Positions 1 through 64,000 of a stretch of 64,000 bases of DNA are shown in pieces. The position numbers were made by a program, and so were the translations under genes. Positions within the stretch are counted from its first letter, which is position 1. Each line of letters opens with the position of its first letter. Below the pieces are notes generated by a model. That model ran no database searches. It was not told the origin of the DNA and saw nothing but the letters and a program-made list of their open reading frames with translations. The DNA is taken from assembly GCF_058153355.1 (NCBI RefSeq), contig NZ_CM177019.1. The stretch is one strand, 5' to 3'.

Positions 1-10628: not shown

Positions 10629-11525
10629 TTATACAAAAAGTGACAAAAAAGATCGGGTTTGATCACAGTCAGGGATCCCGGCACGCCCACCGGGACGCGT
10701 GCATTTTAACGCCGCCACACCGCTGGCAAAGCGGACGGAATCCGCTAAATCTCCACCTGTTGCCAGCGCCACCGCCAATGCGCCGTGAAAAACATCGCCC
10801 GCACCGGTAGTATCTACCACATCAACTTTGAAAGCTGGCTGATGCTGTCGCCCGCCATTCTCCAGCCAGTCACAGCCTGCACTGCCCTGAGTAACATAGA
10901 CATGTCCATTTGTGAGCGTTTGTGCCTGTTTTAGGGCACTCGCCATCTCTTTCACGCCCGTTAGCCGCGCCAGACCCGGTTCTGAAAAAGCAGCATGATC
11001 GCTTAACGCCACCAGCTCACTGATATCCTGCGGCGTAATATCACCGTCCAGCACGGTCATCACGCCCACCTGCCGCGCCAGAGTGAAGGCTTTTTTTGCG
11101 CCGTCGTGCCAGCGTACATCTGCCAGCACCACGTCCCACTGAGAGAAATCAATTTCCTCCAACCACTCTGCGTCAGGCAGCAGGTCCGGGCTGGGATAGT
11201 TAATGATGATTCGCTCGCCTTTGGCATCCACCATGATGGCGGATTGCGAAGATTTCGCCTGGTTATACCGCTTGGTGTAACGGGTGTTAACGCCCCAGGA
11301 TTCCAGCTCTGCCAGCAGGCTGTTTCCCGTGTCGTCGTCACCGACGCGACCAATAAAATCGACCTGCGCACCTAGTCTGGCCGCCGCAACTGCTGCTGTA
11401 GCCGCTGGCCCGCCGCCGACTTCCGTATAATTTTTCGCCACGTATTTACCGCTCTCCGTCGGCAATCCTTCCACGTAATAGATGCGATCCATCACGGTAA
11501 TTCCTACACAAGCAACACGAATCAT
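10629..11525 (-). CDS. yihV: PfkB-family sugar kinase (6-deoxy-6-sulfofructose kinase)
   Basis: Ribokinase/PfkB motifs (GGxxAN near N-terminus, DTTGAGD near C-terminus); sulfoquinovose cluster context. Confidence 0.85.
   Translation of the reverse strand: MIRVACVGITVMDRIYYVEGLPTESGKYVAKNYTEVGGGPAATAAVAAARLGAQVDFIGRVGDDDTGNSLLAELESWGVNTRYTKRYNQAKSSQSAIMVDAKGERIIINYPSPDLLPDAEWLEEIDFSQWDVVLADVRWHDGAKKAFTLARQVGVMTVLDGDITPQDISELVALSDHAAFSEPGLARLTGVKEMASALKQAQTLTNGHVYVTQGSAGCDWLENGGRQHQPAFKVDVVDTTGAGDVFHGALAVALATGGDLADSVRFASGVAALKCTRPGGRAGIPDCDQTRSFLSLFV
10634..10651. promoter_or_regulatory. AAAAAGTGACA-type repeat, candidate CsqR operator (copy 1)
   Basis: caaaaagtgacaaaaaag lies between the yihW start and yihV stop; the same core recurs twice in the yihV-yihU divergent region. 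Confidence 0.35.
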
Positions 11526-11575
11526 GGTCATTCCTTAAGCATTTTGGGATGCGTTCATTTTAATTTCATCAATTG

Positions 11576-11677
11576 TTTAAAAAGTGACGGCTGTCAATTT
11601 TTTGACGATAAATTACAAATACGATCAAAAACAGACAAGCAAGACATGTCATAAATGACAAAAAGTGACATCACTGT
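11576..11677. promoter_or_regulatory. yihV-yihU divergent promoter region with two AAAAAGTGAC repeats and palindromes (candidate CsqR operators)
   Basis: ttaaaaagtgacggctgtcaattttttgac (palindromic TGACGGCTGTCA and GTCAAttttttGAC) and atgacaaaaagtgacatcactgt (palindrome GACATGTC nearby); AT-rich 160-bp divergent intergenic region. Confidence 0.4.
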
Positions 11678-11692
11678 ATTCAGGAGAGGGTT

Positions 11693-12589
11693 ATGGCAGC
11701 AATCGCGTTTATCGGTTTAGGGCAAATGGGTTCGCCAATGGCGAGCAATTTATTGCAGCAAGGGCATCAACTTTGCGTCTTCGATGTGAATGCCGAAGCC
11801 GTACAGCATCTGGTAGACAAAGGGGCGACTCCCGCTGCTAACCCAGCGCAGGCCGCTAAAGGTGCCGAATTTATCATTACCATGTTGCCGAATGGCGATC
11901 TGGTGCGTCACGTGTTGTTCGGTGAAAACGGTGTCTGTGAGAGCTTATCTTCCGATGCGCTGGTCATTGATATGTCGACCATCCACCCCCTGCAAACCGA
12001 TAAATTGATTGCTGATATGCAGGCCAGAGGCTTCAGCATGATGGATGTTCCGGTTGGCCGTACTTCCGCAAATGCCATTACCGGTACTCTGCTCCTGTTG
12101 GCTGGCGGCACTGCTGAACAAGTTGAACGCGCCACGCCGATCCTGATGGCGATGGGCAGCGAGTTGATCAACGCGGGCGGTCCGGGCATGGGGATCCGCG
12201 TTAAGCTTATCAACAACTACATGAGCATCGCGCTCAATGCGTTGTCGGCAGAAGCCGCCGTTTTGTGCGAAGCCCTCAATCTTCCCTTCGATGTTGCCGT
12301 CAAGGTAATGAGCGGTACTGCCGCCGGTAAAGGCCACTTCACCACTTCCTGGCCGAACAAAGTCCTCAGTGGAGATCTCTCTCCCGCCTTCATGATCGAT
12401 CTTGCCCATAAGGATCTTGGCATCGCCCTCGATGTCGCCAACCAGTTGCATGTGCCGATGCCGCTGGGCGCCGCCTCACGAGAGGTTTATAGCCAGGCGC
12501 GCGCAGCAGGTCGCGGTCGCCAGGACTGGTCCGCCATTCTGGAGCAGGTCCGTGTCAGTGCCGGGATGACTGCCAAAGTAAAAATGTAA
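11693..12589 (+). CDS. yihU: 3-sulfolactaldehyde reductase (NAD-binding beta-hydroxyacid dehydrogenase family)
   Basis: 298 aa, N-terminal Rossmann motif [10 protein letters not shown]; synteny. Confidence 0.9.
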
Positions 12590-12612
12590 CGACTGGATAA
12601 AGGAATAAATGA

Positions 12613-13491
12613 ATGAATAAGTACACCATCAACGACATTACGCGCGCATCGGGCGGTTTTGCCATGCTGGCAGTCGATCAGCGCGAAGCCATGCGCATGA
12701 TGTTTGCCGCGTCTGGCGCACCCGCTCCAGTAGCCGATAGCGTTTTAACTGATTTCAAAGTTAACGCCGCGAAGACGCTTTCACCTTATGCATCGGCGAT
12801 TCTGGTAGATCAACAATTCTGCTACCGCCAGGTGGTTGAGCAAAACGCGATTGCCAAAAGTTGCGCCATGATTGTCGCCGCCGATGAGTTCATCCCTGGC
12901 AACGGTATTCCGGTAGATAGCGTAGTCATTGACCGCAAAATCAACCCGCTACAAATCAAACAAGACGGTGGCAAAGCCCTGAAACTACTGGTGCTGTGGC
13001 GTAGTGATGAAGATGCGCAGCAACGCCTGGATATGGTGAAAGAGTTCAATGAACTGTGCCACTCACACGGTCTGGTGAGCATCATTGAGCCAGTCGTCCG
13101 CCCACCGCGTCGTGGCGATAAATTCGATCGCGAACAAGCGATCATCGATGCCGCTAAAGAGCTGGGCGACAGTGGCGCTGACCTCTACAAAGTTGAAATG
13201 CCGCTTTATGGCAAAGGTCCGCAACAAGAGCTTCTCAGTGCTTCACAACGTCTGAATGACCATATCAATATGCCGTGGGTGATCCTCTCATCCGGCGTCG
13301 ACGAAAAACTGTTCCCGCGTGCCGTACGCGTGGCAATGACAGCGGGTGCATCGGGCTTCCTGGCTGGTCGTGCCGTCTGGGCATCGGTTGTCGGTTTACC
13401 GGACAACGAGCTGATGCTGCGTGACGTTTGCGCACCGAAATTACAACAACTTGGCGATATCGTCGACGAAATGATGGCTAAACGCCGTTAA
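12613..13491 (+). CDS. yihT: 6-deoxy-6-sulfofructose-1-phosphate aldolase
   Basis: 292 aa class I aldolase-like (LacD/FbaB-like) protein; synteny. Confidence 0.9.
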
Positions 13492-13506
13492 GATGAGGAT
13501 ACAAAA

Positions 13507-14748
13507 ATGAAATGGTTTAACACCTTAAGTCACAACCGTTGGCTGGAACAGGAAACCGATCGCATCTTTGATTTTGGTAAAAATTCCGTAGTACCGACTG
13601 GCTTTGGCTGGTTAGGCAATAAAGGGCAAATCAAAGAAGAGATGGGCACCCATCTGTGGATCACCGCCCGTATGTTGCACGTGTATTCCGTTGCTGCGGC
13701 GATGGGTCGACCTGGCGCTTACTCGTTGGTTGATCATGGTATCAAAGCCATGAACGGCGCACTGCGCGATAAAAAATATGGCGGCTGGTATGCCTGTGTC
13801 AATGACGAGGGCGTGGTGGATGCCTCCAAACAGGGCTATCAACATTTCTTTGCCCTGCTGGGTGCCGCCAGTGCCGTCACAACGGGTCACCCGGAAGCGC
13901 GTAAGCTGCTCGATTACACCATTGAAATTATCGAGAAATACTTCTGGAGCGAAGAAGAGCAGATGTGCCTGGAATCCTGGGACGAAGCCTTCAGCAAAAC
14001 CGAAGAGTACCGCGGCGGCAATGCCAATATGCACGCGGTGGAAGCTTTCTTGATTGTTTATGACGTAACGCATGACAAAAAATGGCTGGATCGCGCGATT
14101 CGCGTGGCTTCCGTCATTATCCACGACGTCGCCAGAAATAATCATTATCGCGTTAACGAGCACTTCGATACCCAGTGGAATCCGCTGCCGGATTACAACA
14201 AAGATAACCCGGCGCACCGCTTCCGCGCATTCGGAGGCACGCCGGGCCACTGGATCGAATGGGGCCGTTTAATGCTGCATATCCACGCTGCCCTGGAAGC
14301 CCGTTGCGAACAGCCTCCGGCCTGGTTGCTAGAAGATGCCAAAGGTCTGTTCAACGCTACCGTGCGCGATGCCTGGGCGCCCGATGGTGCCGACGGGATT
14401 GTTTATACCGTTGACTGGGAAGGCAAACCGGTGGTCCGCGAACGTGTGCGTTGGCCTATCGTCGAAGCGATGGGTACGGCCTACGCGCTCTACACCGTCA
14501 CTGGCGATCGCCAGTACGAAACCTGGTATCAGACATGGTGGGACTACTGCATTAAGTACCTGATGGACTACGAAAACGGTTCCTGGTGGCAGGAGCTGGA
14601 TGCGGACAACAAGGTCACCACCAAAGTCTGGGACGGTAAACAGGATATTTACCACCTGCTGCATTGCCTGGTGATCCCGCGTATCCCGTTAGCACCAGGC
14701 CTGGCACCGGCTGTTGCCGCAGGCCTGCTGGACGTTAACGCGAAATAA
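13507..14748 (+). CDS. yihS: Sulfoquinovose isomerase (AGE / N-acyl-glucosamine 2-epimerase fold)
   Basis: 413 aa; synteny with yihT/yihU. Intact, ending 38 bp before the Mu right end. Confidence 0.9.
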
Positions 14749-14781
14749 CTGAGCTGAAATAACGGCATATCAGGCTACATG

Positions 14782-14786
14782 CCGGG
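14782..14786. repeat. Target-site duplication CCGGG (right-end flank of Mu)
   Basis: Identical 5-mer occurs immediately outside both Mu termini (14782..14786 and 51507..51511); fits the Mu target preference N-Y-G/C-R-N. Confidence 0.9.
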
Positions 14787-14901
14787 TGAAGCGGCGCACG
14801 AAAAACGCGAAAGCGTTTCACGATAAATGCGAAAACTTTAGCTTTCGCGCTTCAAATGAAACAGCAGTATTAATTACTGCTTTTTATTCATTGCATGGGG
14901 A

Positions 14902-15627
14902 TCACTTAGGGTATGGCTGAACCCTGAATAGTTTGGTATTTAGCCGCTTCCTTGCTCGCTTGTTCAGGAATCTGATATAGCGATACTGATTAAATTTGTG
15001 CACTACGGCACGCTCTTTATTAGCCCGTAAATACACGCCTCGTTGTCCACCTCGCTTAATCGCGTTCATCGTTATCTCGTGATACCACTCACCATCCAGC
15101 TCGTAGAACGTACTTTCATGACTGCCAATAAAATCAAAATTCGACGCCTGATACACAACGCCTGCGCGTCCGCAGCGTTCGTCAGCAAAGGACTGAACCC
15201 ACTCCACTGACGGATACAGTAATCTGATAACTTTCAGCGCGTAGCTGATGGCCCGTGATTCAGAGTTGCGGGGCATGTCGTCGTGTAGCCACATGCGGTT
15301 CAACTCCATATAGCCCCGGTTATCCGTTTCAAGCACGACACGACGACCTGAGTTGGGGTTAAGGGCATATCCCCACTGGAGAACGCCAACCAGATCGCGC
15401 CCGCTGAATACTCCCAGGTGGAGGTAAGAGTTATTCACAAAACGGCGGGAATAGTGCTTTGTCTGAATAATTGTGCGGGCCAGCCAGCAGGATATGGTTT
15501 CAACGCGCAGCTCCTTTGAACCATAGCCAACAATCTGGCCTTCATACTCAATAACGCACGGTTTCGTCAGAATGCGTGATTTTTTCTCTTTTCCCACAAT
15601 GTTTCTCCGTGGGATGCTCGCAGGCAT
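14902..15627 (-). CDS. mom: Mu Mom DNA-modification protein (anti-restriction)
   Basis: Last gene before the Mu right end; 5' end overlaps com, the characteristic com-mom arrangement. True start may be internal to the 241-aa ORF. Confidence 0.8.
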
Positions 15628-15736
15628 TCAGCATTATGATGTGACGTTTGCAACGCGGACACCTGATTTCAATGTGATCAAAGGAATCCGCCTTAAATAA
15701 CAGTTTGTTGCAGTTTTTACAGCGAATTGATTTCAT
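15548..15736 (-). CDS. com: Mu Com zinc-finger translational activator of mom
   Basis: 62 aa with CxxC...CxxC zinc finger ([13 protein letters not shown]...CPRCK); overlaps the mom start. Confidence 0.85.
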
Positions 15737-15804
15737 CTCACCTCCTTTGCATCAATTCGCCACTATCTTAAAAAACATCATGGGTTGAGTGTGGTTATTG
15801 GGGC

Positions 15805-15850
15805 ATAATCGATCTGTATTACCGATCGATTTGATTGATTCGATCGTCGT
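15805..15850. promoter_or_regulatory. mom/com upstream regulatory region with three clustered GATC (Dam) sites
   Basis: GATC at 15811, 15824 and 15842 within 35 bp, just upstream of com; matches the known Dam/OxyR-controlled region of the Mu mom promoter. Confidence 0.6.
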
Positions 15851-16412
15851 TTTCTATATGCGTTCGTTTCGCGGGGTGTTTTTTATACAGAGTTGACAGG
15901 GCCACATCGTAGATCAATGCAACCTGCTTGCGGGGGATTCCTTGTGCTAATAAACGCCCGGCCTGCTCCCATTCCGCTTTGGTTAGTTTAGGTGGTCGCC
16001 CACCAATACGGCCTTTATTTCTGGCGGCAGCAAGTCCAGCCATCGTTCGCTCGATGATTAGTTCTCGTTCCATTTCAGCTAGGGCACCCATAACGTGGAA
16101 GAAAAAACGCCCCATTGGAGAAGATGTATCTATGCTGTCGGTCAGACTGCGAAAATTAATCCCTCGCTCCCGTAGTTCCCCGACGAGAGAAATCAGATGT
16201 TTCATGCTTCGCCCGAGACGATCCAGTTTCCAGACAACCAGCGTGTCACCTTTTTGAAGGCGCTTTAAAGCGCGTTTTAATCCCGGTCGGTCTGTCTTTG
16301 TCCCGCTTAATTTATCTTCAAATATTTGTTCACATCCTGCACAAACAAGAGCGTTTCGTTGCAGGTCTGTATTCTGGTCATTTGTTGATACCCTTACATA
16401 GCCAATCAGCAC
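15819..16412 (-). CDS. gin: Gin serine recombinase (DNA invertase of the G segment)
   Basis: Resolvase/invertase N-terminus (LIGYVRVSTNDQ, catalytic Ser) and C-terminal HTH; likely GTG start at 16412 preceded by GGGAGA (ORF track 15819..16430). Confidence 0.85.
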   Translation of the reverse strand: MLIGYVRVSTNDQNTDLQRNALVCAGCEQIFEDKLSGTKTDRPGLKRALKRLQKGDTLVVWKLDRLGRSMKHLISLVGELRERGINFRSLTDSIDTSSPMGRFFFHVMGALAEMERELIIERTMAGLAAARNKGRIGGRPPKLTKAEWEQAGRLLAQGIPRKQVALIYDVALSTLYKKHPAKRTHIENDDRINQIDR

Positions 16413-16466
16413 GCTGAATCTCCCGTCCAAAAGCGCAAATCATGCCATGCAGGCCGGAAACGGCCA

Positions 16467-16500
16467 TTATCTAAAACCTCGGTTTACAGGAAACGGTAAA
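16467..16500. repeat. gix recombination site, gin-proximal inverted repeat bounding the G segment
   Basis: ttatctaaaacctcggtttacaggaaacggtaaa is the near-perfect inverted copy (2 mismatches) of 19537..19570. Confidence 0.8.
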
Positions 16501-16537
16501 CAAGGCTGGTAACGCTGTTCAAAAGACAGGTGATACC

Positions 16538-17503
16538 TTGTCCGGTGGACTTACTTTTGAAAACGACTCAATCCTTGCCTGGATTCGAAATACTGACTGG
16601 GCAAAGATTGGGTTTAAAAATAATTCGGATGCAGACACCGATTCCTACATGTGGTTTGAAACAGGCGACAACGGCAATGAATATTTCAAATGGAGACACC
16701 ACCTCACTGGCGGCCGGGTTAAAGACCTGATGAATCTTAAATGGGATGCTCTGTATGTTCTTGTGAAAGCCCTTTTCAGCAGTGAAGTGAAAATATCGAC
16801 AGTCAATGCACTGAGGATATTTAATTCATCTTTTGGTGCCATTTTTCGTCGTTCTGAAGAATGCCTGCATATCATCCCTACACGAGAGAATGAGGGGGAA
16901 AATGGTGATATAGGGCCACTACGCCCCTTTACGCTTAATCTCAGAACTGGCCGGATAAGCATGGGGCATGGTCTTGATGTTACAGGGGATATATTTGCAA
17001 ACCGTTTTGCAATTAACAGTAGTACCGGCATGTGGATTCATATGCGTGACCAGAATGTTATTCTGGGCCGTAATGCGGTATCCAACGATGGTGCGCAGGC
17101 ATTGCTTCGCCAGGACCATACCGACCGTAAATTCGTAATTGGTGGGCTGGGGAATAAGCAATTTGGCATCTACATGATTAATAACTCAAGGACAGCCAAT
17201 GGCACCGATGGTCAGGCGTACATGGATAATAACGGTAACTGGCTTTGTGGTGCGCAAGTTATTCCCGGCAATTATGGCAATTTTGACTCCAGATATGTGA
17301 AAGATGTCCGGCTTGGCTCACAGCAATATTATGGTGTGAATAACTGGCAAACATGGAATTTCCAGTGCCCGTCAGGCTATGTACTGACGGGGATTAACGT
17401 ACAGGATACCGGAAAAAACTCTGCCGATAATATTGCAGGCGTTCATTACAGGCCAGTGCAAAAGTATATAAATGGCACCTGGTATAATGTGGCGAGTATT
17501 TAA
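16538..17503 (+). CDS. Alternative tail-fibre variable part S'v (silent in this orientation)
   Basis: Inside the G segment on the opposite strand to S; C-terminus ([10 protein letters not shown]) resembles the S C-terminus (NGTWYNAGSI). A complete gene would form only after inversion. Confidence 0.6.
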
Positions 17504-18032
17504 TATGATGCACTTAAAGAACATAAAAGCGGGTAATGCTAAAACACCAGAACAGTATGAGTTAACAAAGAAACACGGAGTTATCTGGCTTTACTCTGAG
17601 GACGGAAAAAACTGGTATGAGGAAGTGAAGAACTTTCAGCCGGATACAATAAAGATTGTTTACGACGAAAATAATATTATTGTCGCCGTCACTAAAGATG
17701 CCTCCACGCTTAATCCTGAAGGTTTTAGCGTCGTTGAAATCCCCGATATAACAGCTAACCGTCGTGCCGATGATTCAGGGAAGTGGATGTTTAAGGACGG
17801 AGCGGTGGTCAGGAGGACTTATACAGCAGACGAACAGCAGCAACAGGCCGAATCACAAAAGGCCGAGTTACTTTCCGAAGCTGAATCAGTCATCCAGCCG
17901 CTGGAACGCGCTGTCAGGCTGAATATGGCAACAGACGAGGAACGCACACGACTGGAAGCATGGGAACGCTACAGTGTTCTGATCAGCCGTGTGGATACGG
18001 CAAAGCCCGAATGGCCACAAAAACCTGAGTAA
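17472..18032 (+). CDS. Alternative tail-fibre assembly protein U' (silent in this orientation)
   Basis: 186 aa paralogue of U ([11 protein letters not shown]... versus MMHLKNISAGN...), inside the G segment. Confidence 0.7.
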
Positions 18033-18060
18033 AAATTAAGGCCCGATATCGGGCCTTCTC

Positions 18061-18594
18061 TCATTCTGGTTGTTCGGGAAACGTTACTGGCAGGCTGGAG
18101 GTGTCTGTGGATTCGACCTTCTGCGCATAGAGCATCCACTCGGTTAATTTTTGTTTATTCTCGTCGGAAATAATGCCCAGCCGTAGCTGTGAGTCCCACA
18201 GCTGGGTTTTATCCCTGACGAGCTGTAGCAGGCTTTGCTTTTCATTTTCCGCTTGTTGCCTCTGCTCTTCCCCGGTATAAGTTCGCTTTATCACTACGCC
18301 ATCTTTGAACATCCATTTACCTGAAATATCAGCCCGGCGATTTGCTGTAATATCAGGAACCTCAACGACGCTTGCGCCTTCCGGATTAATTGCTGAAACA
18401 TCCTTTTCAATACAAATAATAACGCCGTTGTGGTCATAGACCATTTTCAACGTATCAGGCTGAAAGTTCTTTTGTTCCTCATACCAGTTTTTCCCATCCT
18501 CTGTATAAAGCCATTTGATGTTAAATTGCTTTGTTAGCTGGTATTGCTCTTTTGTTTCAGGATTACCAGCAGAAATGTTTTTTAAGTGCATCAT
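18061..18594 (-). CDS. U: Tail-fibre assembly protein U
   Basis: 177 aa, directly downstream of S on the same strand. Confidence 0.8.
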   Translation of the reverse strand: MMHLKNISAGNPETKEQYQLTKQFNIKWLYTEDGKNWYEEQKNFQPDTLKMVYDHNGVIICIEKDVSAINPEGASVVEVPDITANRRADISGKWMFKDGVVIKRTYTGEEQRQQAENEKQSLLQLVRDKTQLWDSQLRLGIISDENKQKLTEWMLYAQKVESTDTSSLPVTFPEQPE

Positions 18595-18596
18595 CG

Positions 18597-20063
18597 TTAA
18601 ATACTCCCCGCGTTATACCACGTCCCATTAATGCAATACTGAACTGGCCTTGCCTGAGTTGTATCAATTAGTTCATCTCTGTTTGAGTTAACGGAACCGG
18701 TAACAACATAACCTGACCTGTCAGACCAGCCGGGACCATTCCATGTCTGAACAGATGACAGACCACCAAGGCGAATACCTGTAATAAACCTTGAGTTACA
18801 TTCTGCCTGCGTATATGCGCCAACATCTCTCGCTGATGGCTTGCGTGTTGTGGTGTAAAACTCTGACCAGCCAGCCTCAAATCCATAACCATCACGCGCT
18901 GAACGATAAAAAATACCGCCGTTCCTGTAATTCACACGGAACTGTACGGCAGGGCAACTCCCCGTATTCATATTGAAGTGGAGGATTAATGTTGTTGCGC
19001 CACCAATATTTGCGTTATAGACCCCGCTATTCCAGTTCCAGCCAACGGCTTTGTCGTTTCCGACGGTATTTCCTGTTTGCCCTAAAGCAAATGCAGGCTG
19101 CTGGTTTTTCGTGTTGTAGTCTCGTCGCCAGCCAGGAGCGTAAGCATCACCATGATTAATATAAGTGAATTGAGCGTTAGTGATTCCGCCGCCGCTGGAC
19201 GTGCCCGGCGTGGTAACGCGTATGGTCATTGCGCCGCGGGTGCCAATAACTTCCACCACAGCACCTGCAAGACAAATATTTCCGCAACCTGTATCTGTAA
19301 TGACCTTATTATTTGCATAAGCCCATGAGCCTTTGCACATCCAGTAAGGATGGTTAAATGCTCCCTGACTCTCCAGCCACGAAATAAATTGCGCAGTTGT
19401 CCAGACCTGACTATCGCCACCAATATCCACCCATGCGCTATATGCGCGACAGGCACCAATATTTTTGGTGAAGGTATCTTTTCCTGGAATATCTGCGCCG
19501 TTCTGGTTTTTCTGTAATGCGCCAGAAGCCTGATTTACCGTTTCCTGCAAACCGAGGTTTTGGATAAACAGCGGCTTATTGGGAATATCTGCTCCGTTCC
19601 GGTCTTTTGCCAGACGGGCATTGGCATTATCCATCGCAATTTTCACCGCTTTTGCGGTGGCTGCCAGCGTTTCACTGGGGCTGTCAGTGGCACTGGTTAG
19701 CTGAACGAGTCCTTTTTTGTTCAGGCTGGCATCATAGATATCCAGATTTTCACGTGCTGTACGCTGTGCTGATGCCCCGGCAGTTTTAATTTCGCTGAGG
19801 TTATTTTTTATCAGCAGCGCGTTCTTGTTCATGATGGCTTTAATGGACAGTGCAAGCTGGTTTAATTTTGTTTTATCCGGTTGAATACCGGCTTCTTCCA
19901 GCGTGTTTAATAACTCCGCCTGCACAATATTAAACCAGTCCATGCCGGGCCATGTGATAACATTATTCCCGTCACCTTCTGAAAACCAGCGAACGATAGC
20001 ACTACGCTTGGCGGATACGGGCGGCATGACGGTTACGCCGCTGTCGTTATCAATATAAAACAT
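18597..20063 (-). CDS. S: Tail fibre protein S (constant part outside G, variable part inside G)
   Basis: 488 aa; ORF crosses the gix boundary at about 19570. Confidence 0.8.
   Translation of the reverse strand: MFYIDNDSGVTVMPPVSAKRSAIVRWFSEGDGNNVITWPGMDWFNIVQAELLNTLEEAGIQPDKTKLNQLALSIKAIMNKNALLIKNNLSEIKTAGASAQRTARENLDIYDASLNKKGLVQLTSATDSPSETLAATAKAVKIAMDNANARLAKDRNGADIPNKPLFIQNLGLQETVNQASGALQKNQNGADIPGKDTFTKNIGACRAYSAWVDIGGDSQVWTTAQFISWLESQGAFNHPYWMCKGSWAYANNKVITDTGCGNICLAGAVVEVIGTRGAMTIRVTTPGTSSGGGITNAQFTYINHGDAYAPGWRRDYNTKNQQPAFALGQTGNTVGNDKAVGWNWNSGVYNANIGGATTLILHFNMNTGSCPAVQFRVNYRNGGIFYRSARDGYGFEAGWSEFYTTTRKPSARDVGAYTQAECNSRFITGIRLGGLSSVQTWNGPGWSDRSGYVVTGSVNSNRDELIDTTQARPVQYCINGTWYNAGSI
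19537..19570. repeat. gix recombination site, S-proximal inverted repeat
   Basis: tttaccgtttcctgcaaaccgaggttttggataaaca; inverted copy of 16467..16500. Confidence 0.8.
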
Positions 20064-20605
20064 TAGTTATCTCCGTCATGGTAAACAAATTTATAAATCT
20101 GATGTGCGGGTTTATATTTCTCCAGTAAACATTCCAGTGCACCCGATTCATAAACACGTAACGGCGTCAGAACATTATCCAGCACCGTTGCGTTGCGATA
20201 ATTTTTAATACCGTAAATATTGACCTGCGTAACCCACTGGCCTTCTGTGGAATCCGTCAGTCTGACGGTAAAACCGTACTGCGCAGCCAGCCATTCATAA
20301 AAGCGCCGACTCAGATTGCCGGTCATACGCATTTTATTTGCGGCAGCCCGCTGGCGTTCGGACAGGGTGCCGTTTTCGCTTGTACAGTCCGGCAACCCCA
20401 GAAATGATTCCCACTCCCTCAGATACCAGCGGGATGTGGACGGGAAACGCTCCCGCAGCATTTGCCGCGCATCATCCGCCGCAGTGGCAATCACATCGCT
20501 GATGGCCTGCGCCAGCGCAGATAATTTGCTGTCGGGGCTTTTATTCCAGGCAAGCCCTGACGGCAGTAATTGCAGAAAGGCAGCCTGATACGGTGTTACA
20601 GCCAT
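20063..20605 (-). CDS. Mu tail/baseplate protein (R position)
   Basis: 180 aa, between W and S in Mu gene order. Confidence 0.6.
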   Translation of the reverse strand: MAVTPYQAAFLQLLPSGLAWNKSPDSKLSALAQAISDVIATAADDARQMLRERFPSTSRWYLREWESFLGLPDCTSENGTLSERQRAAANKMRMTGNLSRRFYEWLAAQYGFTVRLTDSTEGQWVTQVNIYGIKNYRNATVLDNVLTPLRVYESGALECLLEKYKPAHQIYKFVYHDGDN

Positions 20606-21678
20606 TCAATTGTCCCCGGTGTTAACAGTTCCGTATTCTCCGAACGCCGGATCTCTGTCGGGAAACGCACTTCAAAATCATCCAGACCGGTAACACCTGC
20701 CACCGCACGGATAATACGGGAGGGGGCAAGTGTGCCGCCCGGCGTCACTTCATTAAAAAACATGGTATTAATGGCGTGGGTAATAGCCTGTTTCAGTTCG
20801 ACAGTCTTCGGTGATATATAAATCCGTGGATTTACCGGCTTTGCCTTTGGCGCAAATACCGTGACATTTACACCGTCAGGCTGTCCGACAATCAGGCCGG
20901 TTATCGGGTCAGTATGACCGGCGATATAATCCGCCACGCGTTCCACATCTGCCGGTTGTGGAAAAATATTGCTCCGGTTATCCATAACAAACGTCACCCC
21001 GACTGTGCCACCGCCTTTCCATGCCGGAAAACACCAGGCACGGGTAACGCCGCTGACTTCACGCGCCCAGCGAACATAATCAAACTGATTACCGCCGAAC
21101 GGAGGATACTGGACACGATATTCCAGCCGTGACAGCAGCTCCGCTGCACTCTCAATATCAGCCCCACCGGAAAACCCTTTTACAGTGATGGCATCGGAAA
21201 CAACACAGGCAACCGGGGTGATCAACGTTAAAAGGGTATTCTCACCGGTATTTCCTGCCTCACCGGCAGCCAGTGCGGTAACGGTAATTTCCGTCGTTCC
21301 TGCACGGCCAATCACAATGGCATCAGCCAGACTGTAAACCACACCATCAGCACGCTGCCAGCGTGTACCGGCAGGAATGGTGGTCGCTGCCGATGTGGTG
21401 ACAGTCAGCGGGCCGCTGGCGGCTGTCGCCTGTTTGCGGCGCACGCCCCAGAACCGGCAGTGCTCCAGCAACTCATCTTCATCTGCTGTCGACGGGATAA
21501 TCTGCCGTCCAACCCATGAAATATGCTCGTGACAACCGGCAGCAAGGCCCGCCTGAGCATAAGCAATGGCACTCAGCGTTTTTTCACGGGCCTGAGGCCA
21601 GCTACCCGGCAGGCGCTGTTCAATATTCTGTTCTGTACGGGCAATCAGCGATGATAATGTCGGTGGTGAATAAGCCAT
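20596..21678 (-). CDS. Baseplate wedge protein (gpJ-like), Mu W position
   Basis: 360 aa; order V-W-R-S. Confidence 0.65.
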   Translation of the reverse strand: MAYSPPTLSSLIARTEQNIEQRLPGSWPQAREKTLSAIAYAQAGLAAGCHEHISWVGRQIIPSTADEDELLEHCRFWGVRRKQATAASGPLTVTTSAATTIPAGTRWQRADGVVYSLADAIVIGRAGTTEITVTALAAGEAGNTGENTLLTLITPVACVVSDAITVKGFSGGADIESAAELLSRLEYRVQYPPFGGNQFDYVRWAREVSGVTRAWCFPAWKGGGTVGVTFVMDNRSNIFPQPADVERVADYIAGHTDPITGLIVGQPDGVNVTVFAPKAKPVNPRIYISPKTVELKQAITHAINTMFFNEVTPGGTLAPSRIIRAVAGVTGLDDFEVRFPTEIRRSENTELLTPGTIEWL

Positions 21679-22116
21679 TTAAACCCCGTTAAATACTGTT
21701 TTAAACTCATAAGGAATAACGGAACCATCCGGTAATGTCAGTGCAATGTAGAGGTATAACCAGCCCTGATGTAACTGTTCCGCTCTGACGTTAACCGCAC
21801 TTACCCGGCCCGCTGTTTTCAGCCATTCCAGCGCCTCTTCGGCATACTCTCTGGCACGTTCCGGCGTATCCTGTGTGGTTTTTTCACGTGATAACAGCCA
21901 CAACCGCGAACCGATGGGACGGTCGCGGTAACTGTCACCCCACCATCCACGGCGATCATCTGAACCATCCGGCAGCGTGTCAGAATCCAGCGTGCGCCGG
22001 TCGGTAAACAGGGAGATTGTCACATCGGTTGTCAGGCTGTCGTCGGTCAGCATATCAATGCCATCCTGTGCAATATCGCCGCGTCCGTTCGTCCAGATAA
22101 TGGCTAAATCGGTCAT
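21679..22116 (-). CDS. Baseplate protein (gp25/lysozyme-like fold), Mu V position
   Basis: 145 aa; order. Confidence 0.6.
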   Translation of the reverse strand: MTDLAIIWTNGRGDIAQDGIDMLTDDSLTTDVTISLFTDRRTLDSDTLPDGSDDRRGWWGDSYRDRPIGSRLWLLSREKTTQDTPERAREYAEEALEWLKTAGRVSAVNVRAEQLHQGWLYLYIALTLPDGSVIPYEFKTVFNGV

Positions 22117-22706
22117 TGCATCGGCCCTGTGGTTCCGCCGCTGTCGCCACGGTGGATATGCTTATCCGTCGATTTGCCATTGATGATGGCATCCGGGGCA
22201 GTAATATTGCTGTCGAACTGGCTTTTACCTTTAACGCCCAGACCTTTCTGGATCTCAACGTCGCCGGTAAACGTGGTTCTGGGTGTATCAACGGTCATAC
22301 TTTCATCAGCGTAAATCTCAACCGTTTTACAGGTAATGACGCAGCGCCCGTCCTTTGTCAGCCTGATACGATGCCCCTCGTGGTGGTAAATGCCTGCATC
22401 ACCCGGTTCAAGATTTGTCGGGCGGTAGCGGCGATCTTCCACCACAACGGCAATCCCCTGATCACGTTGTGCACCCACACAGGCAATCAGCGCCTCTGCG
22501 CCCGGCAGGGGAACGCTGAAATGCCCGTAATTTTGCAGGCGCTCCACTTCATCAGATTCCTCATCATCCAGCAGACCGACCTGCAGGTTCTGAACCTTTC
22601 GCCCGTCGTGAATCACGTTAACAACGGCACGCGCAAGCATCAGACGCACACGACGCATCAGCGGTGTCAGCAGGCGGTTCATGGCGGAATCATTTACTCT
22701 TTCCAC
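22113..22706 (-). CDS. Baseplate spike/assembly protein, Mu Q position
   Basis: 197 aa; order. Confidence 0.6.
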   Translation of the reverse strand: MERVNDSAMNRLLTPLMRRVRLMLARAVVNVIHDGRKVQNLQVGLLDDEESDEVERLQNYGHFSVPLPGAEALIACVGAQRDQGIAVVVEDRRYRPTNLEPGDAGIYHHEGHRIRLTKDGRCVITCKTVEIYADESMTVDTPRTTFTGDVEIQKGLGVKGKSQFDSNITAPDAIINGKSTDKHIHRGDSGGTTGPMQ

Positions 22707-23833
22707 GGCGGCGTTTTCTCCGGGTGTCTGCGATAATAATCTTCAACCAGCGCATCAATACCGCCGTTACTGTCGCCGCCTTTCCTGTTTTTACGGTCGC
22801 TTTCAACCGGCACCAGAAAGCCTTCGCGTGGTGCAAGGCTGACGCGGGTTTTCAGCCCGTCCTGGTCATTCAGTATCAGGGTGACTTTGCTGACCAGTAA
22901 TTCCGTGGTTTTGATGGCATATTTCGAGGCATCAATAGTGACCAGCAGGTTCGGCATCCAGAGTTGCCCGTCCCTGCGTTTCCATCCGTCAATTTCTGCC
23001 TCAAAAGTGATGGATTTTGCCAGTCTGCGGCGTTGCTCACGCAGGGCGCGGGCCTGTGCATCCTTCGCCGTAATTTTGCTGTCAGCAATGATGATCATCG
23101 GTCTGTAACGGGTCACATCACTGTCAGTGGCGGTCCCTTTCCGGGAAACGATACTTTTCGCATCAATATCATCACCCTCAGCACCGTTCGCGCGGGCATA
23201 CCCCTTGACGATGTATTCGCTGAACCGGTCGCGGAAGTTTTCCTCAAAATCCAGTGTCAGCAGATTTTCTCCGAGAACCAGCTCATCAGTGGCTGTGCTG
23301 GCAGCCCGGCTGAATACCAGCTCTCCGGCGGCATTGCTGGTCATCAGTACACCGCGTGCGCGGGAGGCGCGCACCAGCGCCTCATAAACGGTTTCTGAAT
23401 GGTCCAGCGTGAAGCCGGGAAAAGCTGCCGAACTTTCCTTATCGGAAAGCTCCCAGCGAACGGTAACGCCATAAGGGGCGCACAGGTCACGCGCGATCTG
23501 CTCCAGTGTGCGGTTTTTCCACTGTCCACCACTGTAAACGGCAGCACAGTCAATCAGGTCAGCCGTTTTGTCACGTCCGGCGACAGTGATTTTCATACTG
23601 TCAGCGGTCATCTGGCGTCGCCGTGAATCGATATAACCGGTGCAGACAATCTGCCCCCCGATTTCCAGCGTGAACGCCTTCCCCGGTGCCAGCCCGGATA
23701 AATCCGTACCCGGTGGCACGTTCACCCCCAGCTCAAAATATCCGGCTACGGATTCAATCGAGCGGGTGACAGAGACTGACGTCCAGCCGGTAAAAAGCCT
23801 GCCATCCGTTCGCAGTGTGACGGTATTACTCAT
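22694..23833 (-). CDS. Baseplate hub protein, Mu P position
   Basis: 379 aa; order. Confidence 0.65.
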
Positions 23834-25313
23834 TAATCACCTCAATACTGACGCCACCGGGAACAAACAACGGGTTGCTGATACCATTCCTGCGGGCCAG
23901 CCGTTGCCAGTTCCGGCTGTTTCCTGTGTAACGGTACAGGGCCACCATTGCAGGCATCGTCTCCGGCAGGCGGTGCGTTTCACTTCCCGCCAGTTGCAGC
24001 CCACGTTTTTCCAGGTCGGCAACAACCAGCAGACGCAGTTGCGTAAGCTGAACGCTGTCTGTCGAAAAGCCCTGCTCAGATGCCGTCAGAATGACGGTAT
24101 CCAGTGCAGCCCCCAGCATGGCGGCTGTTTTTCCGATATCGGACACACTTTCAAATACCGGGGGCGTGGCTGTACCACTGTCTGAAAAGGATACCTGTGA
24201 AAAGCCGCCGTCCGGGGTTATGGTAGTTAACTGTAACTGTCCCTGTGTGACGGTAGCAGATGTGCTGCTGGCCCCGCTGGCTGTGCCGGTTGTGGTGGAC
24301 GGGGCATCCAGTACAGGTGTACGGGCGGCATTATCCATCCGGCGACTGAAATCCAGTGCCGCAGTCAGTGCCTGGCTGGCAGCTTCTGCCCGGTATGTCT
24401 GCGCCGCTGCCAGCATGACGTAGTTCAGTGTGGCAATATTTTTTTCTGCAACCGGACTGTTGTACGAGGTTGTGATTGCCCCCTGTCTGCCTGCGGTGGC
24501 GGCATGGCGACGTTCGAATCGCTGCGCCAGACGGTTCCATGTGGAAAATGCTGTCCGGGTATCGCATAACGATGAAACGCCGGACAGCGCCCCCATCAGC
24601 GAGGAGGCCAGCATGGCAGGCTGGTTAATCAGGCTGGTCACAGAGCCTTTCATCGCAGAAAGCGATCCCATCAGACCGCTGACAGTCTGCGTAACCCCCA
24701 GATTGTCCACCGCATCACTGATATCATCGATGACACCGGTTACAGCTTCCATCACGGCGGTTGCCGCCGCAGTGCCATCTTTTACGGTCTGCCAGACAGA
24801 GGACAGCGTATCCCCCAGAGAACCGGTTACAGCAACAGCCTGTGCCGGTACGGCTGCACTGGTGTCTGTTTCTGCGTCCGGGGCAGTATCCTGCAACGAC
24901 GGATAAACGGTAACGGTGAACGCGTAATAATTCAGTTCATCCGCTTTAGTGCGGCATTCCCATGAATCCACCATGACGTCCACAGTGCCGAAATCAGGAT
25001 GTACCAGCTCACCGCTGCCCGGAGCATCAAGAGCATCCATCAGCGCATCCGCTTCATCTCTGGCTGTTTCTGCGTTACTGTTCAGAATGCAGGCGCTGAA
25101 TGTACGGGAGCGAAGCTTTTTCCCCAGGTCATTGACGCCGCCGGTATCACGTAACGGGTACTCGCGTTTAACCAAGCGACGTCCGCCAGCCTGTTTTTGC
25201 TCCTCGATGACGAGAAACGGCACGTTACGGAACGTGCCTTTGCCGGTTGTTTTCCTGCCTCCACCGGTTTTATCCCGGACAGCATTAACGGCATTTAAAG
25301 CATCTTCAAACAT
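23826..25313 (-). CDS. Mu N-position protein (DNA circularisation / tail protein)
   Basis: 495 aa; immediately downstream of the tape measure gene. Confidence 0.65.
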
Positions 25314-25317
25314 GGTT

Positions 25318-27483
25318 TTACCAGCCCGTAATGTAGTTATCGCCCGCGTAAATATTCAGCCCCATACCATCCCCGGTGACGCGGGAACTGGTCAGACGTA
25401 ACCCCTCGCCAAGTTCGACGCGCAGCGAGGCTTCCGCATTGACTTTTTGTTCCTGCGGTTCCTTATCCGTGGCCGTCCATTTCTGATACAGGTCGGTTAC
25501 AAAACCGCCCAGATACTCCCCGGCGACACTGCCCAGCGTGGCACCGGCAACCGTACCCAGCGGTCCGGCAAGGCTGCCAACGGCACCGCCGAGCCATGCA
25601 CCGGCTGTACTGCCAATTGCTCCTGCTTTTTCATGGGCTGACGCCTGCTCATCCATCAGGACGGGGGCAAGCTGGAGTGCCCCCATTACCGGGCCACCCA
25701 GACGTGACAACGCACGACAGGCACCTTTGCCCATCCAGCCCAGCGCCCCGGCACCTTTTGCCACAACCCGACCGATCGCACTGCCTGCAAGTTTGTTTCC
25801 GATACCGGAAAACCACCCGCCAGCGGCACGCCCGGCATCAGCCAGCTTTCCGACCGTTCCCGTAACCAGTTGCCCGGCAGCACTGCCTGCAAGTCTGCTC
25901 AGAAGACCGGATTTACCGGGTAAAGGTAATGGTGCAGGCCGTGCTGTTACCGGTACGCCGGGTGGGGGTAATGCCAGTACAGGGCGTGGTGCAGGTAATG
26001 CCAGCGGCTGTGGCCCGGACAGCAATAACGGCTGGCGGGGTAACAGCGGGGCCATTCTTCCGCCGCTCCGTCCGCGACGACCGCCGCCACTCCCGTAGCC
26101 ACCAAATCCACGGGGCCAGTTGATGACAAACACACGCTGAATGCCGGTGCCCTGCAACAGCGTCTCAGACGTCATGGCATCCGGCACCGGCAGACCTGCC
26201 CGCCCACGTTTGCGGTTCCGCATCCAGCGCCACATACGACGCCCGGTTTTAAACGGATAACTGGCAACCTGCCATGAGGGTTTTGCCACGGCCCAGCCTG
26301 CTCTCAGGGCTTTATTGGCAAGCCAGACAGACACCAGAACAGCAGCCAGTTTTTTCAGGCTGACAATATTCTGGTCAACCCATGCCAGCGCATCTTTACC
26401 CGGTTTCAGCCAGCGCCATAATTCCTGCGCCGCGATTTTCACCGTTCTGAATGTGGTCAGAAACTTCTGACCAATGTTTTGCGCCAGTGCGTCAAGTTCC
26501 CCGGATTTATCCGCCATGTCGTGCCAGTCAAGCACCCGGCGCATCTCGTTCTTGATTTCTTCAAAGGGGCCGCTGTTGGCCACCTTTGTGCGAAACTCAA
26601 GCAGGTTGCCCTCCATCTGGGCCATCATCCCGTCCCAGGAGTTCATGGCAGCCGCCTGTGCGCCTTTTGACTGTTCCAGTAAGATTCTGAACACCGTCAG
26701 GATGGATTTCAGGCCCAGCTTGCCCTTTGTACCCAGATCACGGATTTTTTTCTCATCCTCACCCGTTGCATCTGCCAGCACCTTGTAGACGTTGATACCG
26801 TAGCCGGTCAGCAGGTTGGCGTCCGCCGCTGTGATTTGCTGACGGGCAAACATCTGTTTGAACTGTAACGAAGCCCCCTGTGCAGTGGGTAAATCCCAGC
26901 CGTGCATCGCCCCCTGGTTCTGTAGCATGGTGATGAACTGTTTTACCTGGGCATCAGTCATGCCAAACGCAGTTGATGTGCGGATCTCCTGCAGAACACC
27001 ACCCAGCCCCCAGGTGGTTTCTTTTGCGTTCTGCTTCGCCCACGCCATCATGGCCTGTGCTCTGGCCTTATCGCCGTGATAGAGCGAGTTCATGGCGATA
27101 ATCTGCTGCTCACGCTGGGCGGCTGCACCAATAAACAGTTTATTGGCGGTGTAACCCACGCCAGCGATACCCAGCGCCCCGGCTGACAGCATTCGGAATG
27201 TACGGGTTGACAGAGAACCCATTCTGTCAATGGCACCAGAAACGCGCACAACCTCCATACGCAGGGCACGCAGGGAACTTTGTCCGCTACGGGACAGGGC
27301 GTTTATCTGGTTCGAATACTGGCGGGAACGCCGGGAAAGATTGCCATTAAGATCAATAATGACAGACGCTTTTAAGCGTTTCCCGGTCACAGAAATCTCC
27401 TGATTTAACGGTGATATTGAGAGAGGGTTTTCGCCTGCTGGCAGTGCCGGAAAAAGCGGGACAGCGGGAGGGACAAGGCCCAT
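25318..27483 (-). CDS. Tail tape-measure protein
   Basis: 721 aa; coiled-coil N-terminal half, Gly/Pro/Ala-rich low-complexity C-terminal part; downstream of sheath, tube and chaperone genes. Confidence 0.7.
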
Positions 27484-27534
27484 TCCGGGCCACTTTTCAG
27501 AATAACGCCAATCGCTGTCGCCGCTTTCTCAATA

Positions 27535-27969
27535 TCATTCCGGCACCGCAGCCACTCGCCCCCGTTCTTGCGTCAGCGATGCTGCCACGGCCATGTCGTA
27601 CATTTCTGTGGCCAGCGACAGACGCTGGAAGTCATCGACGGACAGTTTACGCATCAGCGCCATCGACAACGGGCCTTTGATGCAGCCCACGCTGGCAATC
27701 TGTCGGCGCAGCATTTCCAGCCCCATCAGGGACGGGGAACTGACCAGCACCGGACCTTCCTTGCTCATTACCAGCTTTTCAGCAGCCACCTGGGCATCAA
27801 TCAGATCGCCTGCGGTCAGTTCACGCAGCGTCACGTCATACTGCATTTCAGTCTCGTCGCCGGTGCCGAACGGCAGGCCGTCTTTCAGTTTCAGCACGCC
27901 GGACTGAAGCTCTGCCACAATGCTGTCATGCAGTTCCTGTGCTTCCTCACTTAAATTCATTTCGTCCAT
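27535..27969 (-). CDS. Tail assembly chaperone-like protein
   Basis: 144 aa acidic protein between the tube and tape-measure genes. Confidence 0.5.
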   Translation of the reverse strand: MDEMNLSEEAQELHDSIVAELQSGVLKLKDGLPFGTGDETEMQYDVTLRELTAGDLIDAQVAAEKLVMSKEGPVLVSSPSLMGLEMLRRQIASVGCIKGPLSMALMRKLSVDDFQRLSLATEMYDMAVAASLTQERGRVAAVPE

Positions 27970-27978
27970 TGGTTCCCC

Positions 27979-28335
27979 TTATGCAATGCGTTTGCTTTGT
28001 TTTGCCATCAGTACCAGCGAAATTTCGCCGCCGTCGTTTTTCGGTTCATCTGCCTGCCAGGCATTCGCCATCATCCAGGTTTCACCGGTGTCTGCCTGAA
28101 ACTCTGCCGTGATGTTTTCCCAGCCGATGATTTCATCCAGACCGATATCACCACCGCCCGGAATTTTGCATTCCAGCTTTGCGGCACGTGGTTTACCTTT
28201 CCAGCCATAAACCCGCGAGCCGGTCACTTCTTCACGGGTGATGCCGGAAGGTGTGAAGGAGGCACCTTCCATCGTTTCAAGCTCCATGCCATTGACACGG
28301 ATGAACGCCACCCCCTGACGCTGATTTCCAGCCAT
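27979..28335 (-). CDS. M: Tail tube protein
   Basis: 118 aa directly downstream of the sheath gene. Confidence 0.75.
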   Translation of the reverse strand: MAGNQRQGVAFIRVNGMELETMEGASFTPSGITREEVTGSRVYGWKGKPRAAKLECKIPGGGDIGLDEIIGWENITAEFQADTGETWMMANAWQADEPKNDGGEISLVLMAKQSKRIA

Positions 28336-28344
28336 AAATGCTCC

Positions 28345-29832
28345 TTACAGAATGAACTGAACTTGTGCCGCGAAAATGCGGAACTGGTTAATCAGATTCG
28401 GGCCGCACAGCACATCAAGACGGTCTTTGTCGTCCTTGTTACGTGCCACATACAGCTCCTCTTTGAACGTGTCGAAATCCTCGACCAGTCCGGCGTTTTC
28501 CCATTCTTCAAACAGTGCCAGCAGCTCCGTTTTGATCACGGATGGCGTCACCACGGCCTGACCGGTGGCAAAGCGGGTGCCATCACTTGCCAGCTTGTAG
28601 TTCGGGAATTTCTGCGTGATGCGGGTTCGCAGCGAATAACGCAGATAACTCAGCGTGGCGATGGTATTCACGTTCAGATAAGACGGATCACTGTCACCGT
28701 ACTTGTTTGTGCGGTACATCGTGATCATGCGTTCAATCTGCATTTCACCACCATCATTCACGTTAAACGTGGAGATGCCGTCAAACAGCAGCGCATTACG
28801 TTCTGACCAGGTGAAACGATCCCCCACCGCAGGCGGCATTCTTCCGGGCAACGTCAGCGTCTGGAGTGGACGCGCCGGGTCGATGGAAAGCGCCTGGCTG
28901 GCAACGGCACACAGTGTGGCGGCGTACAGATATGACGGTTCCGGTGCACCGGCAATCCCCATACAGGAAATCAGATGGTCATTACGGCTGACACCAAACG
29001 TGGAAATATCCCCATACGTGCCGGACAGCACTGTCACGGCAAAGCCATCAGCCTGATTGACTGGTCCCCAGCGTTCCTGCAATTCAGTGCGTAACAGATT
29101 CAGGTTCGGTTCATCGGTATAGGGCATCACAATATATTTGTATTGCAGATCGCCCATTCCCGCGATACCTGCGCTGATATCCGGGTTGCCATTTTTCCCG
29201 GAGGCGGCTTTGAATGCCGTGATAATCCCGTAAGGGGTGGTTTCACCCGCGTAATAGTTCCAGCGCACGTCCACGGCAGATAATGCACCCGTAAATTTTG
29301 CACTCAGAACCACATCTGCATGGGTGTCATCATCTCCGCTGTCTGCGCGAACTTCTGCCGTCACCGGTAAATCCGGCTGGCCTTTGATTCGGGCAACCAG
29401 CAGGTCAGCCAGCGCCGCTCCCGTTGCACCTGCTGCGACAGATACCGCCAGTCGCTGACCGGCAATGTAAGTCACAAGCGAGCCGTTTTCGCCTGCCGTT
29501 CCGGACAGTGAGATTTCACCGACAGCAGCATTACCGGTGCCGTTCCCCTGCGGGATACACCACAGCTCCGCCACGCGGTTAGCGTTCAGGAATGCATCTG
29601 CCATCAGTGCCAGCATGGAACCCTGACCAAACGCCGCACTGGCCTGTGAGCCGGAACGGATACGGACAGGCACGTCTGGTGCCGCACTGGCTTTACTTCC
29701 GCTTTGCCCGAACATCAGCACGCGCTGACGGGGTGCCGGTGTTCCGCTGACGGCATTACTGTTATCAAATTCGATATACGTCAGAGGAACGCGAACATCT
29801 GACGGGATCGCGTTAAATGAAATATCGCTCAT
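28345..29832 (-). CDS. L: Contractile tail sheath protein
   Basis: 495 aa; position and size as Mu L. Confidence 0.8.
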
Positions 29833-30035
29833 TTCGATTTACTCCGTTTTTTCGGCGCAGTGTCGGTATCATCCGCCGTGTTTTCGGTGCTCCCGACTTC
29901 AACCACATCACCGGCTGCAAGGCGACGTATCCAGAAACTGTTACGGGGCTTTTCTTCTCCCTCAGACGCCAGTAATTTCATCGTGAGCGGGTCACGGATG
30001 GCTTTTCCCGCTGCGGGTTTAATTTTCAGCATCAT
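29829..30035 (-). CDS. Small Mu late protein (unknown function)
   Basis: 68 aa ORF overlapping its neighbours by a few bases; phage-operon packing. Confidence 0.4.
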
Positions 30036-30567
30036 GATCCTTTTCCTGATTCACATTGATATGTGCGGCAAATTCCGGGGTTTCGTCCGGGAATTTCCAG
30101 GTCTGCCAGTGGCGCTCGTAATCATCCAGCGAATCCATGTCCACCACGGACGGCAGCGGGGTAGTGCCACTGAACAGAACACCGTAAAGCACCACACCGG
30201 CATTGATACGGTTGTCGTCACAAAGATTTCTGACCTGCGTCAGTCTCATCCCGGTGGTCGGGCCAAACGTCTGACCGTTAACACCGGCAATCAGTCGCTC
30301 CACAATCTGATAAATACCGGGCCGGTTTACCTGTTCCCCGTTCAGCAACTCCGCCACGACAAAAAATGCCCAGCGACTTTCAACTTCCCGACGCGTACGC
30401 CCCTCACCACAGCCCATCCATGCCAGAAATACCGATGGCGGGGCCAGAAAGAGACGGTGCACATCCTCGTTAGTCCATGTGCCGGTAAGGGGTTCCACCT
30501 GCCGCAGGGTTGCCCCAAACAACTCACGAACGCGCGCCAGCAGTGCGGCTTCGGTTTCTTCCAGCAT
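30019..30567 (-). CDS. Head-tail joining/completion protein (Mu K position)
   Basis: 182 aa; order. Confidence 0.55.
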   Translation of the reverse strand: MLEETEAALLARVRELFGATLRQVEPLTGTWTNEDVHRLFLAPPSVFLAWMGCGEGRTRREVESRWAFFVVAELLNGEQVNRPGIYQIVERLIAGVNGQTFGPTTGMRLTQVRNLCDDNRINAGVVLYGVLFSGTTPLPSVVDMDSLDDYERHWQTWKFPDETPEFAAHINVNQEKDHDAEN

Positions 30568-30992
30568 CAGATAAACCCCTTCTGTTTTCGTGAGAAGACC
30601 GGCGCGTCAGACTGCACCTGCACAAGGTTTTCACCATCCGGCGAGGCTGCCGTCCTGCTTTCCACGCCGGGATCTGTTTTGCCATCGCGCACCTGTTCCA
30701 GCCAGCGCACTGTGTCCCTGTAGGCAGCGGTGATCTGCTCGGTGGGTTGTGATTCATTCAGATAAAACCAGGCCACCACGCAACACTGCCGTTTCAGCAG
30801 TGAGGGGACGACGGTAAGCGGCAGAACAAAGCGCGCGGCGAGATAGCCATCAATAAAGGCCGAAGCATCTGCCAGTGCCTGTTCTGCCACGGCATCATCC
30901 GGCTGCCCGTCCGCTGTTTTAGGGCGGGTGAGAATATCCAGCCGCGTACGTGTATAGCGGGCGCACAGGTCATTTACCGTCGCGTAATTCAT
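30567..30992 (-). CDS. Head-tail connector/completion protein (Mu J position)
   Basis: 141 aa; order. Confidence 0.55.
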   Translation of the reverse strand: MNYATVNDLCARYTRTRLDILTRPKTADGQPDDAVAEQALADASAFIDGYLAARFVLPLTVVPSLLKRQCCVVAWFYLNESQPTEQITAAYRDTVRWLEQVRDGKTDPGVESRTAASPDGENLVQVQSDAPVFSRKQKGFI

Positions 30993-31399
30993 GCATCCGC
31001 CTCAGCCTGCGCCGCTTTGATTTGCGCGCTGCTTACCGGTTCCCCCAGCGCCGCACTGACGGCTTTCACTTTGGGTTCCCCCCCTGCGGTAAAGTGTTCC
31101 GGGTTTGCCTTATCCAGACCGGCAACGGTCGCACGGATACGGGCGTTCAGATCGCCCACACCCAGAACGTCCAGCCCCCCAGCCTCAGCGAGCGTTTCTG
31201 CTGACGATGCAGATACCACAGACAGCACGCTGTCGGCACGAATGATCGCCAGTTGTTCTTCGGTGACTTCCACGGTGTTTTCGCCACGTGTAAAGGCGAT
31301 TCCGGCGCGGCGGTAGACCGGACGAAGGCATTTAATAATCGCCGTGCAAGTGATGCGAGAAGTGCCCAGCCGTTGTGAATTAAGCGAAGTGCCTGACAT
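30989..31399 (-). CDS. Head-associated protein downstream of the major capsid gene
   Basis: 136 aa; order. Confidence 0.5.
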   Translation of the reverse strand: MSGTSLNSQRLGTSRITCTAIIKCLRPVYRRAGIAFTRGENTVEVTEEQLAIIRADSVLSVVSASSAETLAEAGGLDVLGVGDLNARIRATVAGLDKANPEHFTAGGEPKVKAVSAALGEPVSSAQIKAAQAEADA

Positions 31400-31465
31400 A
31401 ACACATGCTCCTCCTTTTCCTTTAAATCAGGTTAAAAGGCGGTCTGAACCGCCTTTTAATGACGG

Positions 31466-32383
31466 TTACAGGTAGTCAGCGACAACCAGTTGCAGCTTGC
31501 CCTTCATCTCGTTGGAGACGGTGGTATTGCCATCCGCGAACAGTTCACGGTTAAGCAGTTGCTCTGCGGCTTTTTCCAGCCCGACCGGTACAACGATATG
31601 CGTCGGCTTCAGGCCCAGCTTCTTACCGCCATCACCTTCAAAAGATCGCATCAGTTGCCAGCCCTTCCAGAGGTTATCCAGCGTCAGATCGCCTTTTACC
31701 GCGACAGCCATCTGCCAGAAGCCGTAACCGGCAGCACGGCGGGCGCTGGCACCAAACAGGAACTCGTTATCCATAAAAACGTGGTCGTCATCGATACGGG
31801 TACGTGCGACCAGTTCCGGTTTGCGGCGCTCCTGGAAAATCAGCGGTTTGACTGCGCGGGAGCAGTCCAGCAGATAGAATGGCAGACCGCTGAAGCTGTC
31901 CTGCTCAACGATGTTGGAGGTATTAACCGCGCTGCCCGTGCCGTCCACATTCGGATATACCGGATGCTCCTTGTCGAAGAAGTTCTGACCGTCATAGCAG
32001 GGCTGGGTAAAGCCATCTTTCAGAAGTTTAAAAATCAGCTCATCCGGCTGAACTGCCGCAGAACGGCCCATCTCCTGAAAAATCGGCGCATAAATACCCA
32101 GATTGTCATCCTCGAAGTCATCACGGGAAATACCCACGGTGCCTTCAAACGTTTTATTGGCGATAGAGTAGCCATGCGCTTCCATTTGCTGAATGGTTCG
32201 CTTACCCACCCATTCTTTCAGGGTCGGGAATTTACCCAGCCAGCCATAGGTATTACTGCGGGTGGAAGAGTTCACCACCATTGCAATTTTGCTGTACTGC
32301 GACGGGGCGTCTTCAAGACCGCCCTGAAAATCCTTACGCCAGGAGGTCATCAGGGCTTTAATGGATGCCGGGGTGACAATCAT
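31466..32383 (-). CDS. T: Major capsid protein
   Basis: 305 aa; follows the protease/scaffold gene. Confidence 0.8.
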   Translation of the reverse strand: MIVTPASIKALMTSWRKDFQGGLEDAPSQYSKIAMVVNSSTRSNTYGWLGKFPTLKEWVGKRTIQQMEAHGYSIANKTFEGTVGISRDDFEDDNLGIYAPIFQEMGRSAAVQPDELIFKLLKDGFTQPCYDGQNFFDKEHPVYPNVDGTGSAVNTSNIVEQDSFSGLPFYLLDCSRAVKPLIFQERRKPELVARTRIDDDHVFMDNEFLFGASARRAAGYGFWQMAVAVKGDLTLDNLWKGWQLMRSFEGDGGKKLGLKPTHIVVPVGLEKAAEQLLNRELFADGNTTVSNEMKGKLQLVVADYL

Positions 32384-33465
32384 TTTTCTTGTTCCTGTTT
32401 CATTTTCAGATACTCAGCCTCAGTAATGCCGAGCGCCTTCACTGCTGCCTGTTCATCAGCAGACAGCACCGCCACTGCCGGTTTTTCCTGTGACAGGTTT
32501 TGTACCGTTGTGGTCTGCATGGCAGATAACGCAGCGATGGGCTGTTTTTTCTCAAGCTGTGCCGACAGTGCCGCCACGCCAATCTGACCGCCAAGCTGTT
32601 CCAGATAGGTACGTTCGCTTTTGAAAATGCGGCCTTCCTGTTCCGCCTTGTCCAGAACGGCGCTCAGGCTGGCTGTGGCGCTTTGTGCAGTCGCCTGTGC
32701 CAGTTCATCACGCAGGGCGTTGTAGCTTTCCACCGGGACGTATTTCGTCAGGTCAACGGCGGCGTTCTGTGCCTTTTCCAGTTCGGCGGATAACGACGCC
32801 ACTTTCCCGGCATTACTTTCCAGCGTGTCCAGTGCGGTCAGTGCCGCTGTTGCCTGTTCATCGGTGATGTCTGCATTTTCGGGGACAGTCACCCCAAGAC
32901 GCGCAAGCAGCTTGCGCAGCGTTTCATTCATGGGTTTGTTCTCCTGTTGAAGGATGTCGGGAAGGTCTGCCGCCAGTGCGGTCAGCTTTTTCATGCCGGT
33001 GGCACCGGGGTCATTGGTCAGCGCAGCAAGGCGGATTTGCAGCACCGCACCGGTGGCGGTGTCATACGGAAAAACCGCAGAGAGATAACCAAATTCGCCG
33101 TCATCGATGCGCTGCTGGGCCGCCGCCGTCCAGCGTGGGTGGATAAATAACCCTTCACCTTCACGCCACTGCATTTCATCGGCGTTAAACCAGCCAGCCG
33201 CGACGAGTTGTTCCGGGGGTAATCCTTTGTCCTTACGTAGCTGGTTATGCTCGTAATCAATCAGCACGTCCTGGTTGAGCGCGCGAACGCCTTCAACCAG
33301 ACGCCCGGCAATCTCACCGTCGATGAACCACCCCTGACCGTCTGTCACATCAAACGGACGACCATCACGGGCACTGAAATGACCGGCAGGCAATAGCTGG
33401 CACCAGCCGTCATCGTCAATGGACAGCGCACTCAGTGCGGCAATGCCAATCGCGTGTTTTTTCAT
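32380..33465 (-). CDS. I: Head maturation protease / scaffold protein
   Basis: 361 aa; Ala/Gln-rich coiled-coil C-terminal half (scaffold-like); immediately upstream of the capsid gene. Confidence 0.75.
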   Translation of the reverse strand: MKKHAIGIAALSALSIDDDGWCQLLPAGHFSARDGRPFDVTDGQGWFIDGEIAGRLVEGVRALNQDVLIDYEHNQLRKDKGLPPEQLVAAGWFNADEMQWREGEGLFIHPRWTAAAQQRIDDGEFGYLSAVFPYDTATGAVLQIRLAALTNDPGATGMKKLTALAADLPDILQQENKPMNETLRKLLARLGVTVPENADITDEQATAALTALDTLESNAGKVASLSAELEKAQNAAVDLTKYVPVESYNALRDELAQATAQSATASLSAVLDKAEQEGRIFKSERTYLEQLGGQIGVAALSAQLEKKQPIAALSAMQTTTVQNLSQEKPAVAVLSADEQAAVKALGITEAEYLKMKQEQEK

Positions 33466-33661
33466 GTCCTGCTGCTCATCATGGTTTGTGAGCAGTCAGT
33501 TTGCGGGTGGTGCGGGAAAATCTGGGGTTATGCTATTTGAGTAATGGAGAAAGAAAGTGGAAGGAAGATAAAACGGGATTCATACACCGTTAAATACCGG
33601 TTTAAAAATCCCCTGGCGCGTTTTAAAAAATCTGTGCGGCTGATTTCATGTCTGATTCAGT
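33466..33661. other. G-I intergenic region, expected site of the Mu strong gyrase site (SGS)
   Basis: 196-bp non-coding gap near the centre of the prophage (about 18 kb from the left end), where the SGS lies in Mu; exact site not verifiable by eye. Confidence 0.45.
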
Positions 33662-34132
33662 TTATTGCCTCAGAGCGGCGCTGACGCGTTTTCTGATGGC
33701 ATCAAAAATTTCCTGTTCCCCGGTCTTATCCAGCCCCATATAAGGACGCGCAGGAACGCCTGCCGGGCGGGGTGCCATATCGGGTGTACCTCCCCACTGA
33801 TGAATGGCAGCATAAATTTTTGGCGAACCAATCAGGGCATAATCCTGTCCATAATCGGTGGTAATGCTGCGTGCCAGATCGCCATGCAGGGTAAGGATAC
33901 TGCCCGGAACAAAACCATGATCCTGACGCCATGCCTGCCACGAATCGCTCCACGCTTCCCAGCCTTTCCCTGTATCCGGGTCTGCCTGCCGTTCAAATGC
34001 CTGTTCCGTGGATGACAGCAGCGCCGCAGCCATCACACGGGGAATGGCGCGGTCACGTGTAACGGTTCCCAGTTCATCCAGTGCAAGCTGAATACGTCGC
34101 ACATCCACGGCAACGTTCATATCAAGACTCAC
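33662..34132 (-). CDS. G: Virion morphogenesis protein G
   Basis: 156 aa; order F-G-I. Confidence 0.65.
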   Translation of the reverse strand: MSLDMNVAVDVRRIQLALDELGTVTRDRAIPRVMAAALLSSTEQAFERQADPDTGKGWEAWSDSWQAWRQDHGFVPGSILTLHGDLARSITTDYGQDYALIGSPKIYAAIHQWGGTPDMAPRPAGVPARPYMGLDKTGEQEIFDAIRKRVSAALRQ

Positions 34133-35484
34133 TTATTCACCTCCACATGCCCCTCCAGTACGTCAATCATCCCGTCAGCAATCGCGGTTTCAAGCGACTG
34201 TGCAGATACGCGGCTGATACTGACCAGCACATCCGCACGGTCATTCTGCCTGCCGACTGTCTGTGATGTTCTGACCACAATCCGGGCCATGCCGTCACGG
34301 GTTGCCACAACATACAGCAACTGGTGGTTCTCCCTGTCCCACAATACTGCCTGTGGTTTTGCCATCAGCGACGGCAGATGCTGTAAATCCTCCGGTTTCA
34401 GGGCGGCATCAGCAGTGGTCGCCAGACTTTTCCCGTTCATCACAAGCAGACGGGCTGGCATATTCCCGGTGCGCTGATGTACGGCTTCAGCTACCGATTC
34501 CGTCATAAAACCCAGTGCCCGGATTTCATGACCGGTCTGACGTGATCCTGCCAGGCGTTTAAGCCAGAGGGAAAAAGCAAGCTGACGCTCCCGGCTGTTA
34601 TTCAGCGTCTGAACAACCTGCTCACGCAACTGCGCGTCGCGAATTTCCACCAGTTTTCGAATCAGTGCCTGATCCGTACCAAATGCCGCCGAACCGGGGT
34701 TATATGACCAGCCCACATCCGGCGTCATTTTTACCCGACCGTTGTCAAACGTGGTTGACGATGTGCGGAAAATCTCTCCGGTGCTTTCATCCGTACCGGC
34801 ATCCACTTCGCGGGTATTCATGAATGACGCACCATAACTGACCTGTAGCCCCAGTTCTTTCATGCGGGCCGCAGACAGCGCCCGGACGCGACAGCGGCAG
34901 TTCCAGCCATTGGGCGGGTAATGCGTCTGCCAGAAAATGTCGTCATACCGGAAAACCATATTGTGCAGCCGCGCATGTTCCGGGCGTGTTCTGCCATCCA
35001 TAACGGCAACGTACTGCCAGTACGGGTACAAATCGGCGGTATTCATCATCTGCGCATAACGTCCTGCCCCATACGCCGTACGGGTATTGACGTTATAAAT
35101 GGTTGCCAGACGACGCGGACTGCCCAGCTCGATTACCTTCGCGTTTCCGTCTGCATCCACGATGATTTGTTTTCCCCACCATCCGAGTTTTTGCAGCCGG
35201 GGGGCCAGTGTGCGGGTAAATTCCTCACGGGTGATGCCTTCACTGACAGCCCGCTCCACTTCCTCACGGATTGTGGTCAGGACATCCATCCGGGTGGCTT
35301 TGGCAACGGTAAAGGCGCGGGCGTGCGCGTCTGCCAGTTGTTCGTACCAGTTCCAGGTGATGTTGTAGCCTTTGGCGCGGAAATACGCGACAGCCTCCTT
35401 TGGCGGGAGGCGTGCGGCATACGCCAGATCAATGGTCTGCTGCGGCATCCAGACGCCCCCATATATCGGCAACAAAAATGGCAC
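34129..35484 (-). CDS. F: Head morphogenesis protein F
   Basis: About 440-451 aa, downstream of the portal gene; true start may be an internal Met. Confidence 0.65.
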   Translation of the reverse strand: MPFLLPIYGGVWMPQQTIDLAYAARLPPKEAVAYFRAKGYNITWNWYEQLADAHARAFTVAKATRMDVLTTIREEVERAVSEGITREEFTRTLAPRLQKLGWWGKQIIVDADGNAKVIELGSPRRLATIYNVNTRTAYGAGRYAQMMNTADLYPYWQYVAVMDGRTRPEHARLHNMVFRYDDIFWQTHYPPNGWNCRCRVRALSAARMKELGLQVSYGASFMNTREVDAGTDESTGEIFRTSSTTFDNGRVKMTPDVGWSYNPGSAAFGTDQALIRKLVEIRDAQLREQVVQTLNNSRERQLAFSLWLKRLAGSRQTGHEIRALGFMTESVAEAVHQRTGNMPARLLVMNGKSLATTADAALKPEDLQHLPSLMAKPQAVLWDRENHQLLYVVATRDGMARIVVRTSQTVGRQNDRADVLVSISRVSAQSLETAIADGMIDVLEGHVEVNK

Positions 35485-36967
35485 GGGTCAGCATGTCGAT
35501 AAGTTCTGCATCATCCATCTGCGGATATAATGAAGCAGCTTTGTTCATGGCGGCTTCCGGGCCATCTTTCAGCACAGAAAAAATGACGGGTTTCAGCAGG
35601 GGATCAACCGAACGCTGCCAGTCTTCCGGTGAGACGCCCATCCGGTCGATATCATCCTCCTGCGGGATATCTTCAGCGGATAATGCGGCCTCTTTCTGCG
35701 GACCGTTATCCGGGACAACCGGTTGAGCAGTAAACACGGCTTCATCACCGACCGGCTGTGGAATATGAAGTTTTTCCTGTATCCAGGAGACCGGAATACG
35801 CATTCCCGCCGCCAGTTTCGGAATGGCGTCAGACAGTGCCGTAATATCACCCGCTTCACTGGTATCAAACACAATGCCCGGCAGGCGGTTAATATCAATG
35901 GTGCTGTCACTGTTCAGTGCCAGCAGGGGATAAATCAGGTCACGGTTAATACTGCGGGCAAGCTGGCCCACATCCGCGTTACGGATTTCCCGGCGAACCT
36001 CATCATGCACTTCACCCAGCGACCGTGCACCTTTATCGCCAGCCTCTGTGGTCAGGGTGCCGCCCAGAATGGCTTTTGAAATCGCTTTTTCTGCCCAGCC
36101 AATCATCGCCATAAAGGGGTCTGACTGACCATCTGCGGCGCTCTGAAAATCCAGCGTCATCCCCATCGGAATAATGCCGCCGGCACGTCGCCCGATATCC
36201 ATCACGGCCTGCATCAGCGTGGCTTTCTCGCGGTTCGTTGAGCCGGTCGGATATTTACCGACGCGCATGGGGAGTCCGTAAATTTCCAGAAACTCTGCAA
36301 AATCACGCACGGAATAGTTTTTAAAAATAAAAGGCCAGATAAGCGTGCGCACAAGGCCATTGGTGCCGACATACCCGGTGCGGGATTTGGCCCGGTGCAT
36401 AAACCAGCCGAACGGTTGCAGCTCCAGCCCGTGATAAGACGCATCACGCAGGCGTAATTCGTTCAGATTGTCGGGGTTCGCACAGAACAGCGCCGGATCG
36501 CGATGATGCAGCGCCACCGGCACGCGCATTTTGCCCAGCCAGCCCCATTCAATCTCCTGCATGGAATAACCCTTGAGAATGGCATCACCGGCATCAAACA
36601 GGGCATCTTCAAACCACGCCGCATCATGCAGATATTCATTCAGCATGTCGGCGTCTTTTTTCTCCTGTGCGCTGGCATCACGTGCCGGAGCGATGCGCCA
36701 TTCCAGCGCCTGAATGGCAAGGCGGCGCTTGCTCAGTTCGGAAAAAAGGTGGGTGTCCTTTTCTTCCATATCAAAGGCCAGGTCAGCCTGTGCGGTCAGA
36801 TCACCGCGTTCGGCATCACGCAGCATCTGCGCGGCCCGGTTCGGCGTCACACCACTGGAAGGATGCTCCTGCGTACGCTTCATGACCATTGCCAGCTCAT
36901 CGCTGCGGGTCTGCATTTCATCGTCAAAATCAAACGGCTGCCCGGAAATATCCAGAATACGGCCCAT
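35429..36967 (-). CDS. H: Portal protein
   Basis: 512 aa immediately after the large terminase. Confidence 0.8.
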   Translation of the reverse strand: MGRILDISGQPFDFDDEMQTRSDELAMVMKRTQEHPSSGVTPNRAAQMLRDAERGDLTAQADLAFDMEEKDTHLFSELSKRRLAIQALEWRIAPARDASAQEKKDADMLNEYLHDAAWFEDALFDAGDAILKGYSMQEIEWGWLGKMRVPVALHHRDPALFCANPDNLNELRLRDASYHGLELQPFGWFMHRAKSRTGYVGTNGLVRTLIWPFIFKNYSVRDFAEFLEIYGLPMRVGKYPTGSTNREKATLMQAVMDIGRRAGGIIPMGMTLDFQSAADGQSDPFMAMIGWAEKAISKAILGGTLTTEAGDKGARSLGEVHDEVRREIRNADVGQLARSINRDLIYPLLALNSDSTIDINRLPGIVFDTSEAGDITALSDAIPKLAAGMRIPVSWIQEKLHIPQPVGDEAVFTAQPVVPDNGPQKEAALSAEDIPQEDDIDRMGVSPEDWQRSVDPLLKPVIFSVLKDGPEAAMNKAASLYPQMDDAELIDMLTRAIFVADIWGRLDAAADH

Positions 36968-38622
36968 TACCAGCCCCCTCGTTCAAACTGGTGATAATCA
37001 TCAAAATCATCGTTATCAACATCATCACCACGGTGGCGTGGTGGCAGCGCCTGTATGCTGTCCTCGTCGATAACAAAACCATTCATATAAGACGCTCTGA
37101 CAGCCATACAGAGCGCCACGGCAAAGTCGCCATGTCGTCGGCCTTTACCACCTTCATCTTTTGTGCGCCCCTTATCAATCTGCGGAATACCTTTGTCCAC
37201 CTTGATGTGGAGCAGGTCATCAAGAGTGGTCTGGTGCCGGGCAATCGTGATGTTCTGCGCTTCAAACTCGCCTTTCAGTTTTGGCATCCACTCCTGATAC
37301 CAGGATGCGGTCAGATTCACACAGTCGATCATCTCCGGGCCATAAATCAGACGGGCGGCTTCTGCCAGATAACCGCCGTTACCGGTGGCATCAAATGCAG
37401 CGCCGGTAAAACGGGGCAAACGGGACAGAATGAATAAAAGGATTTGTCGCTGCTGGTCATAGGTCACATTACGCAGCTCCACGCGGAAACATTCGCGTTT
37501 GCGTAAGTCAGGAGTGATGGCAAGCGGAACAAACACCGTCAGGTCGCCACGGCGTGCAAAGTCTTCGCCCAGTACGTGTTTATTGAGCGGCGACAGCGCA
37601 TCGAGCAACGGGAGCAGCTCCTGTTCACACCAGTCCTGAACGATGCCGTGGCGCATTTGTGGTGTCAGCGATTCAAAATCGTCCGGGGCTTCAAAACGCA
37701 GAATCGGGATATCCCGCGCTGGCGTCATGGCGGCTTCAATCAGCACGCGTGACAGATAAGCGCCCCCGGATTTTTTAGGAATGCAGCCGTATTCCTCGTC
37801 GGCACTCTCTTTATTCGGCGCATTCCGGTACAGGCCATCACGCCAGGCTTTTTCCGCTTCCGGCGACCACGGCTGATTCGTGACGTAACAGATACGTCGG
37901 TACAACCCGTCAGCGATGGCATCATCCAGCGTGATGCGGTGAACGCTGTAATCCTTGCGCCCCTCGCGCGCATCCTGAATGTACTGGTTAAACAGGTTAT
38001 CGACGCCGTTATGTGTCGATATGATCCGCACGCGGGCACCCCACATGGTGAGAGCAAAGGCCGCTTTCAGGAGTTCGTCCAGGGCTTCATGAAATGCCGC
38101 CTCATCAATCACCACGTCCCCCTGCAAACCACGCAGGTTAGACGGACGGCTTGACAGCGCCTGCACCTTAAATCCGCTGTTAGGGAAACGGATCATATAA
38201 GTGAGGATTTCTTCTTTTTTGTCGCTGTCCCAGAAGGTCTGCTCCCAGACATCAGCCTTTGCCAGCTGGTTAAAGGCGCGGGCAAACAGGGCACAGGCGG
38301 CGATATATTCCAGCGCCATTTCCTGACGGGAACCCACATAAAAGACGTTGCGACCGCCACGGCGGCGCGGCTTTGCTGCCGTCATGACATTGCGGCCCGC
38401 TTCGGCCCATGTCAGACCGGTACGACGGGATTTTTCAGCGATGCAAATCTGGCTTTCATCCTCAAACCAGCGGCGCTGATAGCCCAGAAAAACCGGTTCA
38501 TTGCGGGGCTGTGCTTCCCCGATATCGGTCACGATATTCACGCCGAGCAGTTCGGCTTCCTCACGCAGGTTGATTTTTCGGGGGGCATGAAGGGCTTTAA
38601 GGTTGTTTTCTCTGGTGTTCAT
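36967..38622 (-). CDS. Terminase large subunit
   Basis: ORF track 36967..38814; trimmed to MNTRENNL so it does not overlap the upstream gene (552 aa). ATPase and nuclease-type acidic motifs. Corresponds to Mu E as I recall the nomenclature. Confidence 0.8.
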   Translation of the reverse strand: MNTRENNLKALHAPRKINLREEAELLGVNIVTDIGEAQPRNEPVFLGYQRRWFEDESQICIAEKSRRTGLTWAEAGRNVMTAAKPRRRGGRNVFYVGSRQEMALEYIAACALFARAFNQLAKADVWEQTFWDSDKKEEILTYMIRFPNSGFKVQALSSRPSNLRGLQGDVVIDEAAFHEALDELLKAAFALTMWGARVRIISTHNGVDNLFNQYIQDAREGRKDYSVHRITLDDAIADGLYRRICYVTNQPWSPEAEKAWRDGLYRNAPNKESADEEYGCIPKKSGGAYLSRVLIEAAMTPARDIPILRFEAPDDFESLTPQMRHGIVQDWCEQELLPLLDALSPLNKHVLGEDFARRGDLTVFVPLAITPDLRKRECFRVELRNVTYDQQRQILLFILSRLPRFTGAAFDATGNGGYLAEAARLIYGPEMIDCVNLTASWYQEWMPKLKGEFEAQNITIARHQTTLDDLLHIKVDKGIPQIDKGRTKDEGGKGRRHGDFAVALCMAVRASYMNGFVIDEDSIQALPPRHRGDDVDNDDFDDYHQFERGGW

Positions 38623-38629
38623 AACCCTC

Positions 38630-39220
38630 TCATGCCTTACCCAGCAGCACATCACGGATACGCTGCTCCAGCTCTTCGCTGATGCCATCCTGCCCGCGCA
38701 GTTCTTCACTGACGGCGTTTGCCGCTTCTTCTGCGAATGCCTGGCGGATTTCTTTCTCGCGCCGGTGGCTGGACATTGCCGTGGATTCCAGACGCTGTGC
38801 CGCCAGCATGGCATTTTTCAGCAGGTCAATATCCACGTCAGATTCCGGGTTTTCGATTTGCCGCATCATGGCCTTAAAAAGCTGGCTGCGGGCCATTTCC
38901 AGAATCAGCTTTGTGGTTTCTCCCATTGGCTTGTCGCCAAGTTCTGCGGTCAGTGCTGACGTCATTTCACGCATCTGTCGCAGGTTATGGCCTACCTGCT
39001 CGACGTTCGTCGCGTAACGATTCAGACCGGAACGGGAGAGTTTCATCTCATCCGGCAGGCCAGCGTCTTCAATCAGTGCGTTAATTTCTTCCAGAATGCG
39101 GGCCTGTGGGATCGCCTTATCACGCAGCATTTCATGCAGCGTTTTACGTACGTTTTCCGGCAGTAAATCCACTTTTGAAGCCCGGCCCCGTGTTTTCCTG
39201 TCCATCACGCCTCCTGTCAT
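38630..39220 (-). CDS. Terminase small subunit-like DNA-binding protein
   Basis: 196 aa, directly upstream of the large terminase. Confidence 0.6.
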   Translation of the reverse strand: MTGGVMDRKTRGRASKVDLLPENVRKTLHEMLRDKAIPQARILEEINALIEDAGLPDEMKLSRSGLNRYATNVEQVGHNLRQMREMTSALTAELGDKPMGETTKLILEMARSQLFKAMMRQIENPESDVDIDLLKNAMLAAQRLESTAMSSHRREKEIRQAFAEEAANAVSEELRGQDGISEELEQRIRDVLLGKA

Positions 39221-39507
39221 GCACGGGGACGCGGACGCTTGACACCGGCAACGCGGGCGCGGCCTTCCGCCACATCCTGACCTCGGGAGGTCAGCGTTAC
39301 GACATAAAAGCCGCGCAGGTTTTCCACGGTGACCAGTTGCTGCTCTGCCAGCCAGTCAATCTGGCCGCGAACCACATCGCGGGAAACGTTGTGTCCGTAT
39401 GCATCCAGACAGTCCTGAAGGATGGATTCGTTGGCTTCGTTATTGCAGTCCATCAGGGAACGCAGGATGACCAGACGACGGTCTTCAGTCAGAATATCGT
39501 TAATCAT
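39217..39507 (-). CDS. Mu late-region small protein
   Basis: 96 aa; tight packing. Confidence 0.45.
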   Translation of the reverse strand: MINDILTEDRRLVILRSLMDCNNEANESILQDCLDAYGHNVSRDVVRGQIDWLAEQQLVTVENLRGFYVVTLTSRGQDVAEGRARVAGVKRPRPRA

Positions 39508-39821
39508 GAATTACTCCGGTTTACTGCGTTTTCAAGCAGCAGCTCCAGTTGATGGGAAAATGACTGCACCCGCTGGGACAGCACCCGGATATCGCCGGAC
39601 AGCTCTGCAATACGCAGGCGCATTTCGTGTACATCTTCTGTGCCGGGGATGCTGGCGTAGCGGGTTTCCATTTCGGTCATCCGGTTTTCAAGACGCTCCA
39701 CACGCTCAGTGCTGGCAAAACTACGACGCATTGCCCAGACGGCCCCACCGGCCACAACAGGCAACAGGTAAGGCCATAACGCTAAAACTGAAATCAAATC
39801 CATTATTCTGCTCCACGGCAC
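39504..39821 (-). CDS. Mu late-region small membrane protein (lysis-associated position)
   Basis: 105 aa with N-terminal hydrophobic segment (LISVLALWPYLLPVVAGGAVWA). Confidence 0.45.
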   Translation of the reverse strand: MPWSRIMDLISVLALWPYLLPVVAGGAVWAMRRSFASTERVERLENRMTEMETRYASIPGTEDVHEMRLRIAELSGDIRVLSQRVQSFSHQLELLLENAVNRSNS

Positions 39822-39997
39822 CAGTGGCAGTAGTTCGCCATCGGCTGCTGTCTCAGCACATCAGGCCGCAGCTCACGACCGCAACCGGCACACAATACAG
39901 GCGGGTCATACGCCGCCGGGCGGGGAATATCACGGGTATCCCCCTGCCAGAGTTCAGCGAGCAGCAGCGCCACCGCCCGGTTCTGGTCTTCGTTCAT
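39803..39997 (-). CDS. Small Cys-containing protein
   Basis: 64 aa with CAGCGREL...CHWC pattern. Confidence 0.35.
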   Translation of the reverse strand: MNEDQNRAVALLLAELWQGDTRDIPRPAAYDPPVLCAGCGRELRPDVLRQQPMANYCHWCRGAE

Positions 39998-40295
39998 AAA
40001 TTTCTTTCCTTCGGGTCTCCTGTTCCCGGACTGATGCCTTGTCGCGGTTGCACTGCCCGAGCGCCATCAACAGGTCAGCATTCCAGAGAAGGGATGCTCC
40101 CCACGTCAGGGGCTGTGGCATGGGCGGAACGGGCGTTGCTTCCGTCAGTTCTGCATCAGTTTCGGGCAGGATCACCACCGATGGCACGGGTGCGTTTTTC
40201 GAGTTCCCGCAACCTGTCAGCAGCAACGGCAGGCACAGGACGAGTGCTGCAATTGTCACCGGTAATGGCGGTTGTAATTTTTTGTTTTGCATCAT
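39954..40295 (-). CDS. Outer-membrane spanin (lipoprotein), overlapping the i-spanin in another frame
   Basis: Lipobox LLLTGC after a signal-like segment; start trimmed to MMQNKK (ORF track to 40430). Confidence 0.5.
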   Translation of the reverse strand: MMQNKKLQPPLPVTIAALVLCLPLLLTGCGNSKNAPVPSVVILPETDAELTEATPVPPMPQPLTWGASLLWNADLLMALGQCNRDKASVREQETRRKEIYERRPEPGGGAAAR

Positions 40296-40542
40296 GATGT
40301 TCTGTCTCATCTTCCAGCCGCGCGGCACGATTTGCGGCACGGATAGCGGAAAATACCTGCATCGTCTGTTCCTGACTGTGTAACAACCATTCAGCAGTGT
40401 GGCGGGCCTGTTGCTCCGTCTGTAATTCACGGCGCAGCGTCTGGTTATCGTGGCGGGTGCTGTCCAGCCTGTGCCACAACACCCCGGACAGAACGGCGGT
40501 AAACACGGCTGCCAGCAGTAAACTTTTACTGGCGAAGGTCAT
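40156..40542 (-). CDS. Inner-membrane spanin (Rz-like)
   Basis: 128 aa; N-terminal transmembrane helix then coiled-coil; immediately downstream of the endolysin. Confidence 0.55.
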   Translation of the reverse strand: MTFASKSLLLAAVFTAVLSGVLWHRLDSTRHDNQTLRRELQTEQQARHTAEWLLHSQEQTMQVFSAIRAANRAARLEDETEHHDAKQKITTAITGDNCSTRPVPAVAADRLRELEKRTRAIGGDPARN

Positions 40543-41044
40543 CCGCCCCCCTGATATTCCAGATTGCCATTTCCACTTCGCGACGGTTCATCAGTCCTTT
40601 CCATTTATGGCCTGCGGCAAACACCCAGCGGGCCATCTGGTCACGTGCTCCGGCGTAATCACCGGCATTGAGTTTTTTCAGCAGCGTTGATTTACTGAAT
40701 GCGGTAACACCGGTGTTGAAAATAAACGTTGCCAGCGCCGTTTTCTGATATGGCGTCAGCGGCACCCTGACAAGACGATCGATTGCCGCATAAACCGGTT
40801 TTAAATCACTGTCGAGGAGAGCCATACACTCCGCATGGCTGTAACGGCGCATTTCAATATCCGGCCCGGTATGTCCCACACAGACCGTAAGCACACCGGC
40901 AATATCGCGGTAAGGCAGATAAGCGATATTTTCCAGATGGATCAGAGACTGACGGGTCATTTCCTGATAACCACCCACACCGCCACCGGCAATTGTTACA
41001 GCCAGCAGTGCGGCTTTCAGTTTTTTTGGGATCTCCGCCATCAT
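40526..41044 (-). CDS. lys: Endolysin with N-terminal signal-arrest-release-like segment
   Basis: 172 aa; N-terminal weakly hydrophobic Gly/Ala-rich stretch (AALLAVTIAGGGVGGY) followed by a lysozyme-like domain; follows C. Confidence 0.8.
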   Translation of the reverse strand: MMAEIPKKLKAALLAVTIAGGGVGGYQEMTRQSLIHLENIAYLPYRDIAGVLTVCVGHTGPDIEMRRYSHAECMALLDSDLKPVYAAIDRLVRVPLTPYQKTALATFIFNTGVTAFSKSTLLKKLNAGDYAGARDQMARWVFAAGHKWKGLMNRREVEMAIWNIRGADDLRQ

Positions 41045-41135
41045 GCTTCCCTGAAAAAATGCGCTGATGGCAGTCTAAAAAATCAGGTGACAGGTGCGGG
41101 ATTATGGTGACAGGAAATAACCGGCAGGATGCCGG

Positions 41136-41558
41136 TTATTTCTGGCTTTCAGGTGAGAACAGGTCAGGCTGATGACGTCGTGTATGCAGCTTTCTCTGGC
41201 GGGCAATAATCTGGTAGATCTGCGGCTGGGACAGGCGATACTGGCGACGCAGTTCTTCCATGTTACGACCATTGAACTGGCAGTAAAGCAAATCGTCGCG
41301 TAACGCGGTCAGGATCGTATCGCCGCAGGGGATGTAAAACTGCCGCCCGCCCAGAAAACAGGACAGGGCAACGGCCTGTTTACGGGCAAGCTCACGGGGA
41401 TTGCTGACGTTCTGGCGTTTCAGTTCGTTTTCCAGAACATCAATCAGATCAACCACCGAACGGGGCCAGCGTGATTCCAGTTCCGGGGCCGGGATGTTAT
41501 CAATATGTCCGATTAACTGGCGAATTGCCGGATCGTGTTCAAATAAATCATGCTGCAT
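41136..41558 (-). CDS. C: Late-gene transcription activator C
   Basis: 140 aa; paralogue of Mor (shared ...FNGRN...EL...Y..S motif). Confidence 0.85.
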   Translation of the reverse strand: MQHDLFEHDPAIRQLIGHIDNIPAPELESRWPRSVVDLIDVLENELKRQNVSNPRELARKQAVALSCFLGGRQFYIPCGDTILTALRDDLLYCQFNGRNMEELRRQYRLSQPQIYQIIARQRKLHTRRHQPDLFSPESQK

Positions 41559-41670
41559 ATTTTCCCCCGGTTAACAGACAGAAAGATACACCACGGCACT
41601 GATGGTTATCAGAACCACAAGGGCAATCACTTTTATCGCACTCATCAGCGTGGACGGACCGAAACATTCA

Positions 41671-41901
41671 TCACTGAATTTTCTGTACACAATATTTTTC
41701 CTTATAACGTTGGCAGTGGTGAAGAATTTCCGGCATATCAACCGACTGCCAGCCTTTCATGTAATAACTTCCGTGGGTGCCATCATGACCGGTATAGTCG
41801 CGGGGCGAAGGCCGTGGCCCACCGGCGACACGGTGTAAAACCTCCTGACGCAGCCGCTCACGTCTGCCAAGATGAAAGGATGCATTCCAGCCTTTACCCA
41901 T
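41671..41901 (-). CDS. Hypothetical small ORF between mor and C
   Basis: 76 aa ORF in the mor-C gap; no motif recognised. Confidence 0.3.
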   Translation of the reverse strand: MGKGWNASFHLGRRERLRQEVLHRVAGGPRPSPRDYTGHDGTHGSYYMKGWQSVDMPEILHHCQRYKEKYCVQKIQ

Positions 41902-41978
41902 GATGATTTCCCCCGGTACGGTTATTCATCACAGGATATTGAGGACGTAAAAAAAGCCGGATTAACCGGCTTTACTGT

Positions 41979-42368
41979 TTACAGTAGTGAGGGCTGGTAC
42001 TGGCGGTATTTCAGCCGTCGCATCCGGCGAATGGCCTTGTAAACCGTATTGAAAGTGACACCATAACGGGTGGTCAGTTCGCTGACGTTGCGACCGTTAA
42101 AATCATTCCAGATACGCAAATCCCGAATCAGCGAGTCCAGAACCTGACCGCGTGGAATGTAGACCTGACCGCCGCCCAGATGCTTACAGATAGCCACAAC
42201 AATCTCCAGTGAATGGGCAGGATCAACACCCAGCCGGGACAATTCCCCGCGCAGTAAATCGTTCAGCTCCGCCAGCAGTGCCGGAAAGCGTGACGTATCC
42301 TCGGCGGGATTGTCAAGATGTGCCAGGATGGTGTCATCCTGCAAATCACCAAATAAATCTTCCGTCAT
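41979..42368 (-). CDS. mor: Middle-gene transcription activator Mor
   Basis: 129 aa; Mor/C family; follows gemA with a 4-bp overlap. Confidence 0.85.
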   Translation of the reverse strand: MTEDLFGDLQDDTILAHLDNPAEDTSRFPALLAELNDLLRGELSRLGVDPAHSLEIVVAICKHLGGGQVYIPRGQVLDSLIRDLRIWNDFNGRNVSELTTRYGVTFNTVYKAIRRMRRLKYRQYQPSLL

Positions 42369-42916
42369 TGTGCCATCCTCCGTGTCTTTCTGGCATGGGC
42401 ATAAGCCGCCGTCATGGCATCATAGCCGCGCAGTTCACGCCCGGACGGACTGACCGGCAACGGAAGCTCGTGACGGGAAAAGGCTTCACGAATACAGCGG
42501 ATGTGCCACTGCTTGAGTGTTTCGAGGACTGTCAGCAGCGTGTCGCCATGACACCACGCCAGTGTGGAAACGCCCTGTCCGCCGTTGCGTTTCGCGGTCA
42601 GGCGCTGAACATATTTATCCAGCGCCACATCACCGCCATCGGTAATAAAACCGTCTTCTGCCATCTGCTGCCAGACTTTGTATACCTTCTCGCGGGGCGT
42701 GACATGCCCCTTAAAGCGGCGACGTGGATGTTTATTCTGCTTCTTAAAGCCGCGTTCTTTCATGGCATCAATCACCTGTTCCAGTTGCGTAACCGTCAGC
42801 TCGCGGCAACTGATTTTGCCCGTTTTCTGCATCAGAAAGGCGCGGTAAGTATCGTCGCCGAGTTGTAGCTCCCGACGGGCGACATGGATTAATTTAATCA
42901 GGGATGTGCGATTCAT
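42365..42916 (-). CDS. gemA: GemA host-gene-expression modulator
   Basis: 183 aa directly upstream of mor. Confidence 0.75.
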   Translation of the reverse strand: MNRTSLIKLIHVARRELQLGDDTYRAFLMQKTGKISCRELTVTQLEQVIDAMKERGFKKQNKHPRRRFKGHVTPREKVYKVWQQMAEDGFITDGGDVALDKYVQRLTAKRNGGQGVSTLAWCHGDTLLTVLETLKQWHIRCIREAFSRHELPLPVSPSGRELRGYDAMTAAYAHARKTRRMAQ

Positions 42917-43190
42917 GATCGTACCTCCGGAAAGAGGCGGTGCTGCAACACCGCCTGAATTTACACATCAATCAGAGAGGATTTTATGGAAAATAATGTA
43001 CAACCTTATGATGTTGCAGGTTATGCGATTGCATCAGCACTGGTGCGCCTTCTGGTGAAGAAGGCGATCATCACCGCAGAAGAGGGCCAAGCCATTTTCA
43101 GCTCTTCAGCAGAGATTTTAAAAGATGCGCCTGCAATAAGAACAAGCCGCCGCGAAAACATGCAACTGTCAAAGATCATGGAAGACATTA

Positions 43191-43493
43191 TCAGTTCGTT
43201 AGACCCAGATGCTGACGGATCTCAAAAGCCTCAAACACATGAGCGTCAGTAACAATATCCTGGTCTGATAACCCCAGCCTGCGGCGGATGTACTCCTCGC
43301 GGGCTGTTTCATTTTGCAGTGCCACTACTGTTTCCAGACGATTCATTTCGCGGTTGATAATGTCACGGACTTCTCTGGCGGTGAGATTATGCTTAATACC
43401 ATATTCAACGATAGCGCGAACACGTTCCAGCATCCCTTTTTCAGCCATGACGTTATCAATATTAAGGGGAGTAAATTTATCTTCATTGTTCAT
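43191..43493 (-). CDS. Mu semi-essential early-region protein
   Basis: 100 aa; order. Confidence 0.45.
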   Translation of the reverse strand: MNNEDKFTPLNIDNVMAEKGMLERVRAIVEYGIKHNLTAREVRDIINREMNRLETVVALQNETAREEYIRRRLGLSDQDIVTDAHVFEAFEIRQHLGLTN

Positions 43494-43813
43494 TTTGCGG
43501 CCCTCAGAATAAATTCAGGATAAAATTTCAGACTCATTTGCCGTAACACATCCAGTGCAGCAACGGCTGCTGATTTATCGTTGCCATCAGCAATAGCGCG
43601 GAGATTTTCAATAATCCAGTGAGGACTCAGTGACTCAGCAACAATACCGAGTCGGTACGCCATGACCTCATCAATTGCACGGTTATAAGACGGGGCGTAT
43701 ACCGCCGCCACAAAGTTACCGATCACATCTTCAGGAAAACCCGCCGCCGTCAACAACGCTGTCAGTTCCTCGGATTTTGTAAATACGCCATTATTCATTC
43801 TGTTCACCTTCAC
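43490..43813 (-). CDS. Mu semi-essential early-region protein
   Basis: 107 aa. Confidence 0.45.
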   Translation of the reverse strand: MKVNRMNNGVFTKSEELTALLTAAGFPEDVIGNFVAAVYAPSYNRAIDEVMAYRLGIVAESLSPHWIIENLRAIADGNDKSAAVAALDVLRQMSLKFYPEFILRAAK

Positions 43814-44054
43814 AATTCATGCACGCCGTGTCATCGCCCATATCGCAGTGGTTGCATTTCTGCCCGCCACAATGGGGACACTCTTTCAGATATTCAGGGG
43901 ATTCATTACCGCAGGTCGGGCATTCCTGTTTCACCGTGGTGAATTTCCCCAGCCACGAATACGATGTTTCATTGTTTTCCATTGTTTGCCTCCGCCTGCT
44001 CCAGTGCCATAACTGGTGCGTCAGAACAGTCAAGAATGAGATAGCGCAGTACAT
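43791..44054 (-). CDS. Mu early-region Cys-rich small protein
   Basis: 87 aa; CPTCG...CPHCGGQKCNHC...CMNC zinc-ribbon-like cysteines. Confidence 0.45.
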   Translation of the reverse strand: MYCAISFLTVLTHQLWHWSRRRQTMENNETSYSWLGKFTTVKQECPTCGNESPEYLKECPHCGGQKCNHCDMGDDTACMNCEGEQNE

Positions 44055-44520
44055 GGTCGGTGATATTCCATGCGCTTGAGCTGCAAATAAAACGCCCCAG
44101 CCGGATATCGATATAAGCCATCACAAAACGGGGCATTCCCTGTTTGCACATCTCGTCATCCACTTCTGCAACGATGTGAACGGATTCACAGGTCAGTACG
44201 CCTGTCGCAAACTCTTTTGCCAGCGCGGGGATAGTATTACCTTCCACCCAGGGTAATGAGCGACGCCAGTTGCACCACACCGCATCATCAACGGCAGGCT
44301 GCTCAGTTGCGTTTCGTCTTACAGGCGGCGTCGGACGCGGGCGCGGAACGTCATAAAATCCGTTGCATTCGGTGAGCACTCCGGCATCAACCGCATCCCG
44401 CAGGAAATACACCATTGACGAGGGCAGCATCTTCATTTTTTCAGCCAGAACCCCGCAGGTCAGACGCCCGTAAGCCAGTAATAATGTGCTGACCCCATTC
44501 AGAACTTTTGCATCAATCAC
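43969..44520 (-). CDS. Mu semi-essential early-region protein
   Basis: 183 aa. Confidence 0.45.
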   Translation of the reverse strand: MIDAKVLNGVSTLLLAYGRLTCGVLAEKMKMLPSSMVYFLRDAVDAGVLTECNGFYDVPRPRPTPPVRRNATEQPAVDDAVWCNWRRSLPWVEGNTIPALAKEFATGVLTCESVHIVAEVDDEMCKQGMPRFVMAYIDIRLGRFICSSSAWNITDHVLRYLILDCSDAPVMALEQAEANNGKQ

Positions 44521-44523
44521 CGG

Positions 44524-45078
44524 TTATTCCTCCGTCAGTGCCACAAATTCAGAATGTTTAATACGCTGGCATTCGGAGGGAACTGGTCCTTTAACCTCAC
44601 CGTCCAGAAGGCGCACCTCAAACAAAATGCCGAATCCATCACGGGTGTGGTGCATCTCCCAGAGCGATTTGAAATCCCACATATTGGGTATGACATCAAC
44701 CCCAAGTTCATTGCACAGCCAGCCCGGAAAATCCGGGTATTTACCGAGCTGATTTTCATAGCCCCGGATAAGCTCCGCGTGTTCCCGGCCTGCTGGTGTT
44801 GTCATATCCGGCATCGCTGCCCATAACTGAATATCACCAATAAAAAGTGTCCTTGATTTAATCTCCCATCCTTCCGGTGGTAAACGGTTAAACCAGACAC
44901 GCGTAACCCTCTCAGGCCCTTTGTCACCAGACAAAAACACACCGCTTGCTTTCACTGATTGCTGTAATGACGCAATAATCTCACCACGCTTAACAGAAAC
45001 CTCTTTCAGCCAGCGAATCGTATAACCGTTAGCGGCTGCGTCACTCAGTTTAAAATAAGCACATGCTTTCATTTTCAT
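44524..45078 (-). CDS. Mu semi-essential early-region protein
   Basis: 184 aa. Confidence 0.45.
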   Translation of the reverse strand: MKMKACAYFKLSDAAANGYTIRWLKEVSVKRGEIIASLQQSVKASGVFLSGDKGPERVTRVWFNRLPPEGWEIKSRTLFIGDIQLWAAMPDMTTPAGREHAELIRGYENQLGKYPDFPGWLCNELGVDVIPNMWDFKSLWEMHHTRDGFGILFEVRLLDGEVKGPVPSECQRIKHSEFVALTEE

Positions 45079-45169
45079 TCTCTCCGGTTCTGATTAAGGC
45101 GCGAGTCGTCCCCTGACGCATCGCGCCATAATTAAACGAATGTGAATTAATTAAATATTAATGGTGGTA

Positions 45170-45694
45170 TTAAATACCGGCTTCCTGTTCAAACGGAATA
45201 ATGGAAAAATCTTCAATTCCCGATTTAACTGTAATTCCGGCAACACCTGCGACCGCTTTCGGTTCCAGTAAAATCGCTTCCTTGTTGATTTCCTGCTTCG
45301 TGCGAATAAAGCGTTGCAGGCCAAGACGCTCCAGCGTTTCCATCACTGCATCCATACCACGAATACTTACTGATGGTGGACGGACCCGCCACGATACATC
45401 ACCGGTGACAAGATTTGCCGTTTTCACTTTGCCGCCGTTTGTCAGTTCGTCGCGGTTCGCTTCACACCATCCCTGAACGCCTTTTGAAAGGGTTTCAATA
45501 TCGGTTTTAATCGGTGCAATCCGGGCTGCAAATTTCTCCGTAATTTCCGCGATGGCATCATTCATTTCCGTTTCCAGACGTGATGCTTCGCGCTGTAAGT
45601 CCCCGATGCGTTTAATATCGGTAATCACCGCATCGCGGTTTTGTGGCACATAAGCCGCTGCGGCACTTTTGATACGTTTTGCTGGTTTAGCCAT
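45170..45694 (-). CDS. gam: Gam (Ku-like DNA-end-binding host-nuclease inhibitor)
   Basis: 174 aa, MAKPAKRIKSAAAAYVPQN...; size and position as Mu Gam. Confidence 0.8.
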   Translation of the reverse strand: MAKPAKRIKSAAAAYVPQNRDAVITDIKRIGDLQREASRLETEMNDAIAEITEKFAARIAPIKTDIETLSKGVQGWCEANRDELTNGGKVKTANLVTGDVSWRVRPPSVSIRGMDAVMETLERLGLQRFIRTKQEINKEAILLEPKAVAGVAGITVKSGIEDFSIIPFEQEAGI

Positions 45695-45713
45695 AAATTA
45701 AAGCTCCTGTTAA

Positions 45714-46013
45714 TTAATATCCGCTGTATACAATGCTGGATACAGCTCGATTGCTTAATTCCATCTTTCGGGCAATGACATGAATATCCAGCCCTTCTTT
45801 ATAAAGTTCACGACATAAATATTTGTCGTGTTCACTGATTCGGTATACACACAATGATATTCCGTGCCTTCTGGCATGTGCCCGGAGGGCGGTTGTGGCG
45901 ACTTTCAGTTTTTCCGCCATTTCTTCAACGGTCATTTTCCCGACGTTGGCTTCGATAAATTCCCGGTCTTCGCGTGACCAGCGCTTACGATTACACTTCA
46001 TGTCAGCCACCAT
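45714..46013 (-). CDS. Mu early-region small protein, HTH-like
   Basis: 99 aa. Confidence 0.45.
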   Translation of the reverse strand: MVADMKCNRKRWSREDREFIEANVGKMTVEEMAEKLKVATTALRAHARRHGISLCVYRISEHDKYLCRELYKEGLDIHVIARKMELSNRAVSSIVYSGY

Positions 46014-46433
46014 TCAGTACAGCAGAGGCTCGCGCAGTGATGCCGGAATATGCCGCAGCGATAACTGAACCGCTTTCAGGGCAAGCGAGGAATAACAGCA
46101 GCGCGCCCGGCCTTTTGCCATTAACCGGTAATCGCGCCAGATACGCTGCCACATTTCACGGGCTTCAGGGTCTGATGCGCAGATGTATTCCCGGTCCATG
46201 ACGTACTCCCATAAATCCACGTTGAACGCACCGCCAAATGCAATGGCGCGGGATATGCTTTCGCCGCAATAACGCGCACAGATGCTGTAATGGTCGAAAG
46301 CAATCAGGTAAGTCTTTTCACCACAATCATCAACTTTCCGGGCGTAAATAAATCCGCGTAATTCACCACCGTTGTTATTGCGTCCCTGAATTCGGATTAA
46401 TGCCTGAATTTCATTTCGGATTTTGACGTTCAT
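46014..46433 (-). CDS. Mu early-region protein
   Basis: 139 aa. Confidence 0.45.
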   Translation of the reverse strand: MNVKIRNEIQALIRIQGRNNNGGELRGFIYARKVDDCGEKTYLIAFDHYSICARYCGESISRAIAFGGAFNVDLWEYVMDREYICASDPEAREMWQRIWRDYRLMAKGRARCCYSSLALKAVQLSLRHIPASLREPLLY

Positions 46434-46453
46434 TGTCAGCGCTCCTTTGCGAA

Positions 46454-46723
46454 TTAATGTTTAACCGCATTCACCGGATGTGGTACTAAATCACATTCAG
46501 CCTCCATACCCACTTTCTTCATAGTGGTCAGCATCTCATCTTTGGCCTTTTTAATAATTTCAGGAGCCATAGTCAGGACGATATTTGCCAGTAAATCATG
46601 AGGCCCGGTATTTTCCGTTGGCGAGATATCTGCAAGACATGCTTTTGCATCCAGAACTTCTCTGCGCCCATTGCAACCTTCACAACTTTCCAGCCATGTA
46701 AACTCAAAGATAACTTTTGCCAT
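46454..46723 (-). CDS. Mu early-region small protein
   Basis: 89 aa. Confidence 0.45.
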   Translation of the reverse strand: MAKVIFEFTWLESCEGCNGRREVLDAKACLADISPTENTGPHDLLANIVLTMAPEIIKKAKDEMLTTMKKVGMEAECDLVPHPVNAVKH

Positions 46724-46734
46724 TTTGTTTCCCC

Positions 46735-46989
46735 TTATTGATTCTGAATAACTGCGCTGGCTTTTACCTTCGCGCCTTTTACCTGCTTAAAGAAAACCGC
46801 GCTGCACCACGGACAACATGCAAAGGAGTCCCATACTTCATTTTCTGGTGAGCATTGCGTCATAATTTGCTCTTTGCACTTGGGGCAATTAAATGCAGTC
46901 AGAGCCACATTGTTATTCTGTACCCGTTTAACCCATTCAATATATTTTCCAGCTTTAGTACACATCGTTATCTCCAGATAATCTGGCAA
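46735..46989 (-). CDS. Mu early-region Cys-containing small protein
   Basis: 84 aa; CPKC...CCPWC pattern. Confidence 0.45.
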
Positions 46990-47195
46990 CCATTAAGACG
47001 GGCCGTCCATACAGAACGGGCCACCCCGGACTTATGCTCCATAATTCTGACCGCGTTTTTTACCAGTTCCACCGGTGGGTAAGTGATTTCAAGAATCGGA
47101 CGCGCCACGCCGAGATATGATTCATTTACATGACTCCCGCGCGCCTGTAACCAGTTCTGCGCATCCGTTGCCATTTTTATATTTCGGGCCATCAT
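46968..47195 (-). CDS. kil: Kil-position small protein
   Basis: 75 aa, first ORF downstream of B, as Mu kil. Confidence 0.55.
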
Positions 47196-47210
47196 AATTT
47201 CTTCTCCTTC

Positions 47211-48149
47211 TTAATTACGCAGCAGCGTTAAAATATCAACGTCCAGGTCTAATTCACGGAAAGCCTGACGCAGATAATCTTCGTTAACACGCTCACCTTT
47301 ACCATGAGCCGTCATGGCGGCAAGGCGAAGCGAATGATTCAGAATGCGAAGCGCACCGGGTTTCTGTGCAATTTGCTGTAACAACTCCAGTTCTTTTTCG
47401 CCGTTAATATGCCAGGCATCCGCAATAGCTTTTACATCGGCTTTTTTGGTTTTATTAATTGCAGTGGGCTTTGCAATACGGGAAAACAGACGGGCAAATT
47501 CAACCGTTCTGTTGCCCCCCGTCATATTTGAATAAACGCGGTGATTGCCCATCAGCACAAGGCCAGTGCGGGTTGATTCCTGTAACAGGCGGAGTTCTTC
47601 CAGAGCTTCAGCACCAAGATGATCAGCTTCGTCGATGATAACCAGCCCCTGTGTACCTTCAAGGCGGCGTCGCAGGGCGCGGGAGAGCGGCCCTTTACGG
47701 CGTGGTGCGTCATTCATTCCCAGCTCAAACGCCAGTTCAGTAAGACATTCCAGAACGCTGGCACAGGATGGCGTAATGGTGATCATCCAGACATTGTTAT
47801 TGGTGCGGCGATATTCACGGGCCGCTTCGGTTTTGCCCACACCAGGATTGCCACATACAACAGCAATACTTTCAGTCAGGCTGGCAAAACGCATACTTGT
47901 CCAGATTTGTTTTACCGTCTGCGTTTCCACAAAGCGGGGCGGTTCCGGTAGTTCTGCGACTGCATGATATTTTTCCAACCAGCGTTGCAGTATTTGTGCA
48001 ACACGTTCGTTATCCCCGTTGTACTTATCATTGATAAAACTACTGATAGTCCCGGTAGAAAGTCCGCTCTCAAGGGCAATTTGTTTAAAGGTGGTTTCTT
48101 CATTTTCTACAAGGGTGCGCAGTCCTGCGCGAATATCTGAAATATTCAT
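47211..48149 (-). CDS. B: Transposition ATPase / target DNA activator MuB
   Basis: 312 aa; N-terminal HTH, Walker A GNPGVGKT, Walker B VIIDEAD. Confidence 0.9.
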   Translation of the reverse strand: MNISDIRAGLRTLVENEETTFKQIALESGLSTGTISSFINDKYNGDNERVAQILQRWLEKYHAVAELPEPPRFVETQTVKQIWTSMRFASLTESIAVVCGNPGVGKTEAAREYRRTNNNVWMITITPSCASVLECLTELAFELGMNDAPRRKGPLSRALRRRLEGTQGLVIIDEADHLGAEALEELRLLQESTRTGLVLMGNHRVYSNMTGGNRTVEFARLFSRIAKPTAINKTKKADVKAIADAWHINGEKELELLQQIAQKPGALRILNHSLRLAAMTAHGKGERVNEDYLRQAFRELDLDVDILTLLRN

Positions 48150-48187
48150 CTGAATAACCTCGTAATTAAATTTTGTTAAAACGTTAA

Positions 48188-50179
48188 TTAAATGACTTTT
48201 TTACGTCTGTTCTGTTCCAGAATATCCAGCGAATGATTCAGATATTCATCACGCTCAGTTTCGTATTCATCATCACGCTCCTGATTCTTCACCCGTTCCG
48301 TATTACCGGAAGGCCGGAAAATGCTTACAATTCGTGATTCTGGTGCTTCAGGTTCGGCTATCTGCGGCAGCAGCTCTGCCACTTCCAGTGCATCCATTTG
48401 TTTCTGTGCCTTAATCGCTGCTTTCGTCGCAGATTTCAGTTGTTTCTGGCGGCGGCGATATTCACGGCCTGCCGCAGCATCATTAAACGCAACAGGTGCC
48501 AGACATTCCGCTTCACAGATAAACCGACCGTCCAGGGTGTAGCAATAAACCGTGCTGTGTAACTGCTGTGGATCAAATCTGACCACAACTTTTTTCACTC
48601 CGGCATTCATTAACGCCATGTTGTAATAAACGTTTTTCGCGCCTTTAAGGGAGCCGCCAACTTTAAGCGCGAACTCGCCTTTACGTGAAACGTTCACCGC
48701 CTCGGCAGGCAGTAACAGCATCCGTTTTTGCTCTTCGGTAGGCTTACGCACAATCGTTCTGGCGTATTCACGCTCAAAAACGTCATCAAACGAAAGTTTG
48801 CCCCCGCACATTTCTGTTTCTCGGCCTGTTCTGGCATTGAACATCGCCACACCTTCGGCAAGGGTTTTCAGAAACAGCTCTGCATCAACAGCGCGGTCGC
48901 CATAGTTATCAGGTTTTGCCTGCGGATTAGGCCCCGTATATGCGCCAGCCAGTGCCGGATGTTTATCAACGTATTCCTCAAGGCCACCAACACCGAAAGC
49001 ACGTTCTACAGGTTTTGCCTGGCCCCAGCCTTTACCGGCAACAACGCTTGTCCAGTGCATGGTCGCCCCCATCAGTAAAAACAGCCCCTTTGGATCGTCC
49101 TCTTTCACCTTAAAGCGGTAGCGATTGGGCGCGCCCCCCGTCAGCCATTTATTCGCAGCACCACGGGTGTTATCAATGGTGATGTGAAAATCCTCCGGGA
49201 TGCCGTAGCGTGTCACTACATCCATGAACGAGAGGCGAATTGAATCGATGTTCTCGCTAACATCGCAGCGCCAGCCCAGAATTTTTCGGGTTTTCACATC
49301 CTGCCAGAACCATGTTTTCGGGCGGATCACATCACCGTTAAACCAGCGTACAAAGACGTTATGCAGATAACCGTCGCCGTTGATCCACTGCATGGCGTCC
49401 AGGTGTTCCACAGTTCGTTGCTGTGCCGGTATCAGATGCATCAGTGCATGTTCACCTTCACGGCAGGCAACAACCATTGCCCCGTCCAGTTGCTGAATCC
49501 GGCGAAATGCCGTGGCTCGGGAGGGAATACTCCAGCCATGCTCGCGGGCTGCCAGTTCCAGACGCTCATAACATTTGCGGAAGGCGGGTTTTTCCGGTCG
49601 CAGATAATCTGCAATCAGAAACTGCCAGGCATCCTCGTCAAATTCACTTTTGTGAACATTGCGACGGGATGCTCCACGTCCATCAACAAGTGCAGCCGCC
49701 CAGTCAGGCTTCGCAAACTTCTGTACCTGGTAATACTTGTCCCGCAAAGTGGATGCGCTGACCTGGTAATGCCCTGCAACGGTCGCAAAAGCCGTTTTCG
49801 TTGAAATCCCCTGGTTCAGCATTTCGTCTGCAGCCTGAACCGCAGGCAACCATTTTTCAGCAAGTCTGCGCTGGGAATCGCTGGCGTTATCCCATTTGCT
49901 CCACAGTGCCTCACGATCATAATCATGGGCTTCCAGCGTGGGGCGGGCGATTTCAAAATACCCCTGACTTGTTTCAATCTCTCCTTGTCTCAGCAATAAC
50001 GCCGCTTTCGCTTCAACAGGTAAAGAGTTCGCATTGTATTCAATTGCTTTACCACCTTTGACACCTGCTCTAGTGCGGTTTTGCCATCCTTGCTTTTTAG
50101 CAACATAAATCACACCAGCCGATGTTTTCGGCAAACCAGGAAGATTCGCACACTCTTTCGGTGATACCCAAAGTTCCAT
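48188..50179 (-). CDS. A: DDE transposase MuA
   Basis: About 663 aa from [15 protein letters not shown] (ORF track starts 3 codons earlier at 50188); end- and enhancer-binding N-terminal domains, DDE core, C-terminal MuB/ClpX-interaction tail. Confidence 0.9.
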
Positions 50180-50180
50180 G

Positions 50181-50408
50181 TTATTCACCTGCTTGATATC
50201 GGCTAGGCCAGATTACTTCCGGTTTAGTTTCTAAGGCGTTAGCAATAATCTGCTCACCCTTTGGCCAGTGTCGTTCTAGCGCATTAGCTAATGTAGTTGG
50301 CGCATAACCGAACTGCCGGGAAAGAGCTGATAAAGAGAGCTTTCTTTTCTTAAGTCCCGCAATCACATCCGCTCGATGCCAATCACGGGCCTTTTCGTTG
50401 GAACACAT
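50181..50408 (-). CDS. ner: Ner (Cro-like early repressor)
   Basis: 75 aa HTH protein immediately upstream of A, divergent from c. Confidence 0.85.
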
Positions 50409-50577
50409 TTAAAAACCCTCCTAAGTTTTGTAATCTATAAAGTTAGCAATTTAACTAAGTGTAAAAACTTAGCTAGCTTGCTAAAAAGATAATTACTGAA
50501 AAGCTTTTTGTAAAGTTACTTTTTAGTAAATTTCTTTGATTACTGATTAATGCATTGATAAATAAGGGGTTTAAATT
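50409..50577. promoter_or_regulatory. c-ner operator / early promoter / transposition enhancer region
   Basis: AT-rich 169-bp divergent region between c and ner with repeated ...aaagttac/gtaact... motifs; corresponds by position to the Mu operator region. Confidence 0.6.
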
Positions 50578-51168
50578 TTGAAAAGTAACTTTATAGAAAA
50601 AGACGATACTGAAAAGTCAATTTGGTGTTCGCCGCAAGAAATTATGGCTGCTGATGGTATGCCTGGATCTGTTGCTGGTGTTCACTATCGAGCAAATGTT
50701 CAAGGCTGGACGAAGCGAAAAAAGGAAGGTGTCAAGGGGGGGAAAGCTGTTGAATACGATGTGATGTCTATGCCCACCAAAGAACGAGAGCAAGTTATTG
50801 CGCACTTGGGGTTATCCACACCGGATACTGGTGTTCAAGCCAATGAGAAACAGGATTCTTCGGAACTGATAAACAAATTAACCACAACCTTAATCAATAT
50901 GATTGAAGAGCTGGAACCAGATGAAGCACGCAAGGCACTGAAACTTTTAAGTAAAGGGGGGTTGTTGGCGTTAATGCCTCTTGTATTTAATGAACAGAAA
51001 CTTTACAGCTTTATAGGATTTTCACAGCAAAGTATTCAGACGTTGATGATGTTAGATGCATTACCTGAAGAAAAACGCAAAGAGATTTTGTCAAAGTATG
51101 GGATTCATGAACAGGAAAGTGTTGTAGTACCTTCACAGGAACCACAGGAGGTAAAAAAAGCCGTATAA
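50578..51168 (+). CDS. c: Mu repressor c
   Basis: 196 aa, MKSNFIEKDDTEKSIWCSPQEI...; only Mu gene transcribed away from the early operon; TTG start with upstream AAGGGG. Confidence 0.85.
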   Translation: MKSNFIEKDDTEKSIWCSPQEIMAADGMPGSVAGVHYRANVQGWTKRKKEGVKGGKAVEYDVMSMPTKEREQVIAHLGLSTPDTGVQANEKQDSSELINKLTTTLINMIEELEPDEARKALKLLSKGGLLALMPLVFNEQKLYSFIGFSQQSIQTLMMLDALPEEKRKEILSKYGIHEQESVVVPSQEPQEVKKAV

Positions 51169-51236
51169 CAACCATGAACCAGCTAAAACATACTTCACCT
51201 CACATAATCACACATGTAACATACCTAAACGGCATA

Positions 51237-51506
51237 AGCTGATTTGTGATATGAGTCATTTGGTGACAGCCTGGTTGTTATCGGTTTTGAACGTTTTTTG
51301 AAGCTGTTATTGAAATGATTTGCAGTGTTTTTGTTTTTCGTATTTTGAATGAAACAAAAGCAATTTTTTACTATCTTTCGCGTTTCATTGATTAACGACT
51401 AAAATTTGCGCTACAGGCTTGCAAGCCCCACCAAATCTAATCCCATCAGATCCCGAATAATCCAATGTCCTCCCGGTTTTTTTCGTACTTCAAGTGAATC
51501 AATACA
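51237..51506. other. Mu left-end terminal region (attL; MuA end-binding sites)
   Basis: Reverse complement of the Mu left-end sequence TGTATTGATTCACTTGAAGTACGAAAAAAACCGGGAGGACATTGGATTATTCGGGATCTGATGGGATTAGATTTGGTGGGGCTTGCAAGCC... as I recall it. Confidence 0.8.
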
Positions 51507-51511
51507 CCGGG
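51507..51511. repeat. Target-site duplication CCGGG (left-end flank of Mu)
   Basis: Identical to 14782..14786. Confidence 0.9.
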
Positions 51512-51540
51512 TATGTCGTTATTCAATAAAGGTGCCTCGT

Positions 51541-52443
51541 ATGCAAATCACCAACATGCATTGCAGTGGACAAACCGTTTCACTTGCCGCGGGGGATTAT
51601 CACGCGACTATCGTGACGGTTGGTGCTGGTCTGGCTGAATTAACTTTTCAGGGTTGTCATTTAGTCATCCCGCACAAACCCGAAGAGATGCCGCTGGCGC
51701 ATCTGGGTAAAGTGCTTATTCCGTGGCCGAACCGGATCGCCAACGGCTGTTACCGCTATCAGGGACAGGAATATCAGTTACCCATTAATGAACATAGTTC
51801 AAAAGCCGCTATTCACGGGCTGCTTGCCTGGCGAGACTGGCAAATTAGCGAATTAACCGCCACCAGCGTTACCCTGACAGCTTTTCTACCGCCCAGTTAC
51901 GGCTATCCGTTTATGCTGGCTTCGCAGGTTGTTTATTCGCTCAATGCTCGCACGGGCCTTTCCGTTGAGATCGCAAGCCAGAATATTGGTACTGTGACCG
52001 CACCTTATGGTGTGGGTATTCATCCTTATTTAACCTGCAACTTAACATCTGTTGATGACTATCTTTTCCAGCTTCCGGCAGAACAGGTTTATGCCGTCGA
52101 TGAGCACGCAAATCCGACAACGCTTCACCACGTTGATGAGCTGAATTTAAATTTCACGCGGGCGACAAAAATAGCCGCGACAAAAATAGACCATACCTTT
52201 AAAACCGCTAATGATCTGTGGGAAATGACCATTACCCATCCACAGCAGGCGCTGTCGGTGAGTCTTTGTTCCGATCAACCCTGGGTGCAGGTTTATAGCG
52301 GCGAAAAATTACAGCGTCAGGGACTGGCAGTTGAACCTATGAGTTGCCCGCCTAACGCCTTTAATTCAGGTATCGACTTATTATTACTGGAACCAGGAAA
52401 AACGCACCGCCTGTTTTTTAATATTCACGGGCAGCACAATTAA
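51541..52443 (+). CDS. yihR: Aldose 1-epimerase-family protein (sulfoquinovose mutarotase)
   Basis: Start MQITNMH... with RBS AAAGG; the longer 345-aa ORF (from 51406) begins inside Mu left-end DNA and is an artefact. Synteny between yihS and yihQ. Confidence 0.85.
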   Translation: MQITNMHCSGQTVSLAAGDYHATIVTVGAGLAELTFQGCHLVIPHKPEEMPLAHLGKVLIPWPNRIANGCYRYQGQEYQLPINEHSSKAAIHGLLAWRDWQISELTATSVTLTAFLPPSYGYPFMLASQVVYSLNARTGLSVEIASQNIGTVTAPYGVGIHPYLTCNLTSVDDYLFQLPAEQVYAVDEHANPTTLHHVDELNLNFTRATKIAATKIDHTFKTANDLWEMTITHPQQALSVSLCSDQPWVQVYSGEKLQRQGLAVEPMSCPPNAFNSGIDLLLLEPGKTHRLFFNIHGQHN

Positions 52444-52503
52444 TTTTATTAAGAAAAGAACGAGATTATTGTTTAGGGTTGTATTTACACAACAGGAAAT
52501 ATT

Positions 52504-53379
52504 ATGGACTTTTTTACGTTATTTTCGCCAGATGGGGCCATGCTGGAAACAAACGTGGTATGTATCGTTATCGCGTTGATGTTTCTTTATACCTTTGTGG
52601 GGATATGCGCGGGATTTGGTGGCGGTTTAACCACCATGCCACTCGTCACGTTAATGCTCCCCGTAAAAATGGCAACACCACTTTCGGTAATTGTCGGCAC
52701 CGCAACCGCCTTGTACGCCACCTGGCTATCACGCAAAGAAACGGATTGGCGCTCGGCAATGGTGCTGATTATTTTCTCATTTTTGGGAATACCCGTCGGT
52801 TTATATGCGCTGTCATATTTACCCGACCATTTTATGAAAGTGGGCTTAGGTGGATTTCTTATCCTCTACTCCTTTTACAGCATGTTTATTCCTCGCTTGC
52901 CGATTTATGACCGTAACTGGATCGCCGCACCTATCGGCGCAGTAGCTGGCGCATTAGGCGCGGCGTTCTCAACCAACGGGCCGCCGATGGTTATCTACGG
53001 GATGCTGCGTAACTTAGGTCCGGCGGCATTTCGCGGCACTCTGAACGCTTTCTTCACCGCAAACAACATCGCGGTGATCGGCGGGCTGGCGACCAGCGGA
53101 ATTTTGACTGTTTCTATCTTTAAACTGGTGCTGTTTTGTATTCCCACCATGATCCTCGGTTCACTGATTGGACAATATGTGCATAAACGCATTTCGGTCA
53201 AAGTGTTTCGTGTGATGGTCTTTTTATTGTTGATTGCCTCCGGTTCTATGTTGATAAAAGGTGCGTTGGGAATTCCCGCCGCTGCCGCACTTCTGCCTCC
53301 GTTTACCTTGTTAGTTATACTGCAACTGGCATTTGGTAAAAAAGTGGCGGCAATCCGCCGGGCTGAAGAAAGTAAATAA
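52504..53379 (+). CDS. TauE/SafE-like polytopic membrane protein (putative sulfonate/sulfite-type anion exporter)
   Basis: 291 aa, very hydrophobic with Gly-rich helices (GFGGGLTT, GAVAGALGAAFSTNGPP); co-oriented inside the yihR-yihQ interval. Confidence 0.65.
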   Translation: MDFFTLFSPDGAMLETNVVCIVIALMFLYTFVGICAGFGGGLTTMPLVTLMLPVKMATPLSVIVGTATALYATWLSRKETDWRSAMVLIIFSFLGIPVGLYALSYLPDHFMKVGLGGFLILYSFYSMFIPRLPIYDRNWIAAPIGAVAGALGAAFSTNGPPMVIYGMLRNLGPAAFRGTLNAFFTANNIAVIGGLATSGILTVSIFKLVLFCIPTMILGSLIGQYVHKRISVKVFRVMVFLLLIASGSMLIKGALGIPAAAALLPPFTLLVILQLAFGKKVAAIRRAEESK

Positions 53380-53485
53380 TCATTATGCGGGTTTTAATTT
53401 ATACCTTCACACATTCTTTAATTAATGAAACCTGTAATAACAGGATGGCATGAAATATTAGTTTTATACTCTATGGAGATTATTT

Positions 53486-55522
53486 ATGGATACGCCACGC
53501 CCACAGTTATTAGATTTTCAATTTCATCAGAATAACGACAGTTTTACTCTACGTTTTCAAGACCGTCTTATTTTAATCCATAGCAAAGATAATCCTTGCT
53601 TATCGATTGGCTCAGGTATAGCGGATATCGATATGTTCCGCGGTAATTTCAGCATTAAAGATAAATTGCAGGAGAAGATTGCGCTCACCGACGCCATCGT
53701 CAGCCAGTCACCGGATGGCTGGTTAATCCATTTCAGCCGTGGTTCTGACATTAGCGCCACGCTGCGTATCTCTGCCGACGATCAGGGCCGTTTATTGCTG
53801 GAACTACAAAACGACAACCATCACCACAACCGCATCTGGCTGCGTCTTGCCGCACAACCAGAGGACCATATCTACGGCTGCGGCGAACAATTCTCCTACT
53901 TTGATCTGCGCGGCAAACCGTTCCCGCTATGGACCAGTGAACAAGGCGTTGGTCGCAACAAACAAACCTATGTCACCTGGCAGGCCGACTGCAAAGAGAA
54001 CGCGGGCGGCGACTATTACTGGACTTTCTTCCCGCAGCCTACTTTTGTCAGCACGCAGAAGTATTACTGCCATGTCGATAACAGCTGCTATATGAACTTC
54101 GACTTCAGTGCTCCGGAATACCATGAACTGGCATTGTGGGAAGACAATGCCACCCTGCGTTTTGAATGTGCGGACACATACATCTCCCTGTTGGAAAAAT
54201 TAACCGCCCTGCTGGGACGTCAGCCAGAACTGCCCGACTGGATTTATGACGGGGTAACGCTAGGTATTCAGGGCGGGACAGATGTATGCCAGAAGAAACT
54301 GGATACCATGCGTAACGCGGGTGTGAAGGTCAACGGCATCTGGGCGCAGGACTGGTCCGGGATCCGCATGACCTCGTTTGGCAAACGTGTGATGTGGAAC
54401 TGGAAGTGGAACAGTGAAAACTACCCACAGTTAGATTCCCGCATCAAGCAATGGAAAGAAGAAGGCGTGCAGTTCCTCGCCTACATCAACCCGTATGTTG
54501 CCAGCGATAAGGACCTCTGCGCCGAGGCGGCTTCACATGGCTATCTGGCAAAAGATGCCTCTGGCGGTGACTATCTGGTGGAATTTGGGGAGTTTTACGG
54601 CGGCGTTGTCGATTTGACCAATCCTGAAGCATATTCCTGGTTCAAAGAAGTCATCAAGAAAAACATGATCGAATTGGGCTGCGGCGGCTGGATGGCAGAT
54701 TTTGGCGAATACTTGCCGACCGATACGTATCTGCATAACGGCGTTAGCGCCGAAATTATGCATAACGCCTGGCCCGCACTGTGGGCGAAATGTAACTACG
54801 AAGCCCTTGAAGAAACGGGCAAGCTTGGCGAGATCCTTTTCTTTATGCGCGCCGGTTCTACCGGTAGCCAGAAATACTCCACCATGATGTGGGCGGGCGA
54901 CCAGAACGTCGACTGGAGTCTGGACGATGGCCTGGCGTCGGTTGTTCCGGCGGCGCTCTCGCTGGCGATGACCGGGCATGGCCTGCATCACAGTGACATT
55001 GGCGGTTACACCACCCTGTTTGAGATGAAGCGCAGCAAAGAGCTGCTGCTGCGCTGGTGCGATTTCAGCGCCTTCACGCCGATGATGCGCACCCACGAAG
55101 GTAACCGTCCTGGCGACAACTGGCAGTTTGACGGCGACGCGGAAACCATCGCCCATTTTGCCCGTATGACCACCGTCTTCACCACCCTGAAACCTTACCT
55201 CAAAGACGCCGTCGCGCTGAATGCGAAGTCCGGCCTGCCGGTTATGCGCCCGCTGTTCCTGCATTACGAAGACGACGCGCAGACCTACACCCTGAAATAT
55301 CAGTACCTGTTAGGCCGCGACATTCTGGTCGCTCCGGTGCATGAACAAGGCCGTAGCGACTGGACGCTCTATCTGCCGGAGGATAACTGGGTCCACGCCT
55401 GGACAGGTGAAGCGTTCCGGGGCGGGGAAGTTACCGTTAATGCGCCCATCGGTAAACCGCCGGTCTTTTATCGCGCCGATAGCGAATGGGCGGCACTGTT
55501 CGCGTCGTTAAAAAGCATCTAA
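53486..55522 (+). CDS. yihQ: Sulfoquinovosidase (GH31 alpha-glycosidase)
   Basis: 678 aa; GH31-like catalytic region (WAQDWSG..., GGWMADFGE); synteny. Confidence 0.9.
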   Translation: MDTPRPQLLDFQFHQNNDSFTLRFQDRLILIHSKDNPCLSIGSGIADIDMFRGNFSIKDKLQEKIALTDAIVSQSPDGWLIHFSRGSDISATLRISADDQGRLLLELQNDNHHHNRIWLRLAAQPEDHIYGCGEQFSYFDLRGKPFPLWTSEQGVGRNKQTYVTWQADCKENAGGDYYWTFFPQPTFVSTQKYYCHVDNSCYMNFDFSAPEYHELALWEDNATLRFECADTYISLLEKLTALLGRQPELPDWIYDGVTLGIQGGTDVCQKKLDTMRNAGVKVNGIWAQDWSGIRMTSFGKRVMWNWKWNSENYPQLDSRIKQWKEEGVQFLAYINPYVASDKDLCAEAASHGYLAKDASGGDYLVEFGEFYGGVVDLTNPEAYSWFKEVIKKNMIELGCGGWMADFGEYLPTDTYLHNGVSAEIMHNAWPALWAKCNYEALEETGKLGEILFFMRAGSTGSQKYSTMMWAGDQNVDWSLDDGLASVVPAALSLAMTGHGLHHSDIGGYTTLFEMKRSKELLLRWCDFSAFTPMMRTHEGNRPGDNWQFDGDAETIAHFARMTTVFTTLKPYLKDAVALNAKSGLPVMRPLFLHYEDDAQTYTLKYQYLLGRDILVAPVHEQGRSDWTLYLPEDNWVHAWTGEAFRGGEVTVNAPIGKPPVFYRADSEWAALFASLKSI

Positions 55523-55567
55523 TCACGTCCGCCCGTGGGGAAACTCACGGGCAAAGGGAGAACAACG

Positions 55568-56953
55568 ATGAGTCACATCACAACGGAAGATCCGGCTACT
55601 TTACGTCTGCCCTTTAAAGAGAAACTCTCTTACGGTATCGGCGATCTGGCCTCTAACATCCTGCTGGATATCGGCACGCTTTATCTTTTGAAGTTTTATA
55701 CCGACGTTCTGGGGCTGCCCGGTACCTATGGCGGCATTATCTTTTTGATTTCGAAGTTCTTTACTGCGTTTACCGATATGGGTACCGGCATCATGCTCGA
55801 TTCCCGACGCAAGATCGGTCCAAAAGGTAAGTTCCGTCCTTTTATTCTGTATGCGTCATTCCCGGTCACCTTACTGGCGATCGCCAACTTTGTCGGCACA
55901 CCGTTTGATGTCACCGGTAAAACGGTGATGGCCACTATCCTGTTTATGCTCTACGGGCTGTTTTTCAGCATGATGAACTGCTCTTATGGCGCAATGGTCC
56001 CCGCTATTACCAAAAACCCCAACGAACGCGCATCACTGGCGGCATGGCGTCAGGGTGGCGCTACATTGGGCCTGCTGCTTTGTACGGTGGGATTCGTGCC
56101 GGTTATGAATCTTATCGAGGGTAATCAGCAACTTGGCTATATCTTCGCCGCCACGCTGTTTTCACTGTTCGGCCTGCTGTTTATGTGGATCTGCTATTCG
56201 GGCGTGAAAGAGCGTTATGTCGAAACGCAACCTGCAAATCCGGCGCAAAAGCCTGGCTTGTTGCAGTCTTTCCGCGCAATTGCGGGTAACCGCCCACTGT
56301 TCATTCTGTGTATTGCCAACCTCTGCACCTTAGGGGCGTTTAACGTCAAGCTCGCCATCCAGGTCTATTACACCCAGTACGTACTTAACGATCCCATCCT
56401 GTTGTCGTATATGGGATTTTTCAGCATGGGCTGTATTTTCATCGGCGTGTTCCTGATGCCTGGCGCAGTCAGACGTTTTGGTAAGAAGAAGGTCTATATC
56501 GGCGGTCTGCTGATCTGGGTGCTGGGCGATCTGCTCAACTATTTCTTCGGCGGCGGCTCGGTTAGCTTTGTGGCGTTCTCCTGCCTGGCATTCTTCGGCT
56601 CGGCGTTTGTTAACAGCCTGAACTGGGCACTGGTTTCTGACACCGTCGAGTACGGCGAGTGGCGCACCGGTGTGCGTTCGGAAGGTACGGTCTACACCGG
56701 CTTCACCTTCTTTCGCAAAGTTTCTCAGGCGCTGGCAGGCTTCTTCCCTGGCTGGATGCTGACGCAAATCGGCTATGTACCAAACGTCGCCCAGGCTGAC
56801 CACACCATTGAAGGGTTGCGCCAGCTGATCTTCATCTACCCAAGCGCACTGGCGGTAGTCACCATTGTTGCGATGGGTTGCTTCTACAGCCTGAACGAGA
56901 AGATGTACGTCCGCATTGTAGAAGAAATAGAAGCCCGTAAACGCACGGCATAA
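55568..56953 (+). CDS. yihP: GPH-family glycoside/cation symporter
   Basis: 12-TM transporter; start trimmed to MSHITTEDP with RBS AAAGGGAGA (ORF track from 55535). Confidence 0.85.
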   Translation: MSHITTEDPATLRLPFKEKLSYGIGDLASNILLDIGTLYLLKFYTDVLGLPGTYGGIIFLISKFFTAFTDMGTGIMLDSRRKIGPKGKFRPFILYASFPVTLLAIANFVGTPFDVTGKTVMATILFMLYGLFFSMMNCSYGAMVPAITKNPNERASLAAWRQGGATLGLLLCTVGFVPVMNLIEGNQQLGYIFAATLFSLFGLLFMWICYSGVKERYVETQPANPAQKPGLLQSFRAIAGNRPLFILCIANLCTLGAFNVKLAIQVYYTQYVLNDPILLSYMGFFSMGCIFIGVFLMPGAVRRFGKKKVYIGGLLIWVLGDLLNYFFGGGSVSFVAFSCLAFFGSAFVNSLNWALVSDTVEYGEWRTGVRSEGTVYTGFTFFRKVSQALAGFFPGWMLTQIGYVPNVAQADHTIEGLRQLIFIYPSALAVVTIVAMGCFYSLNEKMYVRIVEEIEARKRTA

Positions 56954-56960
56954 ATAATAA

Positions 56961-56982
56961 ACAACGCCCTGCGGGGCGTTAT
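56961..56982 (+). other. Intercistronic GC stem-loop between yihP and yihO
   Basis: aacgccc-tgcg-gggcgtt perfect 7-bp stem directly before the yihO RBS (ataaggag); no T-tract, so likely a processing or stability element rather than a terminator. Confidence 0.4.
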
Positions 56983-56993
56983 AAGGAGTGATT

Positions 56994-58397
56994 ATGTCTG
57001 ACCATAATCCACTGACATTAAAACTGAATCTGCGGGAAAAAATCGCTTATGGCATGGGCGACGTCGGTTCGAATTTAATGCTTAGCATCGGCACTCTGTA
57101 TCTCCTCAAATTTTATACCGATGAATTAGGGATGCCTGCTTACTATGGCGGGATTATCTTTCTGGTGGCGAAATTCTTTACCGCGTTTACCGATATGCTC
57201 ACCGGATTTTTACTCGACTCGCGGAAAAATATTGGGCCTAAAGGCAAATTTCGTCCCTTTATTTTATATGCAGCGGTTCCGGCGGCGTTAATTGCAACGC
57301 TCCAGTTTATCGCCACCACTTTTAGTTTGCCGATTAAAACGACGATTGCCACCGCGCTGTTTATGATGTTTGGACTTTCATACAGTCTGATGAACTGCTC
57401 GTATGGCGCGATGATCCCAGCAATTACCAAAAACCCCAATGAGCGCGCGCAGCTTGCGGCTTACCGCCAGGGTGGTGCAACCATAGGGCTATTGATTTGT
57501 ACCGTAGCATTTATTCCATTGCAGTCGCTTTTTTCTGACTCCACTGTCGGTTATGCCTGCGCGGCACTGATGTTCTCCATTGGTGGCTTTATTTTTATGA
57601 TGCTGTGCTACAGAGGCGTCAAAGAGCATTATGTGGACACGACGCCAACCGGACATAAAGCCAGTATTCTCAAATCTTTTTGCGCGATATTTCGTAATCC
57701 GCCATTGCTGGTTTTATGCATTGCTAACCTGTGTACCCTGGCGGCATTTAATATCAAACTGGCAATTCAGGTCTATTACACCCAGTATGTGCTGAATGAT
57801 ATTAATTTATTGTCGTGGATGGGATTCTTCAGTATGGGATGCATCCTCATCGGCGTATTGCTGGTGCCATTAACTGTAAAATATTTTGGTAAAAAACAGG
57901 TTTATTTAGCTGGCATGGTGCTGTGGGCGGTGGGGGATATCCTGAATTATTTCTGGGGCAGTAACTCTTTCACTTTCGTCATGTTCTCTTGTGTCGCCTT
58001 TTTTGGTACGGCCTTTGTAAACAGCCTGAACTGGGCGCTGGTACCGGATACCGTAGATTATGGTGAATGGAAAACAGGTATACGTGCCGAAGGTTCTGTT
58101 TATACCGGTTATACCTTCTTTCGTAAAATTTCAGCCGCACTTGCTGGCTTCTTGCCAGGCATTATGCTGACGCAAATCGGTTATGTTCCCAACATCGCGC
58201 AAAGCGATGCAACATTACAGGGTTTGCGTCAGCTCATTTTTATTTGGCCTTGTGCGCTGGCGATAATTGCTGCATTGACGATGGGATTCTTTTACACGCT
58301 CAATGAAAAACGTTTTGCGATGATTATTGAGGAAGTTAACCAACGCAAAAATAAAGAAATTAAGACAGAAGAAAAAACGGCTTCCGTAACGTTATAA
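56994..58397 (+). CDS. yihO: GPH-family transporter (sulfoquinovose/sulfoquinovosyl-glycerol uptake), paralogue of yihP
   Basis: Paralogous to yihP (shared LYLLKFYTD, FTAFTDM, NCSYGAM motifs); ATG at 56994 preceded by TAAGGAG. Confidence 0.85.
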   Translation: MSDHNPLTLKLNLREKIAYGMGDVGSNLMLSIGTLYLLKFYTDELGMPAYYGGIIFLVAKFFTAFTDMLTGFLLDSRKNIGPKGKFRPFILYAAVPAALIATLQFIATTFSLPIKTTIATALFMMFGLSYSLMNCSYGAMIPAITKNPNERAQLAAYRQGGATIGLLICTVAFIPLQSLFSDSTVGYACAALMFSIGGFIFMMLCYRGVKEHYVDTTPTGHKASILKSFCAIFRNPPLLVLCIANLCTLAAFNIKLAIQVYYTQYVLNDINLLSWMGFFSMGCILIGVLLVPLTVKYFGKKQVYLAGMVLWAVGDILNYFWGSNSFTFVMFSCVAFFGTAFVNSLNWALVPDTVDYGEWKTGIRAEGSVYTGYTFFRKISAALAGFLPGIMLTQIGYVPNIAQSDATLQGLRQLIFIWPCALAIIAALTMGFFYTLNEKRFAMIIEEVNQRKNKEIKTEEKTASVTL

Positions 58398-58463
58398 AAA
58401 CAATAGCCGCTATGACCATCTACAGGGATGGCGGCCTTCCTACATATAAAAAATGGATTTAAT

Positions 58464-59156
58464 ATGAAAAAGTTAAATGCAATAATTTTATTATCCTCTC
58501 TGACTTCCGCATCGGTATTCGCAGGCGCATACGTCGAAAACAGGGAGGCATATAATCTCGCCTCCGATCAGGGCGAGGTTATGCTACGTGTGGGTTATAA
58601 CTTCGATATGGGCGCGGGTATCATGTTAACCAATACCTACAACTTTCAGCGAGAAGATGAACTAAAACATGGATATAACGAAATCGAAGGTTGGTATCCT
58701 TTATTTAAACCAACCGATAAATTAACCATCCAGCCCGGTGGCTTAATTAATGATAAGAGCGCCGGTTCCGGTGGTGCTGTTTATCTGGATGTTAACTACA
58801 AATTTGCCCCGTGGTTTAACCTGACGGTACGCAACCGTTTTAACCATAATAACTACAGCACAACCGATTTAAACGGTGATCTGGATAATAATGACAGCTA
58901 CGAGATTGGTAACTACTGGAACTTTATTATTACCGATAAGTTCTCATATACCTTTGAACCGCATTATTTTTATAATATTAATGATTTCAACAGCAGCAAT
59001 GGCACCAAGCATCACTGGGAAATCACTAACACCTTCCGTTACCGAATTAATGAGCACTGGCTGCCCTATATTGAATTGCGCTGGTTAGACCGCAACGTCG
59101 AGCCGTACCACCGCGAGCAAAACCAGATCCGTATCGGGACGAAGTATTTCTTCTGA
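58464..59156 (+). CDS. ompL: Outer-membrane porin OmpL
   Basis: Start MKKLNAIILLSSLTSASVFA (signal peptide); beta-barrel-like alternating pattern, C-terminal ...KYFF; ORF track begins 36 bp earlier. Confidence 0.85.
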   Translation: MKKLNAIILLSSLTSASVFAGAYVENREAYNLASDQGEVMLRVGYNFDMGAGIMLTNTYNFQREDELKHGYNEIEGWYPLFKPTDKLTIQPGGLINDKSAGSGGAVYLDVNYKFAPWFNLTVRNRFNHNNYSTTDLNGDLDNNDSYEIGNYWNFIITDKFSYTFEPHYFYNINDFNSSNGTKHHWEITNTFRYRINEHWLPYIELRWLDRNVEPYHREQNQIRIGTKYFF

Positions 59157-59169
59157 TGTAAAAATGTAA

Positions 59170-59198
59170 AAAGCCGCTGATATTTAAGCGGCTTTTTA
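59170..59198 (+). terminator. Rho-independent terminator after ompL
   Basis: aagccgct-gatattta-agcggct stem-loop followed by TTTTT. Confidence 0.7.
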
Positions 59199-59336
59199 CA
59201 CAGATATTCACAATATAAATAACTCCCCATAATTATATAACCGCGTTGATTATAAAATATTCCTCGTCCTCTCTATCAAAGTCATTGACTACCAGGTAAG
59301 ATCTTTTCCACTGCAACACTCACAAGGAATGAGAAA

Positions 59337-60185
59337 ATGGAAAAGAAATTTTTTATGGATTGGGATAATGAAATCCCGCAAGAAGAGTTTATTAACAATA
59401 TTTTAGCCGATGAAGACCTGCCTAAAATCCGCTCTCTGATTATTGGTCGTTGGGGGGAGTGCTGGGATGAGGAAAGTTGCCAACCAATAATCGACATGTT
59501 TGTTGAACATGCCGAACGCTTTGCTCATCTCGAATCCCTATTTATCGGCGATATGGAAAGCGAAGAGTGTGAAATTTCGTGGATAAAACAAGGGGATTAT
59601 TCTCGTCTGTATGCTGCGCTGCCGAACCTGAAAAAGCTGACAATTAAAGGTACTCAGGGCCTGGAACTGGGAGAAATCGCCCATGACAAACTGGAGCATC
59701 TGGAAATTATCTCTGGCGGTACGCCGTGTGACGTGTTCGCCTCATTGCAAAATGCCCAACTGCCTGCGTTAAAAACACTTATCGTTTATATTGGCGTTGA
59801 GAATTATGGTTTTGATGCATCGCTGGATATCGTAATGAAGCTGGCGTCGAAATCCCTCTTCCCGAGCCTGACGCATCTTGGCCTGGTGAACAGCGAAGAG
59901 CAAAACGAAATCGTCCGCCGCGTGCTGGAAAGCGACATTCTGCCGCAACTGGAAGTGCTGGCACTCTCCTGCGGTACGCTTACCGACGAAGGTGCAGAGC
60001 ATCTTCTCAAACATGCCGATCGCCTTAGCCATCTGAAACTGCTGGATTTGTACCATCATTACCTGACAGAAGAGATGCAGAAAAAACTGCAAAAAACACT
60101 GACATGTACTCTCGAATTATCAGAAGCGCTAACGCCTGAAGTCTATGATGACGAAATTTATATGCATGCGATGTATACCGAATAA
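59337..60185 (+). CDS. Repeat-containing protein with leucine-rich-repeat-like segments (accessory cluster gene 1)
   Basis: 282 aa acidic protein with recurring LxxLxxLxL-type units (LPNLKKLTIKG, LEHLEIISG, LPALKTLIVY, FPSLTHLGLVN, LPQLEVLALSCG, LSHLKLLDLY); preceded by the ompL terminator and an AT-rich promoter-like region. Confidence 0.55.
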   Translation: MEKKFFMDWDNEIPQEEFINNILADEDLPKIRSLIIGRWGECWDEESCQPIIDMFVEHAERFAHLESLFIGDMESEECEISWIKQGDYSRLYAALPNLKKLTIKGTQGLELGEIAHDKLEHLEIISGGTPCDVFASLQNAQLPALKTLIVYIGVENYGFDASLDIVMKLASKSLFPSLTHLGLVNSEEQNEIVRRVLESDILPQLEVLALSCGTLTDEGAEHLLKHADRLSHLKLLDLYHHYLTEEMQKKLQKTLTCTLELSEALTPEVYDDEIYMHAMYTE

Positions 60186-61232
60186 ATGACATTTATTGGG
60201 AGAGAGTCATCTCTCCCATTATTTATCACAGAAAAGGAATTCTTCGTGATTACGCTAATTGGTCATCCTGAAAGCAAACGCACATTTTATTTTTGCCAGG
60301 CAGCGTCACGCTTACAGGAACATATCAACGTAGTGAGCTATGATCAAGCACTTACCCTGCTCTTAAATAAAGGCATGGTAAAAATCGATCCCCCCTTACA
60401 TCAGGAAACAGATATTCGCTTAATTAATACGGTTAGCCAAAACTATATTACTTTTTTACAAAAAATGGCTACCAGAAGGGAGATCCGTTTTATTAACTCA
60501 CCAGAAGGTATTATTCATCTTCTGGATAAACGCCACTGTAAGCAACGATTAGTCGAACACGCGATCCCGACACCGCCAATATTAGCGGATGATATCCGTA
60601 GCTACGATCAACTGATCGCCTGTATGCGCAGCGAAAAGGTTTATCGCGTGTTTATTAAGCCGAATTTCGGATCAGGGGCCGCCGGGGTGCTGGCTTTGAG
60701 TCTACATCCCGGCGATAACCGTCAGGCGCTTTATTGCGCCATCCAGGTTGCAGGTGACAGGCTGGTGAACAGTAAACATATTATCCGCTATGAAAACAGC
60801 GGTGATATTACGTTGATTGTGAATGCTATTTTACAACAAGACAATATTATCGAACGCTGGCTGGCAAAAGCCAGAGTGGGCAATAAAAGCTACGATTTAC
60901 GCATAGTGTACGTTAATGGTGAAATCGTCTGGCGGGTTGTCAGAACATCATCACAGCCGATCACCAATTTGCATCTGCAAAATGAAGCCATTCGTTTTGC
61001 CGATCTTAATTTACCCGCAGAAAAAGTGGCTGACATTGACACGCTTTGTCTCAACGCCATGAAACTCTACCCGGACGTACACATTGCCGGGCTTGATGTA
61101 TTACTCACGCAAAACTTAACCCCCTATATTATCGAAATTAACGGCCAGGGCGATCTTATTTATCAGGACACCTGCGAACAAAATATGATTTATCAACGCC
61201 AGATTCAGGTAATGAGAGAACACCATGTATAA
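60186..61232 (+). CDS. ATP-grasp family enzyme (YheC/YheD / RimK-like ligase) (accessory cluster gene 2)
   Basis: Motifs VFIKPNFGSGAAGVLAL, YDLRIVYVNGEIVW, YIIEINGQGD typical of ATP-grasp folds. Alternative GTG start at 60247 after a perfect hairpin gggagagagtcatctctccc (60205..60224). Confidence 0.6.
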   Translation: MTFIGRESSLPLFITEKEFFVITLIGHPESKRTFYFCQAASRLQEHINVVSYDQALTLLLNKGMVKIDPPLHQETDIRLINTVSQNYITFLQKMATRREIRFINSPEGIIHLLDKRHCKQRLVEHAIPTPPILADDIRSYDQLIACMRSEKVYRVFIKPNFGSGAAGVLALSLHPGDNRQALYCAIQVAGDRLVNSKHIIRYENSGDITLIVNAILQQDNIIERWLAKARVGNKSYDLRIVYVNGEIVWRVVRTSSQPITNLHLQNEAIRFADLNLPAEKVADIDTLCLNAMKLYPDVHIAGLDVLLTQNLTPYIIEINGQGDLIYQDTCEQNMIYQRQIQVMREHHV

Positions 61233-62097
61233 CGTAACAGACGAAGTCCCGGAAAATACCCGCACGGCAATCCATTCCTGCGATGGCGAAATCAATATGA
61301 ATGATTTGATAGCCAGGGAGGCGAATGTTCTGTTTGTAGTGCTTGATTCCCTGCGTTTTGATATTGCGTTTCAGGAACAAGAGGCGGGCAATACGCCGAA
61401 CATTAACCGCTATGGTCGCTGGATAAAGTGCGAAGCCGCTGGCAATTTTACCTGGCCTTCGCATCATTCGATGTTTTCTGGTTTTATGCCTAAGCCGCTG
61501 GAAGCCGCACCGGGCCATTCAATGCTCTTTTTTCCCAAAGATATTGGCTTAGGGCGTTTAGGGCCAAAAAATGCATTCGCATTCAGCGAAGAGACGTGGA
61601 TTAAAGGGCTGGAAAACAAAGGTTACCGCACTATCTGCGTGGGTGGCATCTCCTTTTTTAATAACCGCTCAGGGATGGGAAAAGTGTTCCCGGCGATGTT
61701 TAAAGAGAGTTACTGGTATCCTAATTTCTCCTGCACGGTGAAAGAGAGCATGGATAATCAGCTCACCTTAATTAACAAAAAGGTGAACGCTGAACAGCCG
61801 CTGATGATGTATATCAATATCGACACCATTCATTATCCGAATCATTTTTATATTGAAAATGCCAAACCTGGCGATACGGTAGAAACTCACGCCGCTGCCC
61901 TGCATTATATTGATGCCAGAATCGAAAAACTTTTCGATATCTTTCGGCAAACCGGGCGGGAAACGTTAGTTATTCTCTGTTCCGATCATGGCACCTGCTA
62001 CGGGGAAGACGGTAAATATTTCCACAGTTTTAACCATCCGATTGTGAATACCGTACCCTATTTTCACTTTGTGTTAGACGGCAAAGACCATGAATAA
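61225..62097 (+). CDS. Alkaline-phosphatase-superfamily metalloenzyme (sulfatase/phosphotransferase-like) (accessory cluster gene 3)
   Basis: 290 aa; N-terminal VVLDSLRFD and C-terminal LCSDHGT motifs typical of the AP/sulfatase superfamily; overlaps gene 2 by 8 bp. Confidence 0.55.
   Translation: MYNVTDEVPENTRTAIHSCDGEINMNDLIAREANVLFVVLDSLRFDIAFQEQEAGNTPNINRYGRWIKCEAAGNFTWPSHHSMFSGFMPKPLEAAPGHSMLFFPKDIGLGRLGPKNAFAFSEETWIKGLENKGYRTICVGGISFFNNRSGMGKVFPAMFKESYWYPNFSCTVKESMDNQLTLINKKVNAEQPLMMYINIDTIHYPNHFYIENAKPGDTVETHAAALHYIDARIEKLFDIFRQTGRETLVILCSDHGTCYGEDGKYFHSFNHPIVNTVPYFHFVLDGKDHE

Positions 62098-64000: not shown

What the first reader, a model, noticed from the sequence alone, without database searches (positions are those of the whole stretch)
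41571..41645. Possible 24-aa hydrophobic micro-ORF immediately upstream of Mu C
The minus strand encodes MSAIKVIALVVLITISAVVYLSVC, a single-TM-like peptide, in the gap between the 76-aa ORF and C. No strong RBS was seen, so it may be spurious, but small membrane peptides are easily missed in phage annotation.
Basis: seen in the sequence. Interest (0 to 1): 0.15.

Follow-up and report, generated by a model that had tools for sequence, protein, structure and literature searches.

The report
Phage Mu gene 20 membrane peptide
The 24-codon hydrophobic reading frame is real, but it is only the back two-thirds of a known 39-amino-acid membrane-protein gene (gene 20) of phage Mu; the gene is dispensable and its function is unknown, so the finding is ordinary.

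Summary
The sequence is as described: minus strand 41645..41571 encodes MSAIKVIALVVLITISAVVYLSVC. It is not a stand-alone micro-ORF. It is codons 16-39 of the homologue of phage Mu gene 20 (gp20, AAF01097.1, UniProt VG20_BPMU, PHROG 19823). This is a 39-aa single-pass membrane protein annotated directly upstream of the late activator gene C in the Mor-dependent middle operon.

In the window the full ORF runs from GTG 41690 to TAA 41571. It has an AAGGA Shine-Dalgarno sequence 8 nt upstream and overlaps the 76-aa gene 18 homologue by 20 nt.

The 39-codon frame is kept in 16 of 17 related loci examined. The exception keeps the membrane helix but has a frameshifted tail. The codon-position signal is only modest.

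The gene is confined to the close Mu/D108/SfMu group and is absent from more distant Mu-like phages. [quoted passage not shown]

Half of the relatives, including this window, lack the neighbouring membrane gene 19. Gene 20 therefore does not depend on it.

Verdict: already known, low interest.

The parts
41571..41690 (-). Gene 20 homologue (gp20): 39 codons plus TAA stop, start GTG; product (M)YRKFSDECFGPSTLMSAIKVIALVVLITISAVVYLSVC
   Evidence: Aligns codon for codon with Mu_20 (AAF01097.1), 37/39 identical. PHROG 19823 E 1.8e-29 over 1-39. The product is exactly allele P0006, seen on >=1000 contigs.
41571..41645 (-).
   Evidence: Codon 16 is ATG, ATT or CTC among alleles. No Shine-Dalgarno sequence.
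41699..41703 (-). Shine-Dalgarno AAGGA for gene 20, 8 nt upstream of the GTG; in Mu the corresponding site serves gene 19
   Evidence: Anti-SD duplex -6.2 kcal/mol. Mu annotates an RBS at the corresponding place before gene 19, and the alignment shows the correspondence.
41577..41639 (-). Codons 18-38: predicted transmembrane helix (AIKVIALVVLITISAVVYLSV)
   Evidence: Hydropathy 2.77. AlphaFold2 helix over residues 12-38, pLDDT 94-96 over residues 21-39. The Mu record notes one TMD, N-in C-out, by Phobius/TMHMM.
41690..41691 (-). Junction of the 372-bp gene 19 indel (gene 19 present in Mu/D108, absent here)
   Evidence: Alignment A1. Mu gene 19 lies at L001 611-973.
41671..41901 (-). Gene 18 homologue (76 aa), overlaps gene 20 by 20 nt
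   Evidence: PHROG 2121 E 2.3e-37. Precomputed PF26867 Phage_Mu_gp18 on an identically placed gene. Segregating sites 8/8/42 by codon position.
41563..41568 (-). Shine-Dalgarno GGGGGA of C, starting 2 nt after the gene 20 stop
   Evidence: Anti-SD duplex -8.6 kcal/mol. Mu RBS annotation.
41136..41558 (-). Gene C (late transcription activator, 140 aa); its ATG is 12 nt after the gene 20 stop
   Evidence: Segregating sites 1/2/17 by codon position.
41953..41973 (-). Terminator hairpin after mor, lying inside the region homologous to the Mor-activated middle promoter Pm (about 41915-41985)
   Evidence: Terminator scan. Mu features 'terminator' and 'middle promoter, activated by Mor' at L001 315-385. 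Near-identity to Mu in alignment A1, columns 1-60.
41979..42368 (-). Gene mor (129 aa), activator of the middle operon

Best explanation
The feature is the 3' two-thirds of the homologue of bacteriophage Mu gene 20. Shown: the window carries a Mu-like prophage on the minus strand. The gene order here is mor, terminator/Pm, gene 18, gene 20, C, terminator/Plys, then the SAR endolysin gene. The 39-codon frame from GTG 41690 to TAA 41571 is 95% identical to annotated Mu gp20. Inferred: gene 20 is transcribed with C on the Mor-dependent middle transcript. It is translated from its own Shine-Dalgarno sequence and start codon, probably coupled to gene 18, whose stop lies 20 nt inside it. The product inserts in the inner membrane as a bitopic N-in/C-out peptide. 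That peptide has a 17-residue cytoplasmic head (MYRKFSDECFGP is nearly invariant), one helix, and a C-terminal Cys at the periplasmic face. From the literature on Mu gp20: it is a dispensable accessory protein, it is not a holin or antiholin, and it is not toxic. Most likely mode of action (inference, low certainty): helix-helix binding to a host or phage inner-membrane partner during the middle and late lytic phase, rather than pore formation. It acts independently of gp19. The ATG at 41645 is an internal Met codon of one common allele, not a start.
For: - Identity and synteny with Mu_20. PHROG 19823 matches the full length at E 1.8e-29.
- The product is identical to allele P0006, found on >=1000 contigs. 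The Mu allele P0007 is UniProt VG20_BPMU.
- A start codon and Shine-Dalgarno sequence are kept in all three upstream contexts: Mu AAAGGGGCACC-ATG, window AAGGAAAAATATT-GTG, vB_YpM AAAAATACC-ATG.
- The frame is open in 17 of 17 loci. It is 39 aa in 16. The 17th (E148 lineage) keeps the helix and only changes its tail.
- Eight of 15 segregating sites fall at third codon positions in this frame, and 6 of 12 variable codons are purely synonymous. Within the helix there are 2 synonymous changes and 1 Thr/Ser change.
- The competing Cys-rich frame has a stop codon in Mu, SfMu and PhiR68_1.
- It is the most hydrophobic of 409 small ORFs in the window. AlphaFold2 predicts a helix over residues 12-38.
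- Gene 20 is present whether or not gene 19 is present. Among E. coli genomes, 21 lack gene 19 and 19 have it.
[quoted passage not shown] Their induction, alone or together, left viability unimpaired after DNP triggering. [quoted passage not shown]
Against: - No direct evidence of translation (ribosome profiling, mass spectrometry or tagging) was found for gp20 in Mu or here.
- The coding-selection signal is weak: binomial P 0.06-0.09 for third-position excess, against 3e-6 for C and 1e-9 for gene 18. Half of the variable codons change the amino acid.
- Almost all copies are >=90% identical, so the intact frame could partly reflect recency and linkage to the essential C gene.
- One lineage (6 E. 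coli genomes plus an Enterobacter contig) carries a 2-nt deletion in codon 35.
- There are no homologues outside the close Mu group in 1.84 billion representatives. More distant Mu-like phages have C with no such ORF.
- No loss-of-function phenotype is known, so the proposed mode of action is an inference only.
Confidence: 0.8

Rival explanations
1. Independent 24-aa micro-protein initiated at ATG 41645, or a short isoform of gp20 made from that internal ATG in alleles that carry Met16.
For: ATG is present in the window and in the common P0006 allele (vB_YpM_3, L006, L009, L010, L016). The 24-aa product would still contain the whole helix.
Against: The codon is ATT in Mu, D108-type, SfMu and PhiR68_1 and CTC in the E148 lineage. 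There is no Shine-Dalgarno sequence, with a duplex of -2.4 kcal/mol. The 15 codons upstream in the same frame are the most conserved part of the ORF: Y2, R3, K4, D7, C9 and P12 are invariant. A proper start with a Shine-Dalgarno sequence exists at 41690.
Confidence: 0.03
2. Not a gene: a chance hydrophobic ORF in the leader of C, kept intact only because the Mu group is young and the stretch is tightly linked to the essential C gene.
For: A 39-codon open frame arises by chance in about 15% of random stretches. The codon-position bias is not significant at 0.05. A frameshift is tolerated in one lineage. It is absent from more distant Mu-like phages. No phenotype on inactivation has been reported. 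PGAP does not call it in any of the 40 E. coli genomes.
Against: It is the most hydrophobic of 409 small ORFs in the window. A start codon with a Shine-Dalgarno sequence is re-created across the gene 19 indel in three different junction forms. In the divergent E148 patch, three of the four codons changed in and next to the helix (codons 18-29) are synonymous in this frame. The other frames contain stops. Even the frameshifted allele still encodes a 22-residue hydrophobic helix and stays open into C.
Confidence: 0.12
3. A cis-acting upstream ORF whose translation, not its peptide, matters. Ribosomes finishing gene 20 at a stop 12 nt before the C ATG would open a hairpin that covers the C Shine-Dalgarno sequence and start codon, and so set the level of C.
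For: The stop TAA (41573-41571) is followed 2 nt later by the C Shine-Dalgarno GGGGGA, with the ATG 12 nt downstream. The minimum-energy fold pairs the last gene 20 codons with the C Shine-Dalgarno sequence and AUG, at -15.2 kcal/mol. In the E148 lineage the shifted frame ends in a TGA overlapping the C start, so coupling geometry is kept.
Against: The hairpin is no more stable than in shuffled sequence (z -0.5; 58 of 200 shuffles fold as well), and it is weaker in the E148 allele (-11.6 kcal/mol, z +0.8). C has its own strong Shine-Dalgarno sequence (-8.6 kcal/mol). C orthologues at 54-67% identity sit directly behind a terminator and promoter with no upstream ORF. This reading does not explain why the peptide is a near-perfect membrane helix with a conserved N-terminus.
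Confidence: 0.05

Closest known systems
Bacteriophage Mu gp20 (Mup20 / Mu_20, AAF01097.1; UniProt VG20_BPMU; PHROG 19823)
   Same: Same length (39 aa) and 37 of 39 residues identical. Same position directly upstream of C in the middle operon, and same stop-to-C spacing. Same predicted single TMD.
   Different: The start codon is GTG instead of ATG. The residues are Met16/Ser17 instead of Ile16/Asn17. Because gene 19 is missing, the gene sits behind the Shine-Dalgarno sequence that serves gene 19 in Mu, and it overlaps gene 18 by 20 nt.
SfMu_20 / PhiR68_1 'Mup20' / vB_YpM_3 gene 00019 (gene 19-less Mu relatives)
   Same: Identical gene order of 18-20-C, with a 39-aa CDS annotated at the same coordinates. 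The vB_YpM_3 product is 100% identical to the window's.
   Different: SfMu has Phe37. PhiR68_1 has Ile16. vB_YpM_3 uses ATG with a different junction (ACC-ATG).
Holin / antiholin pair, proposed for Mu gp19 + gp20 by Samanta et al. 2021 as cited in PMC9239132
   Same: A small membrane protein encoded near the endolysin gene.
   Different: It is a middle gene, not a late gene. It was not lethal on DNP triggering and is dispensable for lysis. Here and in half of the relatives the proposed partner, gene 19, is absent.
Small hydrophobic type I toxin peptides (Hok, Ibs, Ldr, TisB and similar)
   Same: Size and a single hydrophobic helix.
   Different: No match in Pfam, NCBIfam or PADLOC. No known antisense RNA in Rfam. 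Induction of Mu gp20 from a strong Shine-Dalgarno sequence left viability unimpaired.

Membership tests
Mu gp20 family (PHROG 19823, VG20_BPMU) | Full-length sequence similarity to Mu gp20 | tested here: met
   37/39 identical to AAF01097.1 in the alignment. PHROG 19823 E 1.8e-29 over positions 1-39 of 39. phmmer E 2.9e-16 to cluster P0001.
Mu gp20 family (PHROG 19823, VG20_BPMU) | Position directly upstream of C, downstream of mor/Pm and gene 18, in the middle operon | tested here: met
   The gene order mor, 18, 20, C, lys matches the annotated Mu, SfMu, PhiR68_1 and vB_YpM_3 records.
Mu gp20 family (PHROG 19823, VG20_BPMU) | Usable start codon with a Shine-Dalgarno sequence at the position of the Mu gp20 start | tested here: met
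   GTG 41690 aligns with the Mu ATG. AAGGA lies 8 nt upstream, duplex -6.2 kcal/mol.
Mu gp20 family (PHROG 19823, VG20_BPMU) | Single transmembrane helix, N-in C-out | tested here: inconclusive
   Hydropathy and the AlphaFold2 helix over residues 12-38 support one TMD. Charges (R3, K4, K20 before the helix, none after) fit N-in. Orientation was not measured and rests on the Phobius/TMHMM note in AF083977.
Holin / antiholin | Expressed from the late (lysis) transcript | tested here: not met
   The gene lies upstream of C and of the region homologous to the C terminator and Plys, in the Pm-driven middle operon. [quoted passage not shown]
Holin / antiholin | Lethal membrane lesion triggered by depolarisation; required for timed lysis | not testable with these tools
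Holin / antiholin | Co-occurrence with its proposed partner gp19 | tested here: not met
   Gene 19 is absent from the window and from 21 of 40 E. coli genomes and 8 of 14 full-length phage records. All of these keep gene 20.
Type I toxin-like small membrane peptide | Membership of a described toxin family, or an associated antisense RNA | tested here: not met
   Zero hits in Pfam, NCBIfam and PADLOC at E <= 1-10. The only Rfam match in 41100-42100 is a sub-threshold sroD hit at the mor terminator.
Type I toxin-like small membrane peptide | Toxic on overexpression | not testable with these tools
   The literature on Mu gp20 reports no loss of viability on arabinose induction.
Translational-coupling upstream ORF for C | Stop codon within a few nucleotides of the downstream Shine-Dalgarno sequence and start | tested here: met
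   TAA at 41573-41571, Shine-Dalgarno at 41568-41563, ATG at 41558.
Translational-coupling upstream ORF for C | Downstream ribosome-binding site sequestered in a structure more stable than chance | tested here: not met
   Hairpin -15.2 kcal/mol, z -0.5. E148 allele -11.6 kcal/mol, z +0.8.
Translational-coupling upstream ORF for C | Upstream ORF retained wherever C orthologues occur | tested here: not met
   C orthologues of 54-67% identity (L023-L027) follow a terminator and promoter directly, with no small ORF.

The most novel reading that the evidence does not exclude
Gp20 would be a stand-alone small inner-membrane effector made in the middle phase, acting without gp19. It would tune something not yet assayed, for example the membrane retention or release of the holin-less SAR endolysin system, or exclusion of superinfecting phage during lytic growth. 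The divergent E148 allele would then be a functional specificity variant rather than a decaying copy.
Probability: 0.12. Interest if true: 0.35.

Novelty: already known. Interest (0 to 1): 0.07.

Why it matters
It matters little. The ORF has been annotated as gene 20 in the phage Mu GenBank records, has a UniProt entry, and has been tested and rejected as a holin. Two modest practical points follow. First, RefSeq prophage annotation drops this gene in all 40 complete E. coli genomes that carry it, which illustrates the general blind spot for proteins under 50 aa. Second, gene 20 persists in all relatives whether or not the neighbouring membrane gene 19 is present. This adds comparative evidence against the holin-antiholin pair idea, and it marks gp20 as one of the few Mu membrane proteins still without a function.

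Tried and rejected
- **Competing frame.** The 39-aa Cys-rich ORF at 41667..41548 (MFRSVHADECDK...) is open only in alleles with ATG at codon 16. It has a TGA stop in Mu, SfMu, PhiR68_1 and others. Rejected.
- **Longest ORF.** The 56-aa version from TTG 41741 is rejected. In Mu the same frame has a TAA three codons before the gp20 ATG.
- **RNA element.** The 171-nt fold gives z -1.7, and the local hairpin over the C Shine-Dalgarno sequence gives z -0.5. Rfam shows nothing in gene 20. Rejected.
- **Distant homologues.** phmmer against 1.84 billion representatives returned only Mu-group alleles. The word-index search needs >=40 aa (one search failed), and a repeat with one padding Met gave 4 clusters. 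tblastn against phages found only Mu relatives plus two chance Bacillus hits. An exact 31-nt pattern found nothing in JGI metagenomes or GTDB representative genomes. The IMG/VR pattern search gave 2 loci.
- **Positional analogues.** In Klebsiella phage Kp4866-3, a gene 18 homologue is followed by a multi-TM ORF, with no gene 20. C orthologues of 54-67% identity have no upstream small ORF.
- **Literature.** Mathee & Howe 1993 is not held and Samanta 2021 is not held. The SfMu and Yersinia Mu-like phage papers say nothing on genes 19 or 20. A 'Mup20' search returned only mouse urinary proteins. The Tn-seq preprint's gp19/gp20 mentions shown were about phage PCH45, not Mu genes 19/20.
- **Fold search.** Not run. 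A single 39-residue helix would give meaningless matches.

Full report
**1. What is in the sequence**

On the minus strand, 41645..41571 reads ATG AGT GCG ATA AAA GTG ... GTC TGT TAA. The surrounding minus-strand genes are:

- a 129-aa Mor protein (42368..41979);
- a terminator hairpin (41973..41953);
- a 76-aa ORF (41901..41671);
- the feature itself;
- the 140-aa C protein (41558..41136);
- a lysozyme gene (41044..40526).

The best anti-Shine-Dalgarno duplex in the 20 nt upstream is -2.4 kcal/mol, against -8.6 for C and for the 76-aa ORF.

The peptide is not an average chance ORF. Among 409 first-ATG ORFs of 20-60 aa in all six frames of the window, it has the highest 19-residue hydropathy, 2.77. 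The runner-up, at 48233..48337 on the plus strand, is antisense inside the MuA-sized ORF and is probably spurious.

**2. What it really is**

A 901-nt query around the feature matches 16 phage records at 93-99% identity, plus one at 66%. These include Mu, D108, SfMu, PhiR68_1, Mu_3F6 and five Yersinia Mu-like phages. It also matches 40 of 5,426 complete E. coli genomes.

In the curated Mu record AF083977 the stretch between mor and C carries three genes:

- gene 18;
- gene 19, a 120-aa protein with four TMDs;
- gene 20, a 39-aa [quoted passage not shown].

Each has an annotated ribosome-binding site.

Aligning the window with Mu, PhiR68_1, SfMu and vB_YpM_3 gives the correspondence. Mu gene 20 (ATG TAC AGA AAA TTC ... 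TGT TAA) aligns codon for codon with window 41690..41571. The window product, (M)YRKFSDECFGPSTLMSAIKVIALVVLITISAVVYLSVC, is 37/39 identical to Mu gp20 (MYRKFSDECFGPSTLINAIKVIALVVLITISAVVYLSVC).

It is ATT (Ile) in Mu, SfMu and PhiR68_1, and CTC (Leu) in a divergent E. coli lineage. It therefore cannot be the conserved start.

SfMu, PhiR68_1 and vB_YpM_3 annotate a 39-aa CDS at exactly the corresponding coordinates, and PhiR68_1 labels it Mup20. The protein matches PHROG 19823 over its full length at E 1.8e-29. The window product is identical to a sequence recorded on at least 1,000 contigs (P0006). The Mu allele is UniProt VG20_BPMU.

**3. Start site and the gene 19 indel**

The window, like SfMu, PhiR68_1 and the Yersinia phages, lacks gene 19. 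The 372-bp difference runs exactly from the gene 19 start codon to the gene 20 start codon. Gene 20 therefore now sits behind the Shine-Dalgarno sequence that serves gene 19 in Mu. That sequence is AAGGA at 41703..41699, 8 nt before GTG 41690, with a duplex of -6.2 kcal/mol. As a result gene 20 overlaps the extended gene 18 by 20 nt.

Three junction forms exist, and each keeps a start codon at the same place:

- Mu: AAAGGGGCACC-ATG;
- the window type: AAGGAAAAATATT-GTG;
- the vB_YpM type: AAAAATACC-ATG.

Among the 40 E. coli genomes, 21 lack gene 19 and 19 have it. All carry gene 20.

**4. Is the frame conserved, and is it under coding selection?**

I extracted the gene from 17 loci: the window, 7 phage records, 7 E. 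coli chromosomes and 2 IMG/VR contigs. The frame is open in all of them, and it is 39 codons long in 16.

The exception is the E148 lineage, found in 6 E. coli genomes and on an Enterobacter hormaechei contig. It has 12 substitutions packed into 54 nt of gene 20, against 1.6% divergence in the flanks (Poisson P about 1e-10). It also has a 2-nt deletion in codon 35. The shifted frame still reads a hydrophobic helix (…AIKVIALVVLISISAVVSFCLLTGGKYAA) and ends in a TGA that overlaps the C start.

Segregating sites by codon position across the loci are:

| Gene | Sites at positions 1 / 2 / 3 | Binomial P for third-position excess |
|---|---|---|
| Gene 20 | 4 / 3 / 8 | 0.09 (0.06 without the start codon) |
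| C | 1 / 2 / 17 | 3e-6 |
| Gene 18 | 8 / 8 / 42 | 1e-9 |

Six of the 12 variable codons in gene 20 are purely synonymous. Within the helix, two changes are synonymous (Ile22, Leu24) and one is Thr29Ser. Amino-acid variation is concentrated in codons 13-17, just before the helix.

Across 24 protein alleles, Y2, R3, K4, D7, C9, P12 and most of the helix are invariant. The alternative Cys-rich frame (41667..41548) has a stop in Mu, SfMu and PhiR68_1.

The selective signal is only modest, because almost all copies are more than 90% identical.

**5. Distribution**

The family is very narrow.

- A full HMMER scan of 1.84 billion cluster representatives found only three hits, all of them Mu-group alleles.
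- The word-index search found four clusters.
- tblastn against 50,697 phage records found only Mu relatives.
- An exact 31-nt pattern found nothing in JGI metagenomes or GTDB representative genomes.

More distant Mu-like phages do not have the gene. In Klebsiella phage Kp4866-3, a gene 18 homologue is followed by a multi-TM ORF and no gene 20. C orthologues at 67% and 54% identity sit directly behind a terminator and a promoter-like stretch with no small upstream ORF.

**6. What is known experimentally**

Chamblee et al. 2022 (PMC9239132) list genes 19, 20, 23 and 25 as the only Mu genes that encode TMD proteins. They note that Samanta et al. [quoted passage not shown] They also show that arabinose-induced 19, 20, or 19 plus 20 left viability unimpaired after DNP triggering, unlike the lambda S105 and phage 21 S68 holins. 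No function is assigned to gp20. I found no ribosome-profiling, proteomic or tagging evidence for the protein.

**7. How it most likely works**

*Shown.* The feature is the gene 20 homologue. It has a start codon, a Shine-Dalgarno sequence, a 39-codon frame and a hydrophobic helix. AlphaFold2 predicts a helix over residues 12-38, with pLDDT 94-96 over residues 21-39.

*Inferred from homology to annotated Mu features.* It is transcribed from Pm together with C.

*Inferred.* The product is a bitopic N-in/C-out inner-membrane peptide. The positive charges R3, K4 and K20 precede the helix, and nothing but Cys39 follows it. It is made in the middle phase and acts through helix-helix contact with a membrane partner rather than by forming holes. 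It acts independently of gp19.

A purely cis-acting role in coupling C translation is geometrically possible, since the stop lies 12 nt before the C ATG. It is poorly supported for three reasons:

- the hairpin covering the C Shine-Dalgarno sequence is no better than in shuffled sequence;
- C has its own strong Shine-Dalgarno sequence;
- C orthologues elsewhere lack any upstream ORF.

No known RNA family matches the stretch. There are no Pfam, NCBIfam or PADLOC matches.

**8. Verdict**

Novelty is "already known" and interest is low. Two residual points are worth recording. Gene 20 persists in all relatives while gene 19 comes and goes. And RefSeq prophage annotation omits gene 20 in all 40 E. 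coli genomes that carry it.

Noticed in passing
window 41690/41691 (junction); Mu L001 611-982: Mu gene 19 (a 120-aa protein with four TMDs) is missing from the window through an exact 372-bp indel bounded by the start codons of genes 19 and 20. Among E. coli genomes, 21 of 40 lack it, as do 8 of 14 full-length phage records. It behaves as a precise gene cassette that can be present or absent.
   Followed up: partly
L005 (E. coli E148) 611-740; corresponds to window 41658-41587: One lineage (6 E. coli genomes plus an Enterobacter hormaechei contig, L018) has 12 substitutions within 54 nt of gene 20, against 1.6% divergence in the flanks, plus a 2-nt deletion that changes the C-terminus. This could be a recombination patch from an unsampled divergent phage or a specificity variant. 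No unshifted version of this allele was found.
   Followed up: partly
L006 386-946, L007/L008 49-609, L009, L010 (about 5239-4680 on the minus strand), L011 921-1499: Some Mu relatives carry an extra 186-192-aa gene between Pm and gene 18. RefSeq annotates it as a glycoside hydrolase family 108 protein in two of the E. coli loci. It would be a second putative muramidase expressed in the middle phase. The window does not have it.
   Followed up: no
L019 1600-1710 (GCA_027276445.1): There is a 76-nt tandem duplication of the junction between the gene 20 3' end and the C 5' end. It produces an 83-aa chimeric ORF (P0005). It may be an assembly artefact or a real duplication.
   Followed up: no
40 E. 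coli RefSeq chromosomes, e.g. L012-L017: PGAP annotates no CDS for gene 20 in any of these genomes, although the phage GenBank records do. This looks like a systematic omission of a 39-aa gene.
   Followed up: yes
L015 about 630-641; L020 1487-1500: The spacer between the gene 20 stop and the C ATG is 1 nt shorter in L015 (131 vs 132 nt from the gene 20 start to the C ATG; indel not localised). In L020 the C Shine-Dalgarno G-run is GGGG rather than GGGGG. This is minor natural variation at the C ribosome-binding site.
   Followed up: no
window 48233-48337 (+): The second most hydrophobic small ORF of the window ([22 protein letters not shown]...) lies antisense inside the large minus-strand ORF 50212..48191, which is the size of the Mu transposase gene. 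It is probably spurious.
   Followed up: no
window 41671-41901 (-): The local Pfam scan gave no hit for the 76-aa gene 18 product. Yet precomputed annotations list PF26867 Phage_Mu_gp18 for an identically placed gene. The local Pfam copy appears to lack that model.
   Followed up: no

Follow-up and report, generated by a model that had tools for sequence, protein, structure and literature searches.

Mu gene 15, a probable reverse-strand protein-coding gene with a predicted terminator of its own, in the gap upstream of gemA in a Mu-like prophage

Layout of the interval between gemA and gene 14

The window analysed here is a stretch of 64,000 nucleotides that contains a Mu-like prophage, the early operon of which lies on the minus strand. 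The following features were placed in and around the interval upstream of gemA, with positions given in the coordinates of the window:

41979..42368, minus strand (early operon): mor
42365..42916, minus strand: gemA, matching the Pfam GemA model (E 1.5e-30), with its ATG at 42916..42914
42924..42928, minus strand: Shine-Dalgarno sequence of gemA, GGAGG, read directly; a ribosome-binding site is annotated at the equivalent place in AF083977.1
42936..42955, no strand assigned: hairpin A, GGCGGTG-ctgcaa-CACCGCC, followed on the early strand by TCTTTCC (42935..42929) and then by the gemA Shine-Dalgarno sequence
42967..43189, no strand assigned: segment of 223 bp missing from the natural deletion variants vB_YpM_3 and vB_YpM_23, with breakpoints from pairwise alignment that agree with the annotation
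42975..42981, plus strand: Shine-Dalgarno sequence of the gp15 homolog, GAGAGGA, read directly
42986..43252, plus strand (opposite to the early operon): gp15 homolog, a small helical protein of 88 amino acids, assigned by phrog_8747, synteny and coding pattern
43021..43188, minus strand: counterpart of Mu_54 (55 amino acids), annotated in AF083977.1 and probably a spurious shadow open reading frame (ORF)
43191..43493, minus strand: gene-14 (E15) homolog, an early gene convergent with gp15, matching phrog_6075 (E 2.7e-54)
43275..43316, plus strand: hairpin B, a predicted intrinsic terminator with a stem at 43275..43306 followed by TTTCATTTTG, inside the reading frame of the gene-14 homolog
43490..43813, minus strand: extra gene of the SfMu type

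The gap between gemA and the gene-14 homolog occupies 42917..43190, and its length of 274 bp, to which the initial annotation had drawn attention, was confirmed. The neighbouring early genes are packed tightly, as described there, with stops and starts that overlap or abut. The gap was also called unusual, but it is no peculiarity of this window, as it recurs in reference Mu, in SfMu and in many E. coli and Salmonella prophages. Reading of the sequence further bore out the plus-strand ORF at 42986..43252 (88 amino acids, beginning with MENNVQPYDV), the GAGAGGA 4 nt ahead of its ATG, and the hairpin GGCGGTG-ctgcaa-CACCGCC, with arms at 42936..42942 and 42949..42955. At the nucleotide level, 1601 bp of the window (42300..43900) have 95% identity with SfMu and, in the parts shared with Mu, 97% identity with the latter; over 451 bp (42850..43300), the identity with several E. 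coli prophages is 99.6%.

The ORF in the gap is Mu gene 15, which has been catalogued since the 2002 Mu annotation and is therefore already known. It matches phrog_8747 over residues 1-88 of 88 (E 1.3e-60), and tblastn comparison gave 100% identity to SfMu gp16 (YP_009152202.1) and 95.5% to Mu gp15. The RefSeq record of Mu (NC_000929.1) lists gp15/Mup15 (NP_050619.1) at complement 7896..8162, between gene 14 and gemA. The exact Mu protein corresponds to the UniProt entry GP15_BPMU and occurs on at least 1000 contigs, and the exact protein of the window occurs on 877 contigs, in a cluster named GP15_BPMU. SfMu and E. coli prophages have an equivalent layout, on the reverse strand between gene 14 and gemA, and PGAP calls the gene in the latter. 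Mu gp15, SfMu gp16 and phrog_8747 thus represent the same gene of an uncharacterised family, equal in length, strand and position and without any difference of substance. The gene diverges from gemA, with its ATG ~70 bp from the gemA start, and at its other end runs for 62 nt into the 3' end of the gene-14 homolog, which is convergent with it.

The records differ in how they treat this interval. An old record of the Mu left end carries a 'putative F-134' ORF on the gp15 strand, the current GenBank entry AF083977.1 no longer lists gp15 and instead places Mu_54 (55 amino acids, early strand) in the gap, and in the two records of phage D108 (GQ357916 and NC_013594) a gap of 376 bp is left empty, with the gp15 homolog unannotated. 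As databases already place a gene in the gap, the initial observation was accurate but ordinary. Literature searches retrieved no transcriptome, ribosome-profiling, proteomic or phenotype data for the locus, and gp15 is nowhere discussed there.

With the 223-bp deletion listed above, gp15 loses its Shine-Dalgarno sequence, its start codon and the codons 1-68. Both phages that carry it, vB_YpM_3 and vB_YpM_23, form plaques and lysogenise (PMC10434027), and gp15 is dispensable because these viable phages lack it.

Frame conservation and the terminator on the plus strand

The initial annotation leaned towards a spurious ORF within a regulatory region and proposed conservation of the reading frame among Mu-like phages as a check. 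This comparison was carried out with nine alleles over a 120-nt core with a mean nucleotide identity of 51%. The gp15 frame is free of stops in all nine alleles, while every other frame contains stops in most of them. The BLOSUM score per site reaches 1.97 in the gp15 frame versus at most 0.75 in any other frame, and the differences at the three codon positions of the gp15 frame are 0.45, 0.36 and 0.65, so that the frame is conserved with substitutions of the coding type. The allele of the E. coli prophage KFu019 retains 88 codons without any indel at 65.5% nucleotide and 50.6% gp15 amino-acid identity. In addition, a Shine-Dalgarno sequence of the AGGA/GAGG type, followed at equal spacing by ATG, is present in all ten loci tabulated, as well as in L024, L026 and L031. 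An ORF that stays open in alleles so diverged is not a mere product of chance.

Remote homologs extend this comparison. The DNA in the D108 gap is unrelated to that of the window, yet it holds an ORF of 119 amino acids at the equivalent place and in the equivalent orientation. The profile phrog_32893 is matched by the D108 ORF (E 5e-7) and by gp15 (E 2e-4); a direct BLASTP comparison of gp15 with the D108 ORF was not significant, and the link came from the PHROG profiles and an exhaustive HMM profile search. The latter covered 1.84 billion representatives and returned 13 clusters of 60-119 amino acids, of which all seven that were looked up on contigs occupy the equivalent spot. One member, P0013, matches all three PHROGs concerned (8747, 32893 and 38610). 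Word-indexed protein searches with gp15 yielded near-identical sequences only, and single-protein scans added just three further close loci; amino-acid identity between the gp15 subfamilies drops to about 20%, which marks purifying selection as moderate, not strong. All family members that were placed in genomes have reverse-strand orientation and lie 66-81 bp away from the ATG of gemA; with the exception of the truncated L021 allele, they extend 28-98 nt into the 3' end of the preceding early gene. Gene-14 homologs lie upstream of the gp15-family genes in all alleles.

The D108-type and other alleles (phrog_38610, phrog_32893; P0005-P0015) resemble gp15 in slot, orientation, Shine-Dalgarno sequence, convergent overlap, plus-strand terminator and N-terminal motif, but differ from it in sequence (just 15-37% identity), in length (60-119 amino acids) and in their tails. 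By profile similarity, phrog_8747, phrog_32893 and phrog_38610 form one family with a common helical-hairpin core. Taken as a whole, the comparison indicates that gp15 is very probably a real protein-coding gene. The spurious ORF that the initial annotation favoured is at odds with a frame kept in 9 of 9 diverged alleles and with remote homologs at the equivalent position, while the antisense gene that it offered as the alternative proved correct: the ORF is Mu gp15, with a frame conserved across diverged alleles.

Downstream of gp15, the stem of hairpin B comprises 13 pairs and lies 22 nt past the gp15 stop codon of the window. In the other alleles, a homologous hairpin stands at a variable distance from the stop, which tracks the length of the protein tail. 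Across eight alleles, 94% of cells are paired, a share that falls to 34-54% on sliding of the partners; compensatory changes are seen at five pairs, and none of 500 shuffles reaches the covariation score. The plus-strand fold is the more stable one in all eight alleles (in the window -21.3 kcal/mol with z -3.05, versus -17.9 kcal/mol with z -1.71 on the minus strand), because many G-U pairs of the plus strand would be A-C mismatches on the minus strand. T-rich tails are likewise found on the plus strand only. The gene-14 residues encoded at this site vary (AREEYIRRRLG versus AHNNIVCRELG) while the pairing persists. For Mu, TransTermHP predicts a terminator at the equivalent site. Hairpin B is therefore predicted, with good likelihood, to terminate the gp15 transcript, and constitutes independent evidence for plus-strand transcription that would be stopped ahead of the early operon.

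A convergent transcript with an intrinsic terminator of its own and an overlap with the 3' end of an early gene is known from lambda, where the 77-nt non-coding oop RNA has these properties and acts against cII. The gp15 unit is similar in these three features and differs in encoding a conserved protein. By analogy, the main product of the locus could be a plus-strand antisense RNA ending at hairpin B, with the peptide being secondary. Such an RNA would pair with the early mRNA across gene 14/gemA, or its transcription would collide with that of the operon, and the effect would be to damp leaky gemA-mor expression in lysogens or to time the early-to-middle switch. The conserved, strand-specific terminator is what this reading would predict, as is the convergent gene-14 overlap of 28-98 nt in every allele but L021; gp15 also adjoins, on the upstream side, the operon of Mor, which activates middle transcription, and low-level transcription from Pe occurs in lysogens (PMC3820752). 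Conservation, however, acts at the protein level, as the DNA cannot be aligned between alleles while the N-terminal motif, the Shine-Dalgarno sequence and the ATG persist, and the deletion variants have no gross defect. An antisense RNA as the main product is accordingly considered unlikely, although antisense and protein functions could coexist.

The region upstream of gemA and the minus-strand frame

Of the 16 distinct Mu-like loci that were inspected, 13 contain hairpin A, and L032-L034 lack it. Five stems occur, namely GGCGGTG/CACCGCC, GCGGTG/CACCGC, GGCCACGCG/GCGCGGCC, CCGGCAGTG/CACAGCCGG and GGCGGC/GCCGCC, and the T-rich tail that follows on the early strand is TCTTTCC for the window; L009 has TCTTTTTT there, and L030 has TTTTTAAA. 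As RNA in a 46-nt context, hairpin A folds with -17.0 kcal/mol on the minus strand (z = -2.4) and with -15.2 kcal/mol on the plus strand; over the alleles, the folding energy favours the minus strand in six and the plus strand in four, without consistent asymmetry. The hairpin is kept where gp15 is deleted (vB_YpM_3) or absent (L029, L030), and the breakpoint of the Mu/D108 mosaic lies exactly at its 3' edge; for these two reasons, it is assigned to the gemA upstream region and not to gp15. The suggestion in the initial annotation of a structured RNA thus holds insofar as the hairpin is conserved, whereas its association with the ORF does not, as the structure goes with the gemA upstream region and persists without the ORF.

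On the early-strand RNA, just 5' of the gemA ribosome-binding site, hairpin A is tentatively best read as a leaky terminator or attenuator, or as a structure for RNA stability, in gemA-mor expression. A terminator scan of the window did not flag it, its T tract being weak, and a function as an early-strand RNA element is given roughly even odds. A search of Rfam over the interval gave one match at chance level (E 0.12, 20.9 bits versus a gathering score of 75), in another part of that interval. Mor binds a dyad in the promoter Pm. A role of hairpin A as a Mor-binding dyad like that of Pm/t9.2 was considered and rejected, the sequences being unrelated (GCCGG-TTAA-CCGGC versus GGCGGTG-N6-CACCGCC).

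The record AF083977.1, citing PMID 9454718, annotates a 'semi-early promoter' at Mu 8151..8217, which corresponds to 42932..42998 of the window and spans hairpin A together with the start of gp15. Given this annotation, a regulatory element may overlap the 5' end of gp15. A consensus promoter scan detected no promoter for gp15 on the plus strand and no convincing sigma-70 match for the 'semi-early promoter' on the minus strand. Scanning with position weight matrices likewise gave no conserved, convincing site for the 'semi-early promoter', and for gp15 it returned only weak and ambiguous candidates of two classes: those within gemA codons 6-9 (TTTAAT/ATTAAT), and those that place a -35 element in the loop of the hairpin, from which the mRNA would start too late to include the Shine-Dalgarno sequence.

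The gap could also be read as essentially non-coding regulatory DNA, consisting of a semi-early promoter for gemA-mor and the hairpin, in which the plus-strand ORF is incidental. The extent of the annotated promoter (42932..42998), which covers both the hairpin and the gp15 start, would fit this view, as would the dispensability of the segment and the description of lysogens as expressing the gem operon constitutively (PMC3820752, citing Paolozzi and Ghelardini 1992). A promoter, however, needs about 70 bp and not 274, and it leaves frame conservation, protein homology across unrelated DNA and the kept Shine-Dalgarno sequence and ATG unexplained. Moreover, the deletion variants are viable although they have lost the upstream part of the promoter (42967..42998), and the minus-strand scan lacks a convincing sigma-70 match. 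This makes an incidental ORF quite improbable; the promoter and the 5' end of gp15 can coexist and are not mutually exclusive.

Least of all is it to be expected that the real gene is Mu_54, translationally coupled to gene 14, with the 88-amino-acid plus-strand ORF as its shadow. Mu_54 is annotated in the curated Mu record, its start lies 2 nt past the gene-14 stop (TGATAATG), in keeping with the tight packing of the operon, and in the KFu019 allele (65% identical) a minus-strand ORF is open as well (61 amino acids, TGATG overlap). Its wobble positions, however, coincide with those of gp15, and as a consequence third-codon-position bias cannot tell the strands apart and a long open shadow frame is expected, in which a Tyr, His or Gln codon behind one that ends in a pyrimidine suffices for a stop. 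The decision between strands was instead based on multi-allele stop counts and BLOSUM scores. The Mu_54 frame is broken by stops in 7 of 9 alleles, and the longest open stretch of the minus strand in L009, L011, L014 and L021 measures 37-51 codons in gaps of 72-95 codons, so that none spans the gap. Over identical bases, the BLOSUM sum is 123 for gp15 versus 77 for Mu_54. Mu_54 has no significant match among the PHROGs, and its cluster holds three members, whereas gp15 proteins are each found on about 1000 contigs. In addition, Mu_54 would leave the conserved plus-strand Shine-Dalgarno sequence, ATG and terminator unexplained. From these comparisons, Mu_54 is most likely a non-conserved shadow ORF of gp15.

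A real gene 15 on the reverse strand with a terminator of its own, together with a hairpin that belongs to gemA, is thus the preferred reading of the locus, with a probability of roughly 0.8.

The gp15 protein and its possible role

The AlphaFold2 model of gp15 has a mean pLDDT of 68, with values of 82-89 over residues 11-40, and contains helices at residues 7-25, 31-45 and 61-72 as well as a disordered tail. The core motif of the family, [YF]D.A[GA][YF]..(10)..L[VI].KG[VI]I[TD]..[ED][AG], coincides with the N-terminal helical hairpin. As modelled, gp15 is a small alpha-helical protein in which the N-terminal helical hairpin represents the conserved part and the disordered tail the variable part. 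A linked-dimer AlphaFold model was uninformative (pLDDT 47) and was set aside. Foldseek comparison with the PDB gave no match at E <= 0.001, and a profile search of PDB sequences gave matches at chance level only. No match to gp15 at threshold was obtained with Pfam, NCBIfam or PADLOC, and none of 15 family members matched PADLOC at E <= 1.

SHOCT domains constitute the family PF09851. Several gp15-family members show weak SHOCT-like matches (PF20612 and PF22746 were tested), with a best E value of 0.0014 and a best score of 18.6 bits for member P0006 against PF22746, below the cut-off of 27; the gp15 of the window has no match to the Pfam SHOCT models. The likeness to SHOCT and SHOCT-like domains lies in a short hairpin of helix-turn-helix shape with an L..L[VI].KG.IT..E motif. 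In contrast, the gp15 family scores below the Pfam gathering thresholds, and the motif of gp15 is N-terminal in a stand-alone protein.

The site itself was surveyed in further E. coli prophages, sampled with gemA as the anchor. A gp15-family gene is present in L031, a reverse-strand DUF2513 gene in L033, and no reverse-strand gene in L029, L030, L032 and L034; a contig scan with gemA as the query added one irrelevant distant locus. This survey shows a variable cargo slot upstream of gemA. Traits of a moron, an accessory prophage gene with autonomous transcription, are found here in the form of a terminator of its own (the predicted hairpin B), dispensability and replaceable cargo at the site. 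On account of its orientation against the early promoter Pe, its own terminator, its dispensability and the variable slot, gp15 is most likely a moron-like accessory gene, as far as the genomic arrangement allows such a reading.

The gene forms a compact reverse cassette, with the Shine-Dalgarno sequence and ATG near gemA, an ORF of 88 codons with a variable, disordered tail at the overlap with gene 14, and a predicted terminator within gene 14 that would keep reverse transcription out of the early operon. Under the moron-like interpretation, it would be switched on in the prophage, while Pe is repressed, and switched off by convergent early transcription during lytic growth, and its product might be an accessory protein that binds another protein. 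Expression in lysogens is deduced from the orientation of gp15 towards the strong promoter Pe, and preferential expression in that state can be proposed only tentatively.

A comparable arrangement is found in the Mu-like Pseudomonas phage Fc02 with olg1 and olg2, which the lysogen transcribes and which give it superinfection exclusion (PMC9936078). Like gp15, these are small ORFs of a transposable phage that run opposite to the lytic early operon and overlap an early gene. They adjoin the repressor gene and share its transcript, whereas gp15 is located 8 kb inside the early operon and has its own predicted terminator. No sequence relationship exists between them, and the likeness is one of gene arrangement alone.

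To what was known of gene 15, this analysis adds a comparative case for the coding of gp15 and against Mu_54, a family of three PHROGs that includes the D108 gene, a conserved, predicted plus-strand terminator embedded in gene 14, and the separation of hairpin A from gp15. With regard to curation, AF083977.1 put Mu_54 in the place of gp15 without comparative support, and the D108 records miss the gp15 homolog; with regard to family definition, PHROGs 8747, 32893 and 38610 are united. These findings overturn nothing in the current understanding. For the biology of the phage, they indicate that Mu, a paradigm, carries a conserved and uncharacterised gene that faces its early operon and has its predicted terminator within the opposing gene. 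As gp15 lies directly upstream of the operon for the early-to-middle switch, it offers a cheap and well-defined target for strand-specific transcriptomics and knockouts. More speculatively, and with little likelihood assigned to it, the gp15 family and the DUF2513 gene that replaces it in some prophages could occupy a dedicated reverse-strand cargo slot switched by convergent transcription, the product or antisense RNA of which would have a modulating effect on the host or safeguard the early-to-middle transition. If this were true, possible roles would include a contribution to the 'gem/lig' lysogenic-conversion phenotypes that were historically ascribed to this region, phage exclusion and the damping of leaky mor expression, and the early genes would have evolved built-in reverse-strand terminators that insulate the operon.

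Homologs and substitutes of gp15 upstream of gemA

The site upstream of gemA that carries gp15 in Mu (the 88-aa product of gene 15, read against the early operon) is left without annotation in the D108 records, where it appears as a 376-bp gap. This gap contains a 119-aa reverse-strand ORF that occurs in both L004 (GQ357916; 1687..2046, + in locus coordinates) and NC_013594. The ORF matches phrog_38610 with an E value of 8e-83 and is remotely homologous to Mu gp15. In LR595867, a related record, the 119-aa ORF is annotated.

In the Mu-like prophage of E. coli MIN10 (L033), a reverse-strand DUF2513 gene (996..1412, +) takes the place of gp15 at this site. Downstream of its 3' end, a + strand hairpin, GGCGGC-GACA-GCCGCC, is followed by ACTTTATCG and sits within the gene resembling SfMu gp14. 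The terminator scan of the window detected a + strand terminator-like site at 43557..43570, GCAGCAACGGCTGC followed by TGATTTATCG, within the window copy of the same gene, and this site is the match of the L033 hairpin.

Second reverse-strand genes, a transposase insertion and a plasmid-borne copy

In some Mu-like prophages there is a second reverse-strand gene between gemA and mor, encoding 111-142 aa, one of which is phrog_15648:
L009 2950..3378, +, second reverse-strand gene
L010 2981..3385, +, second reverse-strand gene
L014/L015 3052..3387, +, second reverse-strand gene

At L022, an IS256-family transposase (PF00872, 3236..4444) interrupts the 3' end of a gp15-family gene, which explains the aberrant C terminus of the protein P0007. 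E. coli 06-00048 has a Mu-like early region, gemA and mor included, on its 136-kb plasmid pCFSAN004178P_01 (L032) in addition to one on its chromosome; the plasmid copy lacks both hairpin A and a reverse-strand gene.

Hairpin A loop, an additional early gene and an early-region ORF

The loop of hairpin A, the inverted repeat assigned to the gemA upstream region, reads CTGCAA, GTGACA, GTTACA or TTGCAG (window 42943..42948 and homologous loops at other loci), and both of its strands therefore resemble the -35 hexamer (TTGACA) in most alleles.

An additional early gene and a further ORF of the early region are present in the window:
43490..43813, -, additional early gene, 102-107 aa, phrog_1988
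43791..44054, -, early-region ORF of 87 aa, phrog_5584 match

The former is present in SfMu (gp14) and many E. coli prophages and absent from Mu. Mu leaves 18% of the 1.6-kb query (window 42300..43900) uncovered, and most of this shortfall is due to the missing gene. The 87-aa ORF contains four CxxC motifs (CPTCG..CPHCG..CNHCD..CMNCE) and looks like a zinc ribbon.

Follow-up and report, generated by a model that had tools for sequence, protein, structure and literature searches.

The window, the 64,000-nucleotide stretch of DNA that was analysed as a whole, contains a tauE-like gene for a 291-amino-acid membrane transporter of the TSUP (TauE/SafE; TC 2.A.102) family. According to the list of open reading frames of the window, this frame begins with ATG and spans exactly 52504..53379 on the plus strand. 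A Shine–Dalgarno motif, AGGA, can be read at 52494..52497 on the same strand, 6 nt 5′ of the start codon, and an alignment of the tauE orthologues that share the present gene order (EMP-A, see below) showed AAGGA/AGGAA and the ATG to be conserved among them. The Pfam model TauE (PF01925) matched residues 23–248 of the protein at profile positions 2–235 of 237, with 122.8 bits (E = 2.4e-35) against a gathering cutoff of 32.6, and the same assignment is precomputed on all homologues. By tblastn, the protein is 100% identical to WP_000345431.1 of E. coli Z0117EC0005, which bears the RefSeq product name 'sulfite exporter TauE/SafE family protein'. A scan against NCBIfam returned no model at E ≤ 0.01, so that there is no finer curated name for the protein. 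The GC content of tauE, 48.6%, equals that of yihR.

The gene yihR (51541..52443, +), which encodes the sulfoquinovose mutarotase (aldose-1-epimerase), lies 60 bp upstream of tauE. It was recognized by NCBIfam NF011719, which scored 615 bits over residues 46–344 of a longer, 345-amino-acid reading frame that contains yihR. This longer frame, from 51406, has its start inside the end of a prophage; the yihR start was set at 51541 because the RefSeq yihR of an annotated relative aligns from that ATG. Downstream of tauE, at a distance of 106 bp, we found yihQ (53486..55522, +), the gene of the GH31 sulfoquinovosidase, by NCBIfam NF007746 (1239 bits) and Pfam GH31 domains. Two genes for GPH/MFS_2 permeases follow on the same strand, yihP (55535..56953; Pfam MFS_2, 261 bits) and yihO (56988..58397; Pfam MFS_2, 267 bits), both also assigned through the annotated relative; the coordinates of yihP are those of the longest reading frame, and the RefSeq start in the relative lies ∼33 nt later. 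YihO, the sulfoquinovose importer of K-12, and YihP are paralogues with 64% identity. The porin gene ompL (58428..59156, +), placed by tblastn and by its annotation in relatives, is the last gene of the cluster.

Further genes of the pathway are located near the other end of the window. These are yihU (11693–12589, sulfolactaldehyde reductase), yihT (12613–13491, aldolase) and yihS (13507–14748, isomerase), all on the plus strand, whose reading frames gave 97–100% tblastn identity to the annotated genes of two relatives. Divergent from yihU, on the minus strand, are yihV (10629–11531, sulfofructose kinase) and csqR/yihW (9810–10619), which were likewise assigned from their reading frames and by tblastn. 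The sulfo-EMP cluster of E. coli has been described with 10 genes (ompL and yihO to yihW), and the Salmonella operon is syntenic with it (PMC8006165).

The yihS–yihR spacer is occupied by a Mu-like prophage of 36,719 bp (14788..51506, minus strand), which was delimited by aligning the junctions to the empty site in an annotated relative. It possesses canonical Mu ends, a 5-bp target duplication (CCGGG at 14783–14787 and 51507–51511) and MuA-, MuB- and repressor-like reading frames, and over 7.2 kb it shares 97.2% identity with Shigella phage SfMu. Between its repressor-proximal end and the yihR ATG there are 34 bp, made up of the duplicated CCGGG and a further 29 bp (51512–51540). The prophage separates yihUTS from yihR–tauE–yihQPO–ompL, and is no part of the transporter gene.

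A scan of the yihR–tauE–yihQ intervals for promoters and terminators detected neither a promoter-like site nor a convincing terminator on the plus strand. From yihR through tauE to yihQ, weak intragenic hairpins were the sole terminator-like features on this strand. The scan is compatible with co-transcription, and tauE is probably transcribed together with yihR and yihQPO–ompL.

The AlphaFold2 model of TauE, built from a 60-sequence alignment, reached a mean pLDDT of 93.5 and a pTM of 0.88. It comprises 11 helices, i.e. two sets in the order long–short–long–long–long and a C-terminal helix at residues 259–290. The model thus has the polytopic, all-helical character of a TSUP protein, for which approximately eight transmembrane segments are expected, and the hydropathy segments of the protein are consistent with it. 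The first-pass annotation had described a 291-amino-acid, polytopic membrane protein of the TauE/SafE type encoded between yihR and yihQ; the PF01925 score far above its cutoff, the NF011719 and NF007746 matches of the two flanking genes, and the all-helical model with its concordant hydropathy segments bear out this description. Given the RefSeq identity, a full-length Salmonella orthologue with 86% identity, a dN/dS of 0.014 in comparison with Escherichia whittamii and the high pLDDT, the tauE frame is a real gene rather than a chance reading frame.

Members of the TSUP family are reported to carry an internal duplication of a 4-TMS unit (Shlykov et al., 2012). The helix pattern of the model, together with the motifs GFGGG (residues 37–41) and STNGPP (residues 156–161) at equivalent helix breaks, is compatible with such a 4 + 4 repeat; at the level of sequence, an hhalign comparison of the N-terminal and C-terminal halves of the TauE alignment gave no repeat signal (probability 0.5%, E = 0.13). 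When the PDB was searched by sequence with the family profile, only noise was returned (E ≥ 0.3), and a Foldseek search of the model against the PDB yielded nothing at E ≤ 0.001; neither by sequence nor by fold did we find a solved TSUP structure or ligand complex in this database. The best coherent Foldseek match, the undecaprenyl-pyrophosphate phosphatase BacA (TM 0.46), was discarded as too weak for a mechanistic claim.

Proteins with 80–86% identity to the TauE of the window are present in Salmonella, Leminorella, Enterobacter, Pantoea, Kluyvera, Raoultella, Hafnia, Mixta, Klebsiella and other bacteria. To describe the gene neighbourhoods, we scanned one genome per species, which gave 28 loci and, with Salmonella, Hafnia and Klebsiella added, a set of 31 species; the flanks were classified by tblastn with the Yih proteins of the window and the neighbours of the Hafnia gene. 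In all 31 species, the tauE orthologue (65–99% identity) was found within a sulfoglycolysis cluster and its reading frame was intact. Because related species are included and the cluster travels as one block, this linkage does not amount to 31 independent events.

Three arrangements were distinguished. The order yihR–tauE–yihQ (EMP-A) occurs in Escherichia including E. whittamii, in Salmonella, a Citrobacter sp., Mangrovibacter, Superficieibacter and one metagenome-assembled genome, and the order yihQ–tauE–yihP/O (EMP-B) in Kluyvera, C. freundii, Pantoea, Lelliottia, Atlantibacter and Klebsiella. In the ED-type arrangement, an SSF permease gene is accompanied by genes for a dehydratase, an HpcH aldolase, an epimerase, a lactonase, a reductase and an SDR protein, and tauE comes last; its hosts are Hafnia, Mixta, Leminorella, Edwardsiella, Buttiauxella, Vibrio, Aeromonas and the betaproteobacterium Craterilacuibacter. 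In each of the 31 species, the tauE locus also encodes one or more GPH or SSF permeases, as well as YihU or a reductase similar to it, so TauE is never the sole transporter of a cluster. In Klebsiella, Lelliottia and an uncultured Enterobacter, the cluster encodes just a single YihO-like permease beside TauE. The identity between the Hafnia reductase and YihU is 30% (E = 1e-37), and both enzymes contain the same Pfam domains, of the beta-hydroxyacid-dehydrogenase type. In a neighbour-joining tree of TauE proteins, calculated without support values, the sequences grouped by arrangement with the ED-type basal, and the Escherichia proteins fell inside the EMP-A clade, beside those of Salmonella and Citrobacter.

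These orthologues form an isolated clade. An exhaustive HMMER search of 1.8 billion cluster representatives at 50% identity retrieved a single full-length representative of it (80% identity, 510 bits), into whose cluster all full-length relatives with > 50% identity collapse; other high-identity representatives listed, of 81–204 amino acids, were partial matches. The next relatives, of ∼240 amino acids, scored 143 bits with ≤ 38% identity, and the search returned none between 38% and 65% identity to TauE. Three of the nearest relatives outside the clade lie in unrelated, generic or uninformative gene contexts and provided no functional lead. The proteins of the clade differ from these next relatives at ∼49 invariant positions, concentrated in helices 1–3 and 8 and including G33 for R/Q, G40 for D, N181 for Q and L195 for H, and the extra C-terminal helix is present throughout the clade except in Craterilacuibacter. 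The dN value in comparison with Salmonella is similar for tauE (0.091) and yihQ (0.079). The tauE gene is under purifying selection, and is a conserved part of enterobacterial sulfoglycolysis clusters.

Within E. coli, the gene is variable. Of 5426 complete genomes, 1295 have a tauE coding sequence, which is chromosomal in every case and is annotated as 'sulfite exporter TauE/SafE family protein'; yihQ is present in 3909 of the same genomes. Hence, approximately a third (about 33%) of the yih-positive strains, among them O157:H7, O55:H7 and ETEC H10407, carry tauE as the 11th gene of the cluster, and approximately two thirds are without it. The latter include K-12, whose sulfo-EMP cluster does not contain tauE. 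In the K-12 derivative MC4100, yihR ends at position 8144 of the locus and yihQ starts at 8343, leaving a spacer of 198 bp without annotated gene. The first-pass annotation had given yihR and yihQ as adjacent in K-12, which is correct, and on comparing the interval between genomes we found tauE in that of Salmonella and not in that of K-12. It had also regarded tauE as an extra gene. This stands in so far as K-12 lacks it, but the implied polarity is most likely reversed, as Salmonella, Citrobacter, Mangrovibacter, Superficieibacter and E. whittamii have the gene at the same site.

The spacer of K-12 retains homology to the tauE-carrying allele at one end. In a local alignment, its positions 142–198 matched positions 53427–53485 of the window (score 53, maximum with shuffled sequences 31), i.e. 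the last 57 bp are homologous to the tauE–yihQ spacer; over the 5′ 141 bp, similarity to the tauE allele was not significant (score 19, shuffled mean 19). A positional alignment, counted manually, gave 23 of 29 nt in common with Salmonella over a possible vestigial Shine–Dalgarno motif, ATG and ∼6 codons, and is no more than suggestive of a former tauE start. The stretch in which the tauE-plus and tauE-minus haplotypes regain homology includes a perfect 14-bp palindrome, CCTGTAATAACAGG, at 53431..53444 in the tauE–yihQ spacer. This palindrome occurs in Escherichia loci only and not in Salmonella, and was flagged solely as a terminator-like site of the minus strand. Three tauE-minus strains have the same spacer, which speaks for a single origin of the allele without tauE.

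Since the outgroups have tauE at exactly this site, ancestral presence followed by loss in the K-12 type is the simplest history. Thus, the last ancestor that Escherichia and Salmonella share probably already had the gene at this site, and the gene was probably lost once later, giving rise to the haplotype with the 198-bp spacer that is found in K-12 and in about two thirds of the yih-positive E. coli. The polarity of this event is drawn from outgroup parsimony and the weak vestige in the K-12 spacer. We also considered a recent horizontal acquisition of tauE, and rejected it on the basis of the GC content shared with yihR, a dN similar to that of yihQ in the comparison with Salmonella, and the placement with Salmonella and Citrobacter in the tree.

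We favour, with moderate confidence, a reading in which TauE is a conserved and selected TSUP transporter of sulfoglycolysis clusters, ancestral at this locus and lost in the K-12 haplotype, that exports 2,3-dihydroxypropane-1-sulfonate (DHPS). In this scheme, sulfoquinovose and its glycosides would be imported by the GPH permeases YihO and YihP or, in sulfo-ED-type clusters, by the SSF permease; the YihU-type reductase would convert sulfolactaldehyde to DHPS; and TauE, for which we infer both substrate and direction, would export this C3-sulfonate end product. Because EMP and ED-type clusters have the sulfoquinovose input and the YihU-type reductase in common, DHPS is the expected product in both, and the linkage of the clade to two types of pathway strengthens the case for TauE as a putative product exporter, the role suggested in the first-pass annotation. 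Judged by gene content, the single YihO-like permease and TauE of Klebsiella, Lelliottia and the uncultured Enterobacter would be a minimal set of importer plus exporter. Predictions made for other clusters point in the same direction: TauE-type proteins were proposed to export sulfolactate or DHPS in sulfo-TAL clusters (PMC7491151), and the TauE of an Arthrobacter sulfo-EMP cluster was likewise predicted to export a C3-sulfonate (PMC8873060). As to the protein itself, our searches of the literature found neither expression data nor mutant results. We also found no literature on STM4020, which we take to be the locus tag of the Salmonella gene.

In K-12, DHPS export has been ascribed to YihP only as the 'most likely' function (PMC6278857). 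With YihO and YihP being 64% identical, a division of labour between a sulfosugar importer and a C3-sulfonate exporter would be mechanistically awkward, and the comparison of clusters makes TauE the better candidate for the export step. A further proposal, that TauE and not YihP is the native DHPS exporter while YihP serves as a second importer, perhaps for sulfoquinovosyl glycerol, is put forward tentatively and with somewhat less than even credence. Literature cited in PMC6278857 has K-12 growing on sulfoquinovose and excreting DHPS. As K-12 does so without tauE, the gene is dispensable and another exporter must exist.

Among the other functions that could be assigned to TauE, import of sulfoquinovose or of a glycoside such as sulfoquinovosyl glycerol, as a third uptake route beside YihO and YihP or next to the SSF permease, is unlikely in our view, but is a rival to export. 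The TSUP family was named after an uptake permease and has uptake permeases among its members, and the TauE/TSUP proteins of sulfo-EMP and sulfo-ED clusters have in fact been interpreted as importing sulfoquinovose and its glycosides (PMC8940949). Moreover, strict linkage to clusters with a common sulfoquinovose input agrees with import as well as with export. However, each of these clusters already possesses one or two symporters of the GPH or SSF type, i.e. of classical sugar-importer families, and deletion of yihO by itself abolishes growth of K-12 on sulfoquinovose (PMC6278857). The clade was also found only beside clusters of the reductase type, which form DHPS, and TauE is a small protein from a family whose characterized or predicted substrates are small anions.

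A pathway-related anion other than DHPS, namely sulfolactate, sulfolactaldehyde or an accumulated sulfosugar intermediate, might leave the cell through TauE acting as a safety valve and not as the outlet for the bulk end product, for which we see a slim chance. Such an auxiliary role would suit a gene that K-12-type strains can do without, and TauE-type proteins of other clusters have been linked to sulfolactate; the clade-specific substitutions show a pocket unlike that of the generic relatives and do not indicate its ligand. Against this, no sulfolactaldehyde dehydrogenase was present in the clusters examined, and sulfolactate is therefore not an expected product; parsimony favours the stoichiometric product that must exit the cell.

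That TauE is literally a sulfite exporter, which clears sulfite released in sulfonate breakdown, is very improbable despite its RefSeq product name and despite the proposal of this function for the founding TauE of Cupriavidus necator in the reference cited in PMC8873060. No desulfonating-enzyme domain was recognizable among the listed neighbours in the clusters (isomerase, kinase, aldolase, reductase, mutarotase and glycosidase in the EMP type; dehydrogenase, lactonase, dehydratase, aldolase and reductase in the ED type), which makes sulfite export in the literal sense unlikely, and the sulfo-EMP pathway is reported to excrete the sulfonate intact as DHPS. The product name is a family label, to which the NCBIfam scan had no model to add. 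Finally, a decaying or functionless passenger, a reading in favour of which one could cite the two thirds of the yih-positive E. coli that lack tauE and show no obvious loss of the pathway, is strongly disfavoured and hardly credible for a gene with an intact frame in 31 of 31 species, such a low dN/dS, 80–86% identity across the Enterobacterales and a very confidently predicted fold.

DHPS export by TauE thus remains the function that we prefer. Part of this is already known: RefSeq carries the generic annotation, and exporters of the TauE type are routinely predicted in sulfoglycolysis clusters; as they are the default prediction in other such clusters, the conceptual advance is modest. What is new here is that one tight orthologous clade is common to two types of pathway, and that tauE is probably ancestral at the yihR–yihQ site and was lost in K-12. 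In the open literature accessible to us, which did not include Denger et al. (2014), TauE of sulfo-EMP clusters was mentioned in a passing remark only (PMC8940949).

Sulfoquinovose is a major sulfur compound of the diet and the environment, and the DHPS formed from it by Enterobacteriaceae feeds sulfide-producing gut bacteria. Of the steps of the pathway in E. coli, export alone lacks, to our knowledge, an experimental assignment. YihP was selected for it by elimination in a strain without tauE, and the cluster-locked TauE offers a concrete candidate; the K-12 cluster would not represent the full ancestral gene set. The presence of tauE in Salmonella, O157:H7 and ETEC and its absence from K-12 provide natural plus and minus strains for testing. 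Should TauE be the native exporter, then K-12 would be a natural tauE deletion mutant from which DHPS leaves by a moonlighting transporter, the textbook scheme of 10 genes would miss a dedicated export step, and sulfo-EMP clusters would have acquired the exporter module, at two different positions, from clusters of the sulfo-ED type.

Several known systems can be compared with the present one. SftE, from the sulfo-TAL/SFT clusters of Bacillus aryabhattai SOS1 and gut Firmicutes (PMC7491151), belongs to the same TauE/SafE Pfam family, is encoded alongside the genes of a sulfoquinovose-degrading pathway with a C3 sulfonate as its end product, and is likewise predicted to act in export. In contrast, its pathway and its phylum are different, and, judged from the gap between 38% and 65% identity in our search rather than from the sequence of SftE itself, it is at best a distant paralogue. 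The TauE/TSUP gene of Arthrobacter sp. AK04 (PMC8873060) also lies in a cluster of the sulfo-EMP type and was interpreted as a C3-sulfonate exporter. This actinobacterial cluster differs in having a sulfolactaldehyde dehydrogenase, and hence sulfolactate as the product, as well as an ABC importer and no sulfoquinovosidase, and its TauE is not orthologous to the present clade at the 50% level.

YihP of K-12 is encoded in the same cluster as TauE and is a candidate for the same DHPS export step, an assignment by elimination (PMC6278857). It is a member of an unrelated family (GPH/MFS_2, 12 TM) with 64% identity to the importer YihO, and is absent from the clusters of Klebsiella and Lelliottia, which retain TauE. 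TauE of C. necator H16 and SafE, the founders of the DUF81/TSUP family (Weinitschke et al., 2007, cited in PMC8873060), share the family profile with TauE of the window and are small polytopic anion transporters tied to organosulfonate metabolism. The function proposed for them is the export of sulfite or sulfoacetate in desulfonating pathways, whereas the present clusters would release no sulfite. The clade described here is further set apart from these founders by its extra C-terminal helix (residues 259–290) and by ∼49 clade-specific substitutions.

The sulfoquinovose cluster of the window is interrupted by a Mu-like prophage that is complete and 36,719 bp long (14788-51506). It lies in the yihS-yihR spacer and is flanked by a 5 bp target duplication, CCGGG (14783-14787 and 51507-51511). 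Shigella phage SfMu is 97% identical to this prophage across 7.2 kb. The attL (repressor) end precedes the start codon of yihR by 34 bp (29 bp without the duplicated CCGGG), and the cluster is thus cut in two; the empty insertion site is seen in E. coli Z0117EC0005, the closest relative without the prophage. Mechanical ORF calling yields a 345-aa 'yihR' that begins at a TTG codon within the left end of Mu (51406). This longer call, with 51406-51540 as its surplus stretch, is an artefact created by the prophage insertion, and the true yihR start is the ATG at 51541, giving a product of 300 aa.

The tauE-yihQ spacer carries a perfect 14-bp palindrome, CCTGTAATAACAGG, at 53431-53444, ending 41 bp before the start codon of yihQ. 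With slight variation, the palindrome is retained in Escherichia haplotypes with and without tauE alike, and is absent from the Salmonella spacer; it could serve as an operator or form an RNA hairpin. The yihR-yihQ spacer of K-12 (MC4100 locus, 8192-8236) contains a Shine-Dalgarno sequence and ATG followed by a 14-codon ORF, MYLQFIKLKTAQLL. Given that its first nucleotides resemble the start region of Salmonella tauE, this ORF may be a remnant of a deleted tauE gene.

The most distant TauE orthologue, that of Craterilacuibacter sinensis (65% identity; 9965-10774 of its locus), terminates directly behind helix 10, without the C-terminal helix that all gammaproteobacterial members have. This helix is therefore a later addition to the protein.

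Downstream of ompL, the window carries genes of the STM4015-STM4011 family, encoding a hydrolase and two radical-SAM proteins (59337-63232). The same genes occupy this place in Salmonella and in E. coli Z0117EC0005, whereas K-12 has yihN/yihM instead, a second presence/absence difference at the yih locus. In Z0117EC0005, tauE is intact, but the annotation gives yihT (9039-9917 of its locus) as a pseudogene containing an internal stop and marks the STM4015-family gene (19071-19918) as frameshifted. Decay of the pathway may therefore be under way in this lineage. Among 5426 complete genomes of E. coli, megablast recovered yihQ from only 3909; at this sensitivity, ∼28% apparently lack a sulfoquinovosidase gene.

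Enterobacter sp. ENT03 and Citrobacter amalonaticus have a sulfo-ED-type cluster with tauE as its last gene and, a few kilobases away, a sulfo-EMP cluster, complete or partial, with neither tauE nor yihR of its own; a single transporter and a single mutarotase may therefore be shared by both pathways in these strains. The ED-type cluster of Enterobacter sp. 10-1 is flanked by csqR-like and ompL-like genes only.

The clusters of Klebsiella, Lelliottia and one uncultured Enterobacter combine TauE with one YihO-like permease. In the window, YihP and YihO (55535-58397) are paralogues with 64% identity, a degree of similarity that fits poorly with the textbook division into one importer and one dihydroxypropanesulfonate exporter.

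Follow-up and report, generated by a model that had tools for sequence, protein, structure and literature searches.

Our analysis reveals a short hairpin between the first two genes of an accessory enterobacterial operon that, when junctions from three genera are compared, is conserved as an RNA structure by compensatory change. The hairpin came from a 64-kb stretch of DNA (64,000 nucleotides; hereafter the window), where it lies between gene 1, which encodes a 282-aa repeat protein of the STM4015 family (59337 to 60185, plus strand; NCBIfam NF038076, E = 1.3e-96; supported by RefSeq E. coli annotation), and gene 2, which encodes an ATP-grasp ligase of the STM4014 family (60246 to 61232, plus strand; GTG start, 328 aa; supported by NCBIfam, RefSeq, and an N-terminal alignment). 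An intercistronic hairpin is, by itself, ordinary biology and represents a well-known kind of control. What this one offers is a clean, testable, structure-only intercistronic element with clear compensatory evolution among phylogenetically close relatives, in an operon that is found in Salmonella and in approximately 3% of complete E. coli genomes.

The stem-loop occupies positions 60197 to 60218 of the plus strand, with arms at 60197 to 60205 and 60210 to 60218 that form 9 bp around a 4-nt loop, GUCA (GTCA in the DNA, 60206 to 60209, plus strand). Its perfect 8-bp core (60198 to 60217, plus strand) pairs GGGAGAGA at 60198 to 60205 with TCTCTCCC at 60210 to 60217, and the ninth pair of the stem joins T60197 to A60218, which is a U-A pair in RNA. 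Read in order, the junction runs ACCGAA TAA ATGACATTTATT GGGAGAGA GTCA TCTCTCCC ATTATTTATCACAGAAAAGGAATTCTTC GTG ATT ACG. A preliminary description of this DNA had reported a perfect 8-bp stem at 60205 to 60224, with a 5-nt loop, directly after the stop codon of the repeat-protein gene. The hairpin does exist and folds stably, but the details required correction: the reported position was shifted to the right by 7 nt, the loop reading (gtcat) had double-counted the T that opens the 3' arm, and the onset of the stem is 12 nt past the gene 1 stop codon (TAA, 60183 to 60185). The RNA folding calculation proposed at that time bore out the stability of the element. Specifically, the 20-mer had a folding energy of -13.6 kcal/mol (z = -3.7, with 0 of 200 shuffles as good), and the 9-bp form reached -15.2 kcal/mol.

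We counted 25 perfect 8-bp hairpins with loops of 3 to 8 nt in the 64-kb window versus 7.1 ± 3.4 in dinucleotide shuffles, and 10 perfect 9-bp hairpins versus 1.6. Because so many 8-bp hairpins occur, a lone hairpin anywhere in the 64 kb is unremarkable. For any particular 60-nt spacer, the number of such stems expected by chance is only approximately 0.005 (about 0.5%), and it is the conservation and the compensatory changes seen in other genomes that, on our comparison, raise this hairpin well above chance. The element is also unique. In each of 155 E. coli genomes, it was found a single time, without exception in unannotated DNA, and its sequence had a single match in the window, even with three mismatches permitted. 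Repeated elements such as REP/BIME or MITE sequences were considered and ruled out, since the hairpin is single-copy. A search of positions 60100 to 60300 with Rfam covariance models returned no match, even at E <= 10.

To describe how the element varies, we gathered junctions from E. coli variants, from Superficieibacter electus, and from Salmonella contigs that were found via ATP-grasp protein clusters, leaving out one noisy, frameshifted, E. coli-like contig (L090; P0035, 68% identity). Without exception, the enterobacterial copies examined, which came from several Salmonella lineages, Superficieibacter, and two E. coli clades, carried a 4-nt-loop hairpin downstream of the stop codon and upstream of the Shine-Dalgarno sequence, and its sequence differed among them. 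The main E. coli type forms a 9-bp stem, UGGGAGAGA, with a loop of GUCA or GUAA. A rare E. coli clade (2 genomes) has a 13-bp stem, AUAACAGGAGAUG, formed by the arms ATAACAGGAGATG and CATCTCCTGTTAT, with GUAA or GCAA as the loop. In Salmonella, an 8-bp stem, GGGGAAUG, carries UACA, UGCA, UGCG, or UGUG, and in Superficieibacter the stem GGGGAAUG, again of 8 bp with a terminal G-U pair, carries CCUG. Two Salmonella lineages have extended perfect stems of 14 to 15 bp that differ from one another by the swap of an A-U for a U-A pair, which is a compensatory change. The loops are free to vary across this entire set, and their variability would fit selection for the stability of the stem and not for a recognition sequence. 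The distance between stop codon and stem is likewise variable, ranging from 1 to 12 nt among enterobacterial copies, with the Salmonella stems beginning 1 to 7 nt past the stop codon.

Pairing was quantified from a hand-made, loop-registered alignment (A3) of 13 distinct junction sequences. All 104 of the 104 pair cells (13 sequences, 8 core pairs) were standard pairs, and changes on both sides were documented at five of the eight core pairs. The covariation score was 0.542 versus 0.253 ± 0.038 in shuffles, none of which (0 of 500) reached 0.542, and when the 3' partner was slid by 1 to 3 columns as a control, pairing fell to 42 to 71%. Furthermore, the G-U pairs found in Superficieibacter and in one additional junction (L217) are compatible with plus-strand RNA only. 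RNAalifold recovered the main stem only partly from an 88-nt MAFFT alignment of the junctions, in which gaps and one stray 20-nt sequence left the arms out of register. The independent evolutionary events behind these patterns are few, corresponding to roughly three or four lineages.

The element is specific to the Enterobacteriaceae and to exactly one junction. In 79 non-enterobacterial (Firmicutes) loci, and in a single contig from another proteobacterium, the corresponding spacing was mostly -4 to +20 nt and leaves no room for a stem of this kind. Among the Firmicutes, spacers longer than 25 nt contained no comparable hairpin, and some of them carry tandem repeats of approximately 18 nt. 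Within the enterobacterial operon, the junction of genes 1 and 2 is the only one that bears a spacer, and the others overlap by 4 to 8 nt (8 nt and 4 nt for the downstream enzyme genes in RefSeq E. coli). It is because the non-enterobacterial junctions are short, and because the remaining junctions of the operon overlap, that we assign the spacer and its hairpin to this family and this position.

How might such a hairpin act? We lean toward the view that it serves as a passive 3' barrier that stabilizes the gene 1 message, with partial termination added in E. coli, which would leave gene 1 in excess over the enzyme genes. The hairpin belongs to the plus-strand RNA of the operon running from STM4015 to STM4011, where it separates the gene 1 stop codon from the ribosome-binding site of gene 2. 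Were this polycistronic RNA cut downstream of the hairpin, the stem would halt 3'-to-5' exonucleases at the 3' end of the gene 1 segment, such that the gene 1 message would persist and the enzyme-coding part would decay. In E. coli, where the stem is followed by UUAUUUAU, a fraction of the transcripts is probably also terminated. By either route, gene 1 would be expressed above five tightly overlapping enzyme genes. We rank the decay barrier first and treat termination in E. coli as an addition because the stem is conserved and the U-rich tail is not.

The classic case of a protective 3' stem-loop is malE-malF. Its element is a multi-copy REP sequence, unlike the single-copy hairpin at the STM4015-STM4014 junction. 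Protective hairpins have been mapped genome-wide in E. coli (Dar & Sorek 2018), where they are stable, lie at the 3' end of the protected segment, and have no U tract (PMC5927463). They block 3'-5' exonucleases, stabilize the 5'-most gene of the operon, and are conserved in Salmonella (PMC5927463). In addition, the "selective RNA processing and stabilization" described in Clostridium belongs to the same class of differential decay within operons (PMC4423207). Our hairpin resembles these elements in that it is stable, lies just 3' of the 5'-most gene of its operon, can dispense with the U tract, and is conserved between E. coli and Salmonella. It is found 1 to 12 nt past the gene 1 stop codon in all enterobacterial copies (with z = -3.7 in the window), and conservation in relatives is evident from pairing in 100% of pair cells across the 13 sequences, with covariation at five of eight pairs. 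As with protective stem-loops in general, the message of the upstream gene is expected to exceed that of the downstream genes. Unlike most of the structures reported by Dar and Sorek, which fall inside the downstream coding region, this hairpin occupies a dedicated spacer (PMC5927463). As exonuclease barriers go, a stem of 8 to 9 bp is among the weaker ones, and since the U-rich tail differs between genera, a single shared mechanism is not guaranteed.

A possible but clearly less favored explanation is that the hairpin is a leaky Rho-independent terminator, or attenuator, in which the stem and its U-rich tail stop some rounds of polymerase and the enzymes are made by read-through only. This explanation is compatible with a decay barrier, and the two need not be exclusive. 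The tail in question, UUAUUUAU (60219 to 60226, plus strand), lies 3' of the stem in E. coli only. A consensus scan for terminators flagged the hairpin together with its tail, picking up nine pairs, of which five are G-C, around a 4-nt loop, with TTATTTATCA as the tail. With 9 bp, five G-C pairs, and a folding energy of -15.2 kcal/mol, the stem falls within the range typical of intrinsic terminators (G+C-rich, approximately 5 to 15 bp, with a short loop). E. coli tails had Kingsford-type scores of -3.0 to -4.06, placing them in the top 1.4 to 9% of 15-mers in the window. The tail UUAUUUAU, in which six of eight residues are U, scored -4.06 (top 1.4%), near the -4.12 of the strong terminator of the neighboring porin gene ompL (58428 to 59156), and the block TTATTTAT was invariant in all E. 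coli variants.

Yet, three A residues interrupt the U tract in E. coli, and Salmonella keeps the hairpin with tails that look random. Salmonella tails such as UACUCACC and CCCUGUUC, along with CGAUAAAG, scored -1.6 to -2.5 with one to three U residues out of eight, and the tail of Superficieibacter scored -2.56. Because the Salmonella tails are random-like, termination cannot be the function that is conserved across genera, and the conserved feature is the stem and not a terminator. The preliminary description had proposed an intercistronic attenuator or processing element that could set the expression ratio between gene 1 and the enzymes. A functional intercistronic element is supported by the covarying structure, but if attenuator is taken to mean an intrinsic terminator, the term suits E. 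coli only, given that Salmonella has no U-rich tail. Like the canonical Rho-independent terminator of ompL (59164 to 59201, with a 15-bp stem), the hairpin has a G+C-rich stem and a tetraloop and lies downstream of a stop codon. It differs in having a stem of 8 to 9 bp instead of 15 bp, in having a U tract that is broken or absent, and in its location within an operon, where the next start codon follows after 27 nt.

Leaky terminators that set the ratio of products within an operon do have precedents, including those that occur after lantibiotic precursor genes. In the operon for microcin C production, the intergenic terminator between mccA and mccB sets the ratio of substrate to enzyme (Zukher et al. 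2014, PMC4231749), and for the terminator reading it is the closest parallel from a single locus. The STM4015-STM4014 hairpin resembles that terminator in being placed after the first gene and ahead of the first enzyme gene, in the U-rich tail of the E. coli copies, and perhaps in having a first product that is the substrate of the enzymes. It is unlike mccA-mccB in that gene 1 encodes a 282-aa repeat protein and not a short peptide, with a role as substrate that is hypothetical, and in that the Salmonella copies are without a U-rich tail.

Alternatively, the hairpin could be a functionless palindrome, kept or remade by mutational bias such as template switching, in a spacer with no role beyond keeping two genes apart. 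In one step, template switching inside quasi-palindromes can generate perfect inverted repeats and apparent compensatory changes that would mimic the covariation documented here, and the small number of independent lineages (only three or four) leaves room for it. The cluster is also accessory, being present in 157 of 5,426 E. coli genomes, and is partly decayed in some of them. Nevertheless, at least seven to eight perfect pairs are kept in every copy from three genera, despite flanks and loops that have diverged. Stem sequences differ while position and loop length stay constant, and the chance expectation of approximately 0.005 per 60-nt spacer is low. We therefore consider a functionless palindrome improbable.

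A role in translation is also quite improbable. In that scenario, the hairpin would insulate the ribosome-binding region of gene 2, or else its 3' arm, once freed, would mask the Shine-Dalgarno sequence of gene 2 (AAGGA, 60234 to 60238, plus strand; read from the sequence, 7 nt 5' of the GTG). Several observations are in keeping with this. The 5' arms are Shine-Dalgarno-like (GGGAG, AGGAG, and GGGG), the pyrimidine-rich 3' arms resemble the anti-Shine-Dalgarno of 16S rRNA, and CCCC pairs with the Shine-Dalgarno GGGA in some constrained folds. In Salmonella, the stem begins 1 to 7 nt past the stop codon, which is within the footprint of a terminating ribosome. Minimum-energy folds also contain a weak second stem-loop, AUCACAGAA / AAGGAA / UUCU..GUGAU (60225 to 60250, plus strand), whose loop holds the Shine-Dalgarno sequence and whose 3' arm contains the GUG start. 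An analogous A-U stem surrounds GGGA in the minimum-energy folds of Salmonella and Superficieibacter, such that the Shine-Dalgarno lies in a loop in all three genera, and the Shine-Dalgarno region (block TTATTTATCACAGAAAAGGAATTCTTCGTG) is unchanged in all E. coli variants. RNAalifold, run on the 88-nt junction alignment, did not recover this second stem-loop.

Against a translational role, the E. coli hairpin still forms when the footprint of a ribosome is imposed, leaving the Shine-Dalgarno sequence untouched. The alternative pairing is absent in one junction (L091) and in Superficieibacter and is weak elsewhere (-7 to -9 kcal/mol in total), and the spacing between stop codon and stem varies, at 6 to 12 nt. 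An anti-Shine-Dalgarno switch operated by ribosomes that finish on gene 1 was rejected on these constrained folds, as there was no consistent alternative pairing across lineages.

It is very improbable that the palindrome acts as DNA, bound by a dimeric regulator, for example as the operator of an internal promoter. A protein-binding site would keep its sequence. The dyad symmetry of the stem is perfect, but both half-sites change jointly between genera and even between E. coli clades with a divergence of only 9%, G-T pairs are tolerated, and a scan of the spacer for a promoter-like site found none.

Equally little weight falls on the idea that the hairpin is coding. Its starting point is that the longest open reading frame of gene 2 begins at an ATG at 60186, which would add a 20-residue N-terminal extension carrying the peptide MTFIGRESSLPLF... 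Some E. coli, like the window, do keep this frame uninterrupted from 60186 onward. However, in the commonest E. coli class, the ATG is replaced by ATA with a 1-nt deletion before the GTG, and in the rarer clade it is ACT or AGT. The ATG has no Shine-Dalgarno sequence, whereas the GTG has AAGGA 7 nt upstream. The 349-position NCBIfam profile for STM4014 aligns from positions 2 to 348 with residues 23 to 343 of the long frame, such that the N-terminus of the family coincides with V21, which is the GTG at 60246. In the N-terminal alignment, 24 of 27 homologues begin within a few residues of a conserved "xITLIG" strand, near the GTG. RefSeq likewise places the start at this GTG, 61 nt past the STM4015 stop codon, in the six of six E. 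coli genomes inspected. Taken together, the loss of the ATG or of the frame, the family profile, the homologue N-termini, and RefSeq lead us to conclude that gene 2 starts at GTG 60246 and that the 60 nt in front of it (60186 to 60245, plus strand) are, as read from these comparisons, a non-coding spacer; RefSeq leaves this interval unannotated in 155 E. coli genomes.

The preliminary description had anticipated much of this. It preferred a GTG start, which the profile, RefSeq, and the homologues uphold, but set it at 60247 when the codon spans 60246 to 60248, an error of 1 nt. It also spoke of the hairpin as lying inside the annotated 5' end of the ATP-grasp ORF, which does not hold, given that ATG 60186 is the start of the longest open frame only and RefSeq uses the GTG. 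Conserved coding sequence running through the hairpin from ATG 60186, which would have contradicted its view, was looked for and was not seen. The GTG start is already part of the public RefSeq annotation and is not new. Two Salmonella protein clusters of 341 aa (P0003 and P0004) likewise have gene calls that begin too early, at an ATG within the stem's 5' arm, if the GTG start holds for them, and these starts are probably wrong. In this way, work on the hairpin both confirms the start of the ATP-grasp gene and exposes probable mis-started gene calls in Salmonella.

If gene 1 is made in excess, this would support the idea that its protein is a substrate of the ligase and the radical SAM enzymes. 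The gene 1 protein of the window ends in ...IYMHAMYTE, and a C-terminus of the form ...[P/A]M[L/Y/I]TE, with a terminal TE, is found in 82 of 83 loci from Proteobacteria and Firmicutes. At the sequence level, the ATP-grasp enzyme weakly matches the RimK, LysX, MptN, and CofF families. A search of PDB sequences with the family profile gave no match at E <= 0.01, and relatives were found by fold search only. For an AlphaFold model of the enzyme (pLDDT of approximately 92), the nearest PDB folds were ArgX with LysW, RimK with S6, and LysX. LysX and ArgX act on the C-terminal glutamate of a protein, in line with the titles of their PDB entries. RimK ligates onto or extends the C-terminal glutamate of a protein (PMC10375531).

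The shared C-terminus and these resemblances suggest that gene 1 encodes a substrate or carrier of the ATP-grasp enzyme, which would explain a need for its excess expression. The model came from an AlphaFold2 run on a fusion of the enzyme, a (G4S)5 linker, and the last 25 residues of gene 1, using 26 paired rows. In it, the enzyme was confident (pLDDT of approximately 92), and the gene 1 tail was unplaced (pLDDT < 50), an outcome that neither supports nor refutes docking. As a tentative proposal, the hairpin could set the stoichiometry of a pathway built on a carrier protein, in which STM4015 is the substrate or scaffold, STM4014 loads or extends its C-terminal M(L/Y)TE glutamate, and the STM4013 hydrolase and two HemN-like radical SAM enzymes then process the product, with the enterobacterial spacer and hairpin having been inserted for an excess of scaffold. 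If true, this would provide an entry point to the chemistry of the whole STM4011-4015 cluster, and the possible carrier-protein logic of the operon is a more novel lead than the hairpin. The literature on STM4011-4015, SEN3800, and PMLTE is essentially empty, yielding two incidental table entries only.

Downstream of the ligase, NCBIfam matches identify an STM4013/SEN3800 hydrolase (61225 to 62097, plus strand) and an STM4012 radical SAM enzyme (62090 to 63232, plus strand). RefSeq annotation of E. coli extends the cluster through the STM4011 radical SAM enzyme and a Cof-type HAD hydrolase, after which comes the convergent gene typA. The cluster is chromosomal in the 157 of 5,426 complete E. 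coli genomes (approximately 3%) that carry it. The STM4012 protein of the window is without 32 conserved residues, removed in frame. Because of this deletion, the copy of the pathway in the window may be inactive and its operon decaying. Finally, a metagenome scan with the 15-base pattern TGATTACGCTNATTGG identified one true junction among 120 loci, the rest being chance matches, and that junction was identical to the one in the window.

Our analysis suggests that the STM4015-family repeat protein encoded by gene 1 is modified on its C-terminal glutamate. This reading is suggested because an invariant ...[P/A]M[L/Y/I]TE* ending (window 60156-60185, + strand) terminates STM4015-family proteins in 82 of the 83 loci from Proteobacteria and Firmicutes (L004-L089), and because fold comparison places the ATP-grasp enzyme adjoining gene 1 nearest to ArgX-LysW, RimK-S6, and LysX. 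When the C-terminal tail of the gene 1 protein was modeled with AlphaFold as a fusion with the ATP-grasp enzyme, the tail received no placement.

A conserved hairpin lies in the spacer between gene 1 and the ATP-grasp gene, gene 2. The 341-aa Salmonella clusters P0003 and P0004, whose member proteins number in the thousands, are given an ATG start within the 5' arm of this hairpin, at approximately 3001-3040 of loci L084, L085, and L216. The family alignment, along with the existence of a 328-aa form (P0005), indicates that the real start of these proteins is the GTG located 39 nt downstream of the ATG in the stem. Around the GTG start in the window, a weak second stem-loop (60225-60250, + strand; AUCACAGAA/AAGGAA/UUCU..GUGAU) would hold the Shine-Dalgarno sequence of gene 2 in its loop and pair the start codon. 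An analogous A-U stem around GGGA is present in Salmonella and Superficieibacter; the window stem-loop was not recovered by RNAalifold. In some Firmicutes relatives, the gene 1/gene 2 spacer is without the hairpin and carries three to four tandem units of ~18 nt (GCAUUGAUUACRGAGUAA; L026 929-997, L047 2940-3021, and L033 1008-1132).

The true start of the STM4013 hydrolase is uncertain. Both the longest open reading frame and the RefSeq annotation give it an 8-nt overlap with gene 2, whereas the NCBIfam profile match starts only from residue 25, a Met at 61297 (start region 61225-61297, + strand). Within STM4013 of Salmonella LT2, a binding site for the sigma-54 holoenzyme (TGGCATAAAACCTGAAAA) has been reported from ChIP-chip data (PMC3844500).

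The complete cluster, from STM4015 to STM4011 and including the Cof-type HAD hydrolase, is located between ompL and typA (window 59337-64000; L001-L003). Among 5426 complete E. coli genomes, only 157 have it, and in two of these 157 the allele is divergent (91% identity) and has the alternative hairpin. At the upstream boundary, directly 3' of ompL, a strong hairpin of 15 bp (59164-59201), flanked on either side by T runs, is likely a bidirectional terminator between ompL and the STM4015 operon. It is followed by a promoter-like site at 59207-59236.

Toward the other end of the operon, the radical SAM gene STM4012 (62090-63232, + strand) has an in-frame deletion of 32 aa with a junction near 62540, yielding a product of 380 aa versus 412-413 aa in other E. 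coli and Salmonella. The enzyme is probably inactive in the window strain; the deletion takes out a conserved segment, VSIGIQSFNDLELATLHRRHSAENAHRALELL, that Salmonella and other E. coli retain.
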